Shown here: positions 1-64,000 of the stretch, one piece after another
How the letters are laid out: every line of letters starts with the position of its first letter
Numbering within the stretch: the stretch's first letter is position 1
DNA from: a virus
Direction: 5' to 3' (one strand)
IMG/VR virus record: IMGVR_UViG_3300008255_000099
Span: 119,412 to 183,411 of that record
DNA length: 64,000 nt
Notes under the pieces: generated by a model
What the model was told of the DNA's origin: nothing
The model's input: only the letters and a program-made list of their open reading frames with translations
The model's database searches: none
Position numbers and translations under genes: made by a program

Positions 1-259
1 AAACAATAGCAAGCTTTTCCAAATCTCTTTCAAAATCTTCACCTACTGAAAGATCAATAAAACTTTGTGCTAAATCAAGAAGATCCGATTGTTCTATCTC
101 TCTATCTCTTTTCTTAAAGATTGGTTCTTTTTTAAAAAGATGATATCTAATGTTTTCTTCTGTACATTCAAAACGCTCGGCTATTTCTTTTATTTTGGCT
201 TCTTTACCATAATAAAGAAGCGCCAGATCACTATTTACAACTGTTGCCATATTTTTCAT
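1..259 (-). CDS. HTH-containing protein, partial (runs off window start)
   Basis: Manual translation from ATG at 259: MKNMATVVNSDLALLYYGKEAKIKEIAERFECTEENIRYHLF...; IKEIAERFECTEENIRYHL is HTH-like; frame stays open to position 1. Confidence 0.6.
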   Translation of the reverse strand, partial: MKNMATVVNSDLALLYYGKEAKIKEIAERFECTEENIRYHLFKKEPIFKKRDREIEQSDLLDLAQSFIDLSVGEDFERDLEKLAIV

Positions 260-264
260 CCTTT

Positions 265-624
265 TTAATCAATAATTACTTTTTCTAGAGAGGAAATATC
301 TGCTGCTGATAGAACACAATTATCTCCTAATTCTGAAATATTAATTGGTGTAAATTCCATTTCAACTTCTTCTTGAAGTAATTCATTCAATTCTTCTGTA
401 AATTTCTTTATCTCTTCTTTTTTGACAGAGGTTTTCCCATCTTCTGTCTTTTCACCATATTTATTAACCAAATCAATTCTTACAGATTCAATTTGTGCAT
501 ATTCTTCATTAAGTTTACTCACAAGTTTTTTTAACTTCCAAGCTGTTTTAATTGGCAAATCTTGCCTAATAAGTTTGGTTAACGCTTCACTCATATTAAA
601 AATTTCAACTAATTTTAATTTCAT
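265..624 (-). CDS. conserved phage-type hypothetical helical protein
   Basis: ORF track 265..654; likely start MKLKLVEIF at 624 after an AAGGAAGGA RBS; LPIKTAWKL..L..EYAQIESVR..LVNKYGEKTEDG pattern resembles common phage small proteins. Confidence 0.7.
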   Translation of the reverse strand: MKLKLVEIFNMSEALTKLIRQDLPIKTAWKLKKLVSKLNEEYAQIESVRIDLVNKYGEKTEDGKTSVKKEEIKKFTEELNELLQEEVEMEFTPINISELGDNCVLSAADISSLEKVIID

Positions 625-641
625 GTTTTTATCCTTCCTTT

Positions 642-3600
642 TTATCCGCCACAAGTTTCATAATCTTCAAACTTGCATTGTCTACATCTAATTGCACAAG
701 ATCCTGGCAGTTTGACAGTATCACGGCTCCCACATTGAGGGCATGATTTCCCTGCTGGCTTTTCTCTTTTTGAAACACCATTTTGTGTCTTGTTTTTAGT
801 TTTTATTGCATGAACAACTTTTGCCTCTTGTGGGTCTCTATCGTCATCATCTTCATCTGGGACTTCAACCGCATCTTTATCCCCAAGATATTCATAAGCT
901 AAAACCCTTCCAATTACATCATACATAGATTTTGCCCATTTTATATTATCGTGAAGAACTTGCCCCCTCGGATCTTGTGTGATCGTCCTCATTGCATCAG
1001 TAAATTCTTCCAATGGGACATTGTACTGCAATGAGATGGAGACACACCTTGCAAGCAACCCTAATGTGGTTCTAGCAAAAGCATCTTCCTCTGCATAATC
1101 AATAAATATTTCACCAAGTCTTCCATCTGGATACTCACCTGTCCTCAAAAACATTTTATGTCTTGGTCCATTATACCCACCAATTTCAAATTCGTGAGTA
1201 TAACCAATCCTTTTTCTTGGTAATCTGTGCCGAATCGCTTCTTGGAAAGCTTCAACAGAAAACTCTGCATCTACCTGTTGATCTGTTAAATCTGCATTTA
1301 ACAACAATTTTTCATAATCAATTCCAGAGACAGAATTCAAAGGTTGTGAAAGTTTTGAACCATCACGATATAATGAGATGCATTTTAATCCAGACTTGTG
1401 AGCTTCAAAATGACAATTTTCTACTTCTTTAATCGTTATTTCATTCGGTGCATTAATTGTATTGTGGTTTATTATTCCGTTTGATATAAAAGCATGACTA
1501 TTTGGGACAGAAATATCGAAGACTTCTTTTATCCCATCTTGCTCAGAATATATAACCTTAGAGAAATGTATATTGTTTTCGACTATATCTATTAGGTTTT
1601 TTGGAATATCTATTTTATCATTAATCATATTTTTTATAGTATTAAATGATACATTAGACGTTCTTTTATCCGATAAATAATTATACTTTATTCTTAATTC
1701 TTTTGGAACCAAACTATATAAATATTTCAAGTTTTGATTAGGAATTATATCAGACGTTGATGGAAAATAATTAGACTCTTTAATTTTTATTAATTTTTTA
1801 TTTCTATACTCTTCATTAAACATCATTATGTTAGATAATAATTGTGCATAATACCCAGAGCAATATAATTCATAATAATTTCTTTTATATTTTTTATTAT
1901 ATTTTGCAATTATATTTGATAACACCCCAAGGTTTGATAATATATTTTTTAAATCTAATATTATAGATTTTGAGTTTAAGCAAATTCCAATCTTTGAATT
2001 ATATTTTTCATAAACCACATAACCATCTGACATCAATCCATTTATAAAATAAATTATATTATTTTTTGTTGATTGTAATATACAATCTGGAATTGTTTTT
2101 TCATATGATATATTGCCAATATTTATATTATTAAAAAATTCACAAAGATATTTAGACGAAATCCTAAGACAAGGGCATTTGTTTTCTGTCTCAATTATTT
2201 TACCATCTATATTAAATATGCTTTTAAACATATTGTTTGCTTTATCTAAAAGATCAATACAACTATTAGTAATTTGTATTGTATAGTTAGATTTTGAGAT
2301 ATTGCCTTCTGCCATATAGAATCCAATTAACCACGACAAATCATCACTCATTTTATCTGGAATATTTATTTCTTTTTGAGCCCCCCATTTTTTTGATAAT
2401 TTAAAATTAAATTCATTTGATAATTTAAAATTAAATTCATTTGAAGACCATAAATCAGATCCTATTTTAGTCGCAACATAATCTTTGTTTTGAATATTAT
2501 ATAGTTGTTTCCATTCTAAATTTCCATCATCATTCATACAATACAAGGGGTGATTAAATGTTCCAGTAATTTCACTGCCGTCTTTTAAAATTATTTTCTT
2601 AACTGGTTTAAATCCACCATAATAAAAAGAATCTGTATTTTCACGAGAATCAATTGAATCAATTTTAATATTACAATTAGAAAAGGTATTGGGTAATTCA
2701 TTGCTCCGCAGAGAACCTATTCTTAATAATCCTCTATCCGTAAATAAGAGACTTTCACCAGTTATACATTTTGAAATAGATCCACTTAGGAATGGTTGGA
2801 CAGCACTAACAGCACGGATATGGGCTAGATAAGGGATATATCTAGTGCCATAATCCCCACACTTACTAGCACAATCAAAAATGACATAATGATCTTCATT
2901 TAAGTATGGTGCCCCTTCTACTGTACCTCTACCACAAATGTAATCGTTAGCCTCTCTTATTTCTTCTTCTGAAAATCCTAGATAATTTATAATTGAAAAA
3001 TAATCATCTGCTAACATTTCTTCTGGTATTTTTAAAACATCCTTACAAAAACTTTCTCCAAGGACAAACTTGTTAAATGAATTAGAGATGTGATAAGCTC
3101 CATCTAATGATTTATTTAATGATTCAATTTGTTCTATTGAGAATTTTTTTCTAATTAATGTTTCGATATTGATATTCGGACATTTATCATCTATAATCTT
3201 TTTACCAATGATATAATCTATAATTTCTATTATCTGATTTTCTGTATAACCAAGATTTTTCAGAGCAATTGGGACACTGTTGTTAGCTATTTTCATATAT
3301 CCACCACCAGAAAGCTTTTTGTATTTAATTAAAGCAAAATCTGGTTCAATTCCCAATGTGTCACAATTCATAACAAGCCCAATTGTTCCGACTGGTGCAA
3401 TCACAGAAACAAAAGAGTTCCTAAATCCGAATTCTTCGCCAAGTTCTAAAACCTGATCCCAAATTTGCCTTGCTTTAACCAAAAGGTATTCTGGGCAATA
3501 ATCTATATCTATTCCTCGTGGAGCAACATTTAAATCTTCATATTCTTCTGACAAAGAATTGTAAGAAGCCCTCCGGTGGTTTCTAATAACCTTCAACATA

Positions 3601-6176
3601 CAATCTTGGTTGTCTTCATATCTTGGGAAGGGACCAATTTCCTTTGAAAGCATTGCACTTGTTTTGTATGCTTGACTTGTCATCAATGATGTAACAACAC
3701 CCATCCAAGCTAAAGCCTCTTCACTATCATAAGGTATCCCTTGTCTCATTAGCAAAGCACCTAGATCAGTGTAGCCAACTCCGATTGTTCTATAATTATA
3801 TGTCCCCTGTGCAATCCCAGGTGTTGAAAGAATAGCACCTTCGACAGACATTTCCAGTGCAATTGTTACTAAGTTGCATAGATGAAGAAATTTTTCAATA
3901 TCAAATTCTTCATCAAAAAACTTGGTCAATCTGATTGAACAAAGGTTACAGGCAGTATCATCCAAAAAATGATATTCTCCACAGTTAGAAACAACAATCC
4001 CATTAGCAACAAAATAATGTGTATAATTTTCAGTTAGATCATACACATCTTCATTGATATTATTATCTTCGAAAGAGACAATAACATCAGTTAAATCGTC
4101 TGAATAAAATTCATATTTCAATATTTCTTCAAGTTTGTTTTGTTTATCACTAGACTTATGTAAACTTATCTCATTATAAAACTTTATAATATTTTCTTTA
4201 TAAATTCTTAAAGAGTATTCTTCTGTTTTTAAAATTTTTGATTTTATTCCAAAAGAAAGAAGAAGTAGTTGAACTTGTTTTAATAAATTAAGAGATTTTA
4301 GATTTAATGAAACATCTATTACCCCACTTGACAAATTGAACGCAACTATTCCATCGGAGATAAATAAATCTGAGATAATAGACGCAACAGATTCTTTATT
4401 TAATGAAAAAACCTCATCTATAAAAGATTCTTGATTAATCTCAGAATTTAAAATTATGTATTCTTTTCGATTGTCAATTTCTTTTTCCCCGAATGGGGAT
4501 CCTATTAGATTTATTTTGTCTTCTCCTAAAACTATTTCACTAGCTTTAACTTTTCCTTTGCCTATAACTCCTAATTTATGATCTTCTGTTAAATCAATTT
4601 CATAGCCACAACTTGTCGTTAATTTATATGTTCTCTTATTACCTGTTAAAACAATATTCGTAGCACGATGAAGTTCTCCATCAGAACCTATGATATCAAT
4701 CTCTTTCCCAATTATATCTTTAATTTTTTGTAGCCCATTTTCTGTCGCTACAAATGTCTCCCCACTAACACAAGGGTTACTTGACACAATTCTTCCGTCG
4801 TTTGAACAAGTGTTCCAAGAATTAATTGTTGTGTCAAAGAAAACACCAGGATCTGCACAAGACCATGAGGATTGATTTATCTTATCCCAAAGACTTCTAG
4901 CCTTCATTGTCTTGAAAACTTTTTTATCAATCCTGTTAACTAAATTCCAATCAACATCTTGTTCAACTGCCTTTAAAAACTCATCTGTTAAACTAACAGA
5001 ATTGTTAGAATTTTGTCCAGAAACAGTTCGATATGCATCGCCGTTAAAAGAATTGTTTAATTCACAAAAATCAAAAGATTTAACTCCTTGTTTTGCAAGA
5101 GATATCGCTCTAAATACATAATTAAGTTCAACTTCATTTTCTTTTGCTTCTTGAATTAAGTTAAGAATGTTAGGATGTTCTTCTGAAGCCTCTTCACCAA
5201 GATCATTCCATTCTTTAATTATTTTGTTCAAAATTCTGTTGTTAATTTTAGATCCTGTGATCAAACTAGCAACTTTCTGCTCTTCCTTTGATTTCCAATC
5301 AATAAATTCCTCAATCTCTGGGTGATCTACATTCAGAACAACAATTTTTGCCGCCCTGCGGCTTACTCCACCTGATTTTACAGAATCAGCAGAACGATCA
5401 AAAATCTTCAAGAAGCTCATTAATCCACTTGATTGTCCTCCACCACTCAAACCTTCATTAGCACCTCTCAACTTCGAGAAATTTGAGCCCACCCCAGAAC
5501 CTCTTTTGAAAACTTTTGCTTCTGTTGATAATTGCTCATAAATGCTATTTTCTCCGAACATAGAATCTTCTATTGGAAGGATGAAGCACGCTTGGCTTTG
5601 CTGTCTAACAATGGATTCTTCTGGATTTAAAGAAGCCTCTTTGATTGTTCCTGTTTTTGGATCAAAATAAAAATAACCAGGATCTTTATTTTCAATTCCG
5701 TAAGCCCAACCCAATCCAGTGTTAAACCATTGAGGAGAATTCGGAGCCCACATCTGATGAATTAAACCATAAGCCAATTCATCAAAAAAACAATCTGCCT
5801 CTTCAATTGTTTTCACTAACTTGCTTTTAATTAACCAATATGTCCAAGTCCCAACCATCCTGTCAATGCATTGTTTTAAAGAATTCTCTCCTGAAAATTC
5901 TGCTCCTTCTGCTGGGACAGAACGATAATATTTTTCAAATCCTTCAAGCTCTTTTTCTACGACTTTAATTGTTGAATTCGGAACTTGTTTTCTTCTGAAA
6001 TATTTAGAAGCTAAAATATTGATTGCATTTTGTTCCCAAAAATCTGGGACTTCAACATTGTCTTGTTTAAAAATAATAAGACCAGATTCATCCAACACCT
6101 CTGCAACACAGGACTTCCATACGACTTCATCATAAACACTTCCATCACCTTTTGTAAAAACTCTCTTAAACTCCAT
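642..6176 (-). CDS. nrdJ: class II (adenosylcobalamin-dependent) ribonucleotide reductase with two inteins
   Basis: Motifs WAPNSPQWFNTGL, QACFI, GSGVGSNFS, RRAAKIVVLNVDHPEI, ADPGVFF; SNP|CGE and TACNL after splicing; APVGTIGLVMNCDTLGIEPDF; LYRDGSK; C-terminal TSCPD-like region and CxxC...CxxC; no small-subunit gene nearby. Confidence 0.95.
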   Translation of the reverse strand: MEFKRVFTKGDGSVYDEVVWKSCVAEVLDESGLIIFKQDNVEVPDFWEQNAINILASKYFRRKQVPNSTIKVVEKELEGFEKYYRSVPAEGAEFSGENSLKQCIDRMVGTWTYWLIKSKLVKTIEEADCFFDELAYGLIHQMWAPNSPQWFNTGLGWAYGIENKDPGYFYFDPKTGTIKEASLNPEESIVRQQSQACFILPIEDSMFGENSIYEQLSTEAKVFKRGSGVGSNFSKLRGANEGLSGGGQSSGLMSFLKIFDRSADSVKSGGVSRRAAKIVVLNVDHPEIEEFIDWKSKEEQKVASLITGSKINNRILNKIIKEWNDLGEEASEEHPNILNLIQEAKENEVELNYVFRAISLAKQGVKSFDFCELNNSFNGDAYRTVSGQNSNNSVSLTDEFLKAVEQDVDWNLVNRIDKKVFKTMKARSLWDKINQSSWSCADPGVFFDTTINSWNTCSNDGRIVSSNPCVSGETFVATENGLQKIKDIIGKEIDIIGSDGELHRATNIVLTGNKRTYKLTTSCGYEIDLTEDHKLGVIGKGKVKASEIVLGEDKINLIGSPFGEKEIDNRKEYIILNSEINQESFIDEVFSLNKESVASIISDLFISDGIVAFNLSSGVIDVSLNLKSLNLLKQVQLLLLSFGIKSKILKTEEYSLRIYKENIIKFYNEISLHKSSDKQNKLEEILKYEFYSDDLTDVIVSFEDNNINEDVYDLTENYTHYFVANGIVVSNCGEYHFLDDTACNLCSIRLTKFFDEEFDIEKFLHLCNLVTIALEMSVEGAILSTPGIAQGTYNYRTIGVGYTDLGALLMRQGIPYDSEEALAWMGVVTSLMTSQAYKTSAMLSKEIGPFPRYEDNQDCMLKVIRNHRRASYNSLSEEYEDLNVAPRGIDIDYCPEYLLVKARQIWDQVLELGEEFGFRNSFVSVIAPVGTIGLVMNCDTLGIEPDFALIKYKKLSGGGYMKIANNSVPIALKNLGYTENQIIEIIDYIIGKKIIDDKCPNINIETLIRKKFSIEQIESLNKSLDGAYHISNSFNKFVLGESFCKDVLKIPEEMLADDYFSIINYLGFSEEEIREANDYICGRGTVEGAPYLNEDHYVIFDCASKCGDYGTRYIPYLAHIRAVSAVQPFLSGSISKCITGESLLFTDRGLLRIGSLRSNELPNTFSNCNIKIDSIDSRENTDSFYYGGFKPVKKIILKDGSEITGTFNHPLYCMNDDGNLEWKQLYNIQNKDYVATKIGSDLWSSNEFNFKLSNEFNFKLSKKWGAQKEINIPDKMSDDLSWLIGFYMAEGNISKSNYTIQITNSCIDLLDKANNMFKSIFNIDGKIIETENKCPCLRISSKYLCEFFNNINIGNISYEKTIPDCILQSTKNNIIYFINGLMSDGYVVYEKYNSKIGICLNSKSIILDLKNILSNLGVLSNIIAKYNKKYKRNYYELYCSGYYAQLLSNIMMFNEEYRNKKLIKIKESNYFPSTSDIIPNQNLKYLYSLVPKELRIKYNYLSDKRTSNVSFNTIKNMINDKIDIPKNLIDIVENNIHFSKVIYSEQDGIKEVFDISVPNSHAFISNGIINHNTINAPNEITIKEVENCHFEAHKSGLKCISLYRDGSKLSQPLNSVSGIDYEKLLLNADLTDQQVDAEFSVEAFQEAIRHRLPRKRIGYTHEFEIGGYNGPRHKMFLRTGEYPDGRLGEIFIDYAEEDAFARTTLGLLARCVSISLQYNVPLEEFTDAMRTITQDPRGQVLHDNIKWAKSMYDVIGRVLAYEYLGDKDAVEVPDEDDDDRDPQEAKVVHAIKTKNKTQNGVSKREKPAGKSCPQCGSRDTVKLPGSCAIRCRQCKFEDYETCGG
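1461..2768 (-). mobile_element. intein 2 in NrdJ (436 aa) with LAGLIDADG homing endonuclease
   Basis: SISK|CITGESLL...HAFISNGIINHN|TIN; blocks LIGFYMAEGN and FINGLMSDGY; +1 residue Thr. Confidence 0.93.
2392..2444. repeat. 24-bp exact tandem duplication inside intein 2
   Basis: TTTGATAATTTAAAATTAAATTCA x2 plus TTTGA; encodes SNEFNFKL twice. Confidence 0.95.
3984..4772 (-). mobile_element. intein 1 in NrdJ (263 aa) with truncated endonuclease
   Basis: SSNP|CVSGETFV...HYFVANGIVVSN|CGEY; only the second LAGLIDADG-like block (ISDLFISDG) is visible; penultimate residue Ser rather than His. Confidence 0.92.
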
Positions 6177-6276
6177 TTTTTCTCCTATTTTTATTTATCG
6201 ACAATTATCACGTCAAAAAAATAAACTTAAAAATTGCAACACCTCGAACCAACGTCACACTACGAGAGGCACGCTC

Positions 6277-6284
6277 ATTATACA
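6277..6284 (-). promoter_or_regulatory. putative -10 box (TGTATAAT) upstream of nrdJ
   Basis: TGTATAAT on minus strand about 100 nt upstream of the start; same 8-mer recurs in several intergenic gaps. Confidence 0.6.
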
Positions 6285-6294
6285 CCAAGAAAAT

Positions 6295-6723
6295 TTATAA
6301 TCCACTTGGTTTTTCTTCGCTCATATCTCTAATTTTAAAGCAAAATGCTTGAACAGCTTTTTTGGATTTTAGCTTTAAATATTCAATTGCTATGTTGATA
6401 AAAATTGTCAAACCCGTCAGATCCACACCTCGCCATTTAAAAGCAACACTAAACTCTCTAATTAAAAATAGTCCAGTAATAGTTAAACCTATGTTAATAA
6501 CAGGAGAGATGGAAGGGATGCAAGACAGCAACAACATAAAAATATATGAAATAATACTACCTAAAAATCTTTTAGAAAAAATAACTAAATCAAAATCATC
6601 AACTTCTGATGAAAATGCAATGTTATCTAATGCTGCGATTAAACTAATAATTGCAATTACAAATATTGTAAAAAATTGTGGTCTTAAAAAACTATCGACA
6701 ATTATGCTAATATAACTATTCAT
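6295..6723 (-). CDS. multi-pass membrane protein (possibly holin-like)
   Basis: 142 aa, 3-4 hydrophobic segments, basic C-terminal tail. Confidence 0.6.
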   Translation of the reverse strand: MNSYISIIVDSFLRPQFFTIFVIAIISLIAALDNIAFSSEVDDFDLVIFSKRFLGSIISYIFMLLLSCIPSISPVINIGLTITGLFLIREFSVAFKWRGVDLTGLTIFINIAIEYLKLKSKKAVQAFCFKIRDMSEEKPSGL

Positions 6724-6735
6724 TTAATAGACTCC

Positions 6736-6972
6736 CTATGCTAATTCGTAGCTAAATCTTTTAATATATTTTATTTGATCTATTGGGGAAGATTTTCTCA
6801 TAGCCATCATAACTAATTGCTTTGGAAAATCACTTTCAAGTTCAACATCTTCTTCAAGTTCAATTTCTGTTTGTTTCTTTAGTGCAGCAGAATAAAGTAT
6901 TTCTTCTTTTATATCTTTGGGGGCAGTTTTCATAGCATTCTCAAATTCTATCCAGGGTTTTGAAATCCTCAT
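6736..6972 (-). CDS. hypothetical protein
   Basis: 78 aa ORF with AAGGAGA RBS. Confidence 0.7.
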   Translation of the reverse strand: MRISKPWIEFENAMKTAPKDIKEEILYSAALKKQTEIELEEDVELESDFPKQLVMMAMRKSSPIDQIKYIKRFSYELA

Positions 6973-7103
6973 CAGTCTCTCCTTCGAATCATAATTCTAA
7001 CTCATATCATTCTTTTTGTATCTTATTATTGCTACAATCAAAAAATTTATACCTCTTTGGTTTAATTAATTTTTGGAATTTTTTTATACTTTTTTTGGTT
7101 TAG

Positions 7104-7111
7104 TGTATAAT
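7104..7111 (+). promoter_or_regulatory. putative -10 box (TGTATAAT) upstream of prkA operon
   Basis: TGTATAAT 78 nt upstream of ATG 7189 in a divergent intergenic gap. Confidence 0.6.
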
Positions 7112-7188
7112 ACATCAAACGACACCGAATATCATTTAAATTGTGGAAAAACAGATCGGCGTTAATGATTCTTGAAAGGAGCATATGA

Positions 7189-9192
7189 ATGAACATTTTT
7201 GATGTTATCAAACAAGAAAAAGGTAAGATAAATGAAGAAAGCAACAAACTAAAATGGTCTGGAACTATGGAAGAATATGTACAATTAGTTTTAGACAACC
7301 CTAACGTAGCAGCCCTATCACATAAAAGAATGGAGAATATGGTCATTAATAATGGTACGGAATGGGTTGATAAAGAAGACGGGAGAGGGAAAAGAATAAA
7401 ATATAAATTCTTTGAAGATAAATTGTTTGGTGTCGAAGATACTATTGAAAAAATAGTTGATTATTTCAAGTCTGGTGGTCAAAGACTTCCGACTAGAAAA
7501 AGAATACTTCTTTTGATGGGTCCTCCTGGTGGCGGGAAATCAACAATTGTAATTTCCTTAAAAGAAGGATTAGAAGAATACACTAAAACAGATGAAGGAG
7601 CTATCTATAAAATCAAAGGATGCCCAATGAACGAAGAGCCTCTTCATGCTCTTCCAAAATCAGTTCATGATATTTTGCTTGAAGAGCATAAAATTTTCAC
7701 AGAGGGAACTTTGTGCCCTGTCTGTAAATGGCGATTGGACAATGAGTTTGATGGTGATTGGACAAAATTCGAAGTCGAAAGATTTATTTTTGACGAACAA
7801 ACCAGAAACGGGATTGGAACCTTTGCCCCATCTGACAGAAAAGTTCAAGACATTGCCGAATTGGTGGGTTCAATCAACCTTGCAAAAATAGGTGATTTCG
7901 GAGATGAATCAGATCCAAGAACTTATGATTTCAACGGTGAATTAAACATTTCCAACAGAGGTATGGTTGAATTTATTGAGATGTTAAAAGCTGGTGATGA
8001 ATTCCTTTATGCTTTGTTAACTCTTTCACAAGAAAACAACATAAAAACACCAAGGTTCTCTTTGATCTATGCAGACGAAGTAATCATTGCACATACCAAC
8101 GAGACAGAATGGCAGAAATTCATTTCAAAACCAGAAAATGAAGCATTAAGAGATAGGGTTATTACAATAATTTCTCCTTATAACTTAAAATTAAGAGATG
8201 AAGTTAAAATTAATGAAAAACTTCTTAATGAATCTGGGCAAAAAGATATTCATATCGCACCACATACATTAGAAGTAGCTTCTATGGTTGCAATTATGTC
8301 CAGACTCGATCTTCCGAAAGATACTTCAATTGATTTAATTAAAAAGATGAAAGCATACAATGATGAGGAAGTTGAAGGTTTAAGAAGACAAGAAGTAGAT
8401 GAAATGAAAAGCTCTTCTGAAAGAGAAGGGATGGATGGTCTTGGACCAAGATATATTTCTAACTGCCTCTCAAAAGCTATTACAAAATCAAGAGAAGAAC
8501 TCAGAAAAAGAATATCTGAACAAGACACAAGTGATCTTTACGCTGTTAAGACAGAAGAGCTTGAGAAAATGAAGATTCCATTTGATCCAATTATGATTAT
8601 GCATAGCATTTTAAGTGAAATCCGTGAAGATCCTAAAATGCCACACGACCAAAAACAAAAACTTGAGAACATTGTTCAAATGGCAAAAGAAGAGTTCGAC
8701 AGATTGGTAACAATTGATGTCCACAAGGCTTTTGTCTATGGTTTCGAAGATGAAGCTAAAGATATGTTCAAAAGTTATATTGATCATGCAATATCATATT
8801 GTCAAGATGACAAAGTTGTTAATCCGATAACTGGAGAAAAAGAAAATCCGAATGAAGAATTTATGCGCTCAATCGAAATGCACGCAAATGTTAAAGAAGC
8901 AGCAAAAGATGAGTTCAGAACAGAAATTCTTCGCAGAATGGCCGCATATGGACATCAGAATAAAGAATTTAATTATAACACTCATAAAGCATTAAAAGAA
9001 GCAATTCAAAAAGAGATTTTTGATCGAAGAAAAGATGCTATTCATATGACAACAAATTCAATCAATCCTGATCCAGAACAATTAGAAGAATTAAATCGGG
9101 TCATCAAGCGCATGTGTACAGAAATGAAATATGATCCAATCTCTGCAAACAGAGCATTGAGATATGTTAGTAGAATTAATTCAAGAGGATAA
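7189..9192 (+). CDS. prkA: PrkA/YeaG family AAA+ ATPase / serine protein kinase
   Basis: RKRILLLMGPPGGGKST Walker A; IKGCPMNEEPLH; LCPVC; GIGTFAPSD..QDIAELVGS; GELNISNRGMVEFIEMLK; IAHTNETE; IAPHTLEVA. Confidence 0.95.
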   Translation: MNIFDVIKQEKGKINEESNKLKWSGTMEEYVQLVLDNPNVAALSHKRMENMVINNGTEWVDKEDGRGKRIKYKFFEDKLFGVEDTIEKIVDYFKSGGQRLPTRKRILLLMGPPGGGKSTIVISLKEGLEEYTKTDEGAIYKIKGCPMNEEPLHALPKSVHDILLEEHKIFTEGTLCPVCKWRLDNEFDGDWTKFEVERFIFDEQTRNGIGTFAPSDRKVQDIAELVGSINLAKIGDFGDESDPRTYDFNGELNISNRGMVEFIEMLKAGDEFLYALLTLSQENNIKTPRFSLIYADEVIIAHTNETEWQKFISKPENEALRDRVITIISPYNLKLRDEVKINEKLLNESGQKDIHIAPHTLEVASMVAIMSRLDLPKDTSIDLIKKMKAYNDEEVEGLRRQEVDEMKSSSEREGMDGLGPRYISNCLSKAITKSREELRKRISEQDTSDLYAVKTEELEKMKIPFDPIMIMHSILSEIREDPKMPHDQKQKLENIVQMAKEEFDRLVTIDVHKAFVYGFEDEAKDMFKSYIDHAISYCQDDKVVNPITGEKENPNEEFMRSIEMHANVKEAAKDEFRTEILRRMAAYGHQNKEFNYNTHKALKEAIQKEIFDRRKDAIHMTTNSINPDPEQLEELNRVIKRMCTEMKYDPISANRALRYVSRINSRG

Positions 9193-9196
9193 AAAC

Positions 9197-9433
9197 ATGA
9201 CTTATGATATAATTATTCCAATTCAAGGAATGTGTTCAGAATCAAAAACAGATTTAGCCAAAAGGATTAAATCTATTTTGAAAGAAGAATACAAACGGGT
9301 CGATGTTTTATGTGAAGATGACGATGGATTCCATGATGGTCTTTCTGAAAATGAAACAATTTTAATCAGGACAGTTCCAACCCCTGATGATTATTATAAT
9401 AACATACCTAAAGTAATTTATGGAGAGGTTTAG
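9197..9433 (+). CDS. hypothetical protein
   Basis: ORF track 9164..9433; ATG at 9197 follows a GAGGA RBS at the prkA stop. Confidence 0.7.
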   Translation: MTYDIIIPIQGMCSESKTDLAKRIKSILKEEYKRVDVLCEDDDGFHDGLSENETILIRTVPTPDDYYNNIPKVIYGEV

Positions 9434-9441
9434 AGGTTTAA

Positions 9442-9855
9442 ATGAGTTATTTAATTTTAAAATGTGAACATTTCAAAAAAGATTTAAATGCAATACCAAT
9501 TATTTATGATGAAGAGAATTCTTTTAAAGAAGCAAATAAAAAATTTGCTTCTTTAAAAGAATTAGAAAATCTTCAAAGTTTTTATATCGAAGTTGATGAT
9601 GCTAAAAAGTTTAAATGGGACGAAGATTTGTTGATGTTAAGCATCTCAACAGATGATTTTTTATTTTTTAATTCAATACTTGATCAATTAAGAACTTTTA
9701 GAAGGCTTTTCCTTCCTTGTTTAACTCTTGAACCAATTTTTGGTGAAATGCAGAAAATAGAATTTTTAAACAATTTTTCAATTGATTTTTCATTAGAAGA
9801 AGTTTTAAACACACCATTAATTACAGTTGTTATGGTTGATTTGCTTGAGGAGTAG
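9442..9855 (+). CDS. hypothetical protein
   Basis: 137 aa ORF, GAGG RBS, within operon. Confidence 0.7.
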   Translation: MSYLILKCEHFKKDLNAIPIIYDEENSFKEANKKFASLKELENLQSFYIEVDDAKKFKWDEDLLMLSISTDDFLFFNSILDQLRTFRRLFLPCLTLEPIFGEMQKIEFLNNFSIDFSLEEVLNTPLITVVMVDLLEE

Positions 9856-9859
9856 AAAA

Positions 9860-10068
9860 ATGTCATTAATTGAAAGGAATAAATTTGAAGAAAAAGAGAA
9901 GACAATATCTGGGCATAATCCATTAGAAGGACGAGCTATTTTAAAATAATTGTTTTAGCAGATGATGGTTGTGATTATAATTGGGAAGAAAGGACATGGA
10001 GTCACATAGAAATGAATCCATCTGAAAAAATAGATATAGATAAATCTTTAAATAGTTTTTATAATTAA
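9860..10068 (+). pseudogene. small gene split by a -1 frameshift (programmed or mutational)
   Basis: GAGGAG RBS and ATG 9860 give 29 codons ending T TTA AAA TAA; the -1 frame continues IIVLADDGCDYNWEE...FYN to TAA 10068. Confidence 0.5.
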
Positions 10069-10086
10069 GAAAAGAAAGGTAAAAGA

Positions 10087-12747
10087 ATGCCAACACACAA
10101 AGTAGTTAGAGACTTCGAATTATTTCGAAGAATTAAAAAAGATGTTAAACGGCACAATGAAAGATTGAGAGATGCTATCAAGAAAAATCTACATGATATT
10201 ATCGCTAATGAAAACATTATCACTAGTGATAAAAATAAAACATTAAAAGTTCCCATTCGACAATTAAAAACATGGCAATTCAACTATGATTTTAAGAGAA
10301 TGCAGAGGACAGGGCATGGAGATGGCCGTGGGACATTAATCAAAAAGGGCAAAAGAGCTAAAACACAATGCCCAACTTGTGGAGATATCTTTGAGGTAAA
10401 TAGAGATAACGTGTTTTATCTTTTCGGCCCCACAAGGAACAATCTTATGAATTTCGACAATCAAAACGACCCAGACGCTTCAATGCAAGCTTCCGATGAT
10501 AAATACGCCGAAGGCAAGGGCGGAAAAAGAAGAACGATCCCAGGGCATCTAATGGGGCGTGAGCAACAAGGTGGTGAAGGTGGAGATGGGGTACAGGGCG
10601 GTGAATTAGCTGGTGAAGAATACTATGAGACTGATGTCCCGTTGTCAGAAATAGAGAAAATACTATTTGAAGAATTGGGCTTGCCATATTTAGAAGACAA
10701 AGGTCAAAAGAAAGTTAAAGCTCAAAATTATAAATTTGAGGAAATAGTAAAATCTGGACCTGTATCACATCTTGCAAAAAGACAATCTATTAAAAGAAAT
10801 ATAAAAAGAAGAACTATTCTCAAACAAAAGGGAATAGGTCGTTTTTGGAATGAGGATCTTAGATATAGATCTTGGGAAGTAGACGAAGAAGAAGAGAGTT
10901 GTGCAGTTGTTATAGCAATGATTGATAGCTCGGGTTGTCTTACCGAAGGGCATATGATAGAAATGGCAAATGGTTCATATAAAGATATCTCAGAAATAAA
11001 AATAAATGATAAAGTAGCATGTATCGATTTAAATACACATAAAAAAACAACATCTTCTGTTTCAAATAAATTTGAATATATTGTTGATAAAACAATAAAA
11101 ATAAAAACAGAAGATACAGAGCTTAGATCTACTGGTAATCATAAATTTTTTATAATTGATTCTAAAAATGGGATTATTGAAAAAAGAGCAGATGAAATAC
11201 AAGAAGGGGATGAATTAATATTAGTTAATTCATGGGGAGATACGGCTATATCTCATTCGTCTGTTTTAACAGAAAATAAAGCATATTTATTGGGGGCCAT
11301 ATTAGGAGATGGAATATTATATATTCCTAAAAAGAAAGGACAATATGAAACTTGTATAAGAATATTTGATAAAGATATTTCTAATCTTAATAGATATAAA
11401 AAATTATTTAAAGAAGAATTTAATACAATTGGAATTATTAAAATAGATAGAAATGAAAATTGTCATAAAAATAGTTTACATTTAAATAATTCAAAACTAA
11501 CAAGAGAATTATCTAATGAATATCCTATGTTAATAAAAAAATCCAGAGAGACATATGTAGATAATATTATTTTTACAGAAGAACCAAAAATAAGAGCTTC
11601 TTTTATCTCTGGGTTGTTTGATGCAGAAGGGTCCGTATCTGAGCATACGGTTAATATGTCGTCATCAAGCCATATGCTTGTTAAACAAATAAAGTTATTA
11701 TTATCCTATTGGGGAATAAGAGCAAGAATAATAGAAGAATATCAAAAAGACAGAAGTATTAATGGGCATGTATTACCAAATAATAAATATTATTTATTAT
11801 CAATTAATTCTAAAGATTGTATTTTATTTCAAAAATATATTAATTTTAGATCTATATCAAAGATAAATAAATTAAACAAATTAATCCGTAGGCAAGAATC
11901 CGGTATTAATGCTATGACGAGTAAATATATACCTAATTTTAGATGGAGAGAAGAATTGTCTAATATTCCAAAAACATCAAGGGTATATTCTTATTATAAC
12001 AATGATAATTATGGTATATCTAAATCAGCATTAATGACAATATTATCAGATAATAAAATAACAAACATAGATAGGATAAAAATAGAAAAAACACTATCTA
12101 ATAAACTTATAATATCTAAAGTTAAAAATGTTAATATAATTGATAGTACTACTAATGTATATGATTTTGAGGTTGAAAATTATCATAATTATATAGTTGA
12201 TGGGATATTAAGTCATAACTCAATGGACGAAAACAAAAAATTCTTGGCTCGATCTTTTTATCTTTGGATGGTTAGATTTCTTCAAAGTGAATATGATAAC
12301 GTTGATATTGTGTTCATCAATCACCACACAGAAGCAAAAGAATGTACAGAAGAAGAGTTTTTCAAGAGGGGTGAAAGCGGTGGGACAAAATTCTCTAGCG
12401 CTTATAAACTTGCTTTAGATATCCTGCGAGAAAGATATTCGCCGACAGATTGGAACTCATATTTGTTCCATTTTAGCGACGGTGAGAACTGGTATGGAGA
12501 TAATGAAATTTTATTCCCAATTATGAAAGAGATATTGAATTATCCGTGCAATCTATTGGGATATGGGGAAATTTCAGAAGATCAAGTTGAAAACCATCCA
12601 AATTGGTGGCATCCATCAACAAACTTTGCTGATATGCAAAAGAATTTCAAAGAACATGAAAGATTTATTGCAACAAAAATCCATAGTGTTAAAGATATTA
12701 AAGATGCTTTAACAATATTCTTTGATAAAACGAAACAAGCAAATTAA
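10087..12747 (+). CDS. yeaH: YeaH/YhbH (DUF444) vWA-domain protein with intein
   Basis: DIIANENII...KVPIRQL; GGELAGEEYYE; LFEELGLPYL; NEDLRYRSW; AVVIAMIDSSG|SM MIDAS motif after splicing; FINHHTEAKE; GGTKFSSAY; YSPTDWNSYLFHFSDGENW. Confidence 0.93.
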   Translation: MPTHKVVRDFELFRRIKKDVKRHNERLRDAIKKNLHDIIANENIITSDKNKTLKVPIRQLKTWQFNYDFKRMQRTGHGDGRGTLIKKGKRAKTQCPTCGDIFEVNRDNVFYLFGPTRNNLMNFDNQNDPDASMQASDDKYAEGKGGKRRTIPGHLMGREQQGGEGGDGVQGGELAGEEYYETDVPLSEIEKILFEELGLPYLEDKGQKKVKAQNYKFEEIVKSGPVSHLAKRQSIKRNIKRRTILKQKGIGRFWNEDLRYRSWEVDEEEESCAVVIAMIDSSGCLTEGHMIEMANGSYKDISEIKINDKVACIDLNTHKKTTSSVSNKFEYIVDKTIKIKTEDTELRSTGNHKFFIIDSKNGIIEKRADEIQEGDELILVNSWGDTAISHSSVLTENKAYLLGAILGDGILYIPKKKGQYETCIRIFDKDISNLNRYKKLFKEEFNTIGIIKIDRNENCHKNSLHLNNSKLTRELSNEYPMLIKKSRETYVDNIIFTEEPKIRASFISGLFDAEGSVSEHTVNMSSSSHMLVKQIKLLLSYWGIRARIIEEYQKDRSINGHVLPNNKYYLLSINSKDCILFQKYINFRSISKINKLNKLIRRQESGINAMTSKYIPNFRWREELSNIPKTSRVYSYYNNDNYGISKSALMTILSDNKITNIDRIKIEKTLSNKLIISKVKNVNIIDSTTNVYDFEVENYHNYIVDGILSHNSMDENKKFLARSFYLWMVRFLQSEYDNVDIVFINHHTEAKECTEEEFFKRGESGGTKFSSAYKLALDILRERYSPTDWNSYLFHFSDGENWYGDNEILFPIMKEILNYPCNLLGYGEISEDQVENHPNWWHPSTNFADMQKNFKEHERFIATKIHSVKDIKDALTIFFDKTKQAN
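10936..12219 (+). mobile_element. intein in YeaH (428 aa) with LAGLIDADG endonuclease
   Basis: DSSG|CLTEGHMI...NYIVDGILSHN|SMD; blocks LLGAILGDG and FISGLFDAEG. Confidence 0.95.
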
Positions 12748-12763
12748 CTGAAAGGAAATATTA

Positions 12764-15577
12764 ATGAGCTTCAATATAATATCTATTTCTGAACAAGATA
12801 AGAAATTAAATAAAGTAATAGAAGTAATTGACAAAAAAGCAAAAGAACTCGGACTAGAACATAATGATACAATTTTTGAGATTGTATCACAAGATAGAAT
12901 GAGGGAACTTTCAAGTTATGTTTTACCAATAAGATATCATCACTGGACATTCGGTCGTGATTACTACAAACATAGAACAATGGATAAATATGGTCGAGGT
13001 GGTAGGCTTTATGAAATGGTTATAAATAGCCAACCAGCTTATGCTTGGTTACTTGATTCAAATAGTTTAATGGAAAACAAACTTGTTGTAGCACATGTTT
13101 TCGGGCATGTTGATTTTAGCGAAAACAATATGCTGTTTAACACAACAGATAGAAGGATTGTTTCATCAGCAGCAAAAAATGCTGAAATTGTATCTGGTTA
13201 TGCCTTTAAATATGGGGAAGAAGAAGTTGAACGATGGATAGATGCTTGTTTGTCACTTTCTTGGAACATAGAACTAAACACAACAAAAGTAGAAAGTAGA
13301 AAATGGATTACAAAAAAAGATTCATTGAATGTCAATGATATAAATTCAGATTTAAATAAAATGTTCGAAAATTTTGATGAGTTAGATCCTGTTTTTCTTG
13401 CTGAAAAGCTAAAAGAATTGTTGGTTTATAAACAAAAGTTAGAAGAACCAGAACCAATGATGGAAAAAGATCTTCTTCTTTATTTTATTTATAATGCAAA
13501 AAATCTTTCAAAATGGCAAAAAGATGTAATGTCAATCATCCGTGAAGAACAAAGATATTTTAGGCCAAATATTCAAACAAAAAATATTAACGAGGGATGG
13601 AGTTGCATTACAAAAGATTCTCTAATCTCTACCAATAAAGGATTTATTCCTATTAAAGAATTATTTGAAATAAAAAATGATATTTTAATTAGAAATTTAA
13701 ATAAATTAACATCAATTAGTGATTTTTATACTTCTAATCAAGGAAAAATAATTAAATTAACACTTAGGAACGGGTTGATCATCAGGGGGCTAGAAGATCA
13801 TAAAGTACAAATCTGGAATGGGGTTAATCAAGAAACCAAATTACTAAAAGACATAACAACAGATCACAAAGTTATAACTGGTCTAAACCAAAATATTTGG
13901 TCTAATAAAGATTCTAATGTAGATTTTAATATAAAATTTGATAAAAATGTTGGGGAATCTAAATTAATGCATTTGAATATGCCTGATAGAATTAATAAAG
14001 ACATTTCAAGATTATTAGGATATATAGTTGCAGAAGGATGTTTTGCTAAAAGAGAAATAAGAATTGTTAATAAAGATATAAATCTACTTATTGATGGATA
14101 CAATATATGTAAAATTAACTTTAATTATGAACCAGTATTAAAAGCTAGAAAAGCTTTTAATGAAATTGGTGAATATGATTTAAAAATATATTCTTCTTAT
14201 GTTAGAAGATTTTTTGAGTTATGTGGATTAAAAAATGTCAAATCTATTGACAAAGAGATTCCTTCCTTAATTCTTCAATCAACGAAAGAAACTATTTGTT
14301 CTTTTCTTTCAGGATTGTTTGAAGGGGATGGATGCATCTCAGTTAAGTCAAGACAATTAATTTTTATTAGTAAGTCTCAAAAGTTAGTTTTTCAAGTTGC
14401 CATGTTGATGAACAACCTTGGAATTAACACATCTTATGGTAAAAATAAAAAGAAAGGACATAAAGATTGCCATAGATTAACAATAAGCACCAAGAAAAAT
14501 CTTGAAAAATTCAGAGATGAAATTGGATTTATTTCAGACAATAAAATAGGGAAGCTTAATAATGCTATTAGTAGTTATATGTGGTCAAAGTCTAGGAATG
14601 AGCAGATAGAATTAGACGGGAACGACGAATGGCAAGCTACTGATGTTTTTTCAATTGAAGAAGATGGATTTGAAGAATGCTATGATATAACTATTCCAGA
14701 AGGGCATGTTTATGTTGCTAATGGGATTCTTAATCATAATTCGTGGTGGCACAGAAAAATATTAATGGATTTAGATGTTGAGTGTGATTTTTTAAGAGAA
14801 GACGACGAAGACATGCATTTAAAATTTGCAGCTATGCATAGTAATGTTGTAAGCCCAACATCTCTTGGATCTTTTCATCCATATTTTGTTGGTTTTAAGA
14901 TGTGGGATCATATCTTTCAAAAACTTCAAAATCCAGATGAGAATTTTAAGAAAAACCATGGAATTGAAAAACCACTAACAGAAAAAGAAGCTATTGAACA
15001 AATGAAAATTTATAGAGAGTTTAATAGTGACATTTCATTTTTTAGGAATTTTCTTGATGATGAATTAGTCGAAGAATTAGACTTATTTAACTTCAGATTA
15101 ATTCATGATGAATGGTTGGTTACCTCAAACAAACCTAAAGATGTTATAGAGAATTTATGTCATATCAAATCAAATGCTGAAATTCCACAAATTTTTATTG
15201 TTAATGACAATCATAATGATGATGGTGAACTTTATTTAATCCAAGATTATGACGGCAGATTGATAGAGGAAGAAACAATTAAAAAAGTTATGGAATATAT
15301 AGGAAAAATTTGGATTAAACCAATTCATTTAGAGTGTGTCCAAAGATATAATGATGAATTGGTTATAGATCTAAAAACAAATAAAAAAAGCTTAATAGAA
15401 GGAGACGAATATATCAAAGTATACACATATACTGGAAAAGACAAGTTAGATACTAAAACCATTCCTTTTTTCCCGAGGAGCATTTCAGAGAGAGCTAAAC
15501 TTGAAGCGACCTCAACTCTTCGAAAAATTAAAGAGAATCGAAAAAGAATGGAAAATCAGATAAATAGCATCAATTAA
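12764..15577 (+). CDS. spoVR: SpoVR/YcgB family protein with intein
   Basis: LPIRYHHWTFGRDY; RLYEMVINSQPAYAWL; VVAHVFGHVDF; WQKDVMSIIREEQRYFRPNIQTKNINEGWS|SWWH; HPYFVGFKMW. Confidence 0.95.
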   Translation: MSFNIISISEQDKKLNKVIEVIDKKAKELGLEHNDTIFEIVSQDRMRELSSYVLPIRYHHWTFGRDYYKHRTMDKYGRGGRLYEMVINSQPAYAWLLDSNSLMENKLVVAHVFGHVDFSENNMLFNTTDRRIVSSAAKNAEIVSGYAFKYGEEEVERWIDACLSLSWNIELNTTKVESRKWITKKDSLNVNDINSDLNKMFENFDELDPVFLAEKLKELLVYKQKLEEPEPMMEKDLLLYFIYNAKNLSKWQKDVMSIIREEQRYFRPNIQTKNINEGWSCITKDSLISTNKGFIPIKELFEIKNDILIRNLNKLTSISDFYTSNQGKIIKLTLRNGLIIRGLEDHKVQIWNGVNQETKLLKDITTDHKVITGLNQNIWSNKDSNVDFNIKFDKNVGESKLMHLNMPDRINKDISRLLGYIVAEGCFAKREIRIVNKDINLLIDGYNICKINFNYEPVLKARKAFNEIGEYDLKIYSSYVRRFFELCGLKNVKSIDKEIPSLILQSTKETICSFLSGLFEGDGCISVKSRQLIFISKSQKLVFQVAMLMNNLGINTSYGKNKKKGHKDCHRLTISTKKNLEKFRDEIGFISDNKIGKLNNAISSYMWSKSRNEQIELDGNDEWQATDVFSIEEDGFEECYDITIPEGHVYVANGILNHNSWWHRKILMDLDVECDFLREDDEDMHLKFAAMHSNVVSPTSLGSFHPYFVGFKMWDHIFQKLQNPDENFKKNHGIEKPLTEKEAIEQMKIYREFNSDISFFRNFLDDELVEELDLFNFRLIHDEWLVTSNKPKDVIENLCHIKSNAEIPQIFIVNDNHNDDGELYLIQDYDGRLIEEETIKKVMEYIGKIWIKPIHLECVQRYNDELVIDLKTNKKSLIEGDEYIKVYTYTGKDKLDTKTIPFFPRSISERAKLEATSTLRKIKENRKRMENQINSIN
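13604..14740 (+). mobile_element. intein in SpoVR (379 aa) with LAGLIDADG endonuclease
   Basis: NEGWS|CITKDSLI...VYVANGILNHN|SWWH; blocks LLGYIVAEG and FLSGLFEGDG. Confidence 0.95.
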
Positions 15578-15590
15578 GAATGGAGAAAAA

Positions 15591-15947
15591 ATGAACAAAG
15601 AAAATAAAATAGTTGATAACGAAGATATTGATTATGTAGAAGATGATGATGTAAAAGTTCTTTTAGTTAAGGGGGCAAATGCATCAAAAGATTCTGTGGT
15701 TAGGCTTGCAAGAGCAATAATGGTAAGTCTTCAACAACATAGTTATGCCGATCTTCAAGCAATAGCACCACCTGCAATCAACAGGCTTATGAAAGCATAT
15801 ATAAAATCAAAGAGCATGTTTCAAGACTATGCTAATGGATACGGGTTAGTGATGCAGGCGAGTTATACAAAAACAGAAATAAATGGGAATTTAACGACAG
15901 CAATTAGAGCAAGGATTTTTGCAGTCCCTAATGCTTATATTAGATAA
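15591..15947 (+). CDS. spoVS: SpoVS-like protein (Alba-like fold)
   Basis: DLQAIAPPAINRLMKAYIKSK...GLVMQASYTKTEINGNLTTAI parallels SpoVS EIQAIGAGALNQAVKAVAIAR...DLICIPAFTDIQIDGEERTAI. Confidence 0.75.
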   Translation: MNKENKIVDNEDIDYVEDDDVKVLLVKGANASKDSVVRLARAIMVSLQQHSYADLQAIAPPAINRLMKAYIKSKSMFQDYANGYGLVMQASYTKTEINGNLTTAIRARIFAVPNAYIR

Positions 15948-15975
15948 AAAGTTAAATTAAAATATCATAAAAAAG

Positions 15976-16006
15976 ATCAGAGATACCAGAATTTGGTATC
16001 TCTGAT
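15976..16006. terminator. bidirectional intrinsic terminator
   Basis: 13-bp perfect stem ATCAGAGATACCA/TGGTATCTCTGAT, A-run before and T-run after, between convergent operons. Confidence 0.85.
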
Positions 16007-16215
16007 TTTTTGGTTCTTTAATTAAGTTTTCAGAAAAAGATTTTTCATAAAAAGATATGGTCTTTGTAATAATATTTTCTGGTACATAAGAATTAATCAT
16101 TGAATAAGCGTCAACTGTTATGTTGCAACTTATATTATAATTAATTATCTAAAAAAAGTTGACCAAGCCTTTGTGGATCCAAAAAATCAGTGACGGTATT
16201 TGAAAAGTTTTGCAT

Positions 16216-17217
16216 TTAATCATCCAATCCTACGCACGACATTCGATCTTTTATATTTTTCATCGCTGCTATAAATCTTTTTTTAGGCAATCCTACTTTT
16301 GTGTTTGTTAATTTCCCATTAGCAACAGTCTTAACATCAGAAGAAAGAATATATTCAACTATTTGTCTTTCATCTTCTGACATTTCTATATCAATAAAAT
16401 AATTAAATGCTTCTGAATTATGAAAATTAATTGCTGAAATTTCACCGTCATTTTGAGTGTAATCTTCAGTTAAATTTATATATTCTTCTGATTGATCTTT
16501 TTGATATTCAGAAACACATTTTGTATGATCGTTAGAAATAAAATAATTAGGATAATCTTCTTTAAATTGCTCTAGAACAAGAGAGCTATGAAAATTAGCA
16601 ATATGCTCATAAATCTTATTCTTCTTTTTTTGTTCATCCAATCCATTAATTTTACATCTTTTTCTTGGGAGATGCTTTGGACATAGTGGGCACCCTTCAT
16701 CAAATGAACTTGTTGTAATCCCTAATTCATAAAGTTTTTTGTCTGTTAACTGCTCAACATGATCTAATAAAATATGTGAAGATAGTGGTGACGTCTTTTT
16801 ACTGCAAATAGGACAAATTTGTGTGGGATTTCTTTTTGCTGCATTTTGGTGTTTTATTTCATTTGAATAATGCTGCTGCAAAGTCTTATAAAAATAGTTA
16901 TTTAGAGTCCCTTGACCTTTTATTTCAACTCCACCACTTTTTAAATTTTCTTTTGTTTTAAAACAATTGATTGATTTAATAAAACAAAATAAATAATCTG
17001 ATTTAAAAACATCTTGATCAAAATTATACAACCAAGCATATTTCTTCCACCAAACATTATAATAATCTAATGGGTCGTAATGAAATATAATTTCTTCATA
17101 AAAAGCTTCAGATTCTATATCATCATTTCTTTTTCTAGAATTTTGGTAACAAACAACAGATTCTTCAGCCGAAGAGGTTTTTATAAATTTCTTATCACTC
17201 ATAAGTCTCCTAATCAA
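16216..17217 (-). CDS. sigma-70/ECF-like sigma factor with inserted C2H2 zinc fingers
   Basis: Region-2-like DVFKSDYLFCFIKSINCF...TLNNYFYKTLQQHYSNEIKHQNAAKR; CPIC..H...H and CPLC..H...H; region-4-like MSEDERQIVEYI...VGLPKKRFIAAMKNIKDRM. Confidence 0.65.
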   Translation of the reverse strand: MIRRLMSDKKFIKTSSAEESVVCYQNSRKRNDDIESEAFYEEIIFHYDPLDYYNVWWKKYAWLYNFDQDVFKSDYLFCFIKSINCFKTKENLKSGGVEIKGQGTLNNYFYKTLQQHYSNEIKHQNAAKRNPTQICPICSKKTSPLSSHILLDHVEQLTDKKLYELGITTSSFDEGCPLCPKHLPRKRCKINGLDEQKKKNKIYEHIANFHSSLVLEQFKEDYPNYFISNDHTKCVSEYQKDQSEEYINLTEDYTQNDGEISAINFHNSEAFNYFIDIEMSEDERQIVEYILSSDVKTVANGKLTNTKVGLPKKRFIAAMKNIKDRMSCVGLDD

Positions 17218-17543
17218 ATTTCGATATTATCAAATTCATTCTTTTCTATTTCTTCAAAACTTTTCCCTATTATACTCGAAAAATGATCAATTACAGACTT
17301 TTTTATAGTTTTTCCCATCATATTGTGAAATTGCAGGAAGTTGTATCTGTCGATCCCATCTGTTTTAAAGAATTCTGTGCTCCCTTTTCGGTAGGCATAA
17401 AATAATTCTGCTTCAAATCTTTCGACATCGTCACTACAATTAAAAAAATCAATTACATATAGATAATACCGTTTCCATGGCTCTTTACAAAAAGACATCC
17501 TATCTTCTTGTGATTCTGGATCACCCCAATTAGGTCTTGCCAT
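17214..17543 (-). CDS. hypothetical protein
   Basis: 109 aa ORF translationally coupled to both neighbours. Confidence 0.75.
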   Translation of the reverse strand: MARPNWGDPESQEDRMSFCKEPWKRYYLYVIDFFNCSDDVERFEAELFYAYRKGSTEFFKTDGIDRYNFLQFHNMMGKTIKKSVIDHFSSIIGKSFEEIEKNEFDNIEI

Positions 17544-18594
17544 TTTTTATTCCTTTAAGAACTTCTTCAAAAGCAGCGTCCGAAGATGGCCAACAGATAT
17601 AATCGAATGGACAATAATAACAACCAAAACAATCTGCTCCATTTGCCCAAGATGGTTTTTTAGGTAATTTTCTTTTTTCAATCAAATCCCAAAGATTATT
17701 TGCTAGATTCTTTATCCCTTTAATTAAATCAGCATCTCTATCTTCAATAATATCTAAAATCTGTTGATTATCTTTGTTCTCGTACCAAAATAAAACTTTT
17801 TCAACACTCATAGCATCCATATAGGCATTCGCCTGAATAATATGTTTTTTAATCGGTTTTCCAAGTGGATTGTGGCACCCGACTAAATGGCTGGCTAAAT
17901 TTTCTCCATATTTCATGCCCTTCCCACAAATATGACATTTTTTATCTTCTGGTCTATCAAGCTGATAAGTGAATTTTGCTTGATCGTCAAAGAAAAGATA
18001 CCAAAAACCTTTGTTGTTGATTGATTTTATTTCTAAAACAGTAGGCTCACCATGTTCCATAACTAAACCATCAACATGCCCAGCCAAATGCATATCTGGC
18101 CATTCGAATGGGACCTCTGCTAAATACCACTTATCGCCTTCTCTTAATTCTTCAACTGGAGTCCATGGATTTTTTCTTTGACATCCTTCAAGCCAAACTT
18201 TTGTCCCTGGAATATAGGGGTAATCTCTGATCTTTCCTTTAATAATAATTCTTTCTTTTGGAATACGCTTATTATCTATCAAAACAAATTCACCATCAAC
18301 CATCTCAAAGGCTACTTTTGATTCTCCACTTGAAATAGAAACAACTTCGTCAAGCATTAGGACATTGGCATCTCGGCAATATGTCTGAACTCGCTCATGC
18401 AACCAATGTCCAACATCGAATTTAAACAAATCAGATGCTGATATGTTATCATTTTCTGGGGTTGATGTTGCTTTGAAATACAAAGCTCTTGGGCATCCAC
18501 CTATTTCACTTGGGTGCAAATAACTATAATCTCTATTATCATTTTCTTTTCGATCAATTAAAAGATCTGAAATCTTCATTAAAACATCGCCCAT
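17530..18594 (-). CDS. Cas4-like PD-(D/E)xK exonuclease with Fe-S cysteines and C2H2 insert
   Basis: HPSEIGGCPR; GHWLHERVQ; GHVDG; LEIKS; QANAYM; C-terminal CYYCPFDYIC. Confidence 0.85.
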   Translation of the reverse strand: MGDVLMKISDLLIDRKENDNRDYSYLHPSEIGGCPRALYFKATSTPENDNISASDLFKFDVGHWLHERVQTYCRDANVLMLDEVVSISSGESKVAFEMVDGEFVLIDNKRIPKERIIIKGKIRDYPYIPGTKVWLEGCQRKNPWTPVEELREGDKWYLAEVPFEWPDMHLAGHVDGLVMEHGEPTVLEIKSINNKGFWYLFFDDQAKFTYQLDRPEDKKCHICGKGMKYGENLASHLVGCHNPLGKPIKKHIIQANAYMDAMSVEKVLFWYENKDNQQILDIIEDRDADLIKGIKNLANNLWDLIEKRKLPKKPSWANGADCFGCYYCPFDYICWPSSDAAFEEVLKGIKNGKT

Positions 18595-18609
18595 TTGTAA
18601 ACCACTCCT

Positions 18610-19377
18610 TTAACCAAGTTCTAAAATTCCATCTTTTGAATTGAGAAAATTATCAAATTGCTCCAGAAAATTATTTGTATTATTTTTTCTGAAGTAATCT
18701 TCTGCATCTAAACCCATTGGTAATAAAATTTTCTTGGATATTATCCCATATTTTTTTGTTTTCTCTGATATCTTTTCCGCAGCCTTAATTCCAGCGTCAT
18801 CAGAATCCGTCATTATTACAATTCTGTTACACAGTCTCAAAATTAAAGCTAATTGACTTTCTTTAAATGATGTTCCAGAAATAGCAACCATTGTTTTAAC
18901 ACCATAATCCCAAAGTGTTATAACATCATAATATCCTTCTGTTAAAATAACATAATTATTTGAAAGAATATCTTTTCTGTTATTAAATAAACCAAATAAA
19001 TTATTTGATTTTTTATAACTTTCATTAATCCATTTTCCTTTTTTCCATCTTTCAAATATCTTTTCGCCAGATTCCTCTCCATAATCTTCTAAAAAATATT
19101 TATGAACATTTTGTAAAGATTCATCCAGCCTTCTTCCGGCGAAAGCAATAATCTCTCCATATAAATTTTTTATTGGGATAATTAATCTTTCTCTCATAAA
19201 TGGAGATGGGTATAAAACATCAAGAGGGCAATAACCAACAGACCAAAAGTTTATTGCGTCAGAAGATAATGGCCTATTCTCAAGAAATTTTTTTGGGGGG
19301 CCATCATCTTCTACCAAAGCTTTACAAAACATTTTTGAGATTTCTTCTCTGTCTATTTGATTTTTATTTTTATACAC
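18610..19377 (-). CDS. dnaG: DnaG-type primase catalytic core (TOPRIM) lacking zinc-binding domain
   Basis: RLIIPIKNLYGEIIAFAGRRL; LFGL; VILTEGYYDV; AISGTSF; MTDSDDAGIKAA; LPMGLDAEDY; no CHC2 motif. Confidence 0.88.
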   Translation of the reverse strand: MYKNKNQIDREEISKMFCKALVEDDGPPKKFLENRPLSSDAINFWSVGYCPLDVLYPSPFMRERLIIPIKNLYGEIIAFAGRRLDESLQNVHKYFLEDYGEESGEKIFERWKKGKWINESYKKSNNLFGLFNNRKDILSNNYVILTEGYYDVITLWDYGVKTMVAISGTSFKESQLALILRLCNRIVIMTDSDDAGIKAAEKISEKTKKYGIISKKILLPMGLDAEDYFRKNNTNNFLEQFDNFLNSKDGILELG

Positions 19378-19607
19378 TTTGTTCTCTTTTCACCTCTTTC
19401 AGTATACCTCACATAGCTTGAAAGATCTACTGGAATTATTAAGTGCAAAATGAATATTAGAATCGAAGTTTCTCCATCTCTATCAATAAAATCTATTGGG
19501 ATTGTTCTTCCTCCAATAGATGCTTTTATTTTCTCCGGGGAATCTAAAAGCCCCTGAATATTTCCGTCAAATTCGATTTCTATATTCAAGGGCTCTTGGA
19601 TTTTCAT
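19353..19607 (-). CDS. hypothetical protein
   Basis: 84 aa ORF within operon. Confidence 0.65.
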   Translation of the reverse strand: MKIQEPLNIEIEFDGNIQGLLDSPEKIKASIGGRTIPIDFIDRDGETSILIFILHLIIPVDLSSYVRYTERGEKRTKCIKIKIK

Positions 19608-19616
19608 GTCTATTTT

Positions 19617-20864
19617 TTACTCTTCGCTGATATCTTCTTCATCAAAAACATCATATGAATTTGATTCATCAAGATTTTCAGTTTCCATTCTTTTTTCATA
19701 TGCAGCTATTACTTTGTTCTCATAATCTTCAACATCTGAAATCCCTAACTGTTCGATTAATTGTCCAAGTAAATCTTTTTCTATTAAACCATCAAAAAAT
19801 CTAAAGATATTTTTACTTGAAACTAATGCCTGATCTTTTCTCTCAACATTTGGATATTTATAAATTCCTCTTTTTGAATTAATCAATTGAGCATTAGAAA
19901 TAAGATTATAAAAATTTGTGAATTCATCTGGTGGAGAATCTGTAAAGTAAATCGGGAAAAGCATTTCCCCCATCGGTCCTCTAAACCTTGTTTTTACAAT
20001 TTTACAATGACTATAAGCTCCAACTAATTCTTCATCCTCATTGAAAATTCCGAATGAAGACCAACCTTGTTTAGCCATTTCATCGCTTGGTTTCCTATTT
20101 AAATAACTCTTCACAGCTAATCTAACAGATGGGAAAAATTTTAAAGCCCAACCACCAGTTGAACCTTCGTGCTGCCCAGCATAAGGATTTTGGATATTTT
20201 GAGCACGGATTTGGTTGATTAGAATCACACATATTTTTCTATTTCTCATTTTATGTGTTATTTTTCTAATTGCTTTTGACATCATAGCAGCATGTGAACC
20301 AGACTGTTGAGTGTCATCAAGTTTTCTAGTTTGTTCGATGTTAGGAGAAGCAGCAGCTATTGAATCTATTACGATTAAGCTAACATAATCTTTTAAGTCT
20401 TTTGCATCTTCGCTCTCTTTATCTTCATCTATTCTCGGTGCAGCATCTACCAAATGAGAAACAAACTCAAAAGCTTGTTCACCACAATCAAAATAGCTTG
20501 CAACCTGAAAACTATCAGAATGGACATCTATCCCAATGTCTTTAGCCCTATCCGGGTTAAAGCTTCCTTCAAAATCGATCCAAACGGTGTTGCCACCCCT
20601 TTTTTGATTTTCAGCAGAGGTAGTCAAACCAATGTAGCTCTTTCCAGAAGCTTCTGGCCCAAAAATTTCTACTACAATTCCCATCAACGGAAACCCAGGG
20701 ACATCTAAATTCATGTCCAATTCTTTAATCCCTGTTGAAATAACATCTACATTTTTTTCAAGATTATCTATATGTGTGTAATCTATAAAGGCATTCTCTT
20801 TTATTCCAGAGTCTTTTGCCGCATTCTTCAATAAAGCATCTAATGTCATCTTTGTTTTTGCCAT
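19617..20864 (-). CDS. recA: RecA/UvsX recombinase
   Basis: ISTGIKELD; VEIFGPEASGKS; WIDFEGSF; LIVIDSIAA; ILINQIR; TGGWALKFFPSVRL. Confidence 0.93.
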   Translation of the reverse strand: MAKTKMTLDALLKNAAKDSGIKENAFIDYTHIDNLEKNVDVISTGIKELDMNLDVPGFPLMGIVVEIFGPEASGKSYIGLTTSAENQKRGGNTVWIDFEGSFNPDRAKDIGIDVHSDSFQVASYFDCGEQAFEFVSHLVDAAPRIDEDKESEDAKDLKDYVSLIVIDSIAAASPNIEQTRKLDDTQQSGSHAAMMSKAIRKITHKMRNRKICVILINQIRAQNIQNPYAGQHEGSTGGWALKFFPSVRLAVKSYLNRKPSDEMAKQGWSSFGIFNEDEELVGAYSHCKIVKTRFRGPMGEMLFPIYFTDSPPDEFTNFYNLISNAQLINSKRGIYKYPNVERKDQALVSSKNIFRFFDGLIEKDLLGQLIEQLGISDVEDYENKVIAAYEKRMETENLDESNSYDVFDEEDISEE

Positions 20865-20891
20865 ATCTATTCCTTTTAATTAAAAAAAAGA

Positions 20892-20923
20892 TCTTGGCTC
20901 TGGGATTTTTCCCAGAGCCAAGA
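20892..20923 (-). terminator. intrinsic terminator after SSB gene
   Basis: 14-bp perfect stem TCTTGGCTCTGGGA/TCCCAGAGCCAAGA followed by a long T-run on minus strand. Confidence 0.85.
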
Positions 20924-20924
20924 G

Positions 20925-21782
20925 CTAAACAAGCCAATTAGACTCACTATCAGTAACAGCCTCTTCTTCGCCATCATCACCACTAAATTCATCTTCTGCT
21001 GATTTACTTAGTGCTCTTGATGCTCTGTCGAGGATTTCTTCATCATCATCTTCTTCTTCTGCTTCAGAAGGAGAACCAGTTGCCAACGGAGTTGGCTTTG
21101 ACCAAGGAGCAATCGGCCAAAGCTTCAATGCTTCCTCTTTTGTCTTTGCATCAGGGTTAAGGGCGGTGATTGCATCCAGATCGCTTTCGGAAAGTGGTCC
21201 GATATTAGTTAAATCTGGGGTTACTTTGTAATCAGTTCCACCCTTTCTTGATGTCCTTGTTACGGTAATATCAAAATCGGGAACAGAATCAGTCCAAGAC
21301 GAAGGATCTAAGACTTTTCCTTTCGCTTCCATTTTTTCAACAAAATTTTGTATTTGATCTAAAACGGTTGCCGGAGCATCTAAAATCCTAACAGTTCCTG
21401 TCTCTCTATCTAAGACATTGCAAAGATATCTAAGCTGTCTTGAATAACCCCTTGAAGTCCAAGGACAATTCGGGTCTTCAATCGGCTTACCTGTCTCTTC
21501 ATCTATTTTGCAAAATGAATTTCTACTTTTAGATCTGTTGAATTCAGCATCAGGGAATGGTGCATCTTTCAAAATGTTCTTTCCATCTGGACCCTTAACC
21601 CTTTTCTTCCCCCAATGGACAAGAACAGGAGTCGGCACTTCTAGAAATCTAATAGTATATGAGGCAAAAGAACCTTGTTCTTTATCAACATATAATCTTA
21701 AAAACAATTCATTGAAATCAATTCCGCCACGATTGGCATTCATATTCTTACTGGTTAAACCAACTGTACTCCAACTTCTCAT
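20925..21782 (-). CDS. single-stranded DNA-binding protein, gp32-like
   Basis: YTIRFL..VLVHW; RYLCNVLDRETGTVRILD; FDITVTR..GGTDYKV; long acidic tail; adjacent to recA. Confidence 0.7.
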   Translation of the reverse strand: MRSWSTVGLTSKNMNANRGGIDFNELFLRLYVDKEQGSFASYTIRFLEVPTPVLVHWGKKRVKGPDGKNILKDAPFPDAEFNRSKSRNSFCKIDEETGKPIEDPNCPWTSRGYSRQLRYLCNVLDRETGTVRILDAPATVLDQIQNFVEKMEAKGKVLDPSSWTDSVPDFDITVTRTSRKGGTDYKVTPDLTNIGPLSESDLDAITALNPDAKTKEEALKLWPIAPWSKPTPLATGSPSEAEEEDDDEEILDRASRALSKSAEDEFSGDDGEEEAVTDSESNWLV

Positions 21783-21909
21783 AATTTTCCTCCTTGATTT
21801 GGTTGAGCATTAAACTCACAATTTAAATTAATTTAGGTTTTTTAAGTTTTTTTAGTTTATTTTTGCATCTTTCGATTCAGTCGAATCGATCCTTTGATGC
21901 TATCTTTCT

Positions 21910-21917
21910 ATTATACA
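21910..21917 (-). promoter_or_regulatory. putative -10 box (TGTATAAT) upstream of SSB
   Basis: TGTATAAT on minus strand; leader contains hairpin TCGATTC-AGTC-GAATCGA. Confidence 0.6.
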
Positions 21918-21935
21918 AAAGAACGAAATATTCCT

Positions 21936-22643
21936 CTATTTTTCTTTTATATTTTTGAGATTCCATGACTTATTTTGGCTATTTGCATTTGGTAATTCTG
22001 AGATTAATTCTTCGTATTCTTCAGGGTCATCATATTGTGATTCAGAACCAAATTGTTTTGTAACCATGTCGCCAGATCCCACAGTCGCCCCACTCATTCT
22101 ACTCTGATTTTCAAAAGATCTAATGATCCCATTAATCATGTAGTATTGTTGGGTCATATCGTTATAAAGTTTATCAACAATTTCAGACGCATCATCTGCA
22201 TCTCCTGATTTTCTAATAAATTCTGCTAATTTTTCTGATGCATATCCTTTCCTTCCGGTCTCATTTTTGACATCTGTTCTAGCCATCAGGATTGACTGCA
22301 TCTCTTTTAAAGCTCTTTTCTTTTCATTAGAATTTTTTTTAATTAATAAAGCTATTTTACTTAAAGAATTGTATGCATTATAAATTCTACTATAAATATA
22401 TTTTGCCTCTTCATAATCCATATTTGATTCTATGTCTGGAAGATCAACAATATCAATTGCTCTTTTGATTAAAACATTATAATCTAGTTCTTTAATGTTG
22501 TTAAATGCTTTTTTCCAATTATAAATAATTTCATCATCTTCGACTTCTCTTGTTGCGTCTTCAAAATCTTCAGTTGAACCAAAGAGAACATCTAACCCAT
22601 ATTCTTCTTCAAAGTTTTTAATATTAGACATAGTATTCACCAA
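21936..22643 (-). CDS. hypothetical helical protein (possible UvsY-like recombination mediator)
   Basis: 235 aa, coiled-coil character; function guessed only from position next to SSB and RecA. Confidence 0.55.
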   Translation of the reverse strand: MVNTMSNIKNFEEEYGLDVLFGSTEDFEDATREVEDDEIIYNWKKAFNNIKELDYNVLIKRAIDIVDLPDIESNMDYEEAKYIYSRIYNAYNSLSKIALLIKKNSNEKKRALKEMQSILMARTDVKNETGRKGYASEKLAEFIRKSGDADDASEIVDKLYNDMTQQYYMINGIIRSFENQSRMSGATVGSGDMVTKQFGSESQYDDPEEYEELISELPNANSQNKSWNLKNIKEK

Positions 22644-22985
22644 TTATTCTATTTCCGGTAAAACTTCTTCAAGTTTAACAGAAGCGGCTGATGTTTTTGG
22701 TTTTTCAGCAAGCTTTTGTGGCATCCCGGTAGATGCTCTCCGATTATATTGTCTTTCAATAAAATTCCATTGTTTAATAATATCTTGATTACAATCAAGA
22801 AATATATTTTTGTGTATTAAATTTGTTTCTTCGTCTGTTAAATCACCTTCGATTGTGACAGACCTCGAAGAATTAAGATCAACAGATTCAAAATTCCCCG
22901 TATTTATTTTTATAGTGAAAGAAACACCGACTGTTCTTTCTTTTACATTTTTGTCAGCCAGTATTTCTTCTAATTCACTTGACAT
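22644..22985 (-). CDS. hypothetical protein
   Basis: 113 aa, GGAGG RBS; TIKINTGNFESVDL motif. Confidence 0.75.
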   Translation of the reverse strand: MSSELEEILADKNVKERTVGVSFTIKINTGNFESVDLNSSRSVTIEGDLTDEETNLIHKNIFLDCNQDIIKQWNFIERQYNRRASTGMPQKLAEKPKTSAASVKLEEVLPEIE

Positions 22986-23002
22986 AATTTCCTCCAGTCC
23001 TC

Positions 23003-23041
23003 GCTAATCAGTGGCTCTATTATACAACGGCACCGATTAGC
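23003..23041 (-). promoter_or_regulatory. inverted repeat enclosing a TGTATAAT -10 box
   Basis: 11-bp arms GCTAATCGGTG/CACTGATTAGC (one G-T) around a 17-nt loop containing TGTATAAT. Confidence 0.65.
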
Positions 23042-23053
23042 CATAATTTATTT

Positions 23054-26000
23054 CTAAAATGGAAGTTTATCTGAATCACCATCAATTATTTCAGACCAAT
23101 CGCTAGATAGATTAAATAAATCTGATAAATCTTCTGGTACATCTTTCTCAAATTCTTCCGTTTTCTTTATTTTTGTGATTTCATTTTTGATATCGACTAT
23201 CATTTCTTTCATTTGATTTCTACCGATATTCAATGCTACATCTGAAATAAAACAATCACAAGCACCACCATCAATTAGCTTTTCCAGAACCATTTTGTTA
23301 GGTCTCGCTCTATAACAAAAATCTTTAAAATTCTTGTATTGTTGTGTCTCTCTTGATTCTATTACACTAATAGCATTTTTACCAATACCTTTAATGAAAT
23401 TCAAAGGAAGGACGATTGCAAATTCACCAGAATTTTCATAATTATAATCGACAAAACAATCAAGTGTTGATGTATTAACATTTGGATAAACAAAAAGAAT
23501 ATTAGCATTTGTTTGTTTGTTGATCTTGTTAATTTCATCTATGTACATCAAAACTTTATCTTCTTTTTCTATATCTTCATTGATGCTTGCTGCATACCAT
23601 TCATGCGGGAAATAATTAAGAAGATAAGCGTTCCAATAAGCGCTTAATCCATAAACTGTGCTGTGAGCTTTGTTGAAACTATAACTAGCAAAATCTTGTG
23701 CTAAATTCCAAATTCTTTGAACTACATCTTTTGAATAATTATTTCTTTCTGCACCATCAAAAAATTTCTTTCTGCACCATTCGAAAAGATCACCATCTTT
23801 TTTGCCAACTGCTTTTCTTAAAACATCGGCTTCTGAAAGTGTAAACCCTCCAACAACTTGAGCTATTTGCATGATCTGTTCTTGATAAACTAAAATTCCA
23901 TAAGTACTTTCAAGAATTGGTTCTAGATCTTTATGAATATATTTAATCTTGTCTGGATTCTTTTTGTTTTCAGCATAGGTAATCCCCGGTGTCCATTTAG
24001 GATCTTTCTCTGGATCCCTTTGTTTATCATACATGTCTTTTGAGATGTATTTCATTGGGCCAGGACGATTCAAAGCGTTGATTGCAACAATATCATTAAA
24101 ACTATCAACACCAACCTGCTGTGGCTTCAACATTTCTTTCACATGAGGCCGCCAAAATTGAAAAACAGTCGAGGTCCATCCTTGTGAAAAGATACTCAAA
24201 GCACCCTTATCATTTCTATCTACAGATCTAAAATCAATTTCGATGCCATCATCTGGCCTATTCTTAATATATTCTAAACATCTAGAAAGCTTTCCAACAT
24301 TTGACAGACCAAGAAAATCGAATTTAATGTATCCTGCACTTTCCATGTCTGACAAATCAAACTGTGACACAATTGCATCTTTTGCTTTATGAAGAGGAAT
24401 TTTATCCATCAAATTATGTGGCGAAATGACTACCCCAGCAGCATGTTCAGAAACTGCACTAAAAGCAGATCCTTCAATAATCGCTGCGTTGTCCACCACA
24501 GAGCGTTTTACACCAAGCCGACGGAGCGCCTGTGAGACCTCCTTAGCCTTGAGAGCATCAACAATGCTCTCTGCCCCCTTCGGGATAGCCTTGGACACGC
24601 TGAGGGCATCCTCGTGGTTTATACCGGCATCCTTGAGCGCCCCAACGAGGCAAGAGCGGGTCGAGAAGCCCTGATAAGTTCCAATGTTAACAACATGATC
24701 TTGTCCATACTTTTCAATGACATATTCAATAACTTCATGCCTTCTCTTATGATCAAAGTCAGAATCGACATCGGGCAAAGAGCCCATTTTGTAAACTTCG
24801 AGCGGGCCATCGGGTGCCTCTTGAACAAGATCTAGGCAATAAGCGATCCATGAGTTTACAGGGTTTCCATCAATCTGGATGTCTTTGCTAATCAAATCGT
24901 AGTAATAGTTATCAAGATTTTGATTTTCCAATGGCAATATTTCTCGAATTAAGCTTGGGGTGTATTGGCGGAATTGATCGCTTTCCATCATCTTCCCAAC
25001 AAGTTCTCTTAATTTACCAGTTGATTCTGTTTCGCCGCCATCTTCTTTCCATTGAGAAACCGGATATTCTTTAAATTCGAATTTGTATTGACTTGAACGA
25101 CCAGGATTTAAGAATCTTTCAAACATCAGGTTGAGTTCTGGATCTAATGGATCAACGAAAGAAATCTCAAGCAGATAGAGGACAAGAGAACCAGCGCCAC
25201 TATTATGTACAACAAAATTTTGTGTTAAATATGAAGAATCATCATCAATTGATAAATCATAAACAAAATCATTTGTTGTTTCTGAAATATTCTTAATTTT
25301 TATAAAATAACCATCTTCTAGATTTGAATGTTTTTTATCTTTTTCAAGTTCTAATCCCTTAAATCTTATCCTATATGATTCTTTACAATTATAATTACCA
25401 ATTTTATAAGGAGCACTCCTACTTATATAATTTGGTATTTTTAGGTATAATAAACATTCTCTTAAATCTAATAATAATCTATAACTAGTTGTATCTATAT
25501 TCTCTCTTTTAATTTTTTTAGATAATTCATTACTTCCATTTGAATGTTTTAAACCCAATAACAATTGTCTTAATAAAGAATCTTTTACATATTTAAATTT
25601 ACCGATATATTTTGTAGATGAGGAAAATTTATAATCTTTAAATAGACATGAAAATAGTTTGGTTATAATTTTATTATAAATATGTACTTGAATAAGATTT
25701 TTGTCTTTATGTTTAGTTATTTTAGGATTTAATCCTAGTTTTTCTAAATAAAGACATATTCTATTTATTCCATTAAAATCTTCAGAATGAAAAGATATTC
25801 CTAATCTATATTTTTTTTCTTCTTCAGAATGCTCATACCATCCGTCTCCAATCCATCTCCCACAAAAATAAAACCAATCTTCATCTTGTTCTATATATCT
25901 AGAAAATCTTGTGGTCTCATTTTTTGTTAATGGATTAATTAATATTATTTCATCATCTGTTGTTTTATAATTACTATCAACAAATTCAGATAAATCTATT

Positions 26001-27535
26001 TTTTCAAAATCTATTATTTTTCTATTTGGATATTTTACAAAAAGCATATCTCCAACAGTCAGTTCCTCCGCAGTAAACCATTCTGGATTTGGATTAAAAT
26101 CATATTTTTTACACTTAAAAGGAAGAGACCAATTATTTTTTTGTGGTAATTTATATCTATGTGTTTCATATACTTTGGAACCTAAAATTTTATGATCTTT
26201 AGTTAAAGTAATTGAATCAAATGAATTTTCTGTTTTTATATTTAAAAGTTTTTCATTTAAAATATTATATTTAAAAGTATTTTTTACTTTTTGGCTTTTA
26301 CCAGAGTGTGTAAATACTGAATCCCCAATTTTTATTTCATCCAATCTCTTAAAACCATCATCTTTTGTTAAAACAAGAGCATCTCCTGTTAAACAGCCAC
26401 GCCCAGGACCTACGCCAATCCCTTTTTCTTTGCAAAATCTGAAGATATCCCAAAGAATTAGGAAGTATTCTTCTGTTCCCATCTCAAAAATTTTATCAAG
26501 CTCAAATCTAGTTCTATCTTTATATTCCTGTTTTTCAAATAATGAAAATGTTTTTAATCCTTTGATTGCAAGATATTTTAAAAACGCTTGATGGTCTGTG
26601 AAATGAGGCATTTTAGATGCCTTCCAAGATTCAAATTCATCTGTTTTTTCAATTGAGAACGCTGGGAACTTCCAAGTTGTTTTGATTGGGAAACGATATT
26701 CACATTTTTCTGCTATTTCCATGGTGTTTTTGCAAGCATCCGGCACCTCTGAAAATAATTCGTACATTTCTTCTGCTGATCTTAAATAGAATTGATCTGA
26801 ACCATATCCTATCCCACTATTCTCCGTGTTTTTCATTCGAAGATGTTTTAACAAAGTGTGGGCATTTGCATGATTTTGGAAGATATAATGGACATCGTTT
26901 GCAGCTACAAGTTTAATTCCATGTTTTCTTGACATTTCAATCATAAACTTGATAATTGGTTTTTCTATTTCAAGACCATGATTTTGAATTTCGAGATAAT
27001 AATCTTCTCCAATAATTTCTCTCCATTCACAGATTATCTTTTCAGCAGCTTCAAAATTGCCCTTTAAGACTTCTTGTGGCGCAATTCCAGATGGGCATCC
27101 AGAAGTAACAACTAATCCATCTAATCTTTTTTCAACGACAGACCAATCAACCCTTGGTTCATAATAATAACCTTCTGTTGCACCAATGTTGGCCATCTCA
27201 ACAAGATTTTTATATCCTGTCTCATTTTTGCAAAGCATTGTGATATGGTTGTGCTTTGGTCTCTTCATTTTTCCATCACGGAGAACATTTTGCTTTACTT
27301 TCATGTCTCCCTGATAAAAATAAATCTCATTCCCAACAATTCCTTCAATTCCAACTTCCGAACATCTTTTTGCAAATCTGATAATCCCACCCATTCTTCC
27401 ATGGTCAGTGATTGCTAGGTGTGAAAACCCTAACTCTTTTGCTCGATCAACAAGATCTTCTACCTTGTTCAAACCGTCATTAATTGAAAACATCGTATGG
27501 CAGTGGAGGTGGCAGTATTGGTCTGATTTTATCAT
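23054..27535 (-). CDS. dnaE: DNA polymerase III alpha subunit (family C) with intein
   Basis: PHP HLHCHTMFSINDG and AITDHG; GPGRG|SGAGSLVLY; LPDVDSDF; HAAGVVIS; KFDFLGL; TYGILVYQEQIMQ; FNKAHS; IKGIG HhH. Confidence 0.96.
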   Translation of the reverse strand: MIKSDQYCHLHCHTMFSINDGLNKVEDLVDRAKELGFSHLAITDHGRMGGIIRFAKRCSEVGIEGIVGNEIYFYQGDMKVKQNVLRDGKMKRPKHNHITMLCKNETGYKNLVEMANIGATEGYYYEPRVDWSVVEKRLDGLVVTSGCPSGIAPQEVLKGNFEAAEKIICEWREIIGEDYYLEIQNHGLEIEKPIIKFMIEMSRKHGIKLVAANDVHYIFQNHANAHTLLKHLRMKNTENSGIGYGSDQFYLRSAEEMYELFSEVPDACKNTMEIAEKCEYRFPIKTTWKFPAFSIEKTDEFESWKASKMPHFTDHQAFLKYLAIKGLKTFSLFEKQEYKDRTRFELDKIFEMGTEEYFLILWDIFRFCKEKGIGVGPGRGCLTGDALVLTKDDGFKRLDEIKIGDSVFTHSGKSQKVKNTFKYNILNEKLLNIKTENSFDSITLTKDHKILGSKVYETHRYKLPQKNNWSLPFKCKKYDFNPNPEWFTAEELTVGDMLFVKYPNRKIIDFEKIDLSEFVDSNYKTTDDEIILINPLTKNETTRFSRYIEQDEDWFYFCGRWIGDGWYEHSEEEKKYRLGISFHSEDFNGINRICLYLEKLGLNPKITKHKDKNLIQVHIYNKIITKLFSCLFKDYKFSSSTKYIGKFKYVKDSLLRQLLLGLKHSNGSNELSKKIKRENIDTTSYRLLLDLRECLLYLKIPNYISRSAPYKIGNYNCKESYRIRFKGLELEKDKKHSNLEDGYFIKIKNISETTNDFVYDLSIDDDSSYLTQNFVVHNSGAGSLVLYLLEISFVDPLDPELNLMFERFLNPGRSSQYKFEFKEYPVSQWKEDGGETESTGKLRELVGKMMESDQFRQYTPSLIREILPLENQNLDNYYYDLISKDIQIDGNPVNSWIAYCLDLVQEAPDGPLEVYKMGSLPDVDSDFDHKRRHEVIEYVIEKYGQDHVVNIGTYQGFSTRSCLVGALKDAGINHEDALSVSKAIPKGAESIVDALKAKEVSQALRRLGVKRSVVDNAAIIEGSAFSAVSEHAAGVVISPHNLMDKIPLHKAKDAIVSQFDLSDMESAGYIKFDFLGLSNVGKLSRCLEYIKNRPDDGIEIDFRSVDRNDKGALSIFSQGWTSTVFQFWRPHVKEMLKPQQVGVDSFNDIVAINALNRPGPMKYISKDMYDKQRDPEKDPKWTPGITYAENKKNPDKIKYIHKDLEPILESTYGILVYQEQIMQIAQVVGGFTLSEADVLRKAVGKKDGDLFEWCRKKFFDGAERNNYSKDVVQRIWNLAQDFASYSFNKAHSTVYGLSAYWNAYLLNYFPHEWYAASINEDIEKEDKVLMYIDEINKINKQTNANILFVYPNVNTSTLDCFVDYNYENSGEFAIVLPLNFIKGIGKNAISVIESRETQQYKNFKDFCYRARPNKMVLEKLIDGGACDCFISDVALNIGRNQMKEMIVDIKNEITKIKKTEEFEKDVPEDLSDLFNLSSDWSEIIDGDSDKLPF
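25202..26395 (-). mobile_element. intein in DnaE (398 aa) with probably degenerate LAGLIDADG endonuclease
   Basis: GPGRG|CLTGDALV...SYLTQNFVVHN|SGAG; block C FCGRWIGDG; block E LLLGLKHSNG lacks the catalytic acid. Confidence 0.94.
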
Positions 27536-27557
27536 TTTCTCTCCTTTTTTGAGTGCT

Positions 27558-27668
27558 CTAAATTAGCCCCTCAAAATTTTCTTCCTGTGTTGCAGATTCT
27601 ACCTCAAAACCAGAATCGTCAGCTTAGTTTCTTTCTGGAATTCTTGATGGGACATCTTTGAGTTTCAT
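27558..27668 (-). pseudogene. gap-filling small ORF with in-frame TAA
   Basis: ATGA overlap with upstream stop; MKLKDVPSRIPERN*ADDSGFEVESATQEENFEGLI; TAA at 27624-27626. Confidence 0.3.
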
Positions 27669-28252
27669 ATTTTGTCTTCCCATGTTTCTACTTTGTGGTG
27701 GTATCTTGTGATATTTCCAACAACATATCCAAGGATTTGATCTTCTGTTAAAACTTCTATTTCTTTCTCGGCTTTTGCTTCTGTATAATAATCATCACAT
27801 TTTTGAGTTCGGCCTTTGAATTTCCCTGTTGTGAAAAAGGGACTTGCTTCCGTGTCCCAATGATCACCAACACAATCAACAAATTTTTTATGATATTCTA
27901 TTTCTTTCTTTTTTTGTTCTTCTGTGAATTTAACGATGATATATTTTGTTTGACAATGTATTTCTTTACACCGACATTTTTCTTCAGAAATTCTATCAAA
28001 ATCATCGTCGGTAATTTCTCCATTTTCAAACTTGTCAAACAAATCATCTGATTCATTCATACAAAAATCACAAGCATCATAAACTCTGTTGGGGTCTTCT
28101 ATCTTAAAAAAACATAAATCCTCATTAAAATTACAAGTTCCTGAAAGAATCCCATCCCAATAATCATGGACCCAAAGAAGACAAAAGTTTTTTGGATCAA
28201 GTTCTTTTAATTTTTCTATTTCTAAATCTTTTATCTCAAAATTAATCTTCAT
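27665..28252 (-). CDS. hypothetical protein
   Basis: 195 aa ORF with scattered Cys/His. Confidence 0.75.
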   Translation of the reverse strand: MKINFEIKDLEIEKLKELDPKNFCLLWVHDYWDGILSGTCNFNEDLCFFKIEDPNRVYDACDFCMNESDDLFDKFENGEITDDDFDRISEEKCRCKEIHCQTKYIIVKFTEEQKKKEIEYHKKFVDCVGDHWDTEASPFFTTGKFKGRTQKCDDYYTEAKAEKEIEVLTEDQILGYVVGNITRYHHKVETWEDKI

Positions 28253-28309
28253 TTTTTCTTTTCTATAACTATTTTTGAAACAACATAATTATCACGAGCA
28301 GCATCATCA

Positions 28310-28798
28310 TTAATTATTAGCATAATTATTTCTTAATGGAGCAATTTTTTTCCCACCTCTCAAATCATATCTAGCAAAAAGATTTTTTACTGGTAAGTAT
28401 TTTGTCTCCAATATTGGATACAAAGATATTAATTTATTTTCTTGTTTGTATATTGATAAATACTTAGTCCCATCTTTTTCTTTATTTAAATGTTTTATTA
28501 ATTCATCAAGATATAATTTTTTAAGAATTATTTTTGCTATTTCAGTGAAGGTGGAGTTTATTGGATATATAAAAAGTGGTTTCATTTCAATTTTATTAGA
28601 ATAAGCTGTTCCAAAGAAAAAGTATTCTTCCAATGTAGAAAGAGATATTAGTTTTACTGCACTTTTATTTCCGGTCAAATTTGTTTTTAAATACTCTTCT
28701 GTCCAAATAGTTAAAAAGTCACATTTTTCTATTTCTTCTATTTTTGGGAAATTAAAATCACTAAAAAGATTCATAACTTTTTCAATTTTTTCTTTCAT
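28310..28798 (-). CDS. hypothetical protein
   Basis: 162 aa ORF. Confidence 0.7.
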   Translation of the reverse strand: MKEKIEKVMNLFSDFNFPKIEEIEKCDFLTIWTEEYLKTNLTGNKSAVKLISLSTLEEYFFFGTAYSNKIEMKPLFIYPINSTFTEIAKIILKKLYLDELIKHLNKEKDGTKYLSIYKQENKLISLYPILETKYLPVKNLFARYDLRGGKKIAPLRNNYANN

Positions 28799-28968
28799 TA
28801 TTTAACCTTCTTTCTTGTTCTTACAATTTTGCGGGTCCATATTTTGGAACAAACCTTTTGGTGCTTCAAGATATATTCTTTTGAACTAGCACCAACGGGA
28901 ATTGTACTATTTTTCTTACAAATTTATCCTATAATATAAATCTCTATTTCTTCTTTTAAGTCCTTCAC
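28798..28968 (-). pseudogene. gap-filling small ORF with in-frame TAA
   Basis: GTG overlaps the upstream TGA and the final TAA overlaps the next ATG; MKDLKEEIEIYIIG*ICKKNSTIPVGASSKEYILKHQKVCSKIWTRKIVRTRKKVK; TAA at 28924-28926. Confidence 0.45.
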
Positions 28969-29900
28969 ACATCTCTAACAACTCCTTTCCACAATCTTGT
29001 ACTAATTGTTTTGTTGCTTATAACTTCATTGTTCTTAATTGGATTCAAAGAAAAAACATCAACAAACTCGTAGTGACCATCTTCAGTTGGAATTGTTTTA
29101 ATATGTTTCTTTTTGCCTTCAATATATTTTCTATTTCTTTTTATTTCATTCCCGAAAATATCAACTGCAATCCCAGGTTTTTCATTGAGAATTTTTTTGT
29201 TCAATCTTTTTTTAGATCTGGGACATTCGGTCATAGCAATTGAATAACTATTTGGCATTCTAAATAGAACAACTATATTTCCTTTGCCATCTGAAGCAAT
29301 AAAAAATTTATCTTTATTTAAATTGAATTTTTTTGAAATAGTTTGAACTTTCCCATTTGCTTCATCTATTGTCTTTTCAAAAGAGACTGGTGAAAAATTT
29401 GTCTTCTTGTTTAAAAGTTCACATTTTTTGATGTATTCAATTGCTGAATTTTTGCTAATTCCACAGTTTTTCGAAATTGCTTCGTAACTCTGTGGCTCGC
29501 TTCTACTTGCGACAAACATAGAAAAAAGCAATGATCTTCTTGAAGTTTTGTCACAAGCGAGAAGGCCGATGGGGAGAAGAAAGATTTTCTTTTGGATATT
29601 CTTCAAATCAAAAACAGAACATAATTTTTTTGAGCCATAAAGAAAAATCTTATCATTTTTATTTTCCCAAAAAAAACTTTCTCCTTCACTTAAAATTCTA
29701 TAAATAGAGGATCTGCTTAAACCAAAAACTATTGATAGATATTGAATAAATAATTCTTTTGGGAAACATCCCGTTGCATTATTTTTTTCTTTGTCTATCC
29801 CTTTGATAAACAACCAAATTGAATAAACATCTATTTTTTTTAATTTAAATGCAGCTTGAATTAAATCAGAATGAACACGAATTGTCTTATTTTCAGACAT
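28965..29900 (-). CDS. double HTH DNA-binding protein (replication-initiator-like)
   Basis: LSIVFGLSRSSIYRIL and SYEAISKNCGISKNSAIEYIKK are two HTH-like motifs. Confidence 0.6.
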   Translation of the reverse strand: MSENKTIRVHSDLIQAAFKLKKIDVYSIWLFIKGIDKEKNNATGCFPKELFIQYLSIVFGLSRSSIYRILSEGESFFWENKNDKIFLYGSKKLCSVFDLKNIQKKIFLLPIGLLACDKTSRRSLLFSMFVASRSEPQSYEAISKNCGISKNSAIEYIKKCELLNKKTNFSPVSFEKTIDEANGKVQTISKKFNLNKDKFFIASDGKGNIVVLFRMPNSYSIAMTECPRSKKRLNKKILNEKPGIAVDIFGNEIKRNRKYIEGKKKHIKTIPTEDGHYEFVDVFSLNPIKNNEVISNKTISTRLWKGVVRDV

Positions 29901-30237
29901 TAACTAGATTATCCTCTTCTTGAATTGTGATTCCTAAATTGCTCAAAACTGCTTGTCTAACTAATCCTAATTTGTAAATTTCTAATGAAATTGCTTCGTT
30001 GATTAAATATTCAAATGCTTCTTGTTCTGAATATTCTAAAATTTCACATAAAAATACTTGTATTATTTTCAGTCTCATTAGTTGTGAACCTGATAACTTT
30101 AGGTCCAAACCAAAAGATTCAGTCCGATCCATGATCGAAGGATCGGACTGAATCTCACCGATTCTTTTCTCAATTTTATTTAGAGTCTTTTTTCTTAATT
30201 CTGGGTTTTTTGTAAATTCTTCTATCGTTCTTGCCAT
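29893..30237 (-). CDS. hypothetical protein
   Basis: ORF track 29893..30282; likely start MARTIEEF at 30237 with GGAGA RBS. Confidence 0.7.
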   Translation of the reverse strand: MARTIEEFTKNPELRKKTLNKIEKRIGEIQSDPSIMDRTESFGLDLKLSGSQLMRLKIIQVFLCEILEYSEQEAFEYLINEAISLEIYKLGLVRQAVLSNLGITIQEEDNLVNV

Positions 30238-30257
30238 AATTTCTCCAATTAAAATAA

Positions 30258-30482
30258 CTAGCCAAAGTTGACCCCTTGCCAAGTAGCCAAAGTTGTTTTT
30301 CTCGGCTTGGCATTTGGCTTTCGTTTCTTTGACATAACTTCAAATTCTGATTCTAAATCGGCGACTGCATCTTCTGCTGCTTTATGCCGCTGCTCCGAAA
30401 AAGCACCAGTTTCATAAGTTGTTACATCGCCGTCGAATTGAAACCAAACTTCACCAGCAGGTACAGTATATTCTTTTGCCAT
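30258..30482 (-). CDS. DUF2997-like small protein
   Basis: VWFQFDGDVTTYETGAF....HKAAEDAVADLESEFEV resembles the DUF2997 pattern; adjacent to a DUF1257-like gene. Confidence 0.55.
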   Translation of the reverse strand: MAKEYTVPAGEVWFQFDGDVTTYETGAFSEQRHKAAEDAVADLESEFEVMSKKRKPNAKPRKTTLATWQGVNFG

Positions 30483-30491
30483 CGTTTTACC

Positions 30492-30818
30492 TCACATTCC
30501 TGTCCGAACAATCAACGTCTCCCGCTGGGTCGCAGGATGCTTACCCTTTCTAACCATAAAACCTTTCTTTTTAGCCCATGCTTTAACAGTTGCTCTCGAA
30601 TACGCTTCTTTAATTTGATTAACTGTGGTCTCCAATCCTATAGTGTAAGTTATACTACCAGATGAATCAATTAAAATATCACCATACGACGTTGGGACGG
30701 TAATATAATTTTCGTTGTAATTAAAATTCATTCCCATATCTTGAAGAGCTTTTTTCAATCTCTCCAAGTTCTTTATCTGGCTTGTAATTCTCATTTCCGT
30801 TGTTACGTAACAAGGCAT
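30492..30818 (-). CDS. DUF1257/Ycf35-like protein
   Basis: MPCYVTTEMRITSQIKNLERLKKALQDMG...IKEAYSRATVKAWAKKKGFMV matches the Ycf35 pattern (I.D...L..AL..LG ... Y....V......GF.V). Confidence 0.7.
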   Translation of the reverse strand: MPCYVTTEMRITSQIKNLERLKKALQDMGMNFNYNENYITVPTSYGDILIDSSGSITYTIGLETTVNQIKEAYSRATVKAWAKKKGFMVRKGKHPATQRETLIVRTGM

Positions 30819-30850
30819 AGTTTTGGACCTCCTCGGGTTTCTGTCTCTAG

Positions 30851-30858
30851 ATTATACA
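30851..30858 (-). promoter_or_regulatory. putative -10 box (TGTATAAT) for DUF1257-DUF2997 unit
   Basis: TGTATAAT on minus strand, TTGTTG 16 nt upstream, GGAGG RBS downstream. Confidence 0.6.
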
Positions 30859-30893
30859 CCCCCGCATCACCTACAACAAGGTGGAAGAAAAAA

Positions 30894-31586
30894 TTAGTTT
30901 CTAATAAAAAAAATTGCTTTTTTGATGTGATTAAAAAATATATCCTGCTTTTCAGATTGTGACAAAGCCATCATTAATTGCCCTTTTGATAAATCTTCTG
31001 TTTTTATTTTAAAAGTTCTTCCTGGCCTAATACAAAAAGAAGGATGAAAAACTGGTAAATAGCAACATTCAAAATCTATTGCTGGAATTTTCCAAGTTAT
31101 CATCTTTCCAACCATTTCGGAAATCTTCTGATCTGATCCAAAAAGATACTTCAATGGTTTAGAACCACATCCTATAATTATTTTTGGTTTTATGATATCT
31201 ATTTCTTTTCTTAAATAAAACAAACAAACATTAATAATTGCACTAATATCTTCTTTTGAAGAATCTGGGAATTTATTATTTTCTGGACGACATCTAATAA
31301 CATTAGAAATATATAATTCTTCTCCAGTTATATTTGTTTGTTTTAAAGAACTTCTGAGTAAAGCCCCAGATCTTCCCACAAATGGTTTGCCCTCTATTAC
31401 TTCTTGTGCCCCAGGCGCTTCACCAATAATCATCACTTTGGCTTTTGATGAACCAATCCCAGGGACAGGACAACCATATTCTTTTGTATTATTCTTTAAA
31501 GATAGTTGTTTATTTAACCCAGATAACTTGCATTTTTCACATTTAAGTATAGAACTTTTTATTTCATCTATTTGCGTATTATTCAT
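30894..31586 (-). CDS. udg: uracil-DNA glycosylase family 4 (Fe-S)
   Basis: CEKCKL; VMIIGEAPGAQEVIEGKPFVGRSG; SNVIRCRP; VFHPS. Confidence 0.92.
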   Translation of the reverse strand: MNNTQIDEIKSSILKCEKCKLSGLNKQLSLKNNTKEYGCPVPGIGSSKAKVMIIGEAPGAQEVIEGKPFVGRSGALLRSSLKQTNITGEELYISNVIRCRPENNKFPDSSKEDISAIINVCLFYLRKEIDIIKPKIIIGCGSKPLKYLFGSDQKISEMVGKMITWKIPAIDFECCYLPVFHPSFCIRPGRTFKIKTEDLSKGQLMMALSQSEKQDIFFNHIKKAIFFIRN

Positions 31587-32262
31587 TACTTCCTTCTATC
31601 TTTAGCAATTCTGGCAAATTGTTAAACAAATCAGTTAATTCTGATTTATTTTGTTCTTCTATATACAAATCCAACCTTTTATAAATGGAAATTATCTTAT
31701 CAATAGATTGTTTGTTTTTTATGTTCTTTCTTAAAAAATCTCCACATAATTTACTTATGATGATATTTATTGTATCCACATCCATTCCAAGGATTAAAAA
31801 TTCATCTTTTTTATTATTTTGATCTTTATAAAATTTTTGTGTTTCATATTCTAATTTCGATTGTGTTGATTCTTGTTTTAGTCCACCTATTTCTGCTAGA
31901 ATTAAGATAGATTCCTTGAAGCTATTTGTTTTAGCTATTTTTTCAACAAAATTCAGAGCATTTCCACCTTCTGATTCGGCGAAACAATACCACAATCCCT
32001 TTGAAAAATTAGCATAAAGATTTGGTGTTGATGTGTCTTGGTGAAATGGGCAAAAATATATTTTTTCTCCATTTGGCAACTCCAATTGACAGTCCATTTG
32101 ATAATAATCAAAAACTGTTTCTAGTTTAACACTTTCTATTACAATTTCTGCAAATTCTTTTGAAAAAATAACTTCATCTTTTTTATCGTCTATTTTTTCG
32201 TTAAAGTTTTGTGAGCATTTTTTTATAATAGCAGAAAATTTATTGTAAATCATCTTCGACAC
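31579..32262 (-). CDS. stand-alone primase CHC2 zinc-binding domain protein
   Basis: CPFHQDTSTPNL....GLWYCFAESEGGNALNFVEKI. Confidence 0.85.
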   Translation of the reverse strand: MSKMIYNKFSAIIKKCSQNFNEKIDDKKDEVIFSKEFAEIVIESVKLETVFDYYQMDCQLELPNGEKIYFCPFHQDTSTPNLYANFSKGLWYCFAESEGGNALNFVEKIAKTNSFKESILILAEIGGLKQESTQSKLEYETQKFYKDQNNKKDEFLILGMDVDTINIIISKLCGDFLRKNIKNKQSIDKIISIYKRLDLYIEEQNKSELTDLFNNLPELLKIEGSNE

Positions 32263-33784
32263 CTACATCTACTGGAAGAACAACTTCTTCCAGTTCTTTT
32301 TCAATTTTTGTTGTCATTTCATTATAAACAGATGCCATTTCCGAGGTATCTCGTTTTCCTCCGAATGCAGTTACTGCTTTTTGATTTTTTTCAATTGGAA
32401 CAATCTTACAGATTTCAGGATCATATGCTAAAAAGAAATTTTCAAAGAAGAAATCTCTAGCTTTAATGCAGTGTAGCCACATCAACAAATGTGGTGAAGG
32501 TTCTGAAACTTCCTGTGGAGACAGGCCAACAACAATATCAGCATAATCCATTGTCTTTTTGGAATCAGCAATCATTTCACCATACCACTTAAAATTCTCT
32601 ATGTCATTGCTTTCTTGTTTCTTTCTACTAGCTTTTAATCCTTCTCTATTTATCTGCTGTGCTGTAACCATCGGGATTTCATAGACTCTTGCCATTCTTC
32701 TCAATTCTCTTGTGGCTTTTGCTATTTTTTCATAATCTTTACCATCCTGCACACCACTCTCTTGAACCATATTCCCAAGATAATCAACGAATATAACATC
32801 TGGCTTATTTCCAGAAGAAATTAAGTTTTTAATATGAAATTCTATCTCTTCTGAACTACAATTATCTGGCTGATCAATAAAATAAAAATAAGAATCACTT
32901 TCTTTTTCTTGTCTATCAAGAAATCTTTTCCAGATTTTATCTTGATTTTCATTTAGACTAAAATTCTTAAAGTTAGCATATGGAACCCCCGTATTTAACG
33001 AATAATATCTAGCCATACACTGCCACAAAGGCATTTCGAATGAAAAGAATAAAACATTCTTGTTTTCTTTGTGTGCATTTGATGCACAATTCAACAAAAC
33101 CGTTGACTTACCTTTCCCTGCTTCTCCTAAAAACACAACTAATTGTCCAGATTTAATTCCACCAGATGCTTCATCAAGTTCTGGGATACCAAATTTTATA
33201 GTCCCTAATCTTTTAATCCTTTTTTCTTCTGCTTCCCAAAATTCAATAGCAGAATCTTTATCTGCCCCAACATCTAAAATCTTTGTCGGGATACCCTCCA
33301 CAAAATGTGATGATTCTATTTCATACCAAAAATCTTTAGATTTTTTCGTTGCCTCATATGCATCTAAATTTGTAAACCAATCTTTCATTTTAGAGGGAAA
33401 TTCAAAAGATTTTCTTTTCAAAGATCTCATCTTTAATTCTTCAATTAAATATTCAAAATTACTATTTTTTGTGTTCTGGGACATAACCTTGGCAAAAGAA
33501 GTATTTAAACCAATTAATCTTTCTTGATCTAATTGTCTTTTGTTTAATTCGTTCTGAAATGCTTCTTGGGTTATGCTGGAATTGAATTTATAATAGAATT
33601 CAACAATAATTTTATAAATCCCAGAATAAAATGGGAATCTTGATTCTTCTGGAATAAAACAAAAATGTTTATAATTAAGCGCTTTATTAACAGCTTGTCT
33701 AAGATTGTTCTCGTCTTCAAGAACAAAAGAAAGTATTTTTATTTCTAATTCTTCTTGTGGAATTACATCTTCTGATATGTTCAT
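32240..33784 (-). CDS. dnaB: replicative DnaB-like helicase
   Basis: GQLVVFLGEAGKGKS; FFSFEM; VIFVDYLG; PMVTAQQINR; IADSKKTMDYAD. Confidence 0.93.
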   Translation of the reverse strand: MNISEDVIPQEELEIKILSFVLEDENNLRQAVNKALNYKHFCFIPEESRFPFYSGIYKIIVEFYYKFNSSITQEAFQNELNKRQLDQERLIGLNTSFAKVMSQNTKNSNFEYLIEELKMRSLKRKSFEFPSKMKDWFTNLDAYEATKKSKDFWYEIESSHFVEGIPTKILDVGADKDSAIEFWEAEEKRIKRLGTIKFGIPELDEASGGIKSGQLVVFLGEAGKGKSTVLLNCASNAHKENKNVLFFSFEMPLWQCMARYYSLNTGVPYANFKNFSLNENQDKIWKRFLDRQEKESDSYFYFIDQPDNCSSEEIEFHIKNLISSGNKPDVIFVDYLGNMVQESGVQDGKDYEKIAKATRELRRMARVYEIPMVTAQQINREGLKASRKKQESNDIENFKWYGEMIADSKKTMDYADIVVGLSPQEVSEPSPHLLMWLHCIKARDFFFENFFLAYDPEICKIVPIEKNQKAVTAFGGKRDTSEMASVYNEMTTKIEKELEEVVLPVDVGVEDDLQ

Positions 33785-33796
33785 TTTATCTCCTAA

Positions 33797-34540
33797 CTAA
33801 TATGTCTTTGGCTCAAAGGTTGTATCACCTTGGGGTAAATATATAAAAATAGATTCCTGAATAAACCTTTGAGTAACAGGCCCGAACATATTTATTAATT
33901 CTGAATAGCTATTGGTCGTTGTAAAAATAGTTACTTTTCCATGAGTGCTCCTATATTCCATCATTGCTTCAAATTTTCTCTTAAAAGCATTTGTAGGATC
34001 ATAGTTTTTGTTATTAATTCCATCAATAGTAACAATCTGTTTGTTTTTAAACAAACTCTCTATTTCTTGTGTTTCTGAAATACTATTTGGATCTAGATGG
34101 TATTTCATAAAACCATCTAGGATGTAATACCAAGAAAAGAAAAAGGAACTATTTAAATTTATTGACGCAGCTTCTTTTGTCACAGCAGAAGCAAGTAGCG
34201 TTTTACCGGAAGATTTACCACCACAAAATATGATATTAAAGACATTGATGTTATCGTTATTACTATTTTTTATTGTAATAATTTCACCATTTAAAATTTT
34301 GTTTAAGTTGTCTATGTATTGAATAACAAAATCTTTTGCTTTTGTCTTCATGTTCCTATCTACTATGCTTAATTCATTACCATAAGCATCTTGTCGAATA
34401 TTAAAATCTTCTATTGTATATCCCCAATATTCATGTGGTATATTGATTGTTTTATATTTTGATTCAATATAATGATCATAAATTTCATCATTAAAAATTG
34501 CTTCTCCATTCTCATTAATTACAAATGGTTTTTTGTCCAT
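33797..34540 (-). CDS. DnaC/IstB-like helicase loader ATPase
   Basis: NIPHEYWGYTIEDF; IIFCGGKSSGKTLLA; MEYRSTHGKVTIFTTTN; directly upstream of dnaB. Confidence 0.8.
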   Translation of the reverse strand: MDKKPFVINENGEAIFNDEIYDHYIESKYKTINIPHEYWGYTIEDFNIRQDAYGNELSIVDRNMKTKAKDFVIQYIDNLNKILNGEIITIKNSNNDNINVFNIIFCGGKSSGKTLLASAVTKEAASINLNSSFFFSWYYILDGFMKYHLDPNSISETQEIESLFKNKQIVTIDGINNKNYDPTNAFKRKFEAMMEYRSTHGKVTIFTTTNSYSELINMFGPVTQRFIQESIFIYLPQGDTTFEPKTY

Positions 34541-34562
34541 AATTTTATACTCCTATCAGAAT

Positions 34563-34617
34563 CAACAAGGCCATCCGTTGCTCCAATTATACACGAGAGC
34601 AACGGGTGGCCTTGTTG
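34563..34617 (-). promoter_or_regulatory. 21-bp inverted repeat enclosing a TGTATAAT -10 box
   Basis: CAACAAGGCCATCCGTTGCTC / GAGCAACGGGTGGCCTTGTTG (one wobble) around a 13-nt loop containing ATTATACA. Confidence 0.75.
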
Positions 34618-34632
34618 GAAAAATAAATTAGA

Positions 34633-36375
34633 TTATTGAGTCATCAACCCATCAACAATTTCTTCTTCCCCGCTTTTTTCTGGCGCATCATTGAAGTCAA
34701 GATCGTCCCCAATACTACGACCTTTGTCTTCGTCCTCGTCGTCTCTTCTCGTCTCGTTAGAGCCAGAAGTAGCGTATCTGGCTCTTTTCTTTGCCCACTC
34801 ACGCAGAGTTTCAATGTCTTCTTTCATGGTTTTAGACAAAGGAATTGTTGCATTCAAAGCTACCATGATATCATCTGTGTTAAATTCTCTTTCTTCCGAA
34901 AATGCTTTAAACATACCTTCGATAATCGCCTGTTCAATTTCAGCCCCGGTATGCCCCAGGGAAGATTCTGCAAGAGCAGCAATATCATAGACTTTTGGAT
35001 CCCTTTTTCGCTTTTGAATATGGATATCAAAAATAGACATTCTCTCTTCTTTGTTCGGCAAATCAACGAAGAAGATTTCGTCGAATCTACCTTTTCTCAA
35101 TAATTCCGGCGGCAGGCCAGAGATGTTGTTTGCCGTAGCAACAACAAAGACTGGTTGAGTCTTTTCGTTCATCCACGTCAAAAACGACCCGAAGACACGA
35201 GCGGCCGTGCCGGCGTCGGAGCGATCTGACGATTTTGTGCCCGCCATGCCTTTTTCAATTTCATCAATCCACAAAACACATGGGGCAACAGCTTCAACAA
35301 TTCGCTGCACCTCACGCATATTTGCTTCTGATTGACCAACAATCCCACCGAAAACACGCCCAACATCAAACCGCAGCAACGGCATTTGATAGAGAGCGCT
35401 GGCGGCTTTTGCCGTCAAGCTCTTACCACAACCCTGAATCCCCACGAGAAGGACCCCCTTGGGGTTGGGCAACCCATATTCCCTTGCCCGATCAGAGAAG
35501 GCTTGTTTTCTTAACGTCAACCAATCCTTCATTTCGTCCAAGCCGCCAATTTGTTCGACGCCACCTTCCATTTTAACAAATTCGACCAACCCAGATTTCC
35601 TAATTTGCTCTTCTTTAGCTGCAATAATCTTTTCAACTGACAAGCGATTATTGCGGACTATTTGATAGGCCAACACTGCTTTAAATTCACATTCTGTAAG
35701 TCCCAAAGATCCATTAAGAATTGTTTCTTTTTCAACAGGATCAATTTCATCTTGGATATCTTTATTCTCAAGCTTACCTTGTTTCTTACGATTTTTTACA
35801 GATTCTAACAAATTATCAATAATATTCGACAACAAATTTTTATCTGGCAACGGGAAATCAATAATTTGTACAACTTTATTCAGATCCGTCGGAATCTTTT
35901 GATCTGAAGAAACAATAAATAAGCATTTTCTTTGCAAAGAATTCGCAAAGTTTTTGATTCTCCTGATAATTGCGATAGCGCCAGGATCTTCATAGTTCCC
36001 CTGACCGCTTGAACCCCAAAACTTGTGGAAATCGTTCATAACGAAAATTCCACCTTCTTGCTCCTGGGAATATTGAATTGAATCTATAAACTCAATGGCA
36101 GAAATCGGATCGACATAATCAGAAGGGTCTGTAATTTTGTTTGAGGATTTCGGATATTCTTGGTACAATCCATTAGCACAATCCCAAAAAAACAACTCTG
36201 TTTTTCTTGATCTTGCAATTTCAATCATTGCCTCTTTCACACGAGATTCTTCCCAAGAAATAATCATTGAAACTGGACGCCGAGCCTTAACAGTTGAAAC
36301 AATACATTGATATGCTTCCAACTCCTGTTCGGATTTGAGCCCATCAAACAGTTCTTGTTCGGTCTTTTCGGACAT
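34633..36375 (-). CDS. ycf46: Ycf46-like AAA+ ATPase (degenerate N-terminal AAA plus active C-terminal AAA)
   Basis: N-domain ISWEESRV..FFWD..IFVMNDFHKF; QIGGLDEMKDWL; PKGVLLVGIQGCGKSLTAK; LWIDEIEKG; TANNISGLPPELLRKGRFDEIFFVDLP; ATG 36375 preferred (GAGGTGG RBS) over GTG 36387. Confidence 0.9.
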   Translation of the reverse strand: MSEKTEQELFDGLKSEQELEAYQCIVSTVKARRPVSMIISWEESRVKEAMIEIARSRKTELFFWDCANGLYQEYPKSSNKITDPSDYVDPISAIEFIDSIQYSQEQEGGIFVMNDFHKFWGSSGQGNYEDPGAIAIIRRIKNFANSLQRKCLFIVSSDQKIPTDLNKVVQIIDFPLPDKNLLSNIIDNLLESVKNRKKQGKLENKDIQDEIDPVEKETILNGSLGLTECEFKAVLAYQIVRNNRLSVEKIIAAKEEQIRKSGLVEFVKMEGGVEQIGGLDEMKDWLTLRKQAFSDRAREYGLPNPKGVLLVGIQGCGKSLTAKAASALYQMPLLRFDVGRVFGGIVGQSEANMREVQRIVEAVAPCVLWIDEIEKGMAGTKSSDRSDAGTAARVFGSFLTWMNEKTQPVFVVATANNISGLPPELLRKGRFDEIFFVDLPNKEERMSIFDIHIQKRKRDPKVYDIAALAESSLGHTGAEIEQAIIEGMFKAFSEEREFNTDDIMVALNATIPLSKTMKEDIETLREWAKKRARYATSGSNETRRDDEDEDKGRSIGDDLDFNDAPEKSGEEEIVDGLMTQ

Positions 36376-36459
36376 CTTGTTTGCCACCTCTTACTTGGGA
36401 TACCGCCGGGGGCCGGTTCGCCGGCACCACCTCTATATAGTACACCAAAGCCAAACACC

Positions 36460-37320
36460 TCAACCAGTGGAACATTTTTGTTTATTTTTTATGATTTGAT
36501 TATAGTGCTCTGGTGCAGTTCCAGAATAATCATTATTTCTCCACCAAGATTCATGCTTCGATTCGCAAGAGGTTATAATCTGATCAAAAATTTCTCTCCA
36601 ATATAGAATCAGAAAATCATCTGGATAAGGACTCATATTAATGCTCTTTTTTATAATTTTGTTAACATCAATTATTTTTCCAGCTTTAACAAGGCCATTC
36701 ATTCGATTAAAAACTAAACTTATAATTTCTTCTTCTGTTTTATTAGCAAAATTAAATAAATAAGTCGCAGAGATTGGGATCCCATAATTTGACAAAAAAT
36801 CCACAAGCGTCATATTCTCTGAGATTAATTTAGCCTTTAAATTATTTAAGAATTCAGCGTCGTTTATTTCTAGAACAGAATTATCTACGGAACTTGAATT
36901 TTCTGAAAGGAAGATGTTGATGTATTTCTTTAAATCAGGGATTAAAAATGTCAATGATGTTTTTAATACCATTTCTTTATTTTTAACACACCAATCAATT
37001 AAATCTTTTAGGACAACCTTTGAATTATGACCAGATTTTGAAATTGAAGATCTTAATTCTTTTATTGTTATTTTATCAGCACCCCAATTTTTAATAATAT
37101 ACTCATTACCAAAAATTTTCTTAAAAGCTTGACCAAAATAGATAATAAAATCTTTATCATTCCATTCCTCTAATGGTTTGATACTGTTTTTATTTTGTGC
37201 TATTTTCCATTTAGAAATTTTTTCATTATTCTTATTCTTTTCATTTGAATCTAATGAGATAGCTCTAATTAGAGATTCTATTTCATTATTTTCTGTCTTT
37301 TTGTTAGTCATTTGTTTCAT
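36460..37320 (-). CDS. hypothetical protein
   Basis: 286 aa ORF coupled to the sbcC C-terminal gene. Confidence 0.75.
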   Translation of the reverse strand: MKQMTNKKTENNEIESLIRAISLDSNEKNKNNEKISKWKIAQNKNSIKPLEEWNDKDFIIYFGQAFKKIFGNEYIIKNWGADKITIKELRSSISKSGHNSKVVLKDLIDWCVKNKEMVLKTSLTFLIPDLKKYINIFLSENSSSVDNSVLEINDAEFLNNLKAKLISENMTLVDFLSNYGIPISATYLFNFANKTEEEIISLVFNRMNGLVKAGKIIDVNKIIKKSINMSPYPDDFLILYWREIFDQIITSCESKHESWWRNNDYSGTAPEHYNQIIKNKQKCSTG

Positions 37321-38014
37321 TTACAATCTCCGTCATAGTTTGATCCAGTTCCTCAATGGTTGTTTTATCATTTCTTATTTTAAGCTGAAAAACCTTGTCA
37401 ACATTATTTATTAATTCATCAGAATGTGTGGTAAATATCAATTGTCTACCATCACCTTCTGCCCCTTTTCCGTCAGGGTTTAAAGTCGCTCGCAAGACAT
37501 CGGAACACCCTGGTAAACGATTTTTATCTAGATGTTTAAAAGTCTCGTCGGCCATCAACGGACCTTCTATTCTTGGGGATGTTATTTCAATCATGGAAAT
37601 TGCCAAGCACATAGATACTACATCAATCAAACCACCTCCTCGGTGTTCAAGTTTTGTTGTCGAATCTATCCCTGGCAAATCAACAAACATAGGATTTGTG
37701 ACCCTTATCTCTGCGTGTGATGAATTTCTTTTTTCAGAATAATCTATTCTAACTTCATAACCTTCACCAAAAGTACTTTTGAGCCCAATTGTCCCTATTT
37801 CTTCAACAATAGTTTTTGAACGAAGCTTTCCTTGCTCAAGGTATTCAAAACATAAATTTCTTGCCTTCTCCGTTAATTTTCTTTTGGTAAGTGTTTTTTC
37901 GAATTCTATTTTTTCCTTTTCTATTTGCTTTTGGATGTTGTTTCTTTTTTCTTGTTTAATAATCAACTCTTGAAGTTGGTTGGTTACCTTTTTTTCTAAA
38001 TCATCAATTGTCAT
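37304..38014 (-). CDS. sbcC: SbcC/Rad50 ATPase, C-terminal half
   Basis: Coiled coil, then signature RGGGLIDVVS, Walker B LMADETFKHLD, H-loop LIFTTH. Confidence 0.87.
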   Translation of the reverse strand: MTIDDLEKKVTNQLQELIIKQEKRNNIQKQIEKEKIEFEKTLTKRKLTEKARNLCFEYLEQGKLRSKTIVEEIGTIGLKSTFGEGYEVRIDYSEKRNSSHAEIRVTNPMFVDLPGIDSTTKLEHRGGGLIDVVSMCLAISMIEITSPRIEGPLMADETFKHLDKNRLPGCSDVLRATLNPDGKGAEGDGRQLIFTTHSDELINNVDKVFQLKIRNDKTTIEELDQTMTEIVNETND

Positions 38015-38249
38015 TTAATTTTCTTTCTACTTCTTGGATCTTCTCTTCAAGTTCACTTTCCATCTCTGGAATTTTATCTTTAAGAATTTTTATTGAACAA
38101 TTAAACTTCTCTTCACATTCTTTCATTAATTCATCTTTTTGATTTTCTATTTGAAAATATTCTCCTTGTAATCTTGCTATTTTACTTTGAGAATCTTCAA
38201 TCATTGTTTTAAGTTCTTCTGTCTTTTTCAACATCTCTTCATAATCCAT
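38004..38249 (-). CDS. small coiled-coil protein
   Basis: 81 aa heptad-rich ORF between sbcD and sbcC-C. Confidence 0.75.
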   Translation of the reverse strand: MDYEEMLKKTEELKTMIEDSQSKIARLQGEYFQIENQKDELMKECEEKFNCSIKILKDKIPEMESELEEKIQEVERKLNDN

Positions 38250-38260
38250 TAAAATCTCCT

Positions 38261-39223
38261 TTATTCTGATGAAATTATTGACTGAAGTTCATCAATAACA
38301 ATTGCTATTTCTTCCTCAGAAGCATCCATCTCTTTTGCAAATTTTATAAAATCTTGACATGGATCATCTGATTTTTCTTGAACATTTCTAACTCGTAGTT
38401 CAGCTATCTTCTCTCTTAAAGATTTTGCATCTAATCTTCGTTCTTTATTTACTTGAACTTTATTTAAATCAAAAATATCCTCTGAATTTTTTGCTGATTG
38501 TAATGGTTTGTACTCAATAGATATTTGATCTTTATCAACATCAACAACAGCAATTTGAATTTGTCTCTCAATATTAGCTTGAATTGCACTTATTCTGCAA
38601 AGACTACCAGGATTTGCAAAAACCACATCATCTTCTCTAATAATTGGTGAATTTCCCGGATGATAATGCCCACTTATCACAAGTTTTGTGTTTTCATGTG
38701 TTTGAAAATCATTAATTAAAACATAATTGCCTTCAAAAAATGGATTTTCCAAAATATTTGCGTGCATAGCATAAATCAGAGCATCATTAGAAGACCAGTC
38801 TTGTTCTTCTATTTTGTTAATGTAATGTCCACAAAAAATAGAATATTTCTCTATGAAAGTTTCACATTTTACAATTCCAGAATCAATCAAAGTGCCCAAT
38901 GCTGTCCTATAAATAGTGTCTGGGTTTTGTCCTGAAATATCATGATTCCCTACTACGACATATTTATCAAAAGACCAAGGGTTTCCGTCGGGTTTTTTAT
39001 TAAATAGATTCAGGACCTCATTCCGAACAGAGCCAGAGGGTTCCTCTCTATCAAAGATATCACCAAGAAAAATAACACCATCACATTTAATCTCCTCTGC
39101 CATCAAAAGAGACTCAATGACTAATGATTTTAATTCTTGTCGATAATCATCTTTTCTATTTATTGGGTTTTCCCATCTCCAATGGATATCACCAATAAAC
39201 ATAATCTTATATTTTTCTAGCAT
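38261..39223 (-). CDS. sbcD: SbcD/Mre11 metallophosphoesterase nuclease
   Basis: FIGDIHW; FLGDIFD; VVGNHD; AMH; SGHYH; NPGSL. Confidence 0.92.
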   Translation of the reverse strand: MLEKYKIMFIGDIHWRWENPINRKDDYRQELKSLVIESLLMAEEIKCDGVIFLGDIFDREEPSGSVRNEVLNLFNKKPDGNPWSFDKYVVVGNHDISGQNPDTIYRTALGTLIDSGIVKCETFIEKYSIFCGHYINKIEEQDWSSNDALIYAMHANILENPFFEGNYVLINDFQTHENTKLVISGHYHPGNSPIIREDDVVFANPGSLCRISAIQANIERQIQIAVVDVDKDQISIEYKPLQSAKNSEDIFDLNKVQVNKERRLDAKSLREKIAELRVRNVQEKSDDPCQDFIKFAKEMDASEEEIAIVIDELQSIISSE

Positions 39224-39232
39224 TTAAAAACC

Positions 39233-39553
39233 TCACAAACTTAAATTCTTAAAACAACCCTGATCCACATAAAGTTTTTGTCCTTCTCTTTCTAAATTAA
39301 TTAATCTAAATTGTTTAATAGTTATTTTTTGAAATCCAATTGTTTTATTCATCTCTGTCTTCTCGCCCAGGTTATAACACCTTCCTTCTACAATAATCAT
39401 TTCTGAAAGAGAAATTTTCGGATCTTTTATTTTTTTTAAAAATTCATTCCCTTCTTCATTTGAGACAACAATAGAAAAAGAGTTTCCTTCTGTTTGAATA
39501 TTTAAATAGACCCCATCCTCGTTCAGAAAACTTTCATAGTAGCTAGATGACAC
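39233..39553 (-). CDS. hypothetical protein
   Basis: 106 aa ORF in the sbcCD cluster. Confidence 0.65.
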   Translation of the reverse strand: MSSSYYESFLNEDGVYLNIQTEGNSFSIVVSNEEGNEFLKKIKDPKISLSEMIIVEGRCYNLGEKTEMNKTIGFQKITIKQFRLINLEREGQKLYVDQGCFKNLSL

Positions 39554-39577
39554 GTCACTTCTCCTGTTTGCTAAAAT

Positions 39578-40798
39578 CTAAATCTTTTTCATAACATTTT
39601 GAACACTAATTTCATCTAACTCTTGCTCGCAAGTCGGGCACTTACCAAATTTTTTAATCAATTCTATAATAAAATTGTGTTGCTCCTCAATCAATCTGTC
39701 CCTATTTTCAGATTCTAATTGCAAACTATTTTTATTGTCTTTTATTTTTTTATCAACAATGTTCGATTTGCTGAAAATTGTTCTAGCTTCTTTTATTAAA
39801 TCTATTAAACTTTGAATCTCTGAAACATCAATCCCAGCAATTCTTTCGTTTTTTTCTAAAAATACATCTATTTTATTCTGCTTATCTTCAATTAAAGATA
39901 ATTTGTTTATAATATAAATTGCTGATTCTAAATTTTGTGCATCTTTCTCTATTTCAGATATAATTTTAGAATTTTTTAGAATTTCTTTGTTTAGATCTAA
40001 TTCTTCTTTGATTAATGTTTCTTTTTGCTTTATTTTTATTGCACGGCCCAACAAATTACTTGCATCGTTGATGCTTAACTCTTTGTTTTTTAATATAGAT
40101 ATTTTTGGAGAAATATCTTTTGATAAAAATTCAATTGCTCTTGAAGAATCTTCGGTCTCAGAAAACTCTATTTCTAATTCATCAATTCGTTGTTTAATTA
40201 TTTTTTCTTCTGTTACCAATTCACCTTTTGGGTGTACTTTTCTATTTAGATTTTTTAAGACATCCTCAAAATATTCAACACCATTAATTCTATTTAACAA
40301 AGAAGATAATCCAGCCCCTTGAAACTCTAATGCTAATGGAGAATTAAGTTGCGGAAGATAATTCATTTCAATATTTCTATTCCCAAAAGAAATCTTATCA
40401 AAACCAAGTACACTTTTTACTTCTTCTGGGACACCGACACCAAATCCATTGAGTTCAATTGAAACATCTTCTGGATTTGTTACAACATATCTATTAACTC
40501 CTCCATTACCACGAGTTTTGGCCCTCTCAATTTTATATCCATTTGATAATTTTAGTTCTACACTACAGACAAAATTTTTGTTTGTTTTTGATGATAATTG
40601 ATTAACATATTCATTGTCGATTCTAACGAAATCGTCGCCGGACGGCTCATTGTAACACACCCACCGGAGAGCACGCATAACGGCTGATTTTCCAGAATCA
40701 GAATCTCCTATCAGAACATTAATTCCTGGAGAAAATTTAAAAAAACTTTCTTTATGACTTTCAAAATTGCAAATCCTCAAAGATTCGAACCAAATCAT
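39578..40798 (-). CDS. sbcC: SbcC/Rad50 ATPase, N-terminal half ending at the zinc hook
   Basis: LRICNFESH; INVLIGDSDSGKSAVMRAL; Q-loop YLPQ; coiled coil; CPTC near C-terminus. Confidence 0.88.
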   Translation of the reverse strand: MIWFESLRICNFESHKESFFKFSPGINVLIGDSDSGKSAVMRALRWVCYNEPSGDDFVRIDNEYVNQLSSKTNKNFVCSVELKLSNGYKIERAKTRGNGGVNRYVVTNPEDVSIELNGFGVGVPEEVKSVLGFDKISFGNRNIEMNYLPQLNSPLALEFQGAGLSSLLNRINGVEYFEDVLKNLNRKVHPKGELVTEEKIIKQRIDELEIEFSETEDSSRAIEFLSKDISPKISILKNKELSINDASNLLGRAIKIKQKETLIKEELDLNKEILKNSKIISEIEKDAQNLESAIYIINKLSLIEDKQNKIDVFLEKNERIAGIDVSEIQSLIDLIKEARTIFSKSNIVDKKIKDNKNSLQLESENRDRLIEEQHNFIIELIKKFGKCPTCEQELDEISVQNVMKKI

Positions 40799-41333
40799 TA
40801 TTTTTCCCTTCTAATTTTTCATCCTCAAAATCTATTATCAAAGAATCAAACTCCGAGGTTCTAGGTGACAAAATATCCCTGATGTTAACACTAGGATTAT
40901 AGTCCCAAACCTCGAACCTATCCAAAAATAGCTGTCGTGGAATTAAAAATCCCTTTTCGTTCTCTGGCCCAGATCCCCAATTTTTAATGTGGTCACAGAT
41001 AGTTAGGTTTTCTAATGAAGTTTCATGATCACATAAATCACAATATAAAATCTCACAAGAAAATTTTGGATAATAAATAAAATCATAATTTATGTATTTG
41101 AATATAATTGGATAAATCTCAGATTCTATAATGATTGAAAATTCTGAATTATCTTTGAAAATTGCGACAATTTCACCTATTTTTATATTTGTCTTTTTGT
41201 AAAAGATAGGAAATATCTTCTGGGATGTTTGTGTTAGTTGTAATAGGATTTGATTGTAACTGTCTGCGTCTATTTTCAATCCGTAATTCTTGATTTCGCC
41301 TTTTGATATAATTTTTAGAGACTCTCTCAACAT
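40761..41333 (-). CDS. hypothetical protein with Cys/His cluster (CDLC...CDH)
   Basis: Likely start MLRESLK at 41333 after a GAGGAG RBS; FSCEILYCDLCDH...ICDHIK loosely recalls Cys motifs of some phage prohead proteases. Confidence 0.55.
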   Translation of the reverse strand: MLRESLKIISKGEIKNYGLKIDADSYNQILLQLTQTSQKIFPIFYKKTNIKIGEIVAIFKDNSEFSIIIESEIYPIIFKYINYDFIYYPKFSCEILYCDLCDHETSLENLTICDHIKNWGSGPENEKGFLIPRQLFLDRFEVWDYNPSVNIRDILSPRTSEFDSLIIDFEDEKLEGKNNDLVRIFEDLQF

Positions 41334-42072
41334 CTTCTCCTCTGTTAAGATCGACGACATCAGGATAGAGCCCATTATCTTTTTTCTCTGATCTATTTTC
41401 TTCGAAATTGTTTCTATATTCATAATCTATTTCTTTTTTAATTTGACTTATTTCTTCTGCTATCATTGTAGCTTTTTTTTCACTACTTATTTTTGTACCT
41501 TGCAACTCTTGGATGTCAGAAGATAATTCTAATATTCTGTTAAAATTATTTGCAAGATCCTCAAATTTATTTAGAATTTCTTTGGTAATAATATAACAAG
41601 CAACATTAGTATCAAAAATAACATTGATTTCAGATTCTATGATTGTCTTTCTAATATCCTTCACATCATTTTTGATTATCTCTTTTAATAAAAAATTTGT
41701 TCCAAATAAAAAATTAAGACTAACTGTTTCTGCGTTATTTTTTAATTCCATCGTTTCAAATTGTGATTTTTTGAATTTTTTAAATTCTGTCTTTTCATTT
41801 GGTGCTTCTAATGCAACCCGGATAGGAATTGAGACAATAGAATCGTTTTCCAACGGTCTAACATTAAAATATTCAATAAAGCCAGATGGCGTAGCCAAAC
41901 CAGCAGACATGATAATAACTCTATCGTTTATTTTTAGATTTTTTGATTCTTCTAAAAATTCAGAGATTCTATCTAGATTTACATATGTGTTTTCATAAAC
42001 TTCTGATGGTAAAAATTTAAGAGTCGTTTCAAAATTTTCTTTTGAACCAATTATGAATATTTTAGTTTCCAT
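41173..42072 (-). CDS. hypothetical protein
   Basis: 299 aa, GGAGA RBS, upstream TGTATAAT; C-terminal tail overlaps the next gene. Confidence 0.7.
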   Translation of the reverse strand: METKIFIIGSKENFETTLKFLPSEVYENTYVNLDRISEFLEESKNLKINDRVIIMSAGLATPSGFIEYFNVRPLENDSIVSIPIRVALEAPNEKTEFKKFKKSQFETMELKNNAETVSLNFLFGTNFLLKEIIKNDVKDIRKTIIESEINVIFDTNVACYIITKEILNKFEDLANNFNRILELSSDIQELQGTKISSEKKATMIAEEISQIKKEIDYEYRNNFEENRSEKKDNGLYPDVVDLNRGEDVERVSKNYIKRRNQELRIENRRRQLQSNPITTNTNIPEDISYLLQKDKYKNR

Positions 42073-42151
42073 TTTTCTCCATTCTATTTTTTGTTCTATT
42101 ATACATCTAACAAAGCAGGAAATTATCTAAGTTGTTGTTAATTAATAAAAA

Positions 42152-42364
42152 ATGGAGTTAATTATGGCAAGAATTATTCTTGAAAAAGATCAGGTTTTGA
42201 ATATGTTATATGAAATGTATGCCACCGTCTCACCAGCAGATCAAGGAGAAGAAGTGTCTGATAAATTCAGAAAGAAATGGGAAGCATTAGTCTTCTTCAT
42301 AGATCATGCTCCTCTTGAAAAATCTGGTGGTTCATTACCAAAAATGGTAGCCAGAAGAGGCTAA
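42152..42364 (+). CDS. hypothetical protein
   Basis: 70 aa; start may be ATG 42164 after GGAG. Confidence 0.65.
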   Translation: MELIMARIILEKDQVLNMLYEMYATVSPADQGEEVSDKFRKKWEALVFFIDHAPLEKSGGSLPKMVARRG

Positions 42365-42819
42365 ATATTTATTTCATCAAATAAAGAAAGTCCTGGTAAA
42401 CATTTGTAGTTATCGATAGATTCTACTTCGTATGAACATTTTTTTATCTTCTCTGATATCTCTGAATATTTAAATTGCTCTTTTGTCATTTCAGATATAT
42501 TATTCATACTATTTTTAATATAACTTAAACAATCTGTAAGAGTTCTTGCTAAAACAATATTAAGTATCTTATAGATTTCTTCATCAGTGATATATTTTAT
42601 TTCAGAATTATAATTATATAATCCTCCACAAATTCTGATAGATCGTGAAATCATAAATTTAATTCTTTCTTTTTGTAAATTTGGGAATTTTTTTGAAATT
42701 AATAAGAAACAAGAAATTTCTAATAGTTTTTCCAATTCTATGATATTATCATATTCTAAACATGAAAAAAATATTGGTTCTTCTTTTTTACTAAATTTCC
42801 ACTCAATTTTTCTTATCAT
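42361..42819 (-). CDS. hypothetical protein
   Basis: 152 aa ORF. Confidence 0.65.
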   Translation of the reverse strand: MIRKIEWKFSKKEEPIFFSCLEYDNIIELEKLLEISCFLLISKKFPNLQKERIKFMISRSIRICGGLYNYNSEIKYITDEEIYKILNIVLARTLTDCLSYIKNSMNNISEMTKEQFKYSEISEKIKKCSYEVESIDNYKCLPGLSLFDEINI

Positions 42820-43801
42820 TTCTATAATCTTTTAATCTTTTCTTTCTTTTAGAAAAAGATTCCCTTCTTTTTTCTTGGTTGTTTTTTAAATTCTTTTTAT
42901 ATTCATCAAAATATTCATTTGTTTTATCCTGTGGGATTTCGACTTTCCACTCAAATCCACATTTATTGCAGGCGCAAACACTTAATCCTGTGTAACAAAT
43001 ATCTGAAGATCCACAATCTGGACATTCCTTTTCCCAATCAGACCAATCATCAAAATCATTTTCATCAATTTCTATATATTCATATGAAACAGATTCATCT
43101 TCTTCTCTTAAATTAATTTCATCGTTAATATTTTTTATAGTTCTAAACATTTCTTGTGAATTTTCTATAAACAATGTGTTTTCTCTATTTAAAGATTTTT
43201 CATAGCTATTTGCCATGCTAATAATATCTTTTGCTGAACTTTCTACTTCTAAATCTACCTTTTCCATTGTGTTAATGTCCTTTTTTTCTTTCAAAAAGTT
43301 ATTAAATTTATTTTTTATAATATCTCTTGCAGAAAGTTCCACTTTATCTGCAAAAACTTTTAAATAAGATGTTATGATATCAATGTCCTCATCTGATTCC
43401 TGATCTATATTATCAAAATCCGGTTCAACGACTAAAATGTCTTTAACAATTAAATTTAAATTTTCATAAATATAATCTAATTCTCTAAAAATCTGTCCAT
43501 ATGGCAATCCCTCTTTAATGCTTCTTGTCACCTTACTGGAAAGATGAATCAAAGAAGCATTAAAACAAGCATTGCTAAAATTTTCTTTGTTGATTAAAGA
43601 TAACTTTTGATCATTCTCATAGTCTATCCACGAAATGATAAAATTAGCATCAGAATAAACTCCAGATCCTTCAGAATCAACAACACTAAAATCTTTTGTT
43701 TTAGAATACGAAGATGAATCTAAAATGTTAATATACTTTAGAATATTTAACTGATCATAGAATTTCTCTTTGCACAAATCTAGAAAATTTTCACACAACA
43801 T
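42803..43801 (-). CDS. hypothetical protein with C-terminal zinc ribbon
   Basis: CPDCGSSDICYTGLSVCACNKCGFEW. Confidence 0.7.
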   Translation of the reverse strand: MLCENFLDLCKEKFYDQLNILKYINILDSSSYSKTKDFSVVDSEGSGVYSDANFIISWIDYENDQKLSLINKENFSNACFNASLIHLSSKVTRSIKEGLPYGQIFRELDYIYENLNLIVKDILVVEPDFDNIDQESDEDIDIITSYLKVFADKVELSARDIIKNKFNNFLKEKKDINTMEKVDLEVESSAKDIISMANSYEKSLNRENTLFIENSQEMFRTIKNINDEINLREEDESVSYEYIEIDENDFDDWSDWEKECPDCGSSDICYTGLSVCACNKCGFEWKVEIPQDKTNEYFDEYKKNLKNNQEKRRESFSKRKKRLKDYRNDKKN

Positions 43802-43887
43802 TTTTCAGCCCCTTTTTTGATATATTAAAGGATATCAATTTCTTTTTAGTAATTATATGGTAAAAGTTGCGTACTTGGAGGATTTCG

Positions 43888-44355
43888 ATGGATAATTATG
43901 ATAATTTTCAAATAGAATATTGGAAAGCTATAAAAAATAATAACCCACAAATGGCAGAATTAATTAATAGAGAATTGCAATCGACAATTAAAAAAGAATC
44001 TATTAACAAAAAGAACAATTTAATTAAAAGCTCTCAAATAAAAGAAGCACAAAAAATAATTGAAGATATCAATGGTATAGAAAATAAATTATCATTTTTT
44101 ATAGAAAAAGACCCAACAGATTCTACCAAATGTGCTTTAAATTTGTTAGAGGCAACAACTAAAGAAAGAAACAACATAATTAAATATTCATCTAATAAAA
44201 AATCAGATTTATATAAAATGGTTATTTCTTCGAATGAAGATTTAGAAAGAGATTTAATAGAATCCAATGATCCTAGAGAAAATTTAGTAGATTTTTCTAT
44301 GTCTTTGAATCTATTAAGATCATCTTTATTAAATAGAATCGATAAAATCAATTAA
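43888..44355 (+). CDS. hypothetical protein
   Basis: ORF track 43867..44355; ATG 43888 with GGAGG RBS. Confidence 0.7.
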   Translation: MDNYDNFQIEYWKAIKNNNPQMAELINRELQSTIKKESINKKNNLIKSSQIKEAQKIIEDINGIENKLSFFIEKDPTDSTKCALNLLEATTKERNNIIKYSSNKKSDLYKMVISSNEDLERDLIESNDPRENLVDFSMSLNLLRSSLLNRIDKIN

Positions 44356-44669
44356 TCGTTTTCATCTTCTTCAACTTCTTCAATAGGATCGTTTTCATCT
44401 TCTGGTGTGAATAGTATTTCTAATTCATCATCTGGAAAAGTTAAAATAGTAGATCCGATTAAAGCTCTTTTGAATGGCATTAAATTTTCATTTATTCTAT
44501 TGTTAGATTCAATAAGATTAGCCATTCCTCTTATTATTTTATCATTTTGTTTCTTTATCTCTGATAAAAGCATTACCATTGTTGATAATAATTTTTGATT
44601 ATTATCAACTTCTTCGCTATTAAAAATTTCGTTAAGTTCAGCTAATGTCAATTTCGGTTTTTTATCCAT
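44352..44669 (-). CDS. hypothetical coiled-coil protein with acidic tail
   Basis: 105 aa, AAGGAAG RBS. Confidence 0.7.
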   Translation of the reverse strand: MDKKPKLTLAELNEIFNSEEVDNNQKLLSTMVMLLSEIKKQNDKIIRGMANLIESNNRINENLMPFKRALIGSTILTFPDDELEILFTPEDENDPIEEVEEDEND

Positions 44670-45195
44670 TTTTCTTCCTTACAACAATGTCGTTTGAGTC
44701 TATGCTTTGATTATTTTCTATCTCATTAAAAGAAATCCCAGAAATTAAACAAGAATCTTTATTCTCCAAACCTCTTGTTAAACATTCTGATAAAACAAAG
44801 AATGTTTTTGTTTTAGATAAAATTGTTGTCCATTTATTAGAGATATTAATCACTTTTCCTAAAAAATAGGTTCTTTTTTGTTCTTCTTCTTTTCCAAAGA
44901 AAATTTCTTTTCCTGAAAGCCCACATTCTAAACATTTTATTGCTTTAATTTCTCCAGAGGCAACCGCAACCCCGCCAATGACGAGCCTGGAATCCGTGCC
45001 CCTTGCGATCTGTGGTACAATAGCAGAGCAGGACAAACTACAATTATCCATGAAAATATAGAATTTTTTACCACAACGAACATCGCTACCACATTGCGGG
45101 CAAATTATTTTATCTATTTTTTCATTTAAAAAATCTGAAAATGATTTCTTTTCAATTGGAATAGAATATTTTGAATCTTTGAAGGAATTTTCCAT
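44662..45195 (-). CDS. hypothetical zinc-ribbon protein
   Basis: CPQCG...CLECG; ATG 45195 lies 6 nt after TATAAT (possible leaderless start). Confidence 0.65.
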   Translation of the reverse strand: MENSFKDSKYSIPIEKKSFSDFLNEKIDKIICPQCGSDVRCGKKFYIFMDNCSLSCSAIVPQIARGTDSRLVIGGVAVASGEIKAIKCLECGLSGKEIFFGKEEEQKRTYFLGKVINISNKWTTILSKTKTFFVLSECLTRGLENKDSCLISGISFNEIENNQSIDSNDIVVRKKNG

Positions 45196-45227
45196 ATGAT
45201 CATTATACGCCAAAAAGCGAGGAGGCC

Positions 45228-46133
45228 ATGATGGAAATCCTGAAAATGAAGCCGAACGAAATCGGCTACGACGAGATGGAATATCTTAGACTAAACAATG
45301 CAATTCCAGAATTTAATGATTTCTTTGATTCAGATGGAAAAGAGATTGATCATGATTCACCATGGCACGACGAAACACTTTGGGAACATGTCAAATTGGT
45401 CTGTGAAGCTGGATTAAAATTTAACCCATTTGAAAGTTGGCAAAGAGAAAGTAATCTTTTTGCGATTTGTGTAATTTGGCATGATCATGCTAAACCAAAA
45501 ACTAGAAAACCAAAAACAAGATATATCTGCAACAACTGCGGCGCAAGCAATACAAAACCATTAGATCTATGCAAGAAATGTAACACAATAGATAAAACAG
45601 AAAAAATAGTCATGGGATATCATGGGCATGAAAAATTAGGATCAGAGACAGTTGAAGAGCTTTTAGAAAATCATAAATTTGATTTATCAAAAAATGAAAT
45701 TAAAATAATTAAAATCGTAATCAAAAATCATTTGCTTGTTCATGAATTAATTTTTGATTATACAAATGGAAATATCAATCCGAAAAAATGGTTAAAGTTT
45801 TTTGGCTCATTTTGTCAAAATCCGACTGTTTTAAAAATGGCTATTTGTTTGTCCTTGGCTGACAACGAAGGAAGAATTTGTAATGCCCCATCAAATTATG
45901 AATCTGATAAAATTGATGATATAGATTATTTTGTTTCTAGAATAATGGAAGAAACCAAAACAAAAAGAACCCGCCCGAGCGACAACTTGTCGCCCGAGCA
46001 GGTTCAAACAATCAAAGAAATTGTTAAAATAACTATCCCAGATTATGCCTTACTAGACAAATCATCATTGTTTAAATACCTAGCAAAAAACGATAGACAA
46101 GATTTAATCAAAAAAATTCTTGAACAATTATGA
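45228..46133 (+). CDS. HD-domain phosphohydrolase with zinc-ribbon insert
   Basis: WHDETLWEH; WHDHAK; inserted CNNC...CKKC; YHGHEKLG; KNHL; ADNEGR. Confidence 0.8.
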   Translation: MMEILKMKPNEIGYDEMEYLRLNNAIPEFNDFFDSDGKEIDHDSPWHDETLWEHVKLVCEAGLKFNPFESWQRESNLFAICVIWHDHAKPKTRKPKTRYICNNCGASNTKPLDLCKKCNTIDKTEKIVMGYHGHEKLGSETVEELLENHKFDLSKNEIKIIKIVIKNHLLVHELIFDYTNGNINPKKWLKFFGSFCQNPTVLKMAICLSLADNEGRICNAPSNYESDKIDDIDYFVSRIMEETKTKRTRPSDNLSPEQVQTIKEIVKITIPDYALLDKSSLFKYLAKNDRQDLIKKILEQL

Positions 46134-47360
46134 AGTTAAAGAATGATTTGTCCCTTGTTCACCATCAACGGGCTCTAAAAGAATTTTACTAAAGATTCTT
46201 TCTGTTGCCTTTTTTATTTTTGTTTCTTTGTTGTCAACAATTGCAAACAACAAGTCTTTATAAAGATGTTGATTGGCTTGTAAAGCAAATTTTTTCTTAA
46301 AAGTTTTATTCAACTCGTCAGATTCAATTAGATTATCTTTTTTCCATTGCTCAATCCATCGGTTTGCTTCTAAAATTTCTAACTCAAATTTTTGTTTTCT
46401 AATCAAATAAAACTCAAGCCAATCCTCTGCTTGTGTCAACCAATCAACATCAAAATCTCTTAAAACCATAGATTCTTTCATTTGTTCAACGGTTGTAACA
46501 CCATCATCTTCACACATTTGAACAAATCCCTCAAAATCAAATTTGAATCTTAATCTGTGCCTTTGAAGATATACATCTGTTTTTATTCTGCACATCCAAC
46601 CAGTTTTTTGATCACGAACAACAACGCCTTCGTTGCCCCACTGATCTTTTTCTTCTAATTCGTTTAATTCATTTTTTAATGTTTTTAATTTAGTTGTTTC
46701 AAGATTTGTAATCCTTGCAACTAAATTTAATTTTCCTTCTAATGATAAGTCTTCTAATTCATCCCAAGAAAACATTCTGTGATTTTCTCTTTCTTTAGCA
46801 TGAAGAAGAACTAAATCTTCAGAATTGTATTTTATAACAATAAAGTTGATTGGTGAAATAAACTCAAAAAAGATATCTAATTCTGGATGCCAGTTAGGAT
46901 CTAGTAAGATCGGGTATTTTGATTTTATCAAAGACATCACAGGCTGCTCAAAGTCATTCAACTGATGAGAGCCACGAGTTCTTAATAAAACTTTCCCTTG
47001 ATAAACAGATCTGATTATCAAAGAACCATCTTCTTTGACTGTGATAATTGCGTCCCCAGATGCAATAGATCTAGAAATTGTAACATCTATTACAGACAAA
47101 GCCCCTGATGTCCCATCCCCACCAACACCATAATCTTGGAATTTTGGCAAACCACCTGAAACTTCAACCCCACTTTCATCAACAAGGGATGAACGCCAGT
47201 GCAATTCTGAATTGACTCCAAATGGATCAGATTTATCATAATTCCAAGTGTATTTTGAAAAATGAGGGACAATCAAAAATAAATCTTGATCTGTTATTTT
47301 TTTAATCATAAAACCACGAGTCACTGTTTCATCATTGTTGTTCCACCAAGGAAACTTCAT
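46128..47360 (-). CDS. RNA ligase, T4 Rnl1-like
   Basis: GLPKF; motif I KEDGSLI; RTRGS; FFEFISP; LVLLHAKERE; EGVVV; RIKTDVY. Confidence 0.85.
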   Translation of the reverse strand: MKFPWWNNNDETVTRGFMIKKITDQDLFLIVPHFSKYTWNYDKSDPFGVNSELHWRSSLVDESGVEVSGGLPKFQDYGVGGDGTSGALSVIDVTISRSIASGDAIITVKEDGSLIIRSVYQGKVLLRTRGSHQLNDFEQPVMSLIKSKYPILLDPNWHPELDIFFEFISPINFIVIKYNSEDLVLLHAKERENHRMFSWDELEDLSLEGKLNLVARITNLETTKLKTLKNELNELEEKDQWGNEGVVVRDQKTGWMCRIKTDVYLQRHRLRFKFDFEGFVQMCEDDGVTTVEQMKESMVLRDFDVDWLTQAEDWLEFYLIRKQKFELEILEANRWIEQWKKDNLIESDELNKTFKKKFALQANQHLYKDLLFAIVDNKETKIKKATERIFSKILLEPVDGEQGTNHSLTS

Positions 47361-47436
47361 GTTTGTCCTCTTCCTTCTTTTTTAAATCACGCAAATGATT
47401 TAAACCAAAATTTCGTCCAATCCAAATCTTACCAGA

Positions 47437-47465
47437 ATCGTAACACAGAATCCCGGCGGCGTCAA
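47437..47465 (-). promoter_or_regulatory. sigma70-type promoter for the Rnl1-like ligase
   Basis: TTGACG-17 nt-TACGAT on minus strand. Confidence 0.75.
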
Positions 47466-47514
47466 GTAGATACCATTTTGGAAAAATAAAAATTGGACCA
47501 AACCATGGACCAAA

Positions 47515-47559
47515 AAAAATGGTTTTGTTTAACTTTTTAAGTTAAACAAAACCATTTTT
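47515..47559 (-). terminator. 21-bp perfect hairpin, terminator of the small membrane gene
   Basis: AAAAATGGTTTTGTTTAACTT-TTT-AAGTTAAACAAAACCATTTTT; T-run follows on minus strand. Confidence 0.8.
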
Positions 47560-47575
47560 GATCAATTTTTTGTGT

Positions 47576-47728
47576 TTAACGGACCCAATGTCCATGACTA
47601 CCAATAAGTTTGGAAACAATGACCACGAGAGCAACAACAAGTAGGATATGAATCAACCCACCGCCTACACCTGTCCCCAAACCTAGACCCCAAAAGATAA
47701 TTAACAGAATAATCAAAGTTTCTAACAT
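47576..47728 (-). CDS. lmo0937/DUF5670-like small membrane protein (50 aa, missed by ORF track)
   Basis: Manual translation MLETLIILLIIFWGLGLGTGVGGGLIHILLVVALVVIVSKLIGSHGHWVR; GGGGG RBS; matches the W.LG.....GG.IHILLV.A..V pattern. Confidence 0.8.
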   Translation of the reverse strand: MLETLIILLIIFWGLGLGTGVGGGLIHILLVVALVVIVSKLIGSHGHWVR

Positions 47729-47739
47729 CTTGCCCCCCT

Positions 47740-47769
47740 AAATACCGATAAATACCGATAAATACCGAC
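47740..47769. repeat. 10-bp tandem repeat x3
   Basis: AAATACCGAT AAATACCGAT AAATACCGAC just upstream of the RBS of the small membrane gene. Confidence 0.9.
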
Positions 47770-47900
47770 AAGTATCTATTCCTATGTGAAATGAGAATAC
47801 CTCTATTAGAACAAAAACACACTTTAACACCGATTGCTACCATAAAACAAAAACTCTCTAAAAAGGATGTTGTGAATTTTCCCGAGAATTAAAAAACATC

Positions 47901-49727
47901 ATGAATAGAAATGAATTTTTCAAAAAACTTGATAAACTTGAATCACTAGGCAAACATTCTTTTATTGATATTTTAATTAAAAAAATTGTTCTTTCACAAT
48001 TTGATGATGATGATGATGAGTTTGGGTTTGATGCAGAATATGCTGATGATGAATATATTGATCGAGACGAACAAGAAGATAATAGAGAAGAAGAACAATA
48101 TCTAGCTCACCATCAAGTTAGAATGGAAAGAGGGTTTGAAAACTTTCTACTAGGATTTTCATGGTTCGCTGATAGCGATAGGAATTGGGATCGTAATAGA
48201 TCACAAAAAGATGCTGTTGAGCAAATGCAAAATTCTGACGATCCTCCCGATAAGAAAAATTTAGAGTTTGCACACTCTGCAATTTCAATTCTATCATACG
48301 TAATTGAAAGATATGTCGAGATAAATATAAATTCACCAGTCGATTTGCTTGAAAATTTAAATCTTTTAAGACCTGGACTTATTATTATGCTAAATCGACT
48401 TCTCGAAGTAGGAGCAGAATTACCAAATCCAATTTTAATTGCAATGTCAATATCAGAATTTATAAACTATCAATTGAATTTTAGACAAGAAATAGATAGA
48501 TATGATCAATTAAATTCAACAGAACAAGAAATTCAAATTAAACAAAAATTTAGTCCATTTATCCAGAATTTAATTGATAAACTTTTTAGAAAAGATAACT
48601 TATATGTTTTAACAAAAGACACGAATGTTGATCAAATAGCAGATCGGGCATTGTCTATGGCAAATGAACTTATTTCTAGGTTTAACCAATCAAAATTAGA
48701 AATAGATGATTCAATTGTTCCTGAAGATCTTTCTAAAATCAACCCAAGAAATGTTTATCCTAAATCAGATATAAATATGTTATCTGATAGTAGATATGAA
48801 GAAGTAAATGAAACCACAGAATATATTTTTGAAATATTTAATAGATACTTGAAAAAATTATTTTTCAAAATCCTACAGACAAGACAAAGATTAGATTTAT
48901 CTGAAAATGATTGTCAAATTATAGTTTTTGATTTTATTAAAAAATCTGGAATTTTTAGAAGCAAAGAGATCCCCCTGCAAATAAAAGAAGATTTTTTGAA
49001 AGATTTAAAAAATCAAATTACATGGGCAAACAAAGAAATGAATCAATTTTTAAATGAATATGATGTTTTTGATAATCTTTATTTTTATTTAGGAAATAGT
49101 GGTAGAAATAGAGATCATTATAGGCGCTTTCAATCTGCTGAAAATTATGATCAAAAAGTTAGACATATTGAAAGATTTTTTTATGATCACCCCGTCGAAG
49201 TCTTTGATCTTTTGATGGGTTTTTTGGGAACAAATGCTTGTTATTTCTTGAGATCCCGATTTAATATAAGTGAATCAAGATTTGATTCTAACTTTTTTAC
49301 GAACAATGATATGTTTAATAAATTCAGACCCGATCAACAACAAAAAATTAAACAAATGATATTGAATTTAATAAACACTTATATTAAATCGTTCATCTCA
49401 AAAGAAAATCCAATTATTTTTGAAATAATGAATGAAATTTCAAAAATTAGCCCAATATTCAAAAAGATGACAGGGATTCTTCCAGAGGATCTTGCAGAGA
49501 TTTTTCACCCATTTGTCGATTTTGTTCAGCAACAAATTGATGAATTCGTCAAAACAAATGATCCGGGTTATTATACCAAAGCATTAAATGTCGTTGACAA
49601 AATTTTAACAGCAGGGAACACTTCTTCTTTGTTCGGAGTAGATCCAGAAGAATTTGTCAACTCTTTCATGGAAATAGATCCAGAAGAAGCAATGAAAATT
49701 AAAAGAAGAACTATTTCTCATAGATAA
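47901..49727 (+). CDS. large hypothetical protein (probable paralog of 60270..62810)
   Basis: 608 aa; shares N-terminal motif and FNKF.P..Q.KIK motif with the 846-aa ORF. Confidence 0.8.
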   Translation: MNRNEFFKKLDKLESLGKHSFIDILIKKIVLSQFDDDDDEFGFDAEYADDEYIDRDEQEDNREEEQYLAHHQVRMERGFENFLLGFSWFADSDRNWDRNRSQKDAVEQMQNSDDPPDKKNLEFAHSAISILSYVIERYVEININSPVDLLENLNLLRPGLIIMLNRLLEVGAELPNPILIAMSISEFINYQLNFRQEIDRYDQLNSTEQEIQIKQKFSPFIQNLIDKLFRKDNLYVLTKDTNVDQIADRALSMANELISRFNQSKLEIDDSIVPEDLSKINPRNVYPKSDINMLSDSRYEEVNETTEYIFEIFNRYLKKLFFKILQTRQRLDLSENDCQIIVFDFIKKSGIFRSKEIPLQIKEDFLKDLKNQITWANKEMNQFLNEYDVFDNLYFYLGNSGRNRDHYRRFQSAENYDQKVRHIERFFYDHPVEVFDLLMGFLGTNACYFLRSRFNISESRFDSNFFTNNDMFNKFRPDQQQKIKQMILNLINTYIKSFISKENPIIFEIMNEISKISPIFKKMTGILPEDLAEIFHPFVDFVQQQIDEFVKTNDPGYYTKALNVVDKILTAGNTSSLFGVDPEEFVNSFMEIDPEEAMKIKRRTISHR

Positions 49728-49886
49728 GACCTGGAGGAATCAATAGGCAACCTCCATTTTTTAGAAGCAGAGAAACCATGTGGCATGTCGGGCATTTATA
49801 AATACCATCAAGATCTAATTCTGTCAAATCAATATGAGAATCATTAACTAAATCATCATTTGCAAAAACTAGCCATTTTTATCTCC

Positions 49887-49930
49887 AAAAAACTCACCCG
49901 CAGGATTTTCGCCCTGCGGGTGAGTTTTTT
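49887..49930. terminator. bidirectional intrinsic terminator
   Basis: AAAAAACTCACCCGCAGG / CCTGCGGGTGAGTTTTTT immediately after the TROVE stop. Confidence 0.88.
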
Positions 49931-49932
49931 CT

Positions 49933-51876
49933 TTAGAAGTTTTCTCTAATGTATTCCATTGTTGGGACAGAGATTTGCTTCGCTTTCTCTTCATCTTCTT
50001 CATCAATCCCAATTATTGACTCTATATAACCTTCTGATTCGACAACTCTGTTGAGAACCTTTTCAGAAAAGCCACTGATAATTTGAGCCTTATTATTTTC
50101 ATCGATGTTGATGGCTGCTTCACCATACCCAGCAAGATCAACAACATGTATCCAAGCTTTGGGATTAATTCTCTTTTTGTATAATTTCCATTTTGAATTC
50201 AAAGAAGGATCTATTTGTCTTAAATTCATCATTGGCTTTTCAAAAGAATATAATTGCATATCTGTAAAGAAAATAACTCTATCAACAGAAATTCTATTTT
50301 TAATCAAATAATCAACAACTTTCCATCCCTCTGTTGACCAACCGACATTGGCATTAGAAAGTTTCTGCATATTTTTAAAAATTCCATCAGATGGATCTAA
50401 ATCAAATCTTTCATAATCTGTTCCCCAAGCAATCGCAATTGCATCATCACAAATTATGTTCGCCATCGAACTCAAAAGATTTCCCACAACTTTTCTAGTC
50501 ATTCTTGTTTTTTCTGAAATTATGGAGTCCATAGATCCAGACTGATCAGTTGCTAGAACTGTCGTCCCAGGTAATTTAGCTAAATTCTCTGCTGAATATT
50601 CAATCGCTTTTTCAAGAGCTTTCAGCAAAGATTTCTTGATTTCACCATTCGCACGAGAATTCAAAGATTCTGCAACTGAAGGATCTGTTCTAATAATATT
50701 AAAAGATGAAAGATACCTAAATGGAAGTTGTCTAGAAGACAAAACCTCCTCTTTGTTGGAAATAAGTTTTATAACCATACTCCAATGAGCATCAGAAATC
50801 TCAGCTTTAGCAAAGTTTCTAATGTTTCTTAAAACAGCCATAAAATTAGTTCTTGGTCTTTTACCTTGCTCTAGACTCGTTTTACCAGTCATAATTTCAG
50901 CACAAAGTTCCCAAACTTCTTTTTTGTCTTTTTCATTTCCGCCAAATTGAGAACTAAGCATTTCCCAAGTTGAATTGCATTTCTTTGCCAATTCAATTGC
51001 CCTCGGACTAAACTCCGACATTTTAGACAATTCTTTGGCTGCATAAATTGATGGAATATCTCTCTCTGCATTTTCATCAAGAGTCCCATCATAAACCCAC
51101 TTCAAAAGAGATTGATTCTTTATTGGCCAACCCTTTTTTCTATCAATTAGATTTAAAACATCTGCAAATCTTGGATGATCCTGATTGTTATATTTCATAA
51201 ATCCGTATTCTGAAATAGAACTCATAGCATCTGCTAATCCACGCTTTAACGAATTCGGCAAACCCTTCCCTTTGGTCGCAACAACCGGAGACCCATTGTT
51301 GTCTAAAAGAACTTCACCATTTTCGTCATTTAACATTACAGTTCTTGTACCAAATAAAAACATGTAAGCAGCAACTACGTCCTTGATTTCATCTGGTCTT
51401 TGAATTATCTTTCGACAATATTCACGGACAAAAGGCTTCGTCGCAGGATGCTCTGCTGCAATCGCCAACAACCACTGCGGAGTTGTCCTGATATTCATTT
51501 CATTTCTAGACCAATTAGCCAGTTTTAACAAATCTTGAGGTGTTTTAGAATCTGCAATATTCCAAGCAGTCATCAATAACAATCTAGTTCTGTCTTCCAA
51601 TGAATTAAATGTTTCTACATTAACTCTTTCTTTTATGTCGCTTTTATAGACAGGACTAAATATAGATCCGGTTTTCTGCATTTCTTGATATTTGAATCCC
51701 GCTGGATAATATGCTGTTTCATTTAAAAAACTAACACCAATCATTGTTAACATTAACGTCGAAGGATCTTTGATTGCATACGCAACCCCGCCAGCAGCAT
51801 TAACTAGTTCTTGGCGAATCTGTTCGGCTTCTTCTATCTCAAAGAATTCATCCATGACCTCTAAGATTAAATCCAT
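49933..51876 (-). CDS. TROVE-domain (Ro60/TEP1-like) RNA-binding protein with vWA domain
   Basis: SRNEMNIRTTP; IIQRPDE; LPNSLKRGL..ISEYGFMKYN; TWE; MAVLRNIRN; SRQLPFRY; vWA ATDQSGSM and FFTDMQ; ATG 51876 with AGGAGA RBS. Confidence 0.9.
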   Translation of the reverse strand: MDLILEVMDEFFEIEEAEQIRQELVNAAGGVAYAIKDPSTLMLTMIGVSFLNETAYYPAGFKYQEMQKTGSIFSPVYKSDIKERVNVETFNSLEDRTRLLLMTAWNIADSKTPQDLLKLANWSRNEMNIRTTPQWLLAIAAEHPATKPFVREYCRKIIQRPDEIKDVVAAYMFLFGTRTVMLNDENGEVLLDNNGSPVVATKGKGLPNSLKRGLADAMSSISEYGFMKYNNQDHPRFADVLNLIDRKKGWPIKNQSLLKWVYDGTLDENAERDIPSIYAAKELSKMSEFSPRAIELAKKCNSTWEMLSSQFGGNEKDKKEVWELCAEIMTGKTSLEQGKRPRTNFMAVLRNIRNFAKAEISDAHWSMVIKLISNKEEVLSSRQLPFRYLSSFNIIRTDPSVAESLNSRANGEIKKSLLKALEKAIEYSAENLAKLPGTTVLATDQSGSMDSIISEKTRMTRKVVGNLLSSMANIICDDAIAIAWGTDYERFDLDPSDGIFKNMQKLSNANVGWSTEGWKVVDYLIKNRISVDRVIFFTDMQLYSFEKPMMNLRQIDPSLNSKWKLYKKRINPKAWIHVVDLAGYGEAAINIDENNKAQIISGFSEKVLNRVVESEGYIESIIGIDEEDEEKAKQISVPTMEYIRENF

Positions 51877-52059
51877 CTTTTTTCTCCTACCTTTTTGCCA
51901 CGAGTTTCTCGGGAATTTACACCACACGTTGACCGTGGGTGTTAAGACCGTAATTATACCCCGTCACACACCCCATGAACACAAAAGAAATTTGGTTTTT
52001 TGGGATAAAAACAGAGATTGATGTATAATTAAACTATCTTTGAAAAAGAAGGAGATTCA

Positions 52060-52293
52060 ATGTCAAAAATAAAAGAGAAGATAGACGCAAACAATGAATT
52101 TTTGAGATCTGTTATTAATCTGAAAGATAATTTTTTCACAGAATTCCAAACCCTCAGCATTATAAGAATGTCGGAATCTATTTTCAAAATGCAAGAAGTT
52201 TATGAAGAAGATAAAGAAAGATGGGATGTTTATCTTAATTCTATTGATGATGTTTATGGGACAAATCTAAAAAATCAAAAAGGAGAGAAATGA
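52060..52293 (+). CDS. hypothetical protein
   Basis: 77 aa, AAGGAGA RBS, upstream TGTATAAT. Confidence 0.75.
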   Translation: MSKIKEKIDANNEFLRSVINLKDNFFTEFQTLSIIRMSESIFKMQEVYEEDKERWDVYLNSIDDVYGTNLKNQKGEK

Positions 52294-53237
52294 GTAAAAT
52301 TTCTGTATTAGGAGATTATATGATTGATGAATATCTTTTTTGTTCAACAGATAGAATCTCTCCAGAAGCTCCAGTTTTAATTGCAAAAATAAATGAAAAA
52401 GAAATTTCCCCAGGAGGAGCAGGAAATGTTGCAGCAAATATGTCTTTTCTGGGAAATGAAACACAAGCATTAGGATTAGGAGGGAAAAACGATTTCGGAG
52501 AATTTGAGATTTTATTTGAAAAATATTTTTTTGATAATGTGAATGTTTTGATCTTCCCGCATTATCAAAAAAATATAAGAAAAACTAGAGTTGTATCTGA
52601 TAATCATCATTTATTAAGAATTGATTGCGAAGAAGATATTTACAATGGTAAAGATATAATTAATTCATTAATTAGAGAAATGAAAAACTTCAATCCAGAT
52701 TTCTTAATTATCTCTGATTACGACAAAGGGATGATCTCTAAAATTGATATAGATTTTACAGCTTCTGTTTTTAAATCTATTCAAACAGAAATAATAGCTG
52801 ATATTAAACCAATTAATTTCAAAATTCTAAATCAAATAACAAAAAAATCAAAAAGAATTAACACGATTTTACCAAATGAAAAAGAAATTAGACAAAGTTT
52901 GCCAAATAAAGATTGGGATTTAGAAAGTTATGCAAAATATTGGATTGATAAAGATTTATGTGAAAACGTTGCTATTACAAGAGGTGAAAATGGGATTCTT
53001 TTTGTTACTGAAAAAGAAAAATTCTCAATAACCTCAAAAACAGAAGAAATTGCAGATGTTTGTGGCTGTGGCGACACCGTCACCTCTATCTACACCCACG
53101 CCATCTCTGAAGGAATTAATAAAAAATCAGCAATTGAAATAGCAAATGAATGTGCCGCCTTAACAGCTAAAAAATTTGGTGCCTATAAAGTTTCAAAAGA
53201 AGAATACTCAGAAATTAAAGAAAATTATTTATTTTAA
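52290..53237 (+). CDS. rfaE: heptose-7-phosphate kinase domain (RfaE/HldE domain I, PfkB family)
   Basis: VLGDYMIDEY...DRISPEAPV; PGGAGNVAAN; KTRV...LLRID; ISDYDKG; PNEKE; TRGENG; DVCGCGDTV. Confidence 0.88.
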   Translation: MSKISVLGDYMIDEYLFCSTDRISPEAPVLIAKINEKEISPGGAGNVAANMSFLGNETQALGLGGKNDFGEFEILFEKYFFDNVNVLIFPHYQKNIRKTRVVSDNHHLLRIDCEEDIYNGKDIINSLIREMKNFNPDFLIISDYDKGMISKIDIDFTASVFKSIQTEIIADIKPINFKILNQITKKSKRINTILPNEKEIRQSLPNKDWDLESYAKYWIDKDLCENVAITRGENGILFVTEKEKFSITSKTEEIADVCGCGDTVTSIYTHAISEGINKKSAIEIANECAALTAKKFGAYKVSKEEYSEIKENYLF

Positions 53238-53389
53238 ACCTTTCCAGAGCATTAGGAAAGCTAGTCACTACCAACACCATCTATTAGGGTCCAAATTTTA
53301 GGACTCGCTAGAAAATAATATTTAAGTTATGACTTCCACCTCAGCCACGACTTGCCCTTGGGAGTATAATATAAGGTGAGAGAGGACAT

Positions 53390-53686
53390 ATGGCAGAAAA
53401 GAAACAAATGATTGAACCAAAAGACAAGATTTTCATTCTAAAATGTGATAAAGATTTTACTCTTTGTGGAAAAACTCTATCAAAAGATTCTATTTTCTTG
53501 GTTTCAGCAGAAGGTTTTTCTTCCACTACAATAAAAGTAGAATTGTCAAATGGCTCTTTCTTTATTTATGGCAAGTTAAAAGAAGTTGCCAAAGATGCAA
53601 TTCTTTTCAATGGACAAGAATGGGTTTCATTATTAGGAAATAAAATTAATAATAAAAACGAAGATTCGTGGGATCTTGATATATAA
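53390..53686 (+). CDS. hypothetical protein
   Basis: 98 aa, GAGGA RBS, upstream TATAAT. Confidence 0.75.
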   Translation: MAEKKQMIEPKDKIFILKCDKDFTLCGKTLSKDSIFLVSAEGFSSTTIKVELSNGSFFIYGKLKEVAKDAILFNGQEWVSLLGNKINNKNEDSWDLDI

Positions 53687-53705
53687 TTAAATAAAAGGAG
53701 AAAAA

Positions 53706-54617
53706 ATGAACGAAGATGAAAAAAATGTTTTTTCTTTAATTACAGAAGAAACAGCCCAAGATAGATTTATTAATCTTTTAGAAAATCTTGAGAACAAACA
53801 GATAACTTTAAATTATTCAAAAGAACAAATAAAAGATAACATCCTACTTTCTGTTTCTGATGAAGATTTAAAAAAATTTAATGAATTAATAGAAGACCTT
53901 CTTTTAAAAGAAGAAAAAGCTTTTGAAGCAAACAAAAAGCTTAATGTTAAATTTGTTTCGGAAAATGAGCAAAGGATTTATAAAGAATACCAGGATCCTT
54001 TTTTAGAAGAAACTGAAATAATAATCGAAACAAACAAGAAAGTGGTTTTCAAAAAAGAATTCCCAAATTGTATCGCATATTACGATCCTTCTTTATTAGA
54101 TGAAGAAAAATATGTTCCAACACCAATGGATCTAATCATGCAAAAAGTTTTACATCGAATTGATGGACCCGCACTAGAATTCAAAGACGGTGGAGTTGAA
54201 TGGTGGGTTAATGGCGTTAGACACAATTTGAATGCGCCAGCAATTCAAAAACCAGACGGCACAGAAGAATGGTGGGTTAATGGTTATTACCACCGAGTCG
54301 GAGCGCCAGCAAGAATCAGCCCAAATGGGAATTCTGAATATTGGGTTGCTGGAATTAGACATAATCTAAAAGGGCCGGCGATAACAAACAAAAAAGACGG
54401 AGATTCCTATTATATTTATGGCAAAAAAATGTCAAAAAAAGAATTTGAACTTTATCTAGAATTACAAAAAACAGTGCAAGAGAATGTGTTTAAAACAAAA
54501 GAAGAAATGATAGAAATAATAGAAGAGTTAAAACAAAAAGAAAAAATAAATGTTGTTTTTAAGAATCAAGAACCAAAGGGAATTACACCAGTTGGAACTG
54601 TCGGAAAAACCATATAG
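53706..54617 (+). CDS. protein with HRxDGPA...WxxNG repeats (MORN-variant-like)
   Basis: LHRIDGPALE..DGGVEWWVNG / RHNLNAPAI..PDGTEEWWVNG / YHRVGAPA..NGNSEYWVAG / RHNLKGPAI. Confidence 0.8.
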   Translation: MNEDEKNVFSLITEETAQDRFINLLENLENKQITLNYSKEQIKDNILLSVSDEDLKKFNELIEDLLLKEEKAFEANKKLNVKFVSENEQRIYKEYQDPFLEETEIIIETNKKVVFKKEFPNCIAYYDPSLLDEEKYVPTPMDLIMQKVLHRIDGPALEFKDGGVEWWVNGVRHNLNAPAIQKPDGTEEWWVNGYYHRVGAPARISPNGNSEYWVAGIRHNLKGPAITNKKDGDSYYIYGKKMSKKEFELYLELQKTVQENVFKTKEEMIEIIEELKQKEKINVVFKNQEPKGITPVGTVGKTI

Positions 54618-54629
54618 AAAGAATCAAAA

Positions 54630-55715
54630 ATGTCTGAAGAAGAATTGCAGCAACAAGAAGAAGATGTTGTCGATGATTTACTTGTGGATTTTGTGGAAAT
54701 ATCTAAAATTGAACCCCACCAAGATCCAGAAGTTGAAAGACTTGAAGTTGTTCATGTCAAAGGGTGGAAAACATTAACCCAAAAAGGTCAATATCAACCA
54801 GGGGATGTCGTTCTCTACATCCCCCCCGATTCTATGATTCCAGTCGAATGGGCTCAAAAATGGGGGGTTGAAGAATATCTTCACTTTAAGAAAAATTCAA
54901 CATTTGGACGGGTTAAAGCAATCCGTCTCCGTGGCGAAATGAGTTATGGATTTGTTGTTAATCCAAAAAATCTTGTTGGGTTGAACATCAAAGATTCTAT
55001 TGGGATCAAAAAATATCAAGAACCACAAAAAAGAAGGGGATTTGCTTCTGGTGAAGCTGAAAAAGAACACTTCCTTTTCTATAAATATACTAAAATCCAA
55101 AACACCAAAAACTATCCTGACTTCTTAACCCCAGGCGAAGAAGTCGTAGCCTCTGAAAAACTACACGGGACAAACTCAAGAATTGCTTTTATTAAAACAA
55201 ATGAAAACTTTGAATTAATGATTGGAAGCAATAGAACGAGAAGGAAGTTAGGGACAGAAAGTATTTATGAAAAACCATTGGCTTTGTTCCCTCAATTAAT
55301 GGATTTGTTTGAAGATTTGCTTTATCAAAATGAAGAGTTAAATTCAATCATAGTTTTCGGTGAAATTTTTGGATCAGGAATTCAAGATTTAGAATATGGA
55401 AAAGATGAAATAACTTTCTCGGCTTTTGATATCTGTTGCGATCATGTCTATCTGGATTTTGATGATGCTAGAAATCTCTTCCAAAAACACCAAATCCCAA
55501 TGGTCCCATTGCTCTATGAAGGTCCCTTTGATCAAAAATTAATGGAAGAACTTTCATCAGGAAAAACAACCATAATGAAATCTAAGGCCCACATTCGAGA
55601 GGGAATTGTCGTTAAACCTAAAATTGAGAGAGAAGTTAAAGGATTAGGACGTGTTATCCTTAAATTTATTAACGATGATTACTTGTTAAGGAAAAAAGGG
55701 ACTGAATTCCATTAG
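54630..55715 (+). CDS. RNA ligase, DRB0094 family, with N-terminal OB-like domain
   Basis: IEPH...ERLEV..VKGW...GDVVLYIPPDS; RVKAIRLRGEMSYG; SEKLHGTN; FGEIFG; AFDI; VPLLYEGPF; REGIVVKP; ILKFINDDYL. Confidence 0.9.
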   Translation: MSEEELQQQEEDVVDDLLVDFVEISKIEPHQDPEVERLEVVHVKGWKTLTQKGQYQPGDVVLYIPPDSMIPVEWAQKWGVEEYLHFKKNSTFGRVKAIRLRGEMSYGFVVNPKNLVGLNIKDSIGIKKYQEPQKRRGFASGEAEKEHFLFYKYTKIQNTKNYPDFLTPGEEVVASEKLHGTNSRIAFIKTNENFELMIGSNRTRRKLGTESIYEKPLALFPQLMDLFEDLLYQNEELNSIIVFGEIFGSGIQDLEYGKDEITFSAFDICCDHVYLDFDDARNLFQKHQIPMVPLLYEGPFDQKLMEELSSGKTTIMKSKAHIREGIVVKPKIEREVKGLGRVILKFINDDYLLRKKGTEFH

Positions 55716-55765
55716 TCAATTCCAAAAACAATCAACACTTGTGTCAGACTAGCTAAGACCAAACC

Positions 55766-55893
55766 AAAAACAGCGGGCCGGACCTTGAAAGGTCCGGCCC
55801 GCTGCCACCATGCTGCTGCTGAGAGAGAGAGCACTCGCTATTTAATCTTTTGGCTTCCTCGGCCGCCGCCGCCGGCGACCGCTGCGCCATAGC
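55766..55893 (-). ncRNA. candidate ~128-nt structured small RNA
   Basis: Bounded by a consensus promoter and an intrinsic terminator; GC-rich stems (GCUAU/AUAGC, GGUCGCC/GGCGGCC); no RBS; the only ATG frame stops beyond the terminator. Confidence 0.6.
55771..55804 (-). terminator. intrinsic terminator
   Basis: 15-bp perfect stem CAGCGGGCCGGACCT/AGGTCCGGCCCGCTG, TTTTT follows on minus strand. Confidence 0.85.
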
Positions 55894-55897
55894 CAAC

Positions 55898-55926
55898 ACT
55901 ATAGCAAAGCCACCACCGCCTGTCAA
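55898..55926 (-). promoter_or_regulatory. near-consensus sigma70 promoter
   Basis: TTGACA-17 nt-TATAGT on minus strand. Confidence 0.85.
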
Positions 55927-56146
55927 GCAATCCGACAAAAAAGACGCAACCCCGCTCCCAGAGCGGGTTCGTGGCCGATTCCACTAAGCCGAAACAGAAT
56001 AAGAAAAAAGCCAGCCAAGGATTTTGTTCCCTCGAATCTATTCCCGCTCATGTCTGAGATTGTCAGAGGTTGAATTGGGAGGGATAGAAACTCACTTCAT
56101 TCAAATCCAATTCATAACTTTTTCCCTAAAAAAATGACGCAATTTC

Positions 56147-56182
56147 CTCCAGAACTCCAGACCTCCAAAACTCCAAAACTCC
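56147..56182. repeat. CTCC direct repeats with 8-bp period (x5)
   Basis: CTCCAGAA CTCCAGAC CTCCAAAA CTCCAAAA CTCC upstream of the Ubl promoter. Confidence 0.85.
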
Positions 56183-56206
56183 TTTCCAAAAGGATTCTTG
56201 CTCCGG

Positions 56207-56214
56207 TGTATAAT
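56207..56214 (+). promoter_or_regulatory. putative -10 box (TGTATAAT) of the Ubl operon
   Basis: TGTATAAT flanked by CCGG/CCGG, 55 nt upstream of ATG 56269. Confidence 0.65.
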
Positions 56215-56268
56215 CCCGGCATCGAAGGCGAACGGTCAAAGCCGACGCCGATCAAGGGAGTAGCTACA

Positions 56269-56499
56269 ATGAGTGAAACGATTTCGATTCGACTGATTTG
56301 CAACAATGAGGCTGGGTATGCCGACAATGTGACGGTCCCCGCCGGAACCTCAATCGGGGAACTTTTCCGTGAAAAGATGCCCGAGCACAACCCCGCCGAT
56401 TACGTGATCCGGGTGAACGCCGAGCCGGTTCAGCGAGCGCAGATCCTCTGCAACGGCGACCGTGTTACGATCAGCCCGCAGAAAGTCGCTGGGGCTTAA
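56269..56499 (+). CDS. ubiquitin-like (beta-grasp, ThiS/MoaD-like) protein, 76 aa
   Basis: MSETISIRLICNNEAGYADNVTVPAGTSIGELF...DYVIRVNAEPV..QILCNGDRVTISPQKVAGA; AAGGGAG RBS; C-terminal GA. Confidence 0.85.
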   Translation: MSETISIRLICNNEAGYADNVTVPAGTSIGELFREKMPEHNPADYVIRVNAEPVQRAQILCNGDRVTISPQKVAGA

Positions 56500-56504
56500 G
56501 ACAA

Positions 56505-56547
56505 AAGATCCGAGACTAGGGAATCAAATTCCCTAGTCTCGGATCTT
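56505..56547 (+). terminator. 20-bp perfect hairpin after Ubl (attenuator, stabiliser or processing site)
   Basis: AAGATCCGAGACTAGGGAAT-CAA-ATTCCCTAGTCTCGGATCTT; no clear U-tract. Confidence 0.7.
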
Positions 56548-56579
56548 ATGCTCTAAATTCTAGTTCGAATGAGGGCAAT

Positions 56580-57806
56580 ATGTCTCAAGAAACACTGAGG
56601 GAATTGTTTAAGTTTGCCAAACAAATAGAAACTCAATTTGTGCCCTCAAGAGGACGAATGCTACGATCAAATCTAGAAAATAATAATTTAAAGAATCAAA
56701 TTTCTAAACTTATTTTTATTCTCAATAGATTAGAAAATTGCTCTGAAAATAACATGGATCGTTCAATCAATGCTATGTTTGAATATGTCAGAAAAAATAA
56801 AATTATCGAAGATGTTCAACAAGGAGTTAATTTCTTAGCTTCTGTGAGAAACACGAGAGAAACATCTGATGATATTAGTAATCTTTCTCTAATCACAAAA
56901 GATTTGTATTATCTTAAGAGAGATTTTAATTGTGTTCGACTCTCTTTTCAGCCACTTTCGATTACCATCAGAACCGATCCCATTTTCTTGACTCATGCAA
57001 GTGTTAATCTTGGGAATCCAGTTGAGATTGGTGAGATTGACATTCAATTGTTTTTGACGGGGATCGAAGAATTTAGAATTAGAGCAAAGCCAGTTAGAGA
57101 TTCAACGAAGTTTTCATCCGAAAGATCTGGATCTGATAGATATTTCCATCCTCATATAAATATTGATGGTAGCATTTGTCTAGGAAACAATGGAGAAACA
57201 ATTAATTCAGCCATAAGACAATGTAGATTTTTAGATACATTCGAATTACTTTCCTTTTTGCTTAAAAACTATAACTCAGGAAGCCCATATCGTGTCCTGA
57301 ATTCATGGGTTATGCCAGAATGTCAATCCTGCGGAGACTCAACAAGATTAAAATGCTTTTTCACACATCAATATGTCTGTGAATCTTGTGCTATGATTGT
57401 CCTTTCTGAAAATGGTTGGCCCCAATTTGCGACACCTACATATTGGCAGCAACAACCCGCTTGCAAATGCTGTGGCCATAAATTGCAATTTGGTAGTTTA
57501 TGTCCCAGATGTGTAGAACTAAATATATATCTAATAAAAATAGCTGAAATTGAACAAGCACAAGAACGTGAAAAAGCAAAAATTGCTTCTTTTAAAATCT
57601 TATTCGAAAAATCAGAAGCAGACTTTGAACCAATTTCTGAAAGAATTTCTTCGCTTCATTTTGATCAAATTGAAGCAATCAATAGATCAAATCTGACATA
57701 TTTTAATTCAACCTACTCATATGAAGAAGCAAAAGAGATTGCAAAAAATAGCTTCAGATTTTCCTTCCCCGTAATGATAGAGCCTGAATTGGTAGGACAA
57801 ACCTAA
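56580..57806 (+). CDS. prokaryotic E2/UBC-like conjugating enzyme fused to a Cys-rich zinc-finger region
   Basis: FHPHINIDGSICLG (Cys200) E2 signature followed by YNSGSPY; then CQSC, CESC, CKCC, CPRC; helical N-terminus. Confidence 0.82.
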   Translation: MSQETLRELFKFAKQIETQFVPSRGRMLRSNLENNNLKNQISKLIFILNRLENCSENNMDRSINAMFEYVRKNKIIEDVQQGVNFLASVRNTRETSDDISNLSLITKDLYYLKRDFNCVRLSFQPLSITIRTDPIFLTHASVNLGNPVEIGEIDIQLFLTGIEEFRIRAKPVRDSTKFSSERSGSDRYFHPHINIDGSICLGNNGETINSAIRQCRFLDTFELLSFLLKNYNSGSPYRVLNSWVMPECQSCGDSTRLKCFFTHQYVCESCAMIVLSENGWPQFATPTYWQQQPACKCCGHKLQFGSLCPRCVELNIYLIKIAEIEQAQEREKAKIASFKILFEKSEADFEPISERISSLHFDQIEAINRSNLTYFNSTYSYEEAKEIAKNSFRFSFPVMIEPELVGQT

Positions 57807-57844
57807 AAATAGGTTGTTTCAAAACCATGACAACTGGAGAAAAG

Positions 57845-58918
57845 ATGATGCCAGACTCAGACAAAGAAGAGTTGTTCGGTGCCGACGGGGTTCAAAAAAC
57901 CACAACCTATACAGCCGGCAATTTTAATTCTAGTGTGAATTCACATAGAGTATTTTTCAAAGGAATTGGGTGGCTTACTGTCTATTCTAAAAGCAATAAA
58001 AACAAAACAACTGTTAATTTGAACCCGACAACAACGACAACAAAGAAATCAGAACCATTAAAAATCGTGCGAAAAAACTTAATGTTTTCTGGGTCTGCAA
58101 TGGCTAAGTTGTTGTGGTGTCGTGATAAAGGCGGCACAGAAATAGCCGGCTTCGGCATCTCGTCAAAAGAAGATCCGCTTTACATCAAAGAATTTTGCCT
58201 AGTTAAACAAGACGCCTCCGTTGCCTACGTTGAAATGGACGACGACGGCCTTGTAGAATTTATTGAAAAAATGGACGACAGAGGATTAGACCCCTGTGAA
58301 TACCTGAGAATTTGGATTCACACTCACCCCGGATCTAGCCCGTCGCCATCTGGAAAAGACGAAGAAACATTTAGAACAGAATTTTCTAACTGCAACTGGT
58401 CAGTTATGGCAATCCTTGCCAGAGGCAACCAGTTCTATGCTAGAATCAAAATGAACGAAATTAATTTCGCCGTAGATATCGAACATGAAGTTAATTGGTC
58501 TGATATGAAAAGTGAACTTCTGGATGTCACAGCTTGGGAAACAGAATTTGAAGAATGCGTTAAAACTACAAGTTATTCACATTCATATTATCAAGGAATG
58601 GGCGTGGGAAATAATAATGGTTGGGAAGACTATGATGGATTTGAAACCATGGTTTCAAATCCATCATATTCATATCGCCACTCAAACGTGAATCAGGGAC
58701 AAGGACAAACGAATGTCAGCAGAAACCAAGCCGACTATGGATATGGAAGTGCCCAACGATCCAGTGTTATTATCAGCCCGAACCAGCAGGTACAAGGAAA
58801 TAATACCGCTGGATTCGTTGACGACAATGAACCTAATGATCGTGGGAACGGGGGCAATTGGGAGACAGGTGGCGCTGCTGATGGCAGCTATGGGCCTGCC
58901 CCAAATGGTGCTGATTGA
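57845..58918 (+). CDS. JAB/MPN+ (JAMM) metalloisopeptidase
   Basis: TEIAGFG; IWIHTHPGSSPSPSGKDEETF fits HxH-x7-S-x2-D; ATG 57845 has a GGAGA RBS (alternative start 57827). Confidence 0.9.
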   Translation: MMPDSDKEELFGADGVQKTTTYTAGNFNSSVNSHRVFFKGIGWLTVYSKSNKNKTTVNLNPTTTTTKKSEPLKIVRKNLMFSGSAMAKLLWCRDKGGTEIAGFGISSKEDPLYIKEFCLVKQDASVAYVEMDDDGLVEFIEKMDDRGLDPCEYLRIWIHTHPGSSPSPSGKDEETFRTEFSNCNWSVMAILARGNQFYARIKMNEINFAVDIEHEVNWSDMKSELLDVTAWETEFEECVKTTSYSHSYYQGMGVGNNNGWEDYDGFETMVSNPSYSYRHSNVNQGQGQTNVSRNQADYGYGSAQRSSVIISPNQQVQGNNTAGFVDDNEPNDRGNGGNWETGGAADGSYGPAPNGAD

Positions 58919-59462
58919 TTTCGATAAGGTCGAAGCTGAAAACCTTGGCCCACAAGGTTTTCGGCCCGACCAAATCGGCCAATTCAAAACAGAATGCTTG
59001 CTGGAAGATTGCCAGAGAATCAACCCGGAAGCGAATTTTACCGCTGTCACAGATAAATTCCGGGCGAAATTTCTTCTGGATTTTAAACCAACAGCAATCA
59101 TTTCATGTGTCGATTCAATGAGAATTAGAGCAATGATTTGGGAAAATATCAGAATGTTGGATTGTTTGTTTATTGATACCAGAATGTCATCAGAAACTTG
59201 TGAAATTTATTCGTCAGAAGCTCCGCATAGTGGTTACTATGAAACCACCCTTTTTGAAGACGCAGAAGCATACCAAGGATCCTGCACAGCGAAAAGCACA
59301 ATCTATTGTGCCAATATCGCAGCCGGTCTGGCCGTTTCTCTGCTCTCCAAAGCAATGAGGGGCATCTCACTTGAACCAAAACTTTCATTGAACATTCTTG
59401 GCTCTGAATTAGAAGCAATTTTCATGGAACCAGAAACACAAGAAGAACGACCAGAAGAATAA
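58713..59462 (+). CDS. ThiF/MoeB/E1-like adenylyltransferase
   Basis: IVGTGAIGRQ; LIDFDKVEAENLGPQ; KTEC; ISCVDS; IDTRM; GSCTAKSTIYCANIAAG. Confidence 0.92.
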   Translation: MSAETKPTMDMEVPNDPVLLSARTSRYKEIIPLDSLTTMNLMIVGTGAIGRQVALLMAAMGLPQMVLIDFDKVEAENLGPQGFRPDQIGQFKTECLLEDCQRINPEANFTAVTDKFRAKFLLDFKPTAIISCVDSMRIRAMIWENIRMLDCLFIDTRMSSETCEIYSSEAPHSGYYETTLFEDAEAYQGSCTAKSTIYCANIAAGLAVSLLSKAMRGISLEPKLSLNILGSELEAIFMEPETQEERPEE

Positions 59463-59475
59463 ATCAAACCAAAAA

Positions 59476-59517
59476 CCAAACGGGGCAGGCCAACCACCTC
59501 TGGCCTGCCCCGTTTGG
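59476..59517. terminator. intrinsic terminator closing the Ubl operon
   Basis: 17-bp perfect stem CCAAACGGGGCAGGCCA/TGGCCTGCCCCGTTTGG between convergent genes. Confidence 0.82.
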
Positions 59518-59530
59518 CCAATTGGATCAA

Positions 59531-59902
59531 TCAATTAATCAAAGCCGCCAACAAATCTGTTGAAGTGCTAATCTTTTCATCAATTAAATCAACTAAATAA
59601 TCTTCCTCACCAAAAAAAGAACTATCTAAATGATCTATCCCACCAGTCGCAACTAAAATCAACCCCAACTCATTCTGAATAACCTCAACACTATCCAAAA
59701 TCCTCATCGCTAAAACACCCTTCTGCTTGTTATCAAAAACTTCTACAGGATCTATATTCAAATCATCATGAATATCTTTTATCTTATTGGAAATCCTTTT
59801 CAACCTCTCAGATATCTCATTCTTTATAATTCTTCTGTCTAATTCTAAAATTTCACTTAACTTGTCGATTACATTCTCTATCTCTCTCGGTGATGTTGAC
59901 AT
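59531..59902 (-). CDS. hypothetical protein
   Basis: 123 aa, AAGGAGG RBS. Confidence 0.75.
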   Translation of the reverse strand: MSTSPREIENVIDKLSEILELDRRIIKNEISERLKRISNKIKDIHDDLNIDPVEVFDNKQKGVLAMRILDSVEVIQNELGLILVATGGIDHLDSSFFGEEDYLVDLIDEKISTSTDLLAALIN

Positions 59903-60127
59903 CTCATCCTCCTTTTTTTAATTATATAAAAAACAGGAATCTTTTCAACAAGAAGAAAAAAATGTGGTTCAAACTTGCAAAAAGAATTTTGACAAAAAAA
60001 CACTCTTCGGAGATAACTGGTCAATTAACGCAATCTGGGGCATGATTTAAAATACCTCTCAACTTTATCATAAATATCTTCGACTAGCTTCACAAATTGA
60101 TTTCGAAACAGAAGATCCTGAAGAAAC

Positions 60128-60283
60128 CTAATCCTCTAAAATTTTCTTCGCAACCCTCTTCATCAAACGATCAACTTGATTGGCAATCTTTGCAAGATCT
60201 GTGTCTTTCTTCTCAACCGCCTCTTGCTCAAGTTCGTCAGCAACTTCTAACATCTTCTCTAAAATAAAACTAATTCTCTTCAT
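60128..60283 (-). CDS. small helical protein
   Basis: Likely start MKRISF at 60283 (AAGGAGA RBS); VADELEQ...IANQVDRLMKRVA. Confidence 0.65.
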   Translation of the reverse strand: MKRISFILEKMLEVADELEQEAVEKKDTDLAKIANQVDRLMKRVAKKILED

Positions 60284-62810
60284 TTTCTTCTCCTTCTTGC
60301 CCCCAAAACTGTGACCAATCATCAAATTCTGGCTCTTCCTCCGGCTCCGGGGTTGAGTATCGGCCTTGACCTAAGAATTTCTCTCTTTGCTTCGCTAATT
60401 CCTCCGGGTCTTCAAAATCTTGGTCGTAAATCTCCCATTGAGTAAACCAAGCATCAACCCCAACCAATTGCTCTCGCAAATTTTTAGGCAAACTTTCAAG
60501 CAAACTTTCAGCCTCTGGAAGAATCGACACATTCCCACGGTTCGCTTCATAAATCCCCGCAACCTTTCGACGATCTTCACCAATTGATTCCCATAATAAA
60601 TCATACATTGTGGCAGCTTCTGAAATTAATAAATTGTGGAACCTATCCCCCAACTTCATCTTTTGCCCCAAAAATTGTTCGGCCCTTTGCTTCTTTTGAA
60701 GATCCTCCGGGGAAGCATCCGACTCCGAATGAGCAGAAATAAAATTGTTTGAAAACAATCTTTTAATCTTCTCCTGCAACTCAGGTGGGAATTTATTGAA
60801 AAACTCAACCAACCTTTTGTTCTTGGCAAACAGATCATCTTGATTGTTTTCAAGATAAATTGCATTTAAAAAAATTTGATTATTGAAAATTCCCTCAAAC
60901 ATCGTTTGCAATAAAGCTTTGTAAACATCAGGTAAATTAAAATCAATCTCTCCGCACCTGAACTTCAAAGAAACATGAGCATAATCCATCGGCTCACCAG
61001 CAAGAGGAACTGAAATTTCAAAATCAAGCTCTGAATTCAAAACCTCACGCAAAGGCTCTGTCGTAGCCAAAATTAAACCAAATTTTGAACTTTTCTCTAA
61101 AAATTCATCTCTGTGATCTTTTAAATAATTAGCAAAAACACTTCGAAACTCTGCAATAAATTGCCTCCGATCAAAAACTTCTAAAACTACTTTTTTGAAC
61201 ATTCGGCAAGTTGAGAACAACAAATCACGAATCCCCTCAGTCGTGAACATATTGTAACGCCGACTGTAATAATCATCCCCAATTTCTTCCGTAAAACCAA
61301 AAGTCGCTTGACCATTTTGATAATTCTGCATCAATGGAAAATATGTTAAAAACTGATTCACAGCATCAGAAAATTCACGAATCGGCAAATTGTGGTACAT
61401 CCCCTGAGAAATGTTGGTCGAAACCATTTCCTCTTTTGAAATCTGATTCGTGTTGAAAAGATATGCCAAAAAATGAACAAACGGTGTCACAAATAAACTC
61501 CTGACCAAAGTGAAATTAGTTGCAAAATCATCCCTGTTCGAAATGATCTCAACAATCTCACCCAAATTATTCGATCGGAAAGCCTGGGTCAACTCCAAAA
61601 CTTCCTGCACAGATTCCTCTTCATGATTGGCTAATGAACGATCCCCTAACCATAACCACTCTTCTCCCTCCTCCTCAAAAGGCCCCTGATAATTTTCAAA
61701 ATTTTCCAGGCGCTCCATCCAATCTTGAAAGTCTAACTTGTCAATGTTAAGCAAATCAAGAACCACCCGATTCAAATCAAACCCAAAACGATTAAAGAAA
61801 TTTTGACCATCTCCCTCTTGCCCCTCAACTTGAAAATCAACTTGACTGTCTGCAAACGGATTCTTCGGCCTCTGACCAGCAGGTAAATAGAAATTGATCG
61901 GACGATCCTTTAACTTTTGAGCTAATTCTTTCCCAAATAACCTGTCCTGAATCGGACCAAATAACCGCTCGAAAAGTTGACCAATCCAGCCCCGCCAACC
62001 AGCCGAAGAAACCAAGGGATGTTGACTTCTTCGCTCTGGCAATACCTCTTCACCAGGATGTAAAGGAATCCTCTGAGAACCTGAAGTGCCCATCTGGATA
62101 TCCTCAATTTCCTGTGCGAACGAATCAACCCGAGAACCATTCTCACGAGCCGGATCCAACATCAGCAAAGAACCACTTTCCGCAGCTTGAACCACAAACT
62201 CCGAAACCTCATTCGCCGCCGCTTGCAACATCCTCGATTGAACCTGTGGCAAACCAACTTCATCCCGCAACATCATCCAATGCTCAAGCAAAGGCTGCAA
62301 ACTCGGAGAACCATGCTTCGCAATCTCTGTCGGACCCAAAATGTCAACGCAATTCAACAAAAACTGAACCAAACCATCAAAAGCTAATCGCATCAAAACT
62401 AACGCTGGCTGCTGATTCATCGTCAATTTCGGAATCGAACCAATCGTGAACCCATCATCTGTTTCGTCAATCCAACCATCAACAGGACCACCCCAAAAAT
62501 TGTTCTGCCCCTCAAAATATCTGAAATAACCACCATAAGCAGAACGAAAAGCAACCCGCAACTCATCCTCGGGAACTAAACCATGCTCCCGCCAACTCTC
62601 AAGCAAATCAAGCTCTGTTAACAAAAAATGTCTCTCAATCTCTTCACCAACCGCATCAACCAAAGCAACCTGATCCGTCGTCAACCCACGCCAAGCTGCT
62701 AACTTCTTAAACTGTGCAAATTTGCTTAAAAAGAAATCAGCCTGAAAATGACTCCCGGCTTTCTCAAATTCATCAGAAATTTTTAAATGTCTTGAAAAAA
62801 TTCTCATCAC
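60270..62810 (-). CDS. large hypothetical protein (possible virion internal protein)
   Basis: 846 aa acidic protein; G-rich coding strand unlike the replication region; shares motifs with 47901..49727. Confidence 0.8.
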   Translation of the reverse strand: MMRIFSRHLKISDEFEKAGSHFQADFFLSKFAQFKKLAAWRGLTTDQVALVDAVGEEIERHFLLTELDLLESWREHGLVPEDELRVAFRSAYGGYFRYFEGQNNFWGGPVDGWIDETDDGFTIGSIPKLTMNQQPALVLMRLAFDGLVQFLLNCVDILGPTEIAKHGSPSLQPLLEHWMMLRDEVGLPQVQSRMLQAAANEVSEFVVQAAESGSLLMLDPARENGSRVDSFAQEIEDIQMGTSGSQRIPLHPGEEVLPERRSQHPLVSSAGWRGWIGQLFERLFGPIQDRLFGKELAQKLKDRPINFYLPAGQRPKNPFADSQVDFQVEGQEGDGQNFFNRFGFDLNRVVLDLLNIDKLDFQDWMERLENFENYQGPFEEEGEEWLWLGDRSLANHEEESVQEVLELTQAFRSNNLGEIVEIISNRDDFATNFTLVRSLFVTPFVHFLAYLFNTNQISKEEMVSTNISQGMYHNLPIREFSDAVNQFLTYFPLMQNYQNGQATFGFTEEIGDDYYSRRYNMFTTEGIRDLLFSTCRMFKKVVLEVFDRRQFIAEFRSVFANYLKDHRDEFLEKSSKFGLILATTEPLREVLNSELDFEISVPLAGEPMDYAHVSLKFRCGEIDFNLPDVYKALLQTMFEGIFNNQIFLNAIYLENNQDDLFAKNKRLVEFFNKFPPELQEKIKRLFSNNFISAHSESDASPEDLQKKQRAEQFLGQKMKLGDRFHNLLISEAATMYDLLWESIGEDRRKVAGIYEANRGNVSILPEAESLLESLPKNLREQLVGVDAWFTQWEIYDQDFEDPEELAKQREKFLGQGRYSTPEPEEEPEFDDWSQFWGQEGEENEEN

Positions 62811-62944
62811 AATTGCTTCTTCGAGATGAATTAATCAAAAACCTGCACACAATTTAACCAAAATTCCACCACCCTCTAACTCCGAATCTGAGGTAGAATA
62901 GAGCTAGACAGAACTAGCAACCAAATCAGCTTGGGTTTAAAAAA

Positions 62945-63775
62945 ATGCCATCTAGAAATTTTCGGGATTTTCGGGATTTTCGGGATTTTCGGGATTTTCT
63001 GTATTCGCAAGTTGTTCGTGAATTTGCTGAATCATTAAGAACAGAAAGAGCCAACGCAAACGCCAAGGAAAGAGCAGAAAGAGAAGAAATGAGCAACATC
63101 CAAAAACTTTATTTCGCAGAATTCAAAGTCGATATCCCTTCCCTGGATAACGAATCGTTCACCCTCGTGTGGGCCGCTGGATCAACAATCCGAGATTCAG
63201 TTAATAAATTGAAAATCGCTATCAAAAAAAATGAAAATAAACTGGTTGATATCATCAATAAAATGAAAGATATCTTCCCAGGAAGCTTGGCTCTCAGGAA
63301 TCAATTAAGTAACATTTTCTATGATTTGGGATACAATCGATTGGAAACCCTGGAAGACGCTAATAAATTCTGTGGGCCATTCTCAATCTGGTGCTCTGAA
63401 TTTGAACTCGACATGGATCTTCCAACAAGATATAATGACTTTCGCCTCATGTTAAATGGCGTCGAACCAGATACCAATGACCCACTATCAAACGAATTTG
63501 ACGGTGGCTTTCAAGATGTTGATGTTGATGTTGATGTTGATGAAGAACCTGCCGAATTTGACGGTGGCTTTGAAGATGAAGATGATGTTGTCGGTGGCTC
63601 TCAAGATGAACCTGTCGTTGAAGAACCTGCCGAAGATGTTGTCGGTGGCTCTCAAGATGAAGATGTTGAACCTGTTGTTGAAGAACCTGTTTTTGAAGCA
63701 CCCACACAACTTCATTGGGTCCAACAAGATCTAGATAGCCAAACCGGGTTTGTTGAAGTCGTGTTAGATCCGTAA
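62945..63775 (+). CDS. hypothetical protein with acidic repeat C-terminus
   Basis: EFDGGF x2, DV x4, DVVGGSQDE x2, PVVEEP x2; alternative start at ATG 63089. Confidence 0.75.
   Translation: MPSRNFRDFRDFRDFRDFLYSQVVREFAESLRTERANANAKERAEREEMSNIQKLYFAEFKVDIPSLDNESFTLVWAAGSTIRDSVNKLKIAIKKNENKLVDIINKMKDIFPGSLALRNQLSNIFYDLGYNRLETLEDANKFCGPFSIWCSEFELDMDLPTRYNDFRLMLNGVEPDTNDPLSNEFDGGFQDVDVDVDVDEEPAEFDGGFEDEDDVVGGSQDEPVVEEPAEDVVGGSQDEDVEPVVEEPVFEAPTQLHWVQQDLDSQTGFVEVVLDP
62959..62999. repeat. 9-bp tandem repeat x4.5
   Basis: TTTTCGGGA repeated; reads FRD x4 if translated. Confidence 0.92.
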
Positions 63776-63788
63776 ACTGTTTGAAAAT

Positions 63789-64000
63789 TTACCCAAATTT
63801 CTCTTTGAGCATCTCAAAACAAACGAACGATAACCCACCTTCACGCACCAAAGAAACTGAAACAAAATTCAACTCTGGCAAGGAAGCCCCAGGCCCCCCG
63901 GCCCCGAGAATCCCAACATTTGCCCCCGCAACTGAAAACCTCGGCGACGTGGCTGCAATCTGCCGAGCATCAACACCTCCTTCCCACATTCCCACATTCC
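63789..64000 (-). CDS. possible 3' end of a gene entering from beyond the window
   Basis: Frame is open to the window edge, Gly-rich; no family recognised. Confidence 0.3.
   Translation of the reverse strand, partial: NVGMWEGGVDARQIAATSPRFSVAGANVGILGAGGPGASLPELNFVSVSLVREGGLSFVCFEMLKEKFG

What the first reader, a model, noticed from the sequence alone, without database searches (positions are those of the whole stretch)
56269..59517. Complete phage-borne ubiquitin-like conjugation operon: Ubl - E2/Zn-finger - JAB - E1
Seen: four co-oriented genes between one promoter and one terminator. They encode a 76-aa beta-grasp protein ending ...KVAGA, an E2-like enzyme with HPHI.DG.ICLG (Cys200), a JAMM peptidase (HTHPGSSPSPSGKD) and a ThiF/E1 enzyme (GxGxxG, candidate thioester Cys in GSCTAK). 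No thiamine, molybdopterin or sulfur-relay genes are nearby. Established: E1+E2+JAB+Ubl sets mediate protein conjugation; the characterised bacterial examples (CBASS Cap2/Cap3, Bil/Bub-type systems) are host anti-phage defences. Inference: this large phage carries its own protein-tagging pathway. The JAB would trim the terminal Ala to expose Gly and also deconjugate; targets could be host proteins, host defence components or phage proteins. From memory, not verified, similar Ubl/JAB/ThiF sequences occur in Planctomycetota elements.
Basis: partly seen in the sequence, partly recalled or inferred. Interest (0 to 1): 0.92.

Follow-up and report, generated by a model that had tools for sequence, protein, structure and literature searches.

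The report
Phage-borne ubiquitin-like protein-tagging operon
A large uncultured phage carries a complete four-gene kit (small tag, activating enzyme, carrier enzyme fused to zinc fingers, trimming peptidase) for attaching a ubiquitin-like protein to other proteins; the same kit occurs in dozens of uncultured phage contigs and hundreds of Planctomycetota loci, and I found no paper describing it.

Summary
Four co-oriented genes at 56269-59462 encode a ThiS/MoaD-type Ubl ending in Gly-Ala, a 408-aa protein with a UBC-like core, a JAMM peptidase and a minimal ThiF/UBA5-size E1. The UBC core carries His-Pro-His followed 8 residues later by Cys200, the canonical E2 spacing, and is fused to a coiled-coil N-terminus and a Cys-rich zinc array.

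The contig is viral: portal and large terminase lie on the same 183-kb contig. The locus is identical to within one base in five independent assemblies.

The cassette is not unique. Ubl-E2-JAB-E1 in this order occurs in 55 of 57 informative GTDB loci, nearly all Planctomycetota and often several per genome near integrases. It also occurs complete in 33 of 52 IMG/VR viral contigs. All catalytic residues are near-invariant across 75-86 relatives.

It shares the gene order of Bil operons but fails membership of Bil, Bub, CBASS and PRTRC: the E2 family is different and the E1 is minimal. An orthologue of the AAA+ ATPase that often adjoins the cassette elsewhere lies 20 kb away in this phage.

Targets and biological role are unknown. 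The promoter claim and the "trim Ala to expose Gly" step are not established. This scan has already reported the same family on other DNA (e1-4306001, e1-5743641).

The parts
56269..56499 (+). Ubl: 76-aa ThiS/MoaD-type beta-grasp protein ending K72-V-A-G75-A76
   Evidence: ORF and Shine-Dalgarno site. It is 38-49% identical to the small gene upstream of the E2 in most related loci. 32 of 47 orthologues hit Pfam ThiS and 10 hit Ub-Mut7C. The ESM Atlas nearest clusters are ThiS/MoaD-like at 0.95. G75 is conserved in 65/66 and A76 in 63/66, followed by 0-12 variable residues.
56505..56547 (+). 20-bp perfect hairpin between the Ubl and E2 genes. It may act as an attenuator or mRNA-stability element that sets Ubl in excess over the enzymes; that role is inferred.
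   Evidence: -44.1 kcal/mol, z -7.8. No clear U-tract follows it on the + strand.
56580..57806 (+). E2-like protein of 408 aa: helical N-terminus (1-115), UBC-like core (about 100-246), Cys-rich zinc array (248-309), helical C-terminus
   Evidence: 859 relatives at E<=1e-3. AF2 model pLDDT 79.4. Foldseek and VIA matches are to canonical E2s. 6 of 99 relatives hit UQ_con.
57147..57179 (+). E2 active-site segment: H190-P191-H192 followed 8 residues later by C200
   Evidence: Invariant in alignment A1. Present in 72-73 of 75 loci, the remainder being gaps. The spacing equals that of HPN-Cys in canonical E2s, which I recall from memory.
57321..57506 (+). Zinc array: CxxC...C...CxxC, then CxCC...CxxC
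   Evidence: C248, C251, C267 and C270 are present in 73/75. The profile resembles RING, B-box and TFIIH-p44 fingers only weakly, at E 2e-4 to 1e-2, with scattered Pfam AN1, B-box and RING hits among relatives.
57827..58918 (+). JAMM/MPN+ (JAB) peptidase with low-complexity N- and C-terminal extensions. The conserved domain spans roughly residues 86-250.
   Evidence: E105, H165, H167, S175 and D178 are conserved in 76-78 of 79. Pfam Prok-JAB 1.8e-4, PADLOC JAB 3.1e-5, NCBIfam Cap3 2e-5. The profile matches an Rpn11-like chain at 0.003.
58713..59462 (+). Minimal E1 (ThiF/MoeB/UBA5 size, 249 aa) with an invariant Cys191. It overlaps the JAB tail by 206 nt.
   Evidence: Pfam ThiF 2e-25. The best solved relatives include UBA5, UBA7/UBA1, MccB and ThiF. 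G45, G47, G50, R51, D69, N77, K92, D134, R139 and R157 are near-invariant, and C191 is present in 85/86. An AAGGA Shine-Dalgarno site lies before the ATG at 58713.
59474..59519 (.). 17-20-bp hairpin between the E1 gene and the convergent 123-aa gene. It probably terminates the minus-strand gene and may work in both directions.
   Evidence: -40.4 kcal/mol, z -8.7.
34633..36387 (-). AAA+ ATPase, a possible unlinked partner. It is an orthologue of the AAA+ gene that lies just downstream of the cassette in 11 of 80 GTDB loci and near it in 4 of 52 viral loci.
   Evidence: Best match 3.5e-91, 32% identity over 546 aa. Pfam AAA 7e-28. Clusters described. The functional link is inferred.

Best explanation
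This is a phage-encoded ubiquitin-like protein-conjugation cascade. It belongs to a large family of four-gene cassettes carried by uncultured phages and by multi-copy integrated elements of Planctomycetota.

Proposed mechanism; the steps are inferred from conserved residues and have not been assayed:
1. The ThiS-like Ubl is made in excess, possibly because of the hairpin that follows its gene.
2. The JAMM peptidase trims whatever follows the conserved Gly75-Ala76 end. In this phage that is at most one residue.
3. The homodimer-type minimal E1 adenylates the Ubl C-terminus and takes it as a thioester on Cys191. By my recollection of UBA5 this sits where UBA5 Cys250 does, in the crossover loop.
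4. The Ubl passes to Cys200 of the UBC-fold E2, whose His-Pro-His loop replaces the canonical His-Pro-Asn.
5. The E2's own coiled-coil and zinc-finger array choose the targets, as a built-in E3-like or substrate-binding module.
6. The JAMM enzyme also reverses the tag.

The cassette lives on phages and mobile elements rather than in host core genomes. In many relatives it sits beside an AAA+ unfoldase whose orthologue this phage also has. I therefore think it most likely serves the element itself, by marking host or phage proteins for remodelling, extraction or inactivation during infection. Host defence is the less likely role.
For: - Gene set and order recur. Ubl-E2-JAB-E1 is found in 55 of 57 GTDB loci with enough upstream DNA and complete in 33 of 52 IMG/VR contigs; most of the rest show E2-JAB-E1.
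- Catalytic residues are near-invariant in 75-86 relatives: E2 HPH and Cys; E1 ATP-site residues and Cys191; JAMM E, HxH, S and D; Ubl Gly75.
- The E2 models as a UBC fold. AF2 gives pLDDT 79.4. Canonical E2s fill most of the best Foldseek rows (probability up to 0.93, target TM about 0.5). VIA gives UBE2S Z 7.7, Tsg101 UEV 7.5, UbcH10 7.0 and Ubc13 6.9. Six of 99 relatives hit Pfam UQ_con, best 4.8e-7.
- The Ubl is a beta-grasp protein: 32 of 47 orthologues hit ThiS.
- Variable tails after the conserved Gly-Ala imply processing. Bil Ubls likewise end in a conserved Gly plus extra residues, and Bil operons have the same gene order.
- The setting is viral: portal and terminase on the contig, and an identical locus in five assemblies.
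- In a quick, midpoint-rooted E1 tree the viral sequences sit deeper and are more diverse than the Planctomycetota cluster. The window lies on a long, deep and unresolved branch among viral rows.
- AAA+, DUF2997, DUF3150, integrase and Cdc6-like genes recur beside the bacterial copies. The phage's AAA+ is an orthologue at 3.5e-91.
Against: - There is no biochemical evidence of any kind, and the host and targets are unknown.
- The window's own E2 and Ubl fail every Pfam, PADLOC and NCBIfam model.
- A core-only E2 profile found no solved E2 by sequence.
- The fold matches are middling. Foldseek E-values are 0.07-0.3, and VIA Z is under 8, tied with helical-bundle matches to the N-terminus.
- The oxyanion Asn of canonical E2s is replaced by His.
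- The E1 is ThiF-sized and the Ubl ThiS-like, as in sulfur-carrier pathways.
- The alignment to solved E1s stops before Cys191, so its equivalence to the UBA5/ThiF catalytic Cys rests on my memory of those sequences.
- In this phage the AAA+ gene is 20 kb away among replication genes, and it adjoins the cassette in only 11 of 80 GTDB loci.
- The E1 tree is a quick search with a midpoint root.
Confidence: 0.72

Rival explanations
1. The chemistry is the same but the role is defence cargo. The phage carries the cassette as a Bil-like exclusion system that tags virion or other proteins of competing phages or elements, benefiting the resident element and its host.
For: All characterised bacterial relatives of this kind (Bil, CBASS Cap2/Cap3) act in anti-phage defence, and Bil has the same gene order. 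The bacterial copies sit on integrated elements with integrases, where defence cargo is common. The JAB's best named matches are to Cap3 models.
Against: No PADLOC model hits the E2 or the Ubl. I found no known defence genes in the flanks I scanned. The cassette sits in a large phage among RNA-repair and replication genes. Viral sequences are the deeper and more diverse part of the E1 tree.
Confidence: 0.2
2. It is a sulfur-carrier pathway. The ThiS-like protein is adenylated by the ThiF-like enzyme and converted to a thiocarboxylate for making a cofactor, thio-amino acid or modified nucleoside, and the JAB only unmasks its C-terminus, as in CysO/Mec+-type systems. The E2-like protein would then be an accessory sulfur relay or scaffold.
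For: The Ubl family hits Pfam ThiS and weakly resembles MoaD. The E1's best NCBIfam rows are ThiF models, though below their cut-offs. The E1 is ThiF-sized and has no UFD or separate Cys domain.
Against: A UBC-fold protein with an invariant HPH-Cys site is strictly linked to the other three genes, in 55 of 57 loci. No rhodanese, cysteine desulfurase, ThiG/ThiH, MoaE or similar gene appeared in the scanned flanks here or among the recurrent flank families. The conserved end is Gly-Ala rather than Gly-Gly.
Confidence: 0.06
3. It is a decaying or non-functional remnant, and the long JAB/E1 overlap and odd composition reflect gene decay.
For: The JAB and E1 ORFs overlap by 206 nt. The JAB has long low-complexity extensions absent from its orthologues. 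GC3 ranges from 0.24 to 0.675 across the operon.
Against: All four ORFs are intact, and every catalytic residue conserved across the family is present here. The sequence is identical to within one base in five samples. Both the Ubl and the E1 have good Shine-Dalgarno sites.
Confidence: 0.03

Closest known systems
BilABCD (bacterial ISG15-like) operons, types I and II (Chambers et al., bioRxiv 10.1101/2023.09.26.559546; operon types 6d/6c of Iyer et al. 2006, PMC1779556)
   Same: The gene order is identical: Ubl-E2-JAB DUB-E1. The Ubl has a conserved Gly followed by extra residues that must be removed; E. aridi BilA ends Gly97-Ala98, and this Ubl ends Gly75-Ala76. The cascade is inferred to be thioester-based.
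   Different: BilD is a multidomain E1 with a separate catalytic-Cys domain (Cys417), whereas this E1 has 249 aa and no such insert. BilB lacks the classical His before the Cys (CEHH type, or a His after the Cys), whereas this E2 has HPH-x7-C plus a zinc array. Bil operons lie in host defence islands, whereas this cassette is on phages and integrated elements. No PADLOC, Pfam or NCBIfam model for known prokaryotic E2s hits it.
UBA5-UFC1-UFM1 (eukaryotic non-canonical minimal E1 system)
   Same: UBA5 is among the best solved matches to the E1 (8e-9 for the single sequence, 4e-16 for the profile). Both are ThiF-sized, homodimer-type E1s. The candidate catalytic Cys lies in the crossover region and not in an inserted domain; this last point rests on memory of the UBA5 sequence.
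   Different: There is no UFC1-type E2 and no UFM1-type Ubl. The aligned region covers only the adenylation domain.
Canonical UBC E2s, and the eukaryote-like E1/E2/small-RING/JAB operons of Caldiarchaeum and some bacteria (PMC3082918, PMC5654768; Burroughs et al. 2011, which I could not read)
   Same: The model has a UBC-like fold. A His-Pro-x loop precedes the Cys by 8 residues. Zinc fingers of a possibly RING-like type are associated with the E2.
   Different: The oxyanion Asn is replaced by His in every member. The zinc array is fused to the E2 instead of being a separate small RING protein. The E1 lacks a UFD. The Ubl is ThiS-like, not ubiquitin-like in sequence. The window protein does not reach Pfam UQ_con.
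CBASS Cap2/Cap3, Bub (BubCD) and PRTRC cassettes
   Same: All combine an E1-like adenylating enzyme, an E2-like fold and a peptidase on mobile or defence loci. The JAB's best named matches are to Cap3.
   Different: Cap2 is an E1-E2 fusion that acts on a CD-NTase. Bub uses a peptidase-E1 fusion without a catalytic Cys and works through oxyester intermediates. PRTRC_ThiF scores 35.6 bits against a cut-off of 144.75, and there is no ParB. Here the genes are separate and both cysteines are invariant.
ThiS-ThiF / MoaD-MoeB sulfur-carrier pairs with JAB (for example CysO-Mec+)
   Same: A ThiS-family beta-grasp protein, a ThiF-sized E1 and a JAMM trimming enzyme.
   Different: Those systems have no E2. 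Here an E2 with an invariant Cys is obligatorily linked to the other genes, and no sulfur-transfer genes accompany it.

Membership tests
Bil (BilABCD) type I/II | Gene order Ubl-E2-JAB-E1 | tested here: met
   compared with the paper.
Bil (BilABCD) type I/II | Multidomain E1 (BilD) with an inserted catalytic-Cys domain | tested here: not met
   The E1 has 249 aa and aligns only to the adenylation domain of ThiF, UBA5 and UBA1. No insert is present.
Bil (BilABCD) type I/II | BilB-type E2 (Cys with a downstream His; CEHH in type II) | tested here: not met
   The motif is HPH-x7-C with the His upstream. The family aligns as a distinct group with a zinc array. No direct BilB alignment was possible, because no BilB sequence was available by reference.
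Bil (BilABCD) type I/II | Anti-phage defence activity | not testable with these tools
   This needs phage challenge assays.
UBC-fold E2 superfamily | UBC fold: helix, four-strand meander, active-site loop, then helices | tested here: met
   AF2 secondary structure shows helix H102-115, strands 118-171 and helices 202-244. Canonical E2s fill most of the best Foldseek rows. VIA gives UBE2S Z 7.7, rmsd 3.3, 124 aligned residues. These scores are moderate, not decisive.
UBC-fold E2 superfamily | Catalytic Cys 8 residues after the third residue of the HPN loop | tested here: met
   H192 and C200 are 8 residues apart and invariant. Asn is replaced by His. The canonical spacing is recalled from memory.
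UBC-fold E2 superfamily | Reaches the Pfam UQ_con (PF00179) threshold | tested here: not met
   The window protein has no hit, although 6 of 99 relatives hit at up to 4.8e-7. A core-only profile found no solved E2 by sequence.
ThiF/MoeB/E1 adenylating superfamily | Pfam ThiF above its cut-off, with ATP-site residues present | tested here: met
   89.8 bits against a cut-off of 28.1. GxGxxG, R51, D69, K92 and D134 are near-invariant.
ThiF/MoeB/E1 adenylating superfamily | Catalytic Cys able to form an E1~Ubl thioester | tested here: inconclusive
   Cys191 is present in 85/86. HMMER alignments to solved E1s end before it, so its equivalence to UBA5 Cys250 or ThiF Cys184 rests on memory.
JAMM/MPN+ peptidases | E...HxH-x7-S-xx-D metal site | tested here: met
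   E105, H165, H167, S175 and D178 are conserved in 76-78 of 79. Pfam Prok-JAB scores 21.8 bits, just under its cut-off of 25.
ThiS/MoaD beta-grasp Ubls | Beta-grasp family membership and a conserved C-terminal Gly | tested here: met
   32 of 47 orthologues hit Pfam ThiS, and Gly75 is present in 65/66. The window protein itself does not hit ThiS.
CBASS type II (Cap2/Cap3) | E1-E2 fusion protein and an adjacent CD-NTase | tested here: not met
   E1 and E2 are separate genes. No CD-NTase was found among the scanned neighbours. PADLOC E1-E2 models match only the E1's Rossmann segment.
Bub | [quoted passage not shown] | tested here: not met
   The genes are separate, and the Cys is invariant in both E1 and E2. 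Paper outline.
PRTRC cassette | NCBIfam PRTRC models above their cut-offs, plus ParB | tested here: not met
   PRTRC_ThiF scores 35.6 bits against a cut-off of 144.75, and no other PRTRC model hits.

The most novel reading that the evidence does not exclude
Phages of this group run their own two-enzyme, eukaryote-like ubiquitin system. A single polypeptide combines the E2 with an E3-like zinc-finger array that selects targets. The tagged host or phage proteins are then handed to the phage's Ycf46-like AAA+ unfoldase. That would be a viral counterpart of ubiquitin-Cdc48 working inside bacteria, with phages and not cells as the main reservoir of this E2 lineage.
Probability: 0.2. Interest if true: 0.9.

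Novelty: new variant of a known kind. Interest (0 to 1): 0.66.

Why it matters
Complete E1-E2-DUB-Ubl cascades in prokaryotes have so far been characterised only as host anti-phage defences (Bil, CBASS) or remain uncharacterised mobile-element cassettes. This is a version whose E2 keeps the classical His-Pro-x...Cys active-site layout and is fused to a zinc-finger array. It uses the smallest kind of E1. It is carried by many uncultured phages and by multi-copy elements in Planctomycetota.

If active, it would show that viruses of bacteria also use ubiquitin-like tagging. It would offer a minimal E1/E2(-E3) system for mechanistic work. It would add a lineage relevant to how E2 and E3 functions arose. 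The recurrent neighbouring AAA+ ATPase makes a tag-and-unfold pathway directly testable.

Tried and rejected
- **E2 fold without an alignment.** A single-sequence AF2 run of the E2 gave pLDDT 35.7 and was useless.
- **E2 sequence searches.** A word-indexed search of the 5.8-billion-protein set found only the E2 itself. The E2 alone against PDB sequences gave nothing. tblastn of three family members against 50,697 deposited phages, and of one member against PLSDB plasmids, gave no match.
- **E2 profiles against PDB.** The full-length profile matched coiled-coil and Cys-rich proteins, not E2s. A core-only profile of 52 sequences matched nothing at E<=10. Sequence-profile proof of UBC homology was therefore not obtained.
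- **Ubl searches.** The word-indexed search found only the Ubl itself. Its profile against PDB gave MoaD at only E 0.016-0.033.
- **The search for related loci.** Runs with the E2 alignments or single E2s failed or found nothing. The E1 alignment worked.
- **Rfam.** On 55500-60300 it gave only chance miRNA-like hairpin hits.
- **DUF1257 and DUF2997.** No DUF3150 lies beside the window's AAA+.
- **Recent transfer of the Ubl gene.** I considered that its 57% GC marks a recent transfer from Planctomycetota. The best identity to any sampled Ubl is only 49%, and a GC excess of the Ubl gene is general in viral copies. A recent sampled donor is not supported.
- **Literature.** Burroughs et al. 2011 and 2012 (PMC5938088, PMC5881585) are not held, so I could not check whether they mention this cassette.

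Full report
**What is there**

Window 56269-59462 holds four co-oriented + strand ORFs.
- The Ubl, 56269-56499, has 76 aa, ends KVAGA, and has an AAGGGAG Shine-Dalgarno site 8 nt upstream.
- The E2-like protein, 56580-57806, has 408 aa.
- The JAB protein, 57827-58918, has 363 aa.
- The E1, 58713-59462, has 249 aa.

Pfam gives ThiF at 2e-25 for the E1. It gives a sub-threshold Prok-JAB hit (1.8e-4) for the third protein and nothing significant for the first two. PADLOC and NCBIfam add only JAB/Cap3-like and ThiF-like hits.

First, no sigma-70-like + strand promoter was found upstream. Second, a 20-bp perfect hairpin (56505-56547, -44.1 kcal/mol, z -7.8) separates the Ubl gene from the enzyme genes, and the hairpin after E1 has its U-tract on the other strand. 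Third, the JAB and E1 frames overlap by 206 nt, and the E1 ATG at 58713 is preceded by AAGGA. The overlap is real. Five assemblies from different samples match the window over the parts they cover, up to 3.4 kb, with 0-1 mismatch.

**Is it a phage?**

Yes. The window is the last 64 kb of a single 183,411-bp contig. That contig also encodes a portal (8.7e-38) and a large terminase (1.8e-26). It carries an intein-bearing DnaE, ribonucleotide reductase, DnaB and other phage-type genes. The genome tool treats it as a virus record. A 220,797-bp contig from another sample carries the same locus with the same flanks and runs beyond the window's end, so the locus is not a chimera and the genome is larger than the contig held.

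**The E2-like protein**

A full HMMER scan of 1.84 billion representatives found 859 relatives at E<=1e-3. Across 99 of them H190, P191, H192, C200, G202 and Y231 are invariant and several Cys pairs are nearly so. Six of the 99 hit Pfam UQ_con, best 4.8e-7.

AF2 with this alignment gave pLDDT 79.4, with most of residues 110-230 above 90, and the secondary-structure order of a UBC domain. Canonical E2s fill most of the best Foldseek rows against the PDB: UbcH7, UbcH5, Ubc9, with probability up to 0.93, target TM about 0.5 and E 0.07-0.3. An independent all-against-all aligner gave UBE2S Z 7.7 (124 residues, rmsd 3.3), Tsg101 UEV 7.5, UbcH10 7.0 and Ubc13 6.9. H192 and C200 are 8 residues apart, the spacing between the Asn of HPN and the catalytic Cys in classical E2s (from memory).

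I take the UBC fold as supported but not proven. The scores are middling, and sequence profiles did not reach solved E2s.

The Cys-rich stretch (248-309) resembles RING, B-box, AN1 and TFIIH-p44 fingers only weakly. Calling it an E3 module is inference.

**The other three proteins**

Orthologues next to E2 relatives in other contigs are 36-49% identical to the window's Ubl, JAB and E1.
- Of 47 Ubl orthologues, 32 hit Pfam ThiS and 10 hit Ub-Mut7C. The language-model atlas places the Ubl at 0.95 with ThiS/MoaD-like clusters from Planctomycetota.
- Across 66 Ubls, Gly75 (65/66) and Ala76 (63/66) are both conserved and are followed by 0-12 unconserved residues. Processing is therefore implied, but the mature end could be Gly or Ala.
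- The JAMM residues are conserved in 76-78 of 79 JABs. The ATP-site residues and Cys191 are conserved in 85-86 of 86 E1s.
- UBA5 is among the closest solved E1 relatives, alongside UBA7, UBA1, MccB and ThiF. This is a minimal E1 without a UFD or an inserted Cys domain.

**The family and where it lives**

The best 80 are almost all Planctomycetota MAGs: Gemmataceae, Pirellulales, Phycisphaerae, Tepidisphaerales, Sedimentisphaerales and Planctomycetaceae. They often occur in several copies per genome. A few come from MAGs labelled Anaerolineales, Heimdallarchaeota and Thermoplasmata.

In 55 of the 57 loci with enough upstream DNA, all four genes occur in the order Ubl-E2-JAB-E1. Recurrent flank families are a classical AAA+ ATPase (11 loci), DUF2997 (8), DUF2958, DUF6573, DUF3150, tyrosine integrases (6) and Cdc6-like ATPases (5). 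This is the signature of integrated mobile elements.

IMG/VR holds 52 viral contigs (10-488 kb) with the E1. Thirty-three have all four genes, and most of the rest have E2-JAB-E1. Some phage contigs carry two tandem E2 paralogues. No member was found in deposited phage genomes or in PLSDB plasmids.

In a quick E1 tree the viral sequences are deep and diverse, and the Planctomycetota sequences form a shallower cluster. The window sits on a long, deep and unresolved branch among viral rows (midpoint root, quick search, so indicative only).

**Link to an AAA+ ATPase**

The window's AAA+ gene (34633-36387, minus strand) matches the cassette-adjacent AAA+ of 11 loci, best 3.5e-91 at 32% identity over 546 residues. 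In this phage it lies 20 kb away among replication genes. A tag-and-unfold partnership is plausible but unproven for this genome.

**Composition**

The phage averages about 31% GC. The Ubl gene has 56.7% GC (GC3 0.675), the E2 33% (GC3 0.24), the JAB 42% and the E1 44%. The 550-bp region upstream of the Ubl is 50% GC. Ubl genes are GC-richer than their flanks in viral copies generally (+7 points on average, E2 0), but this window is the extreme case at +24. No close donor exists among the sampled sequences. This remains unexplained.

**Comparison with known systems**

The gene order and the Gly-plus-tail Ubl match Bil operons. The E1 architecture and the E2 family do not, and the features tested for Bub, CBASS Cap2/3 and PRTRC are not met. 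The operon types 6a-6e of Iyer et al. 2006 do not include an E2 with an upstream His-Pro-His, a fused zinc array and a minimal separate E1. Full-text searches found no paper describing a phage-encoded cascade of this kind. Two relevant papers were not available.

Within this scan the same family has already been reported on other DNA: e1-4306001 on a Planctomycetota element and e1-5743641 on a 168-kb phage with the AAA+ module. Other phage Ubl cassettes of different types have also been noted. My results agree with those notes and were obtained independently of them.

**Verdict**

This is a real phage-borne member of a large, apparently uncharacterised Ubl-conjugation family. The chemistry is inferred with fair confidence (0.72).

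Noticed in passing
window 58713-58918: The JAB and E1 ORFs overlap by 206 nt in different frames. The overlapped part of JAB is a low-complexity Gly/Asn/Gln-rich tail that its orthologues lack. JAB also has an N-terminal extension of about 85 aa, and orthologues start at the equivalent of Met86. The sequence is identical in five assemblies.
   Followed up: partly
window 55716-56499: The Ubl gene (GC3 0.675) and the 550-bp region upstream of it (50% GC) are strongly GC-rich in a 31% GC phage. The upstream region holds a minus-strand unit with a TTGACA-17-TATAGT promoter (55926-55898) and a 17-bp terminator (55806-55769), which another first-stage note reads as a small RNA. Rfam has no match.
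   Followed up: partly
window 642-6176, 10087-12747, 12764-15577, 23054-27535: Inteins with LAGLIDADG domains interrupt the class II ribonucleotide reductase (two intein regions), the DUF444/YeaH-like protein, the SpoVR-like protein and the DnaE polymerase. PrkA, DUF444 and SpoVR form a contiguous trio (7189-15577) in a phage.
   Followed up: no
window 45228-55715: A TROVE/Ro60-like protein (49933-51927), a PfkB kinase (52290-53237) and an RNA ligase (54630-55715) lie just upstream of the Ubl operon. An earlier scan report on another genome linked a Ro60-like gene to an E2-less Ubl module, part of which later fell.
   Followed up: no
window 59531-59902 (-): The convergent 123-aa gene has a weak Pfam hit (E 0.0021, below its cut-off) to the Mu Gam/Sipho_Gp157-like domain of TOTE conflict systems.
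   Followed up: no
L007:127-2803; L120, L124, L130: Some phage contigs carry two tandem paralogous E2-zinc genes ahead of JAB and E1. In L007 the cassette is followed by NAD-salvage genes (NAPRTase, NAD synthase, nicotinamidase).
   Followed up: partly
L043 (MAG labelled Heimdallarchaeota), L079 (MAG labelled Thermoplasmata): Complete cassettes occur in two MAGs labelled archaeal. In the E1 tree they group with viral contigs, so they may be viral or mis-binned DNA. L043 also has a radical-SAM-like gene, the AAA+ and DUF3150 downstream of E1.
   Followed up: partly
L001 (220,797-bp contig) versus G000: The held genome (183,411 bp) ends at the window's end. Another assembly continues at least 4 kb further, with small ORFs and then an SNF2-family helicase, so G000 is incomplete.
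   Followed up: partly
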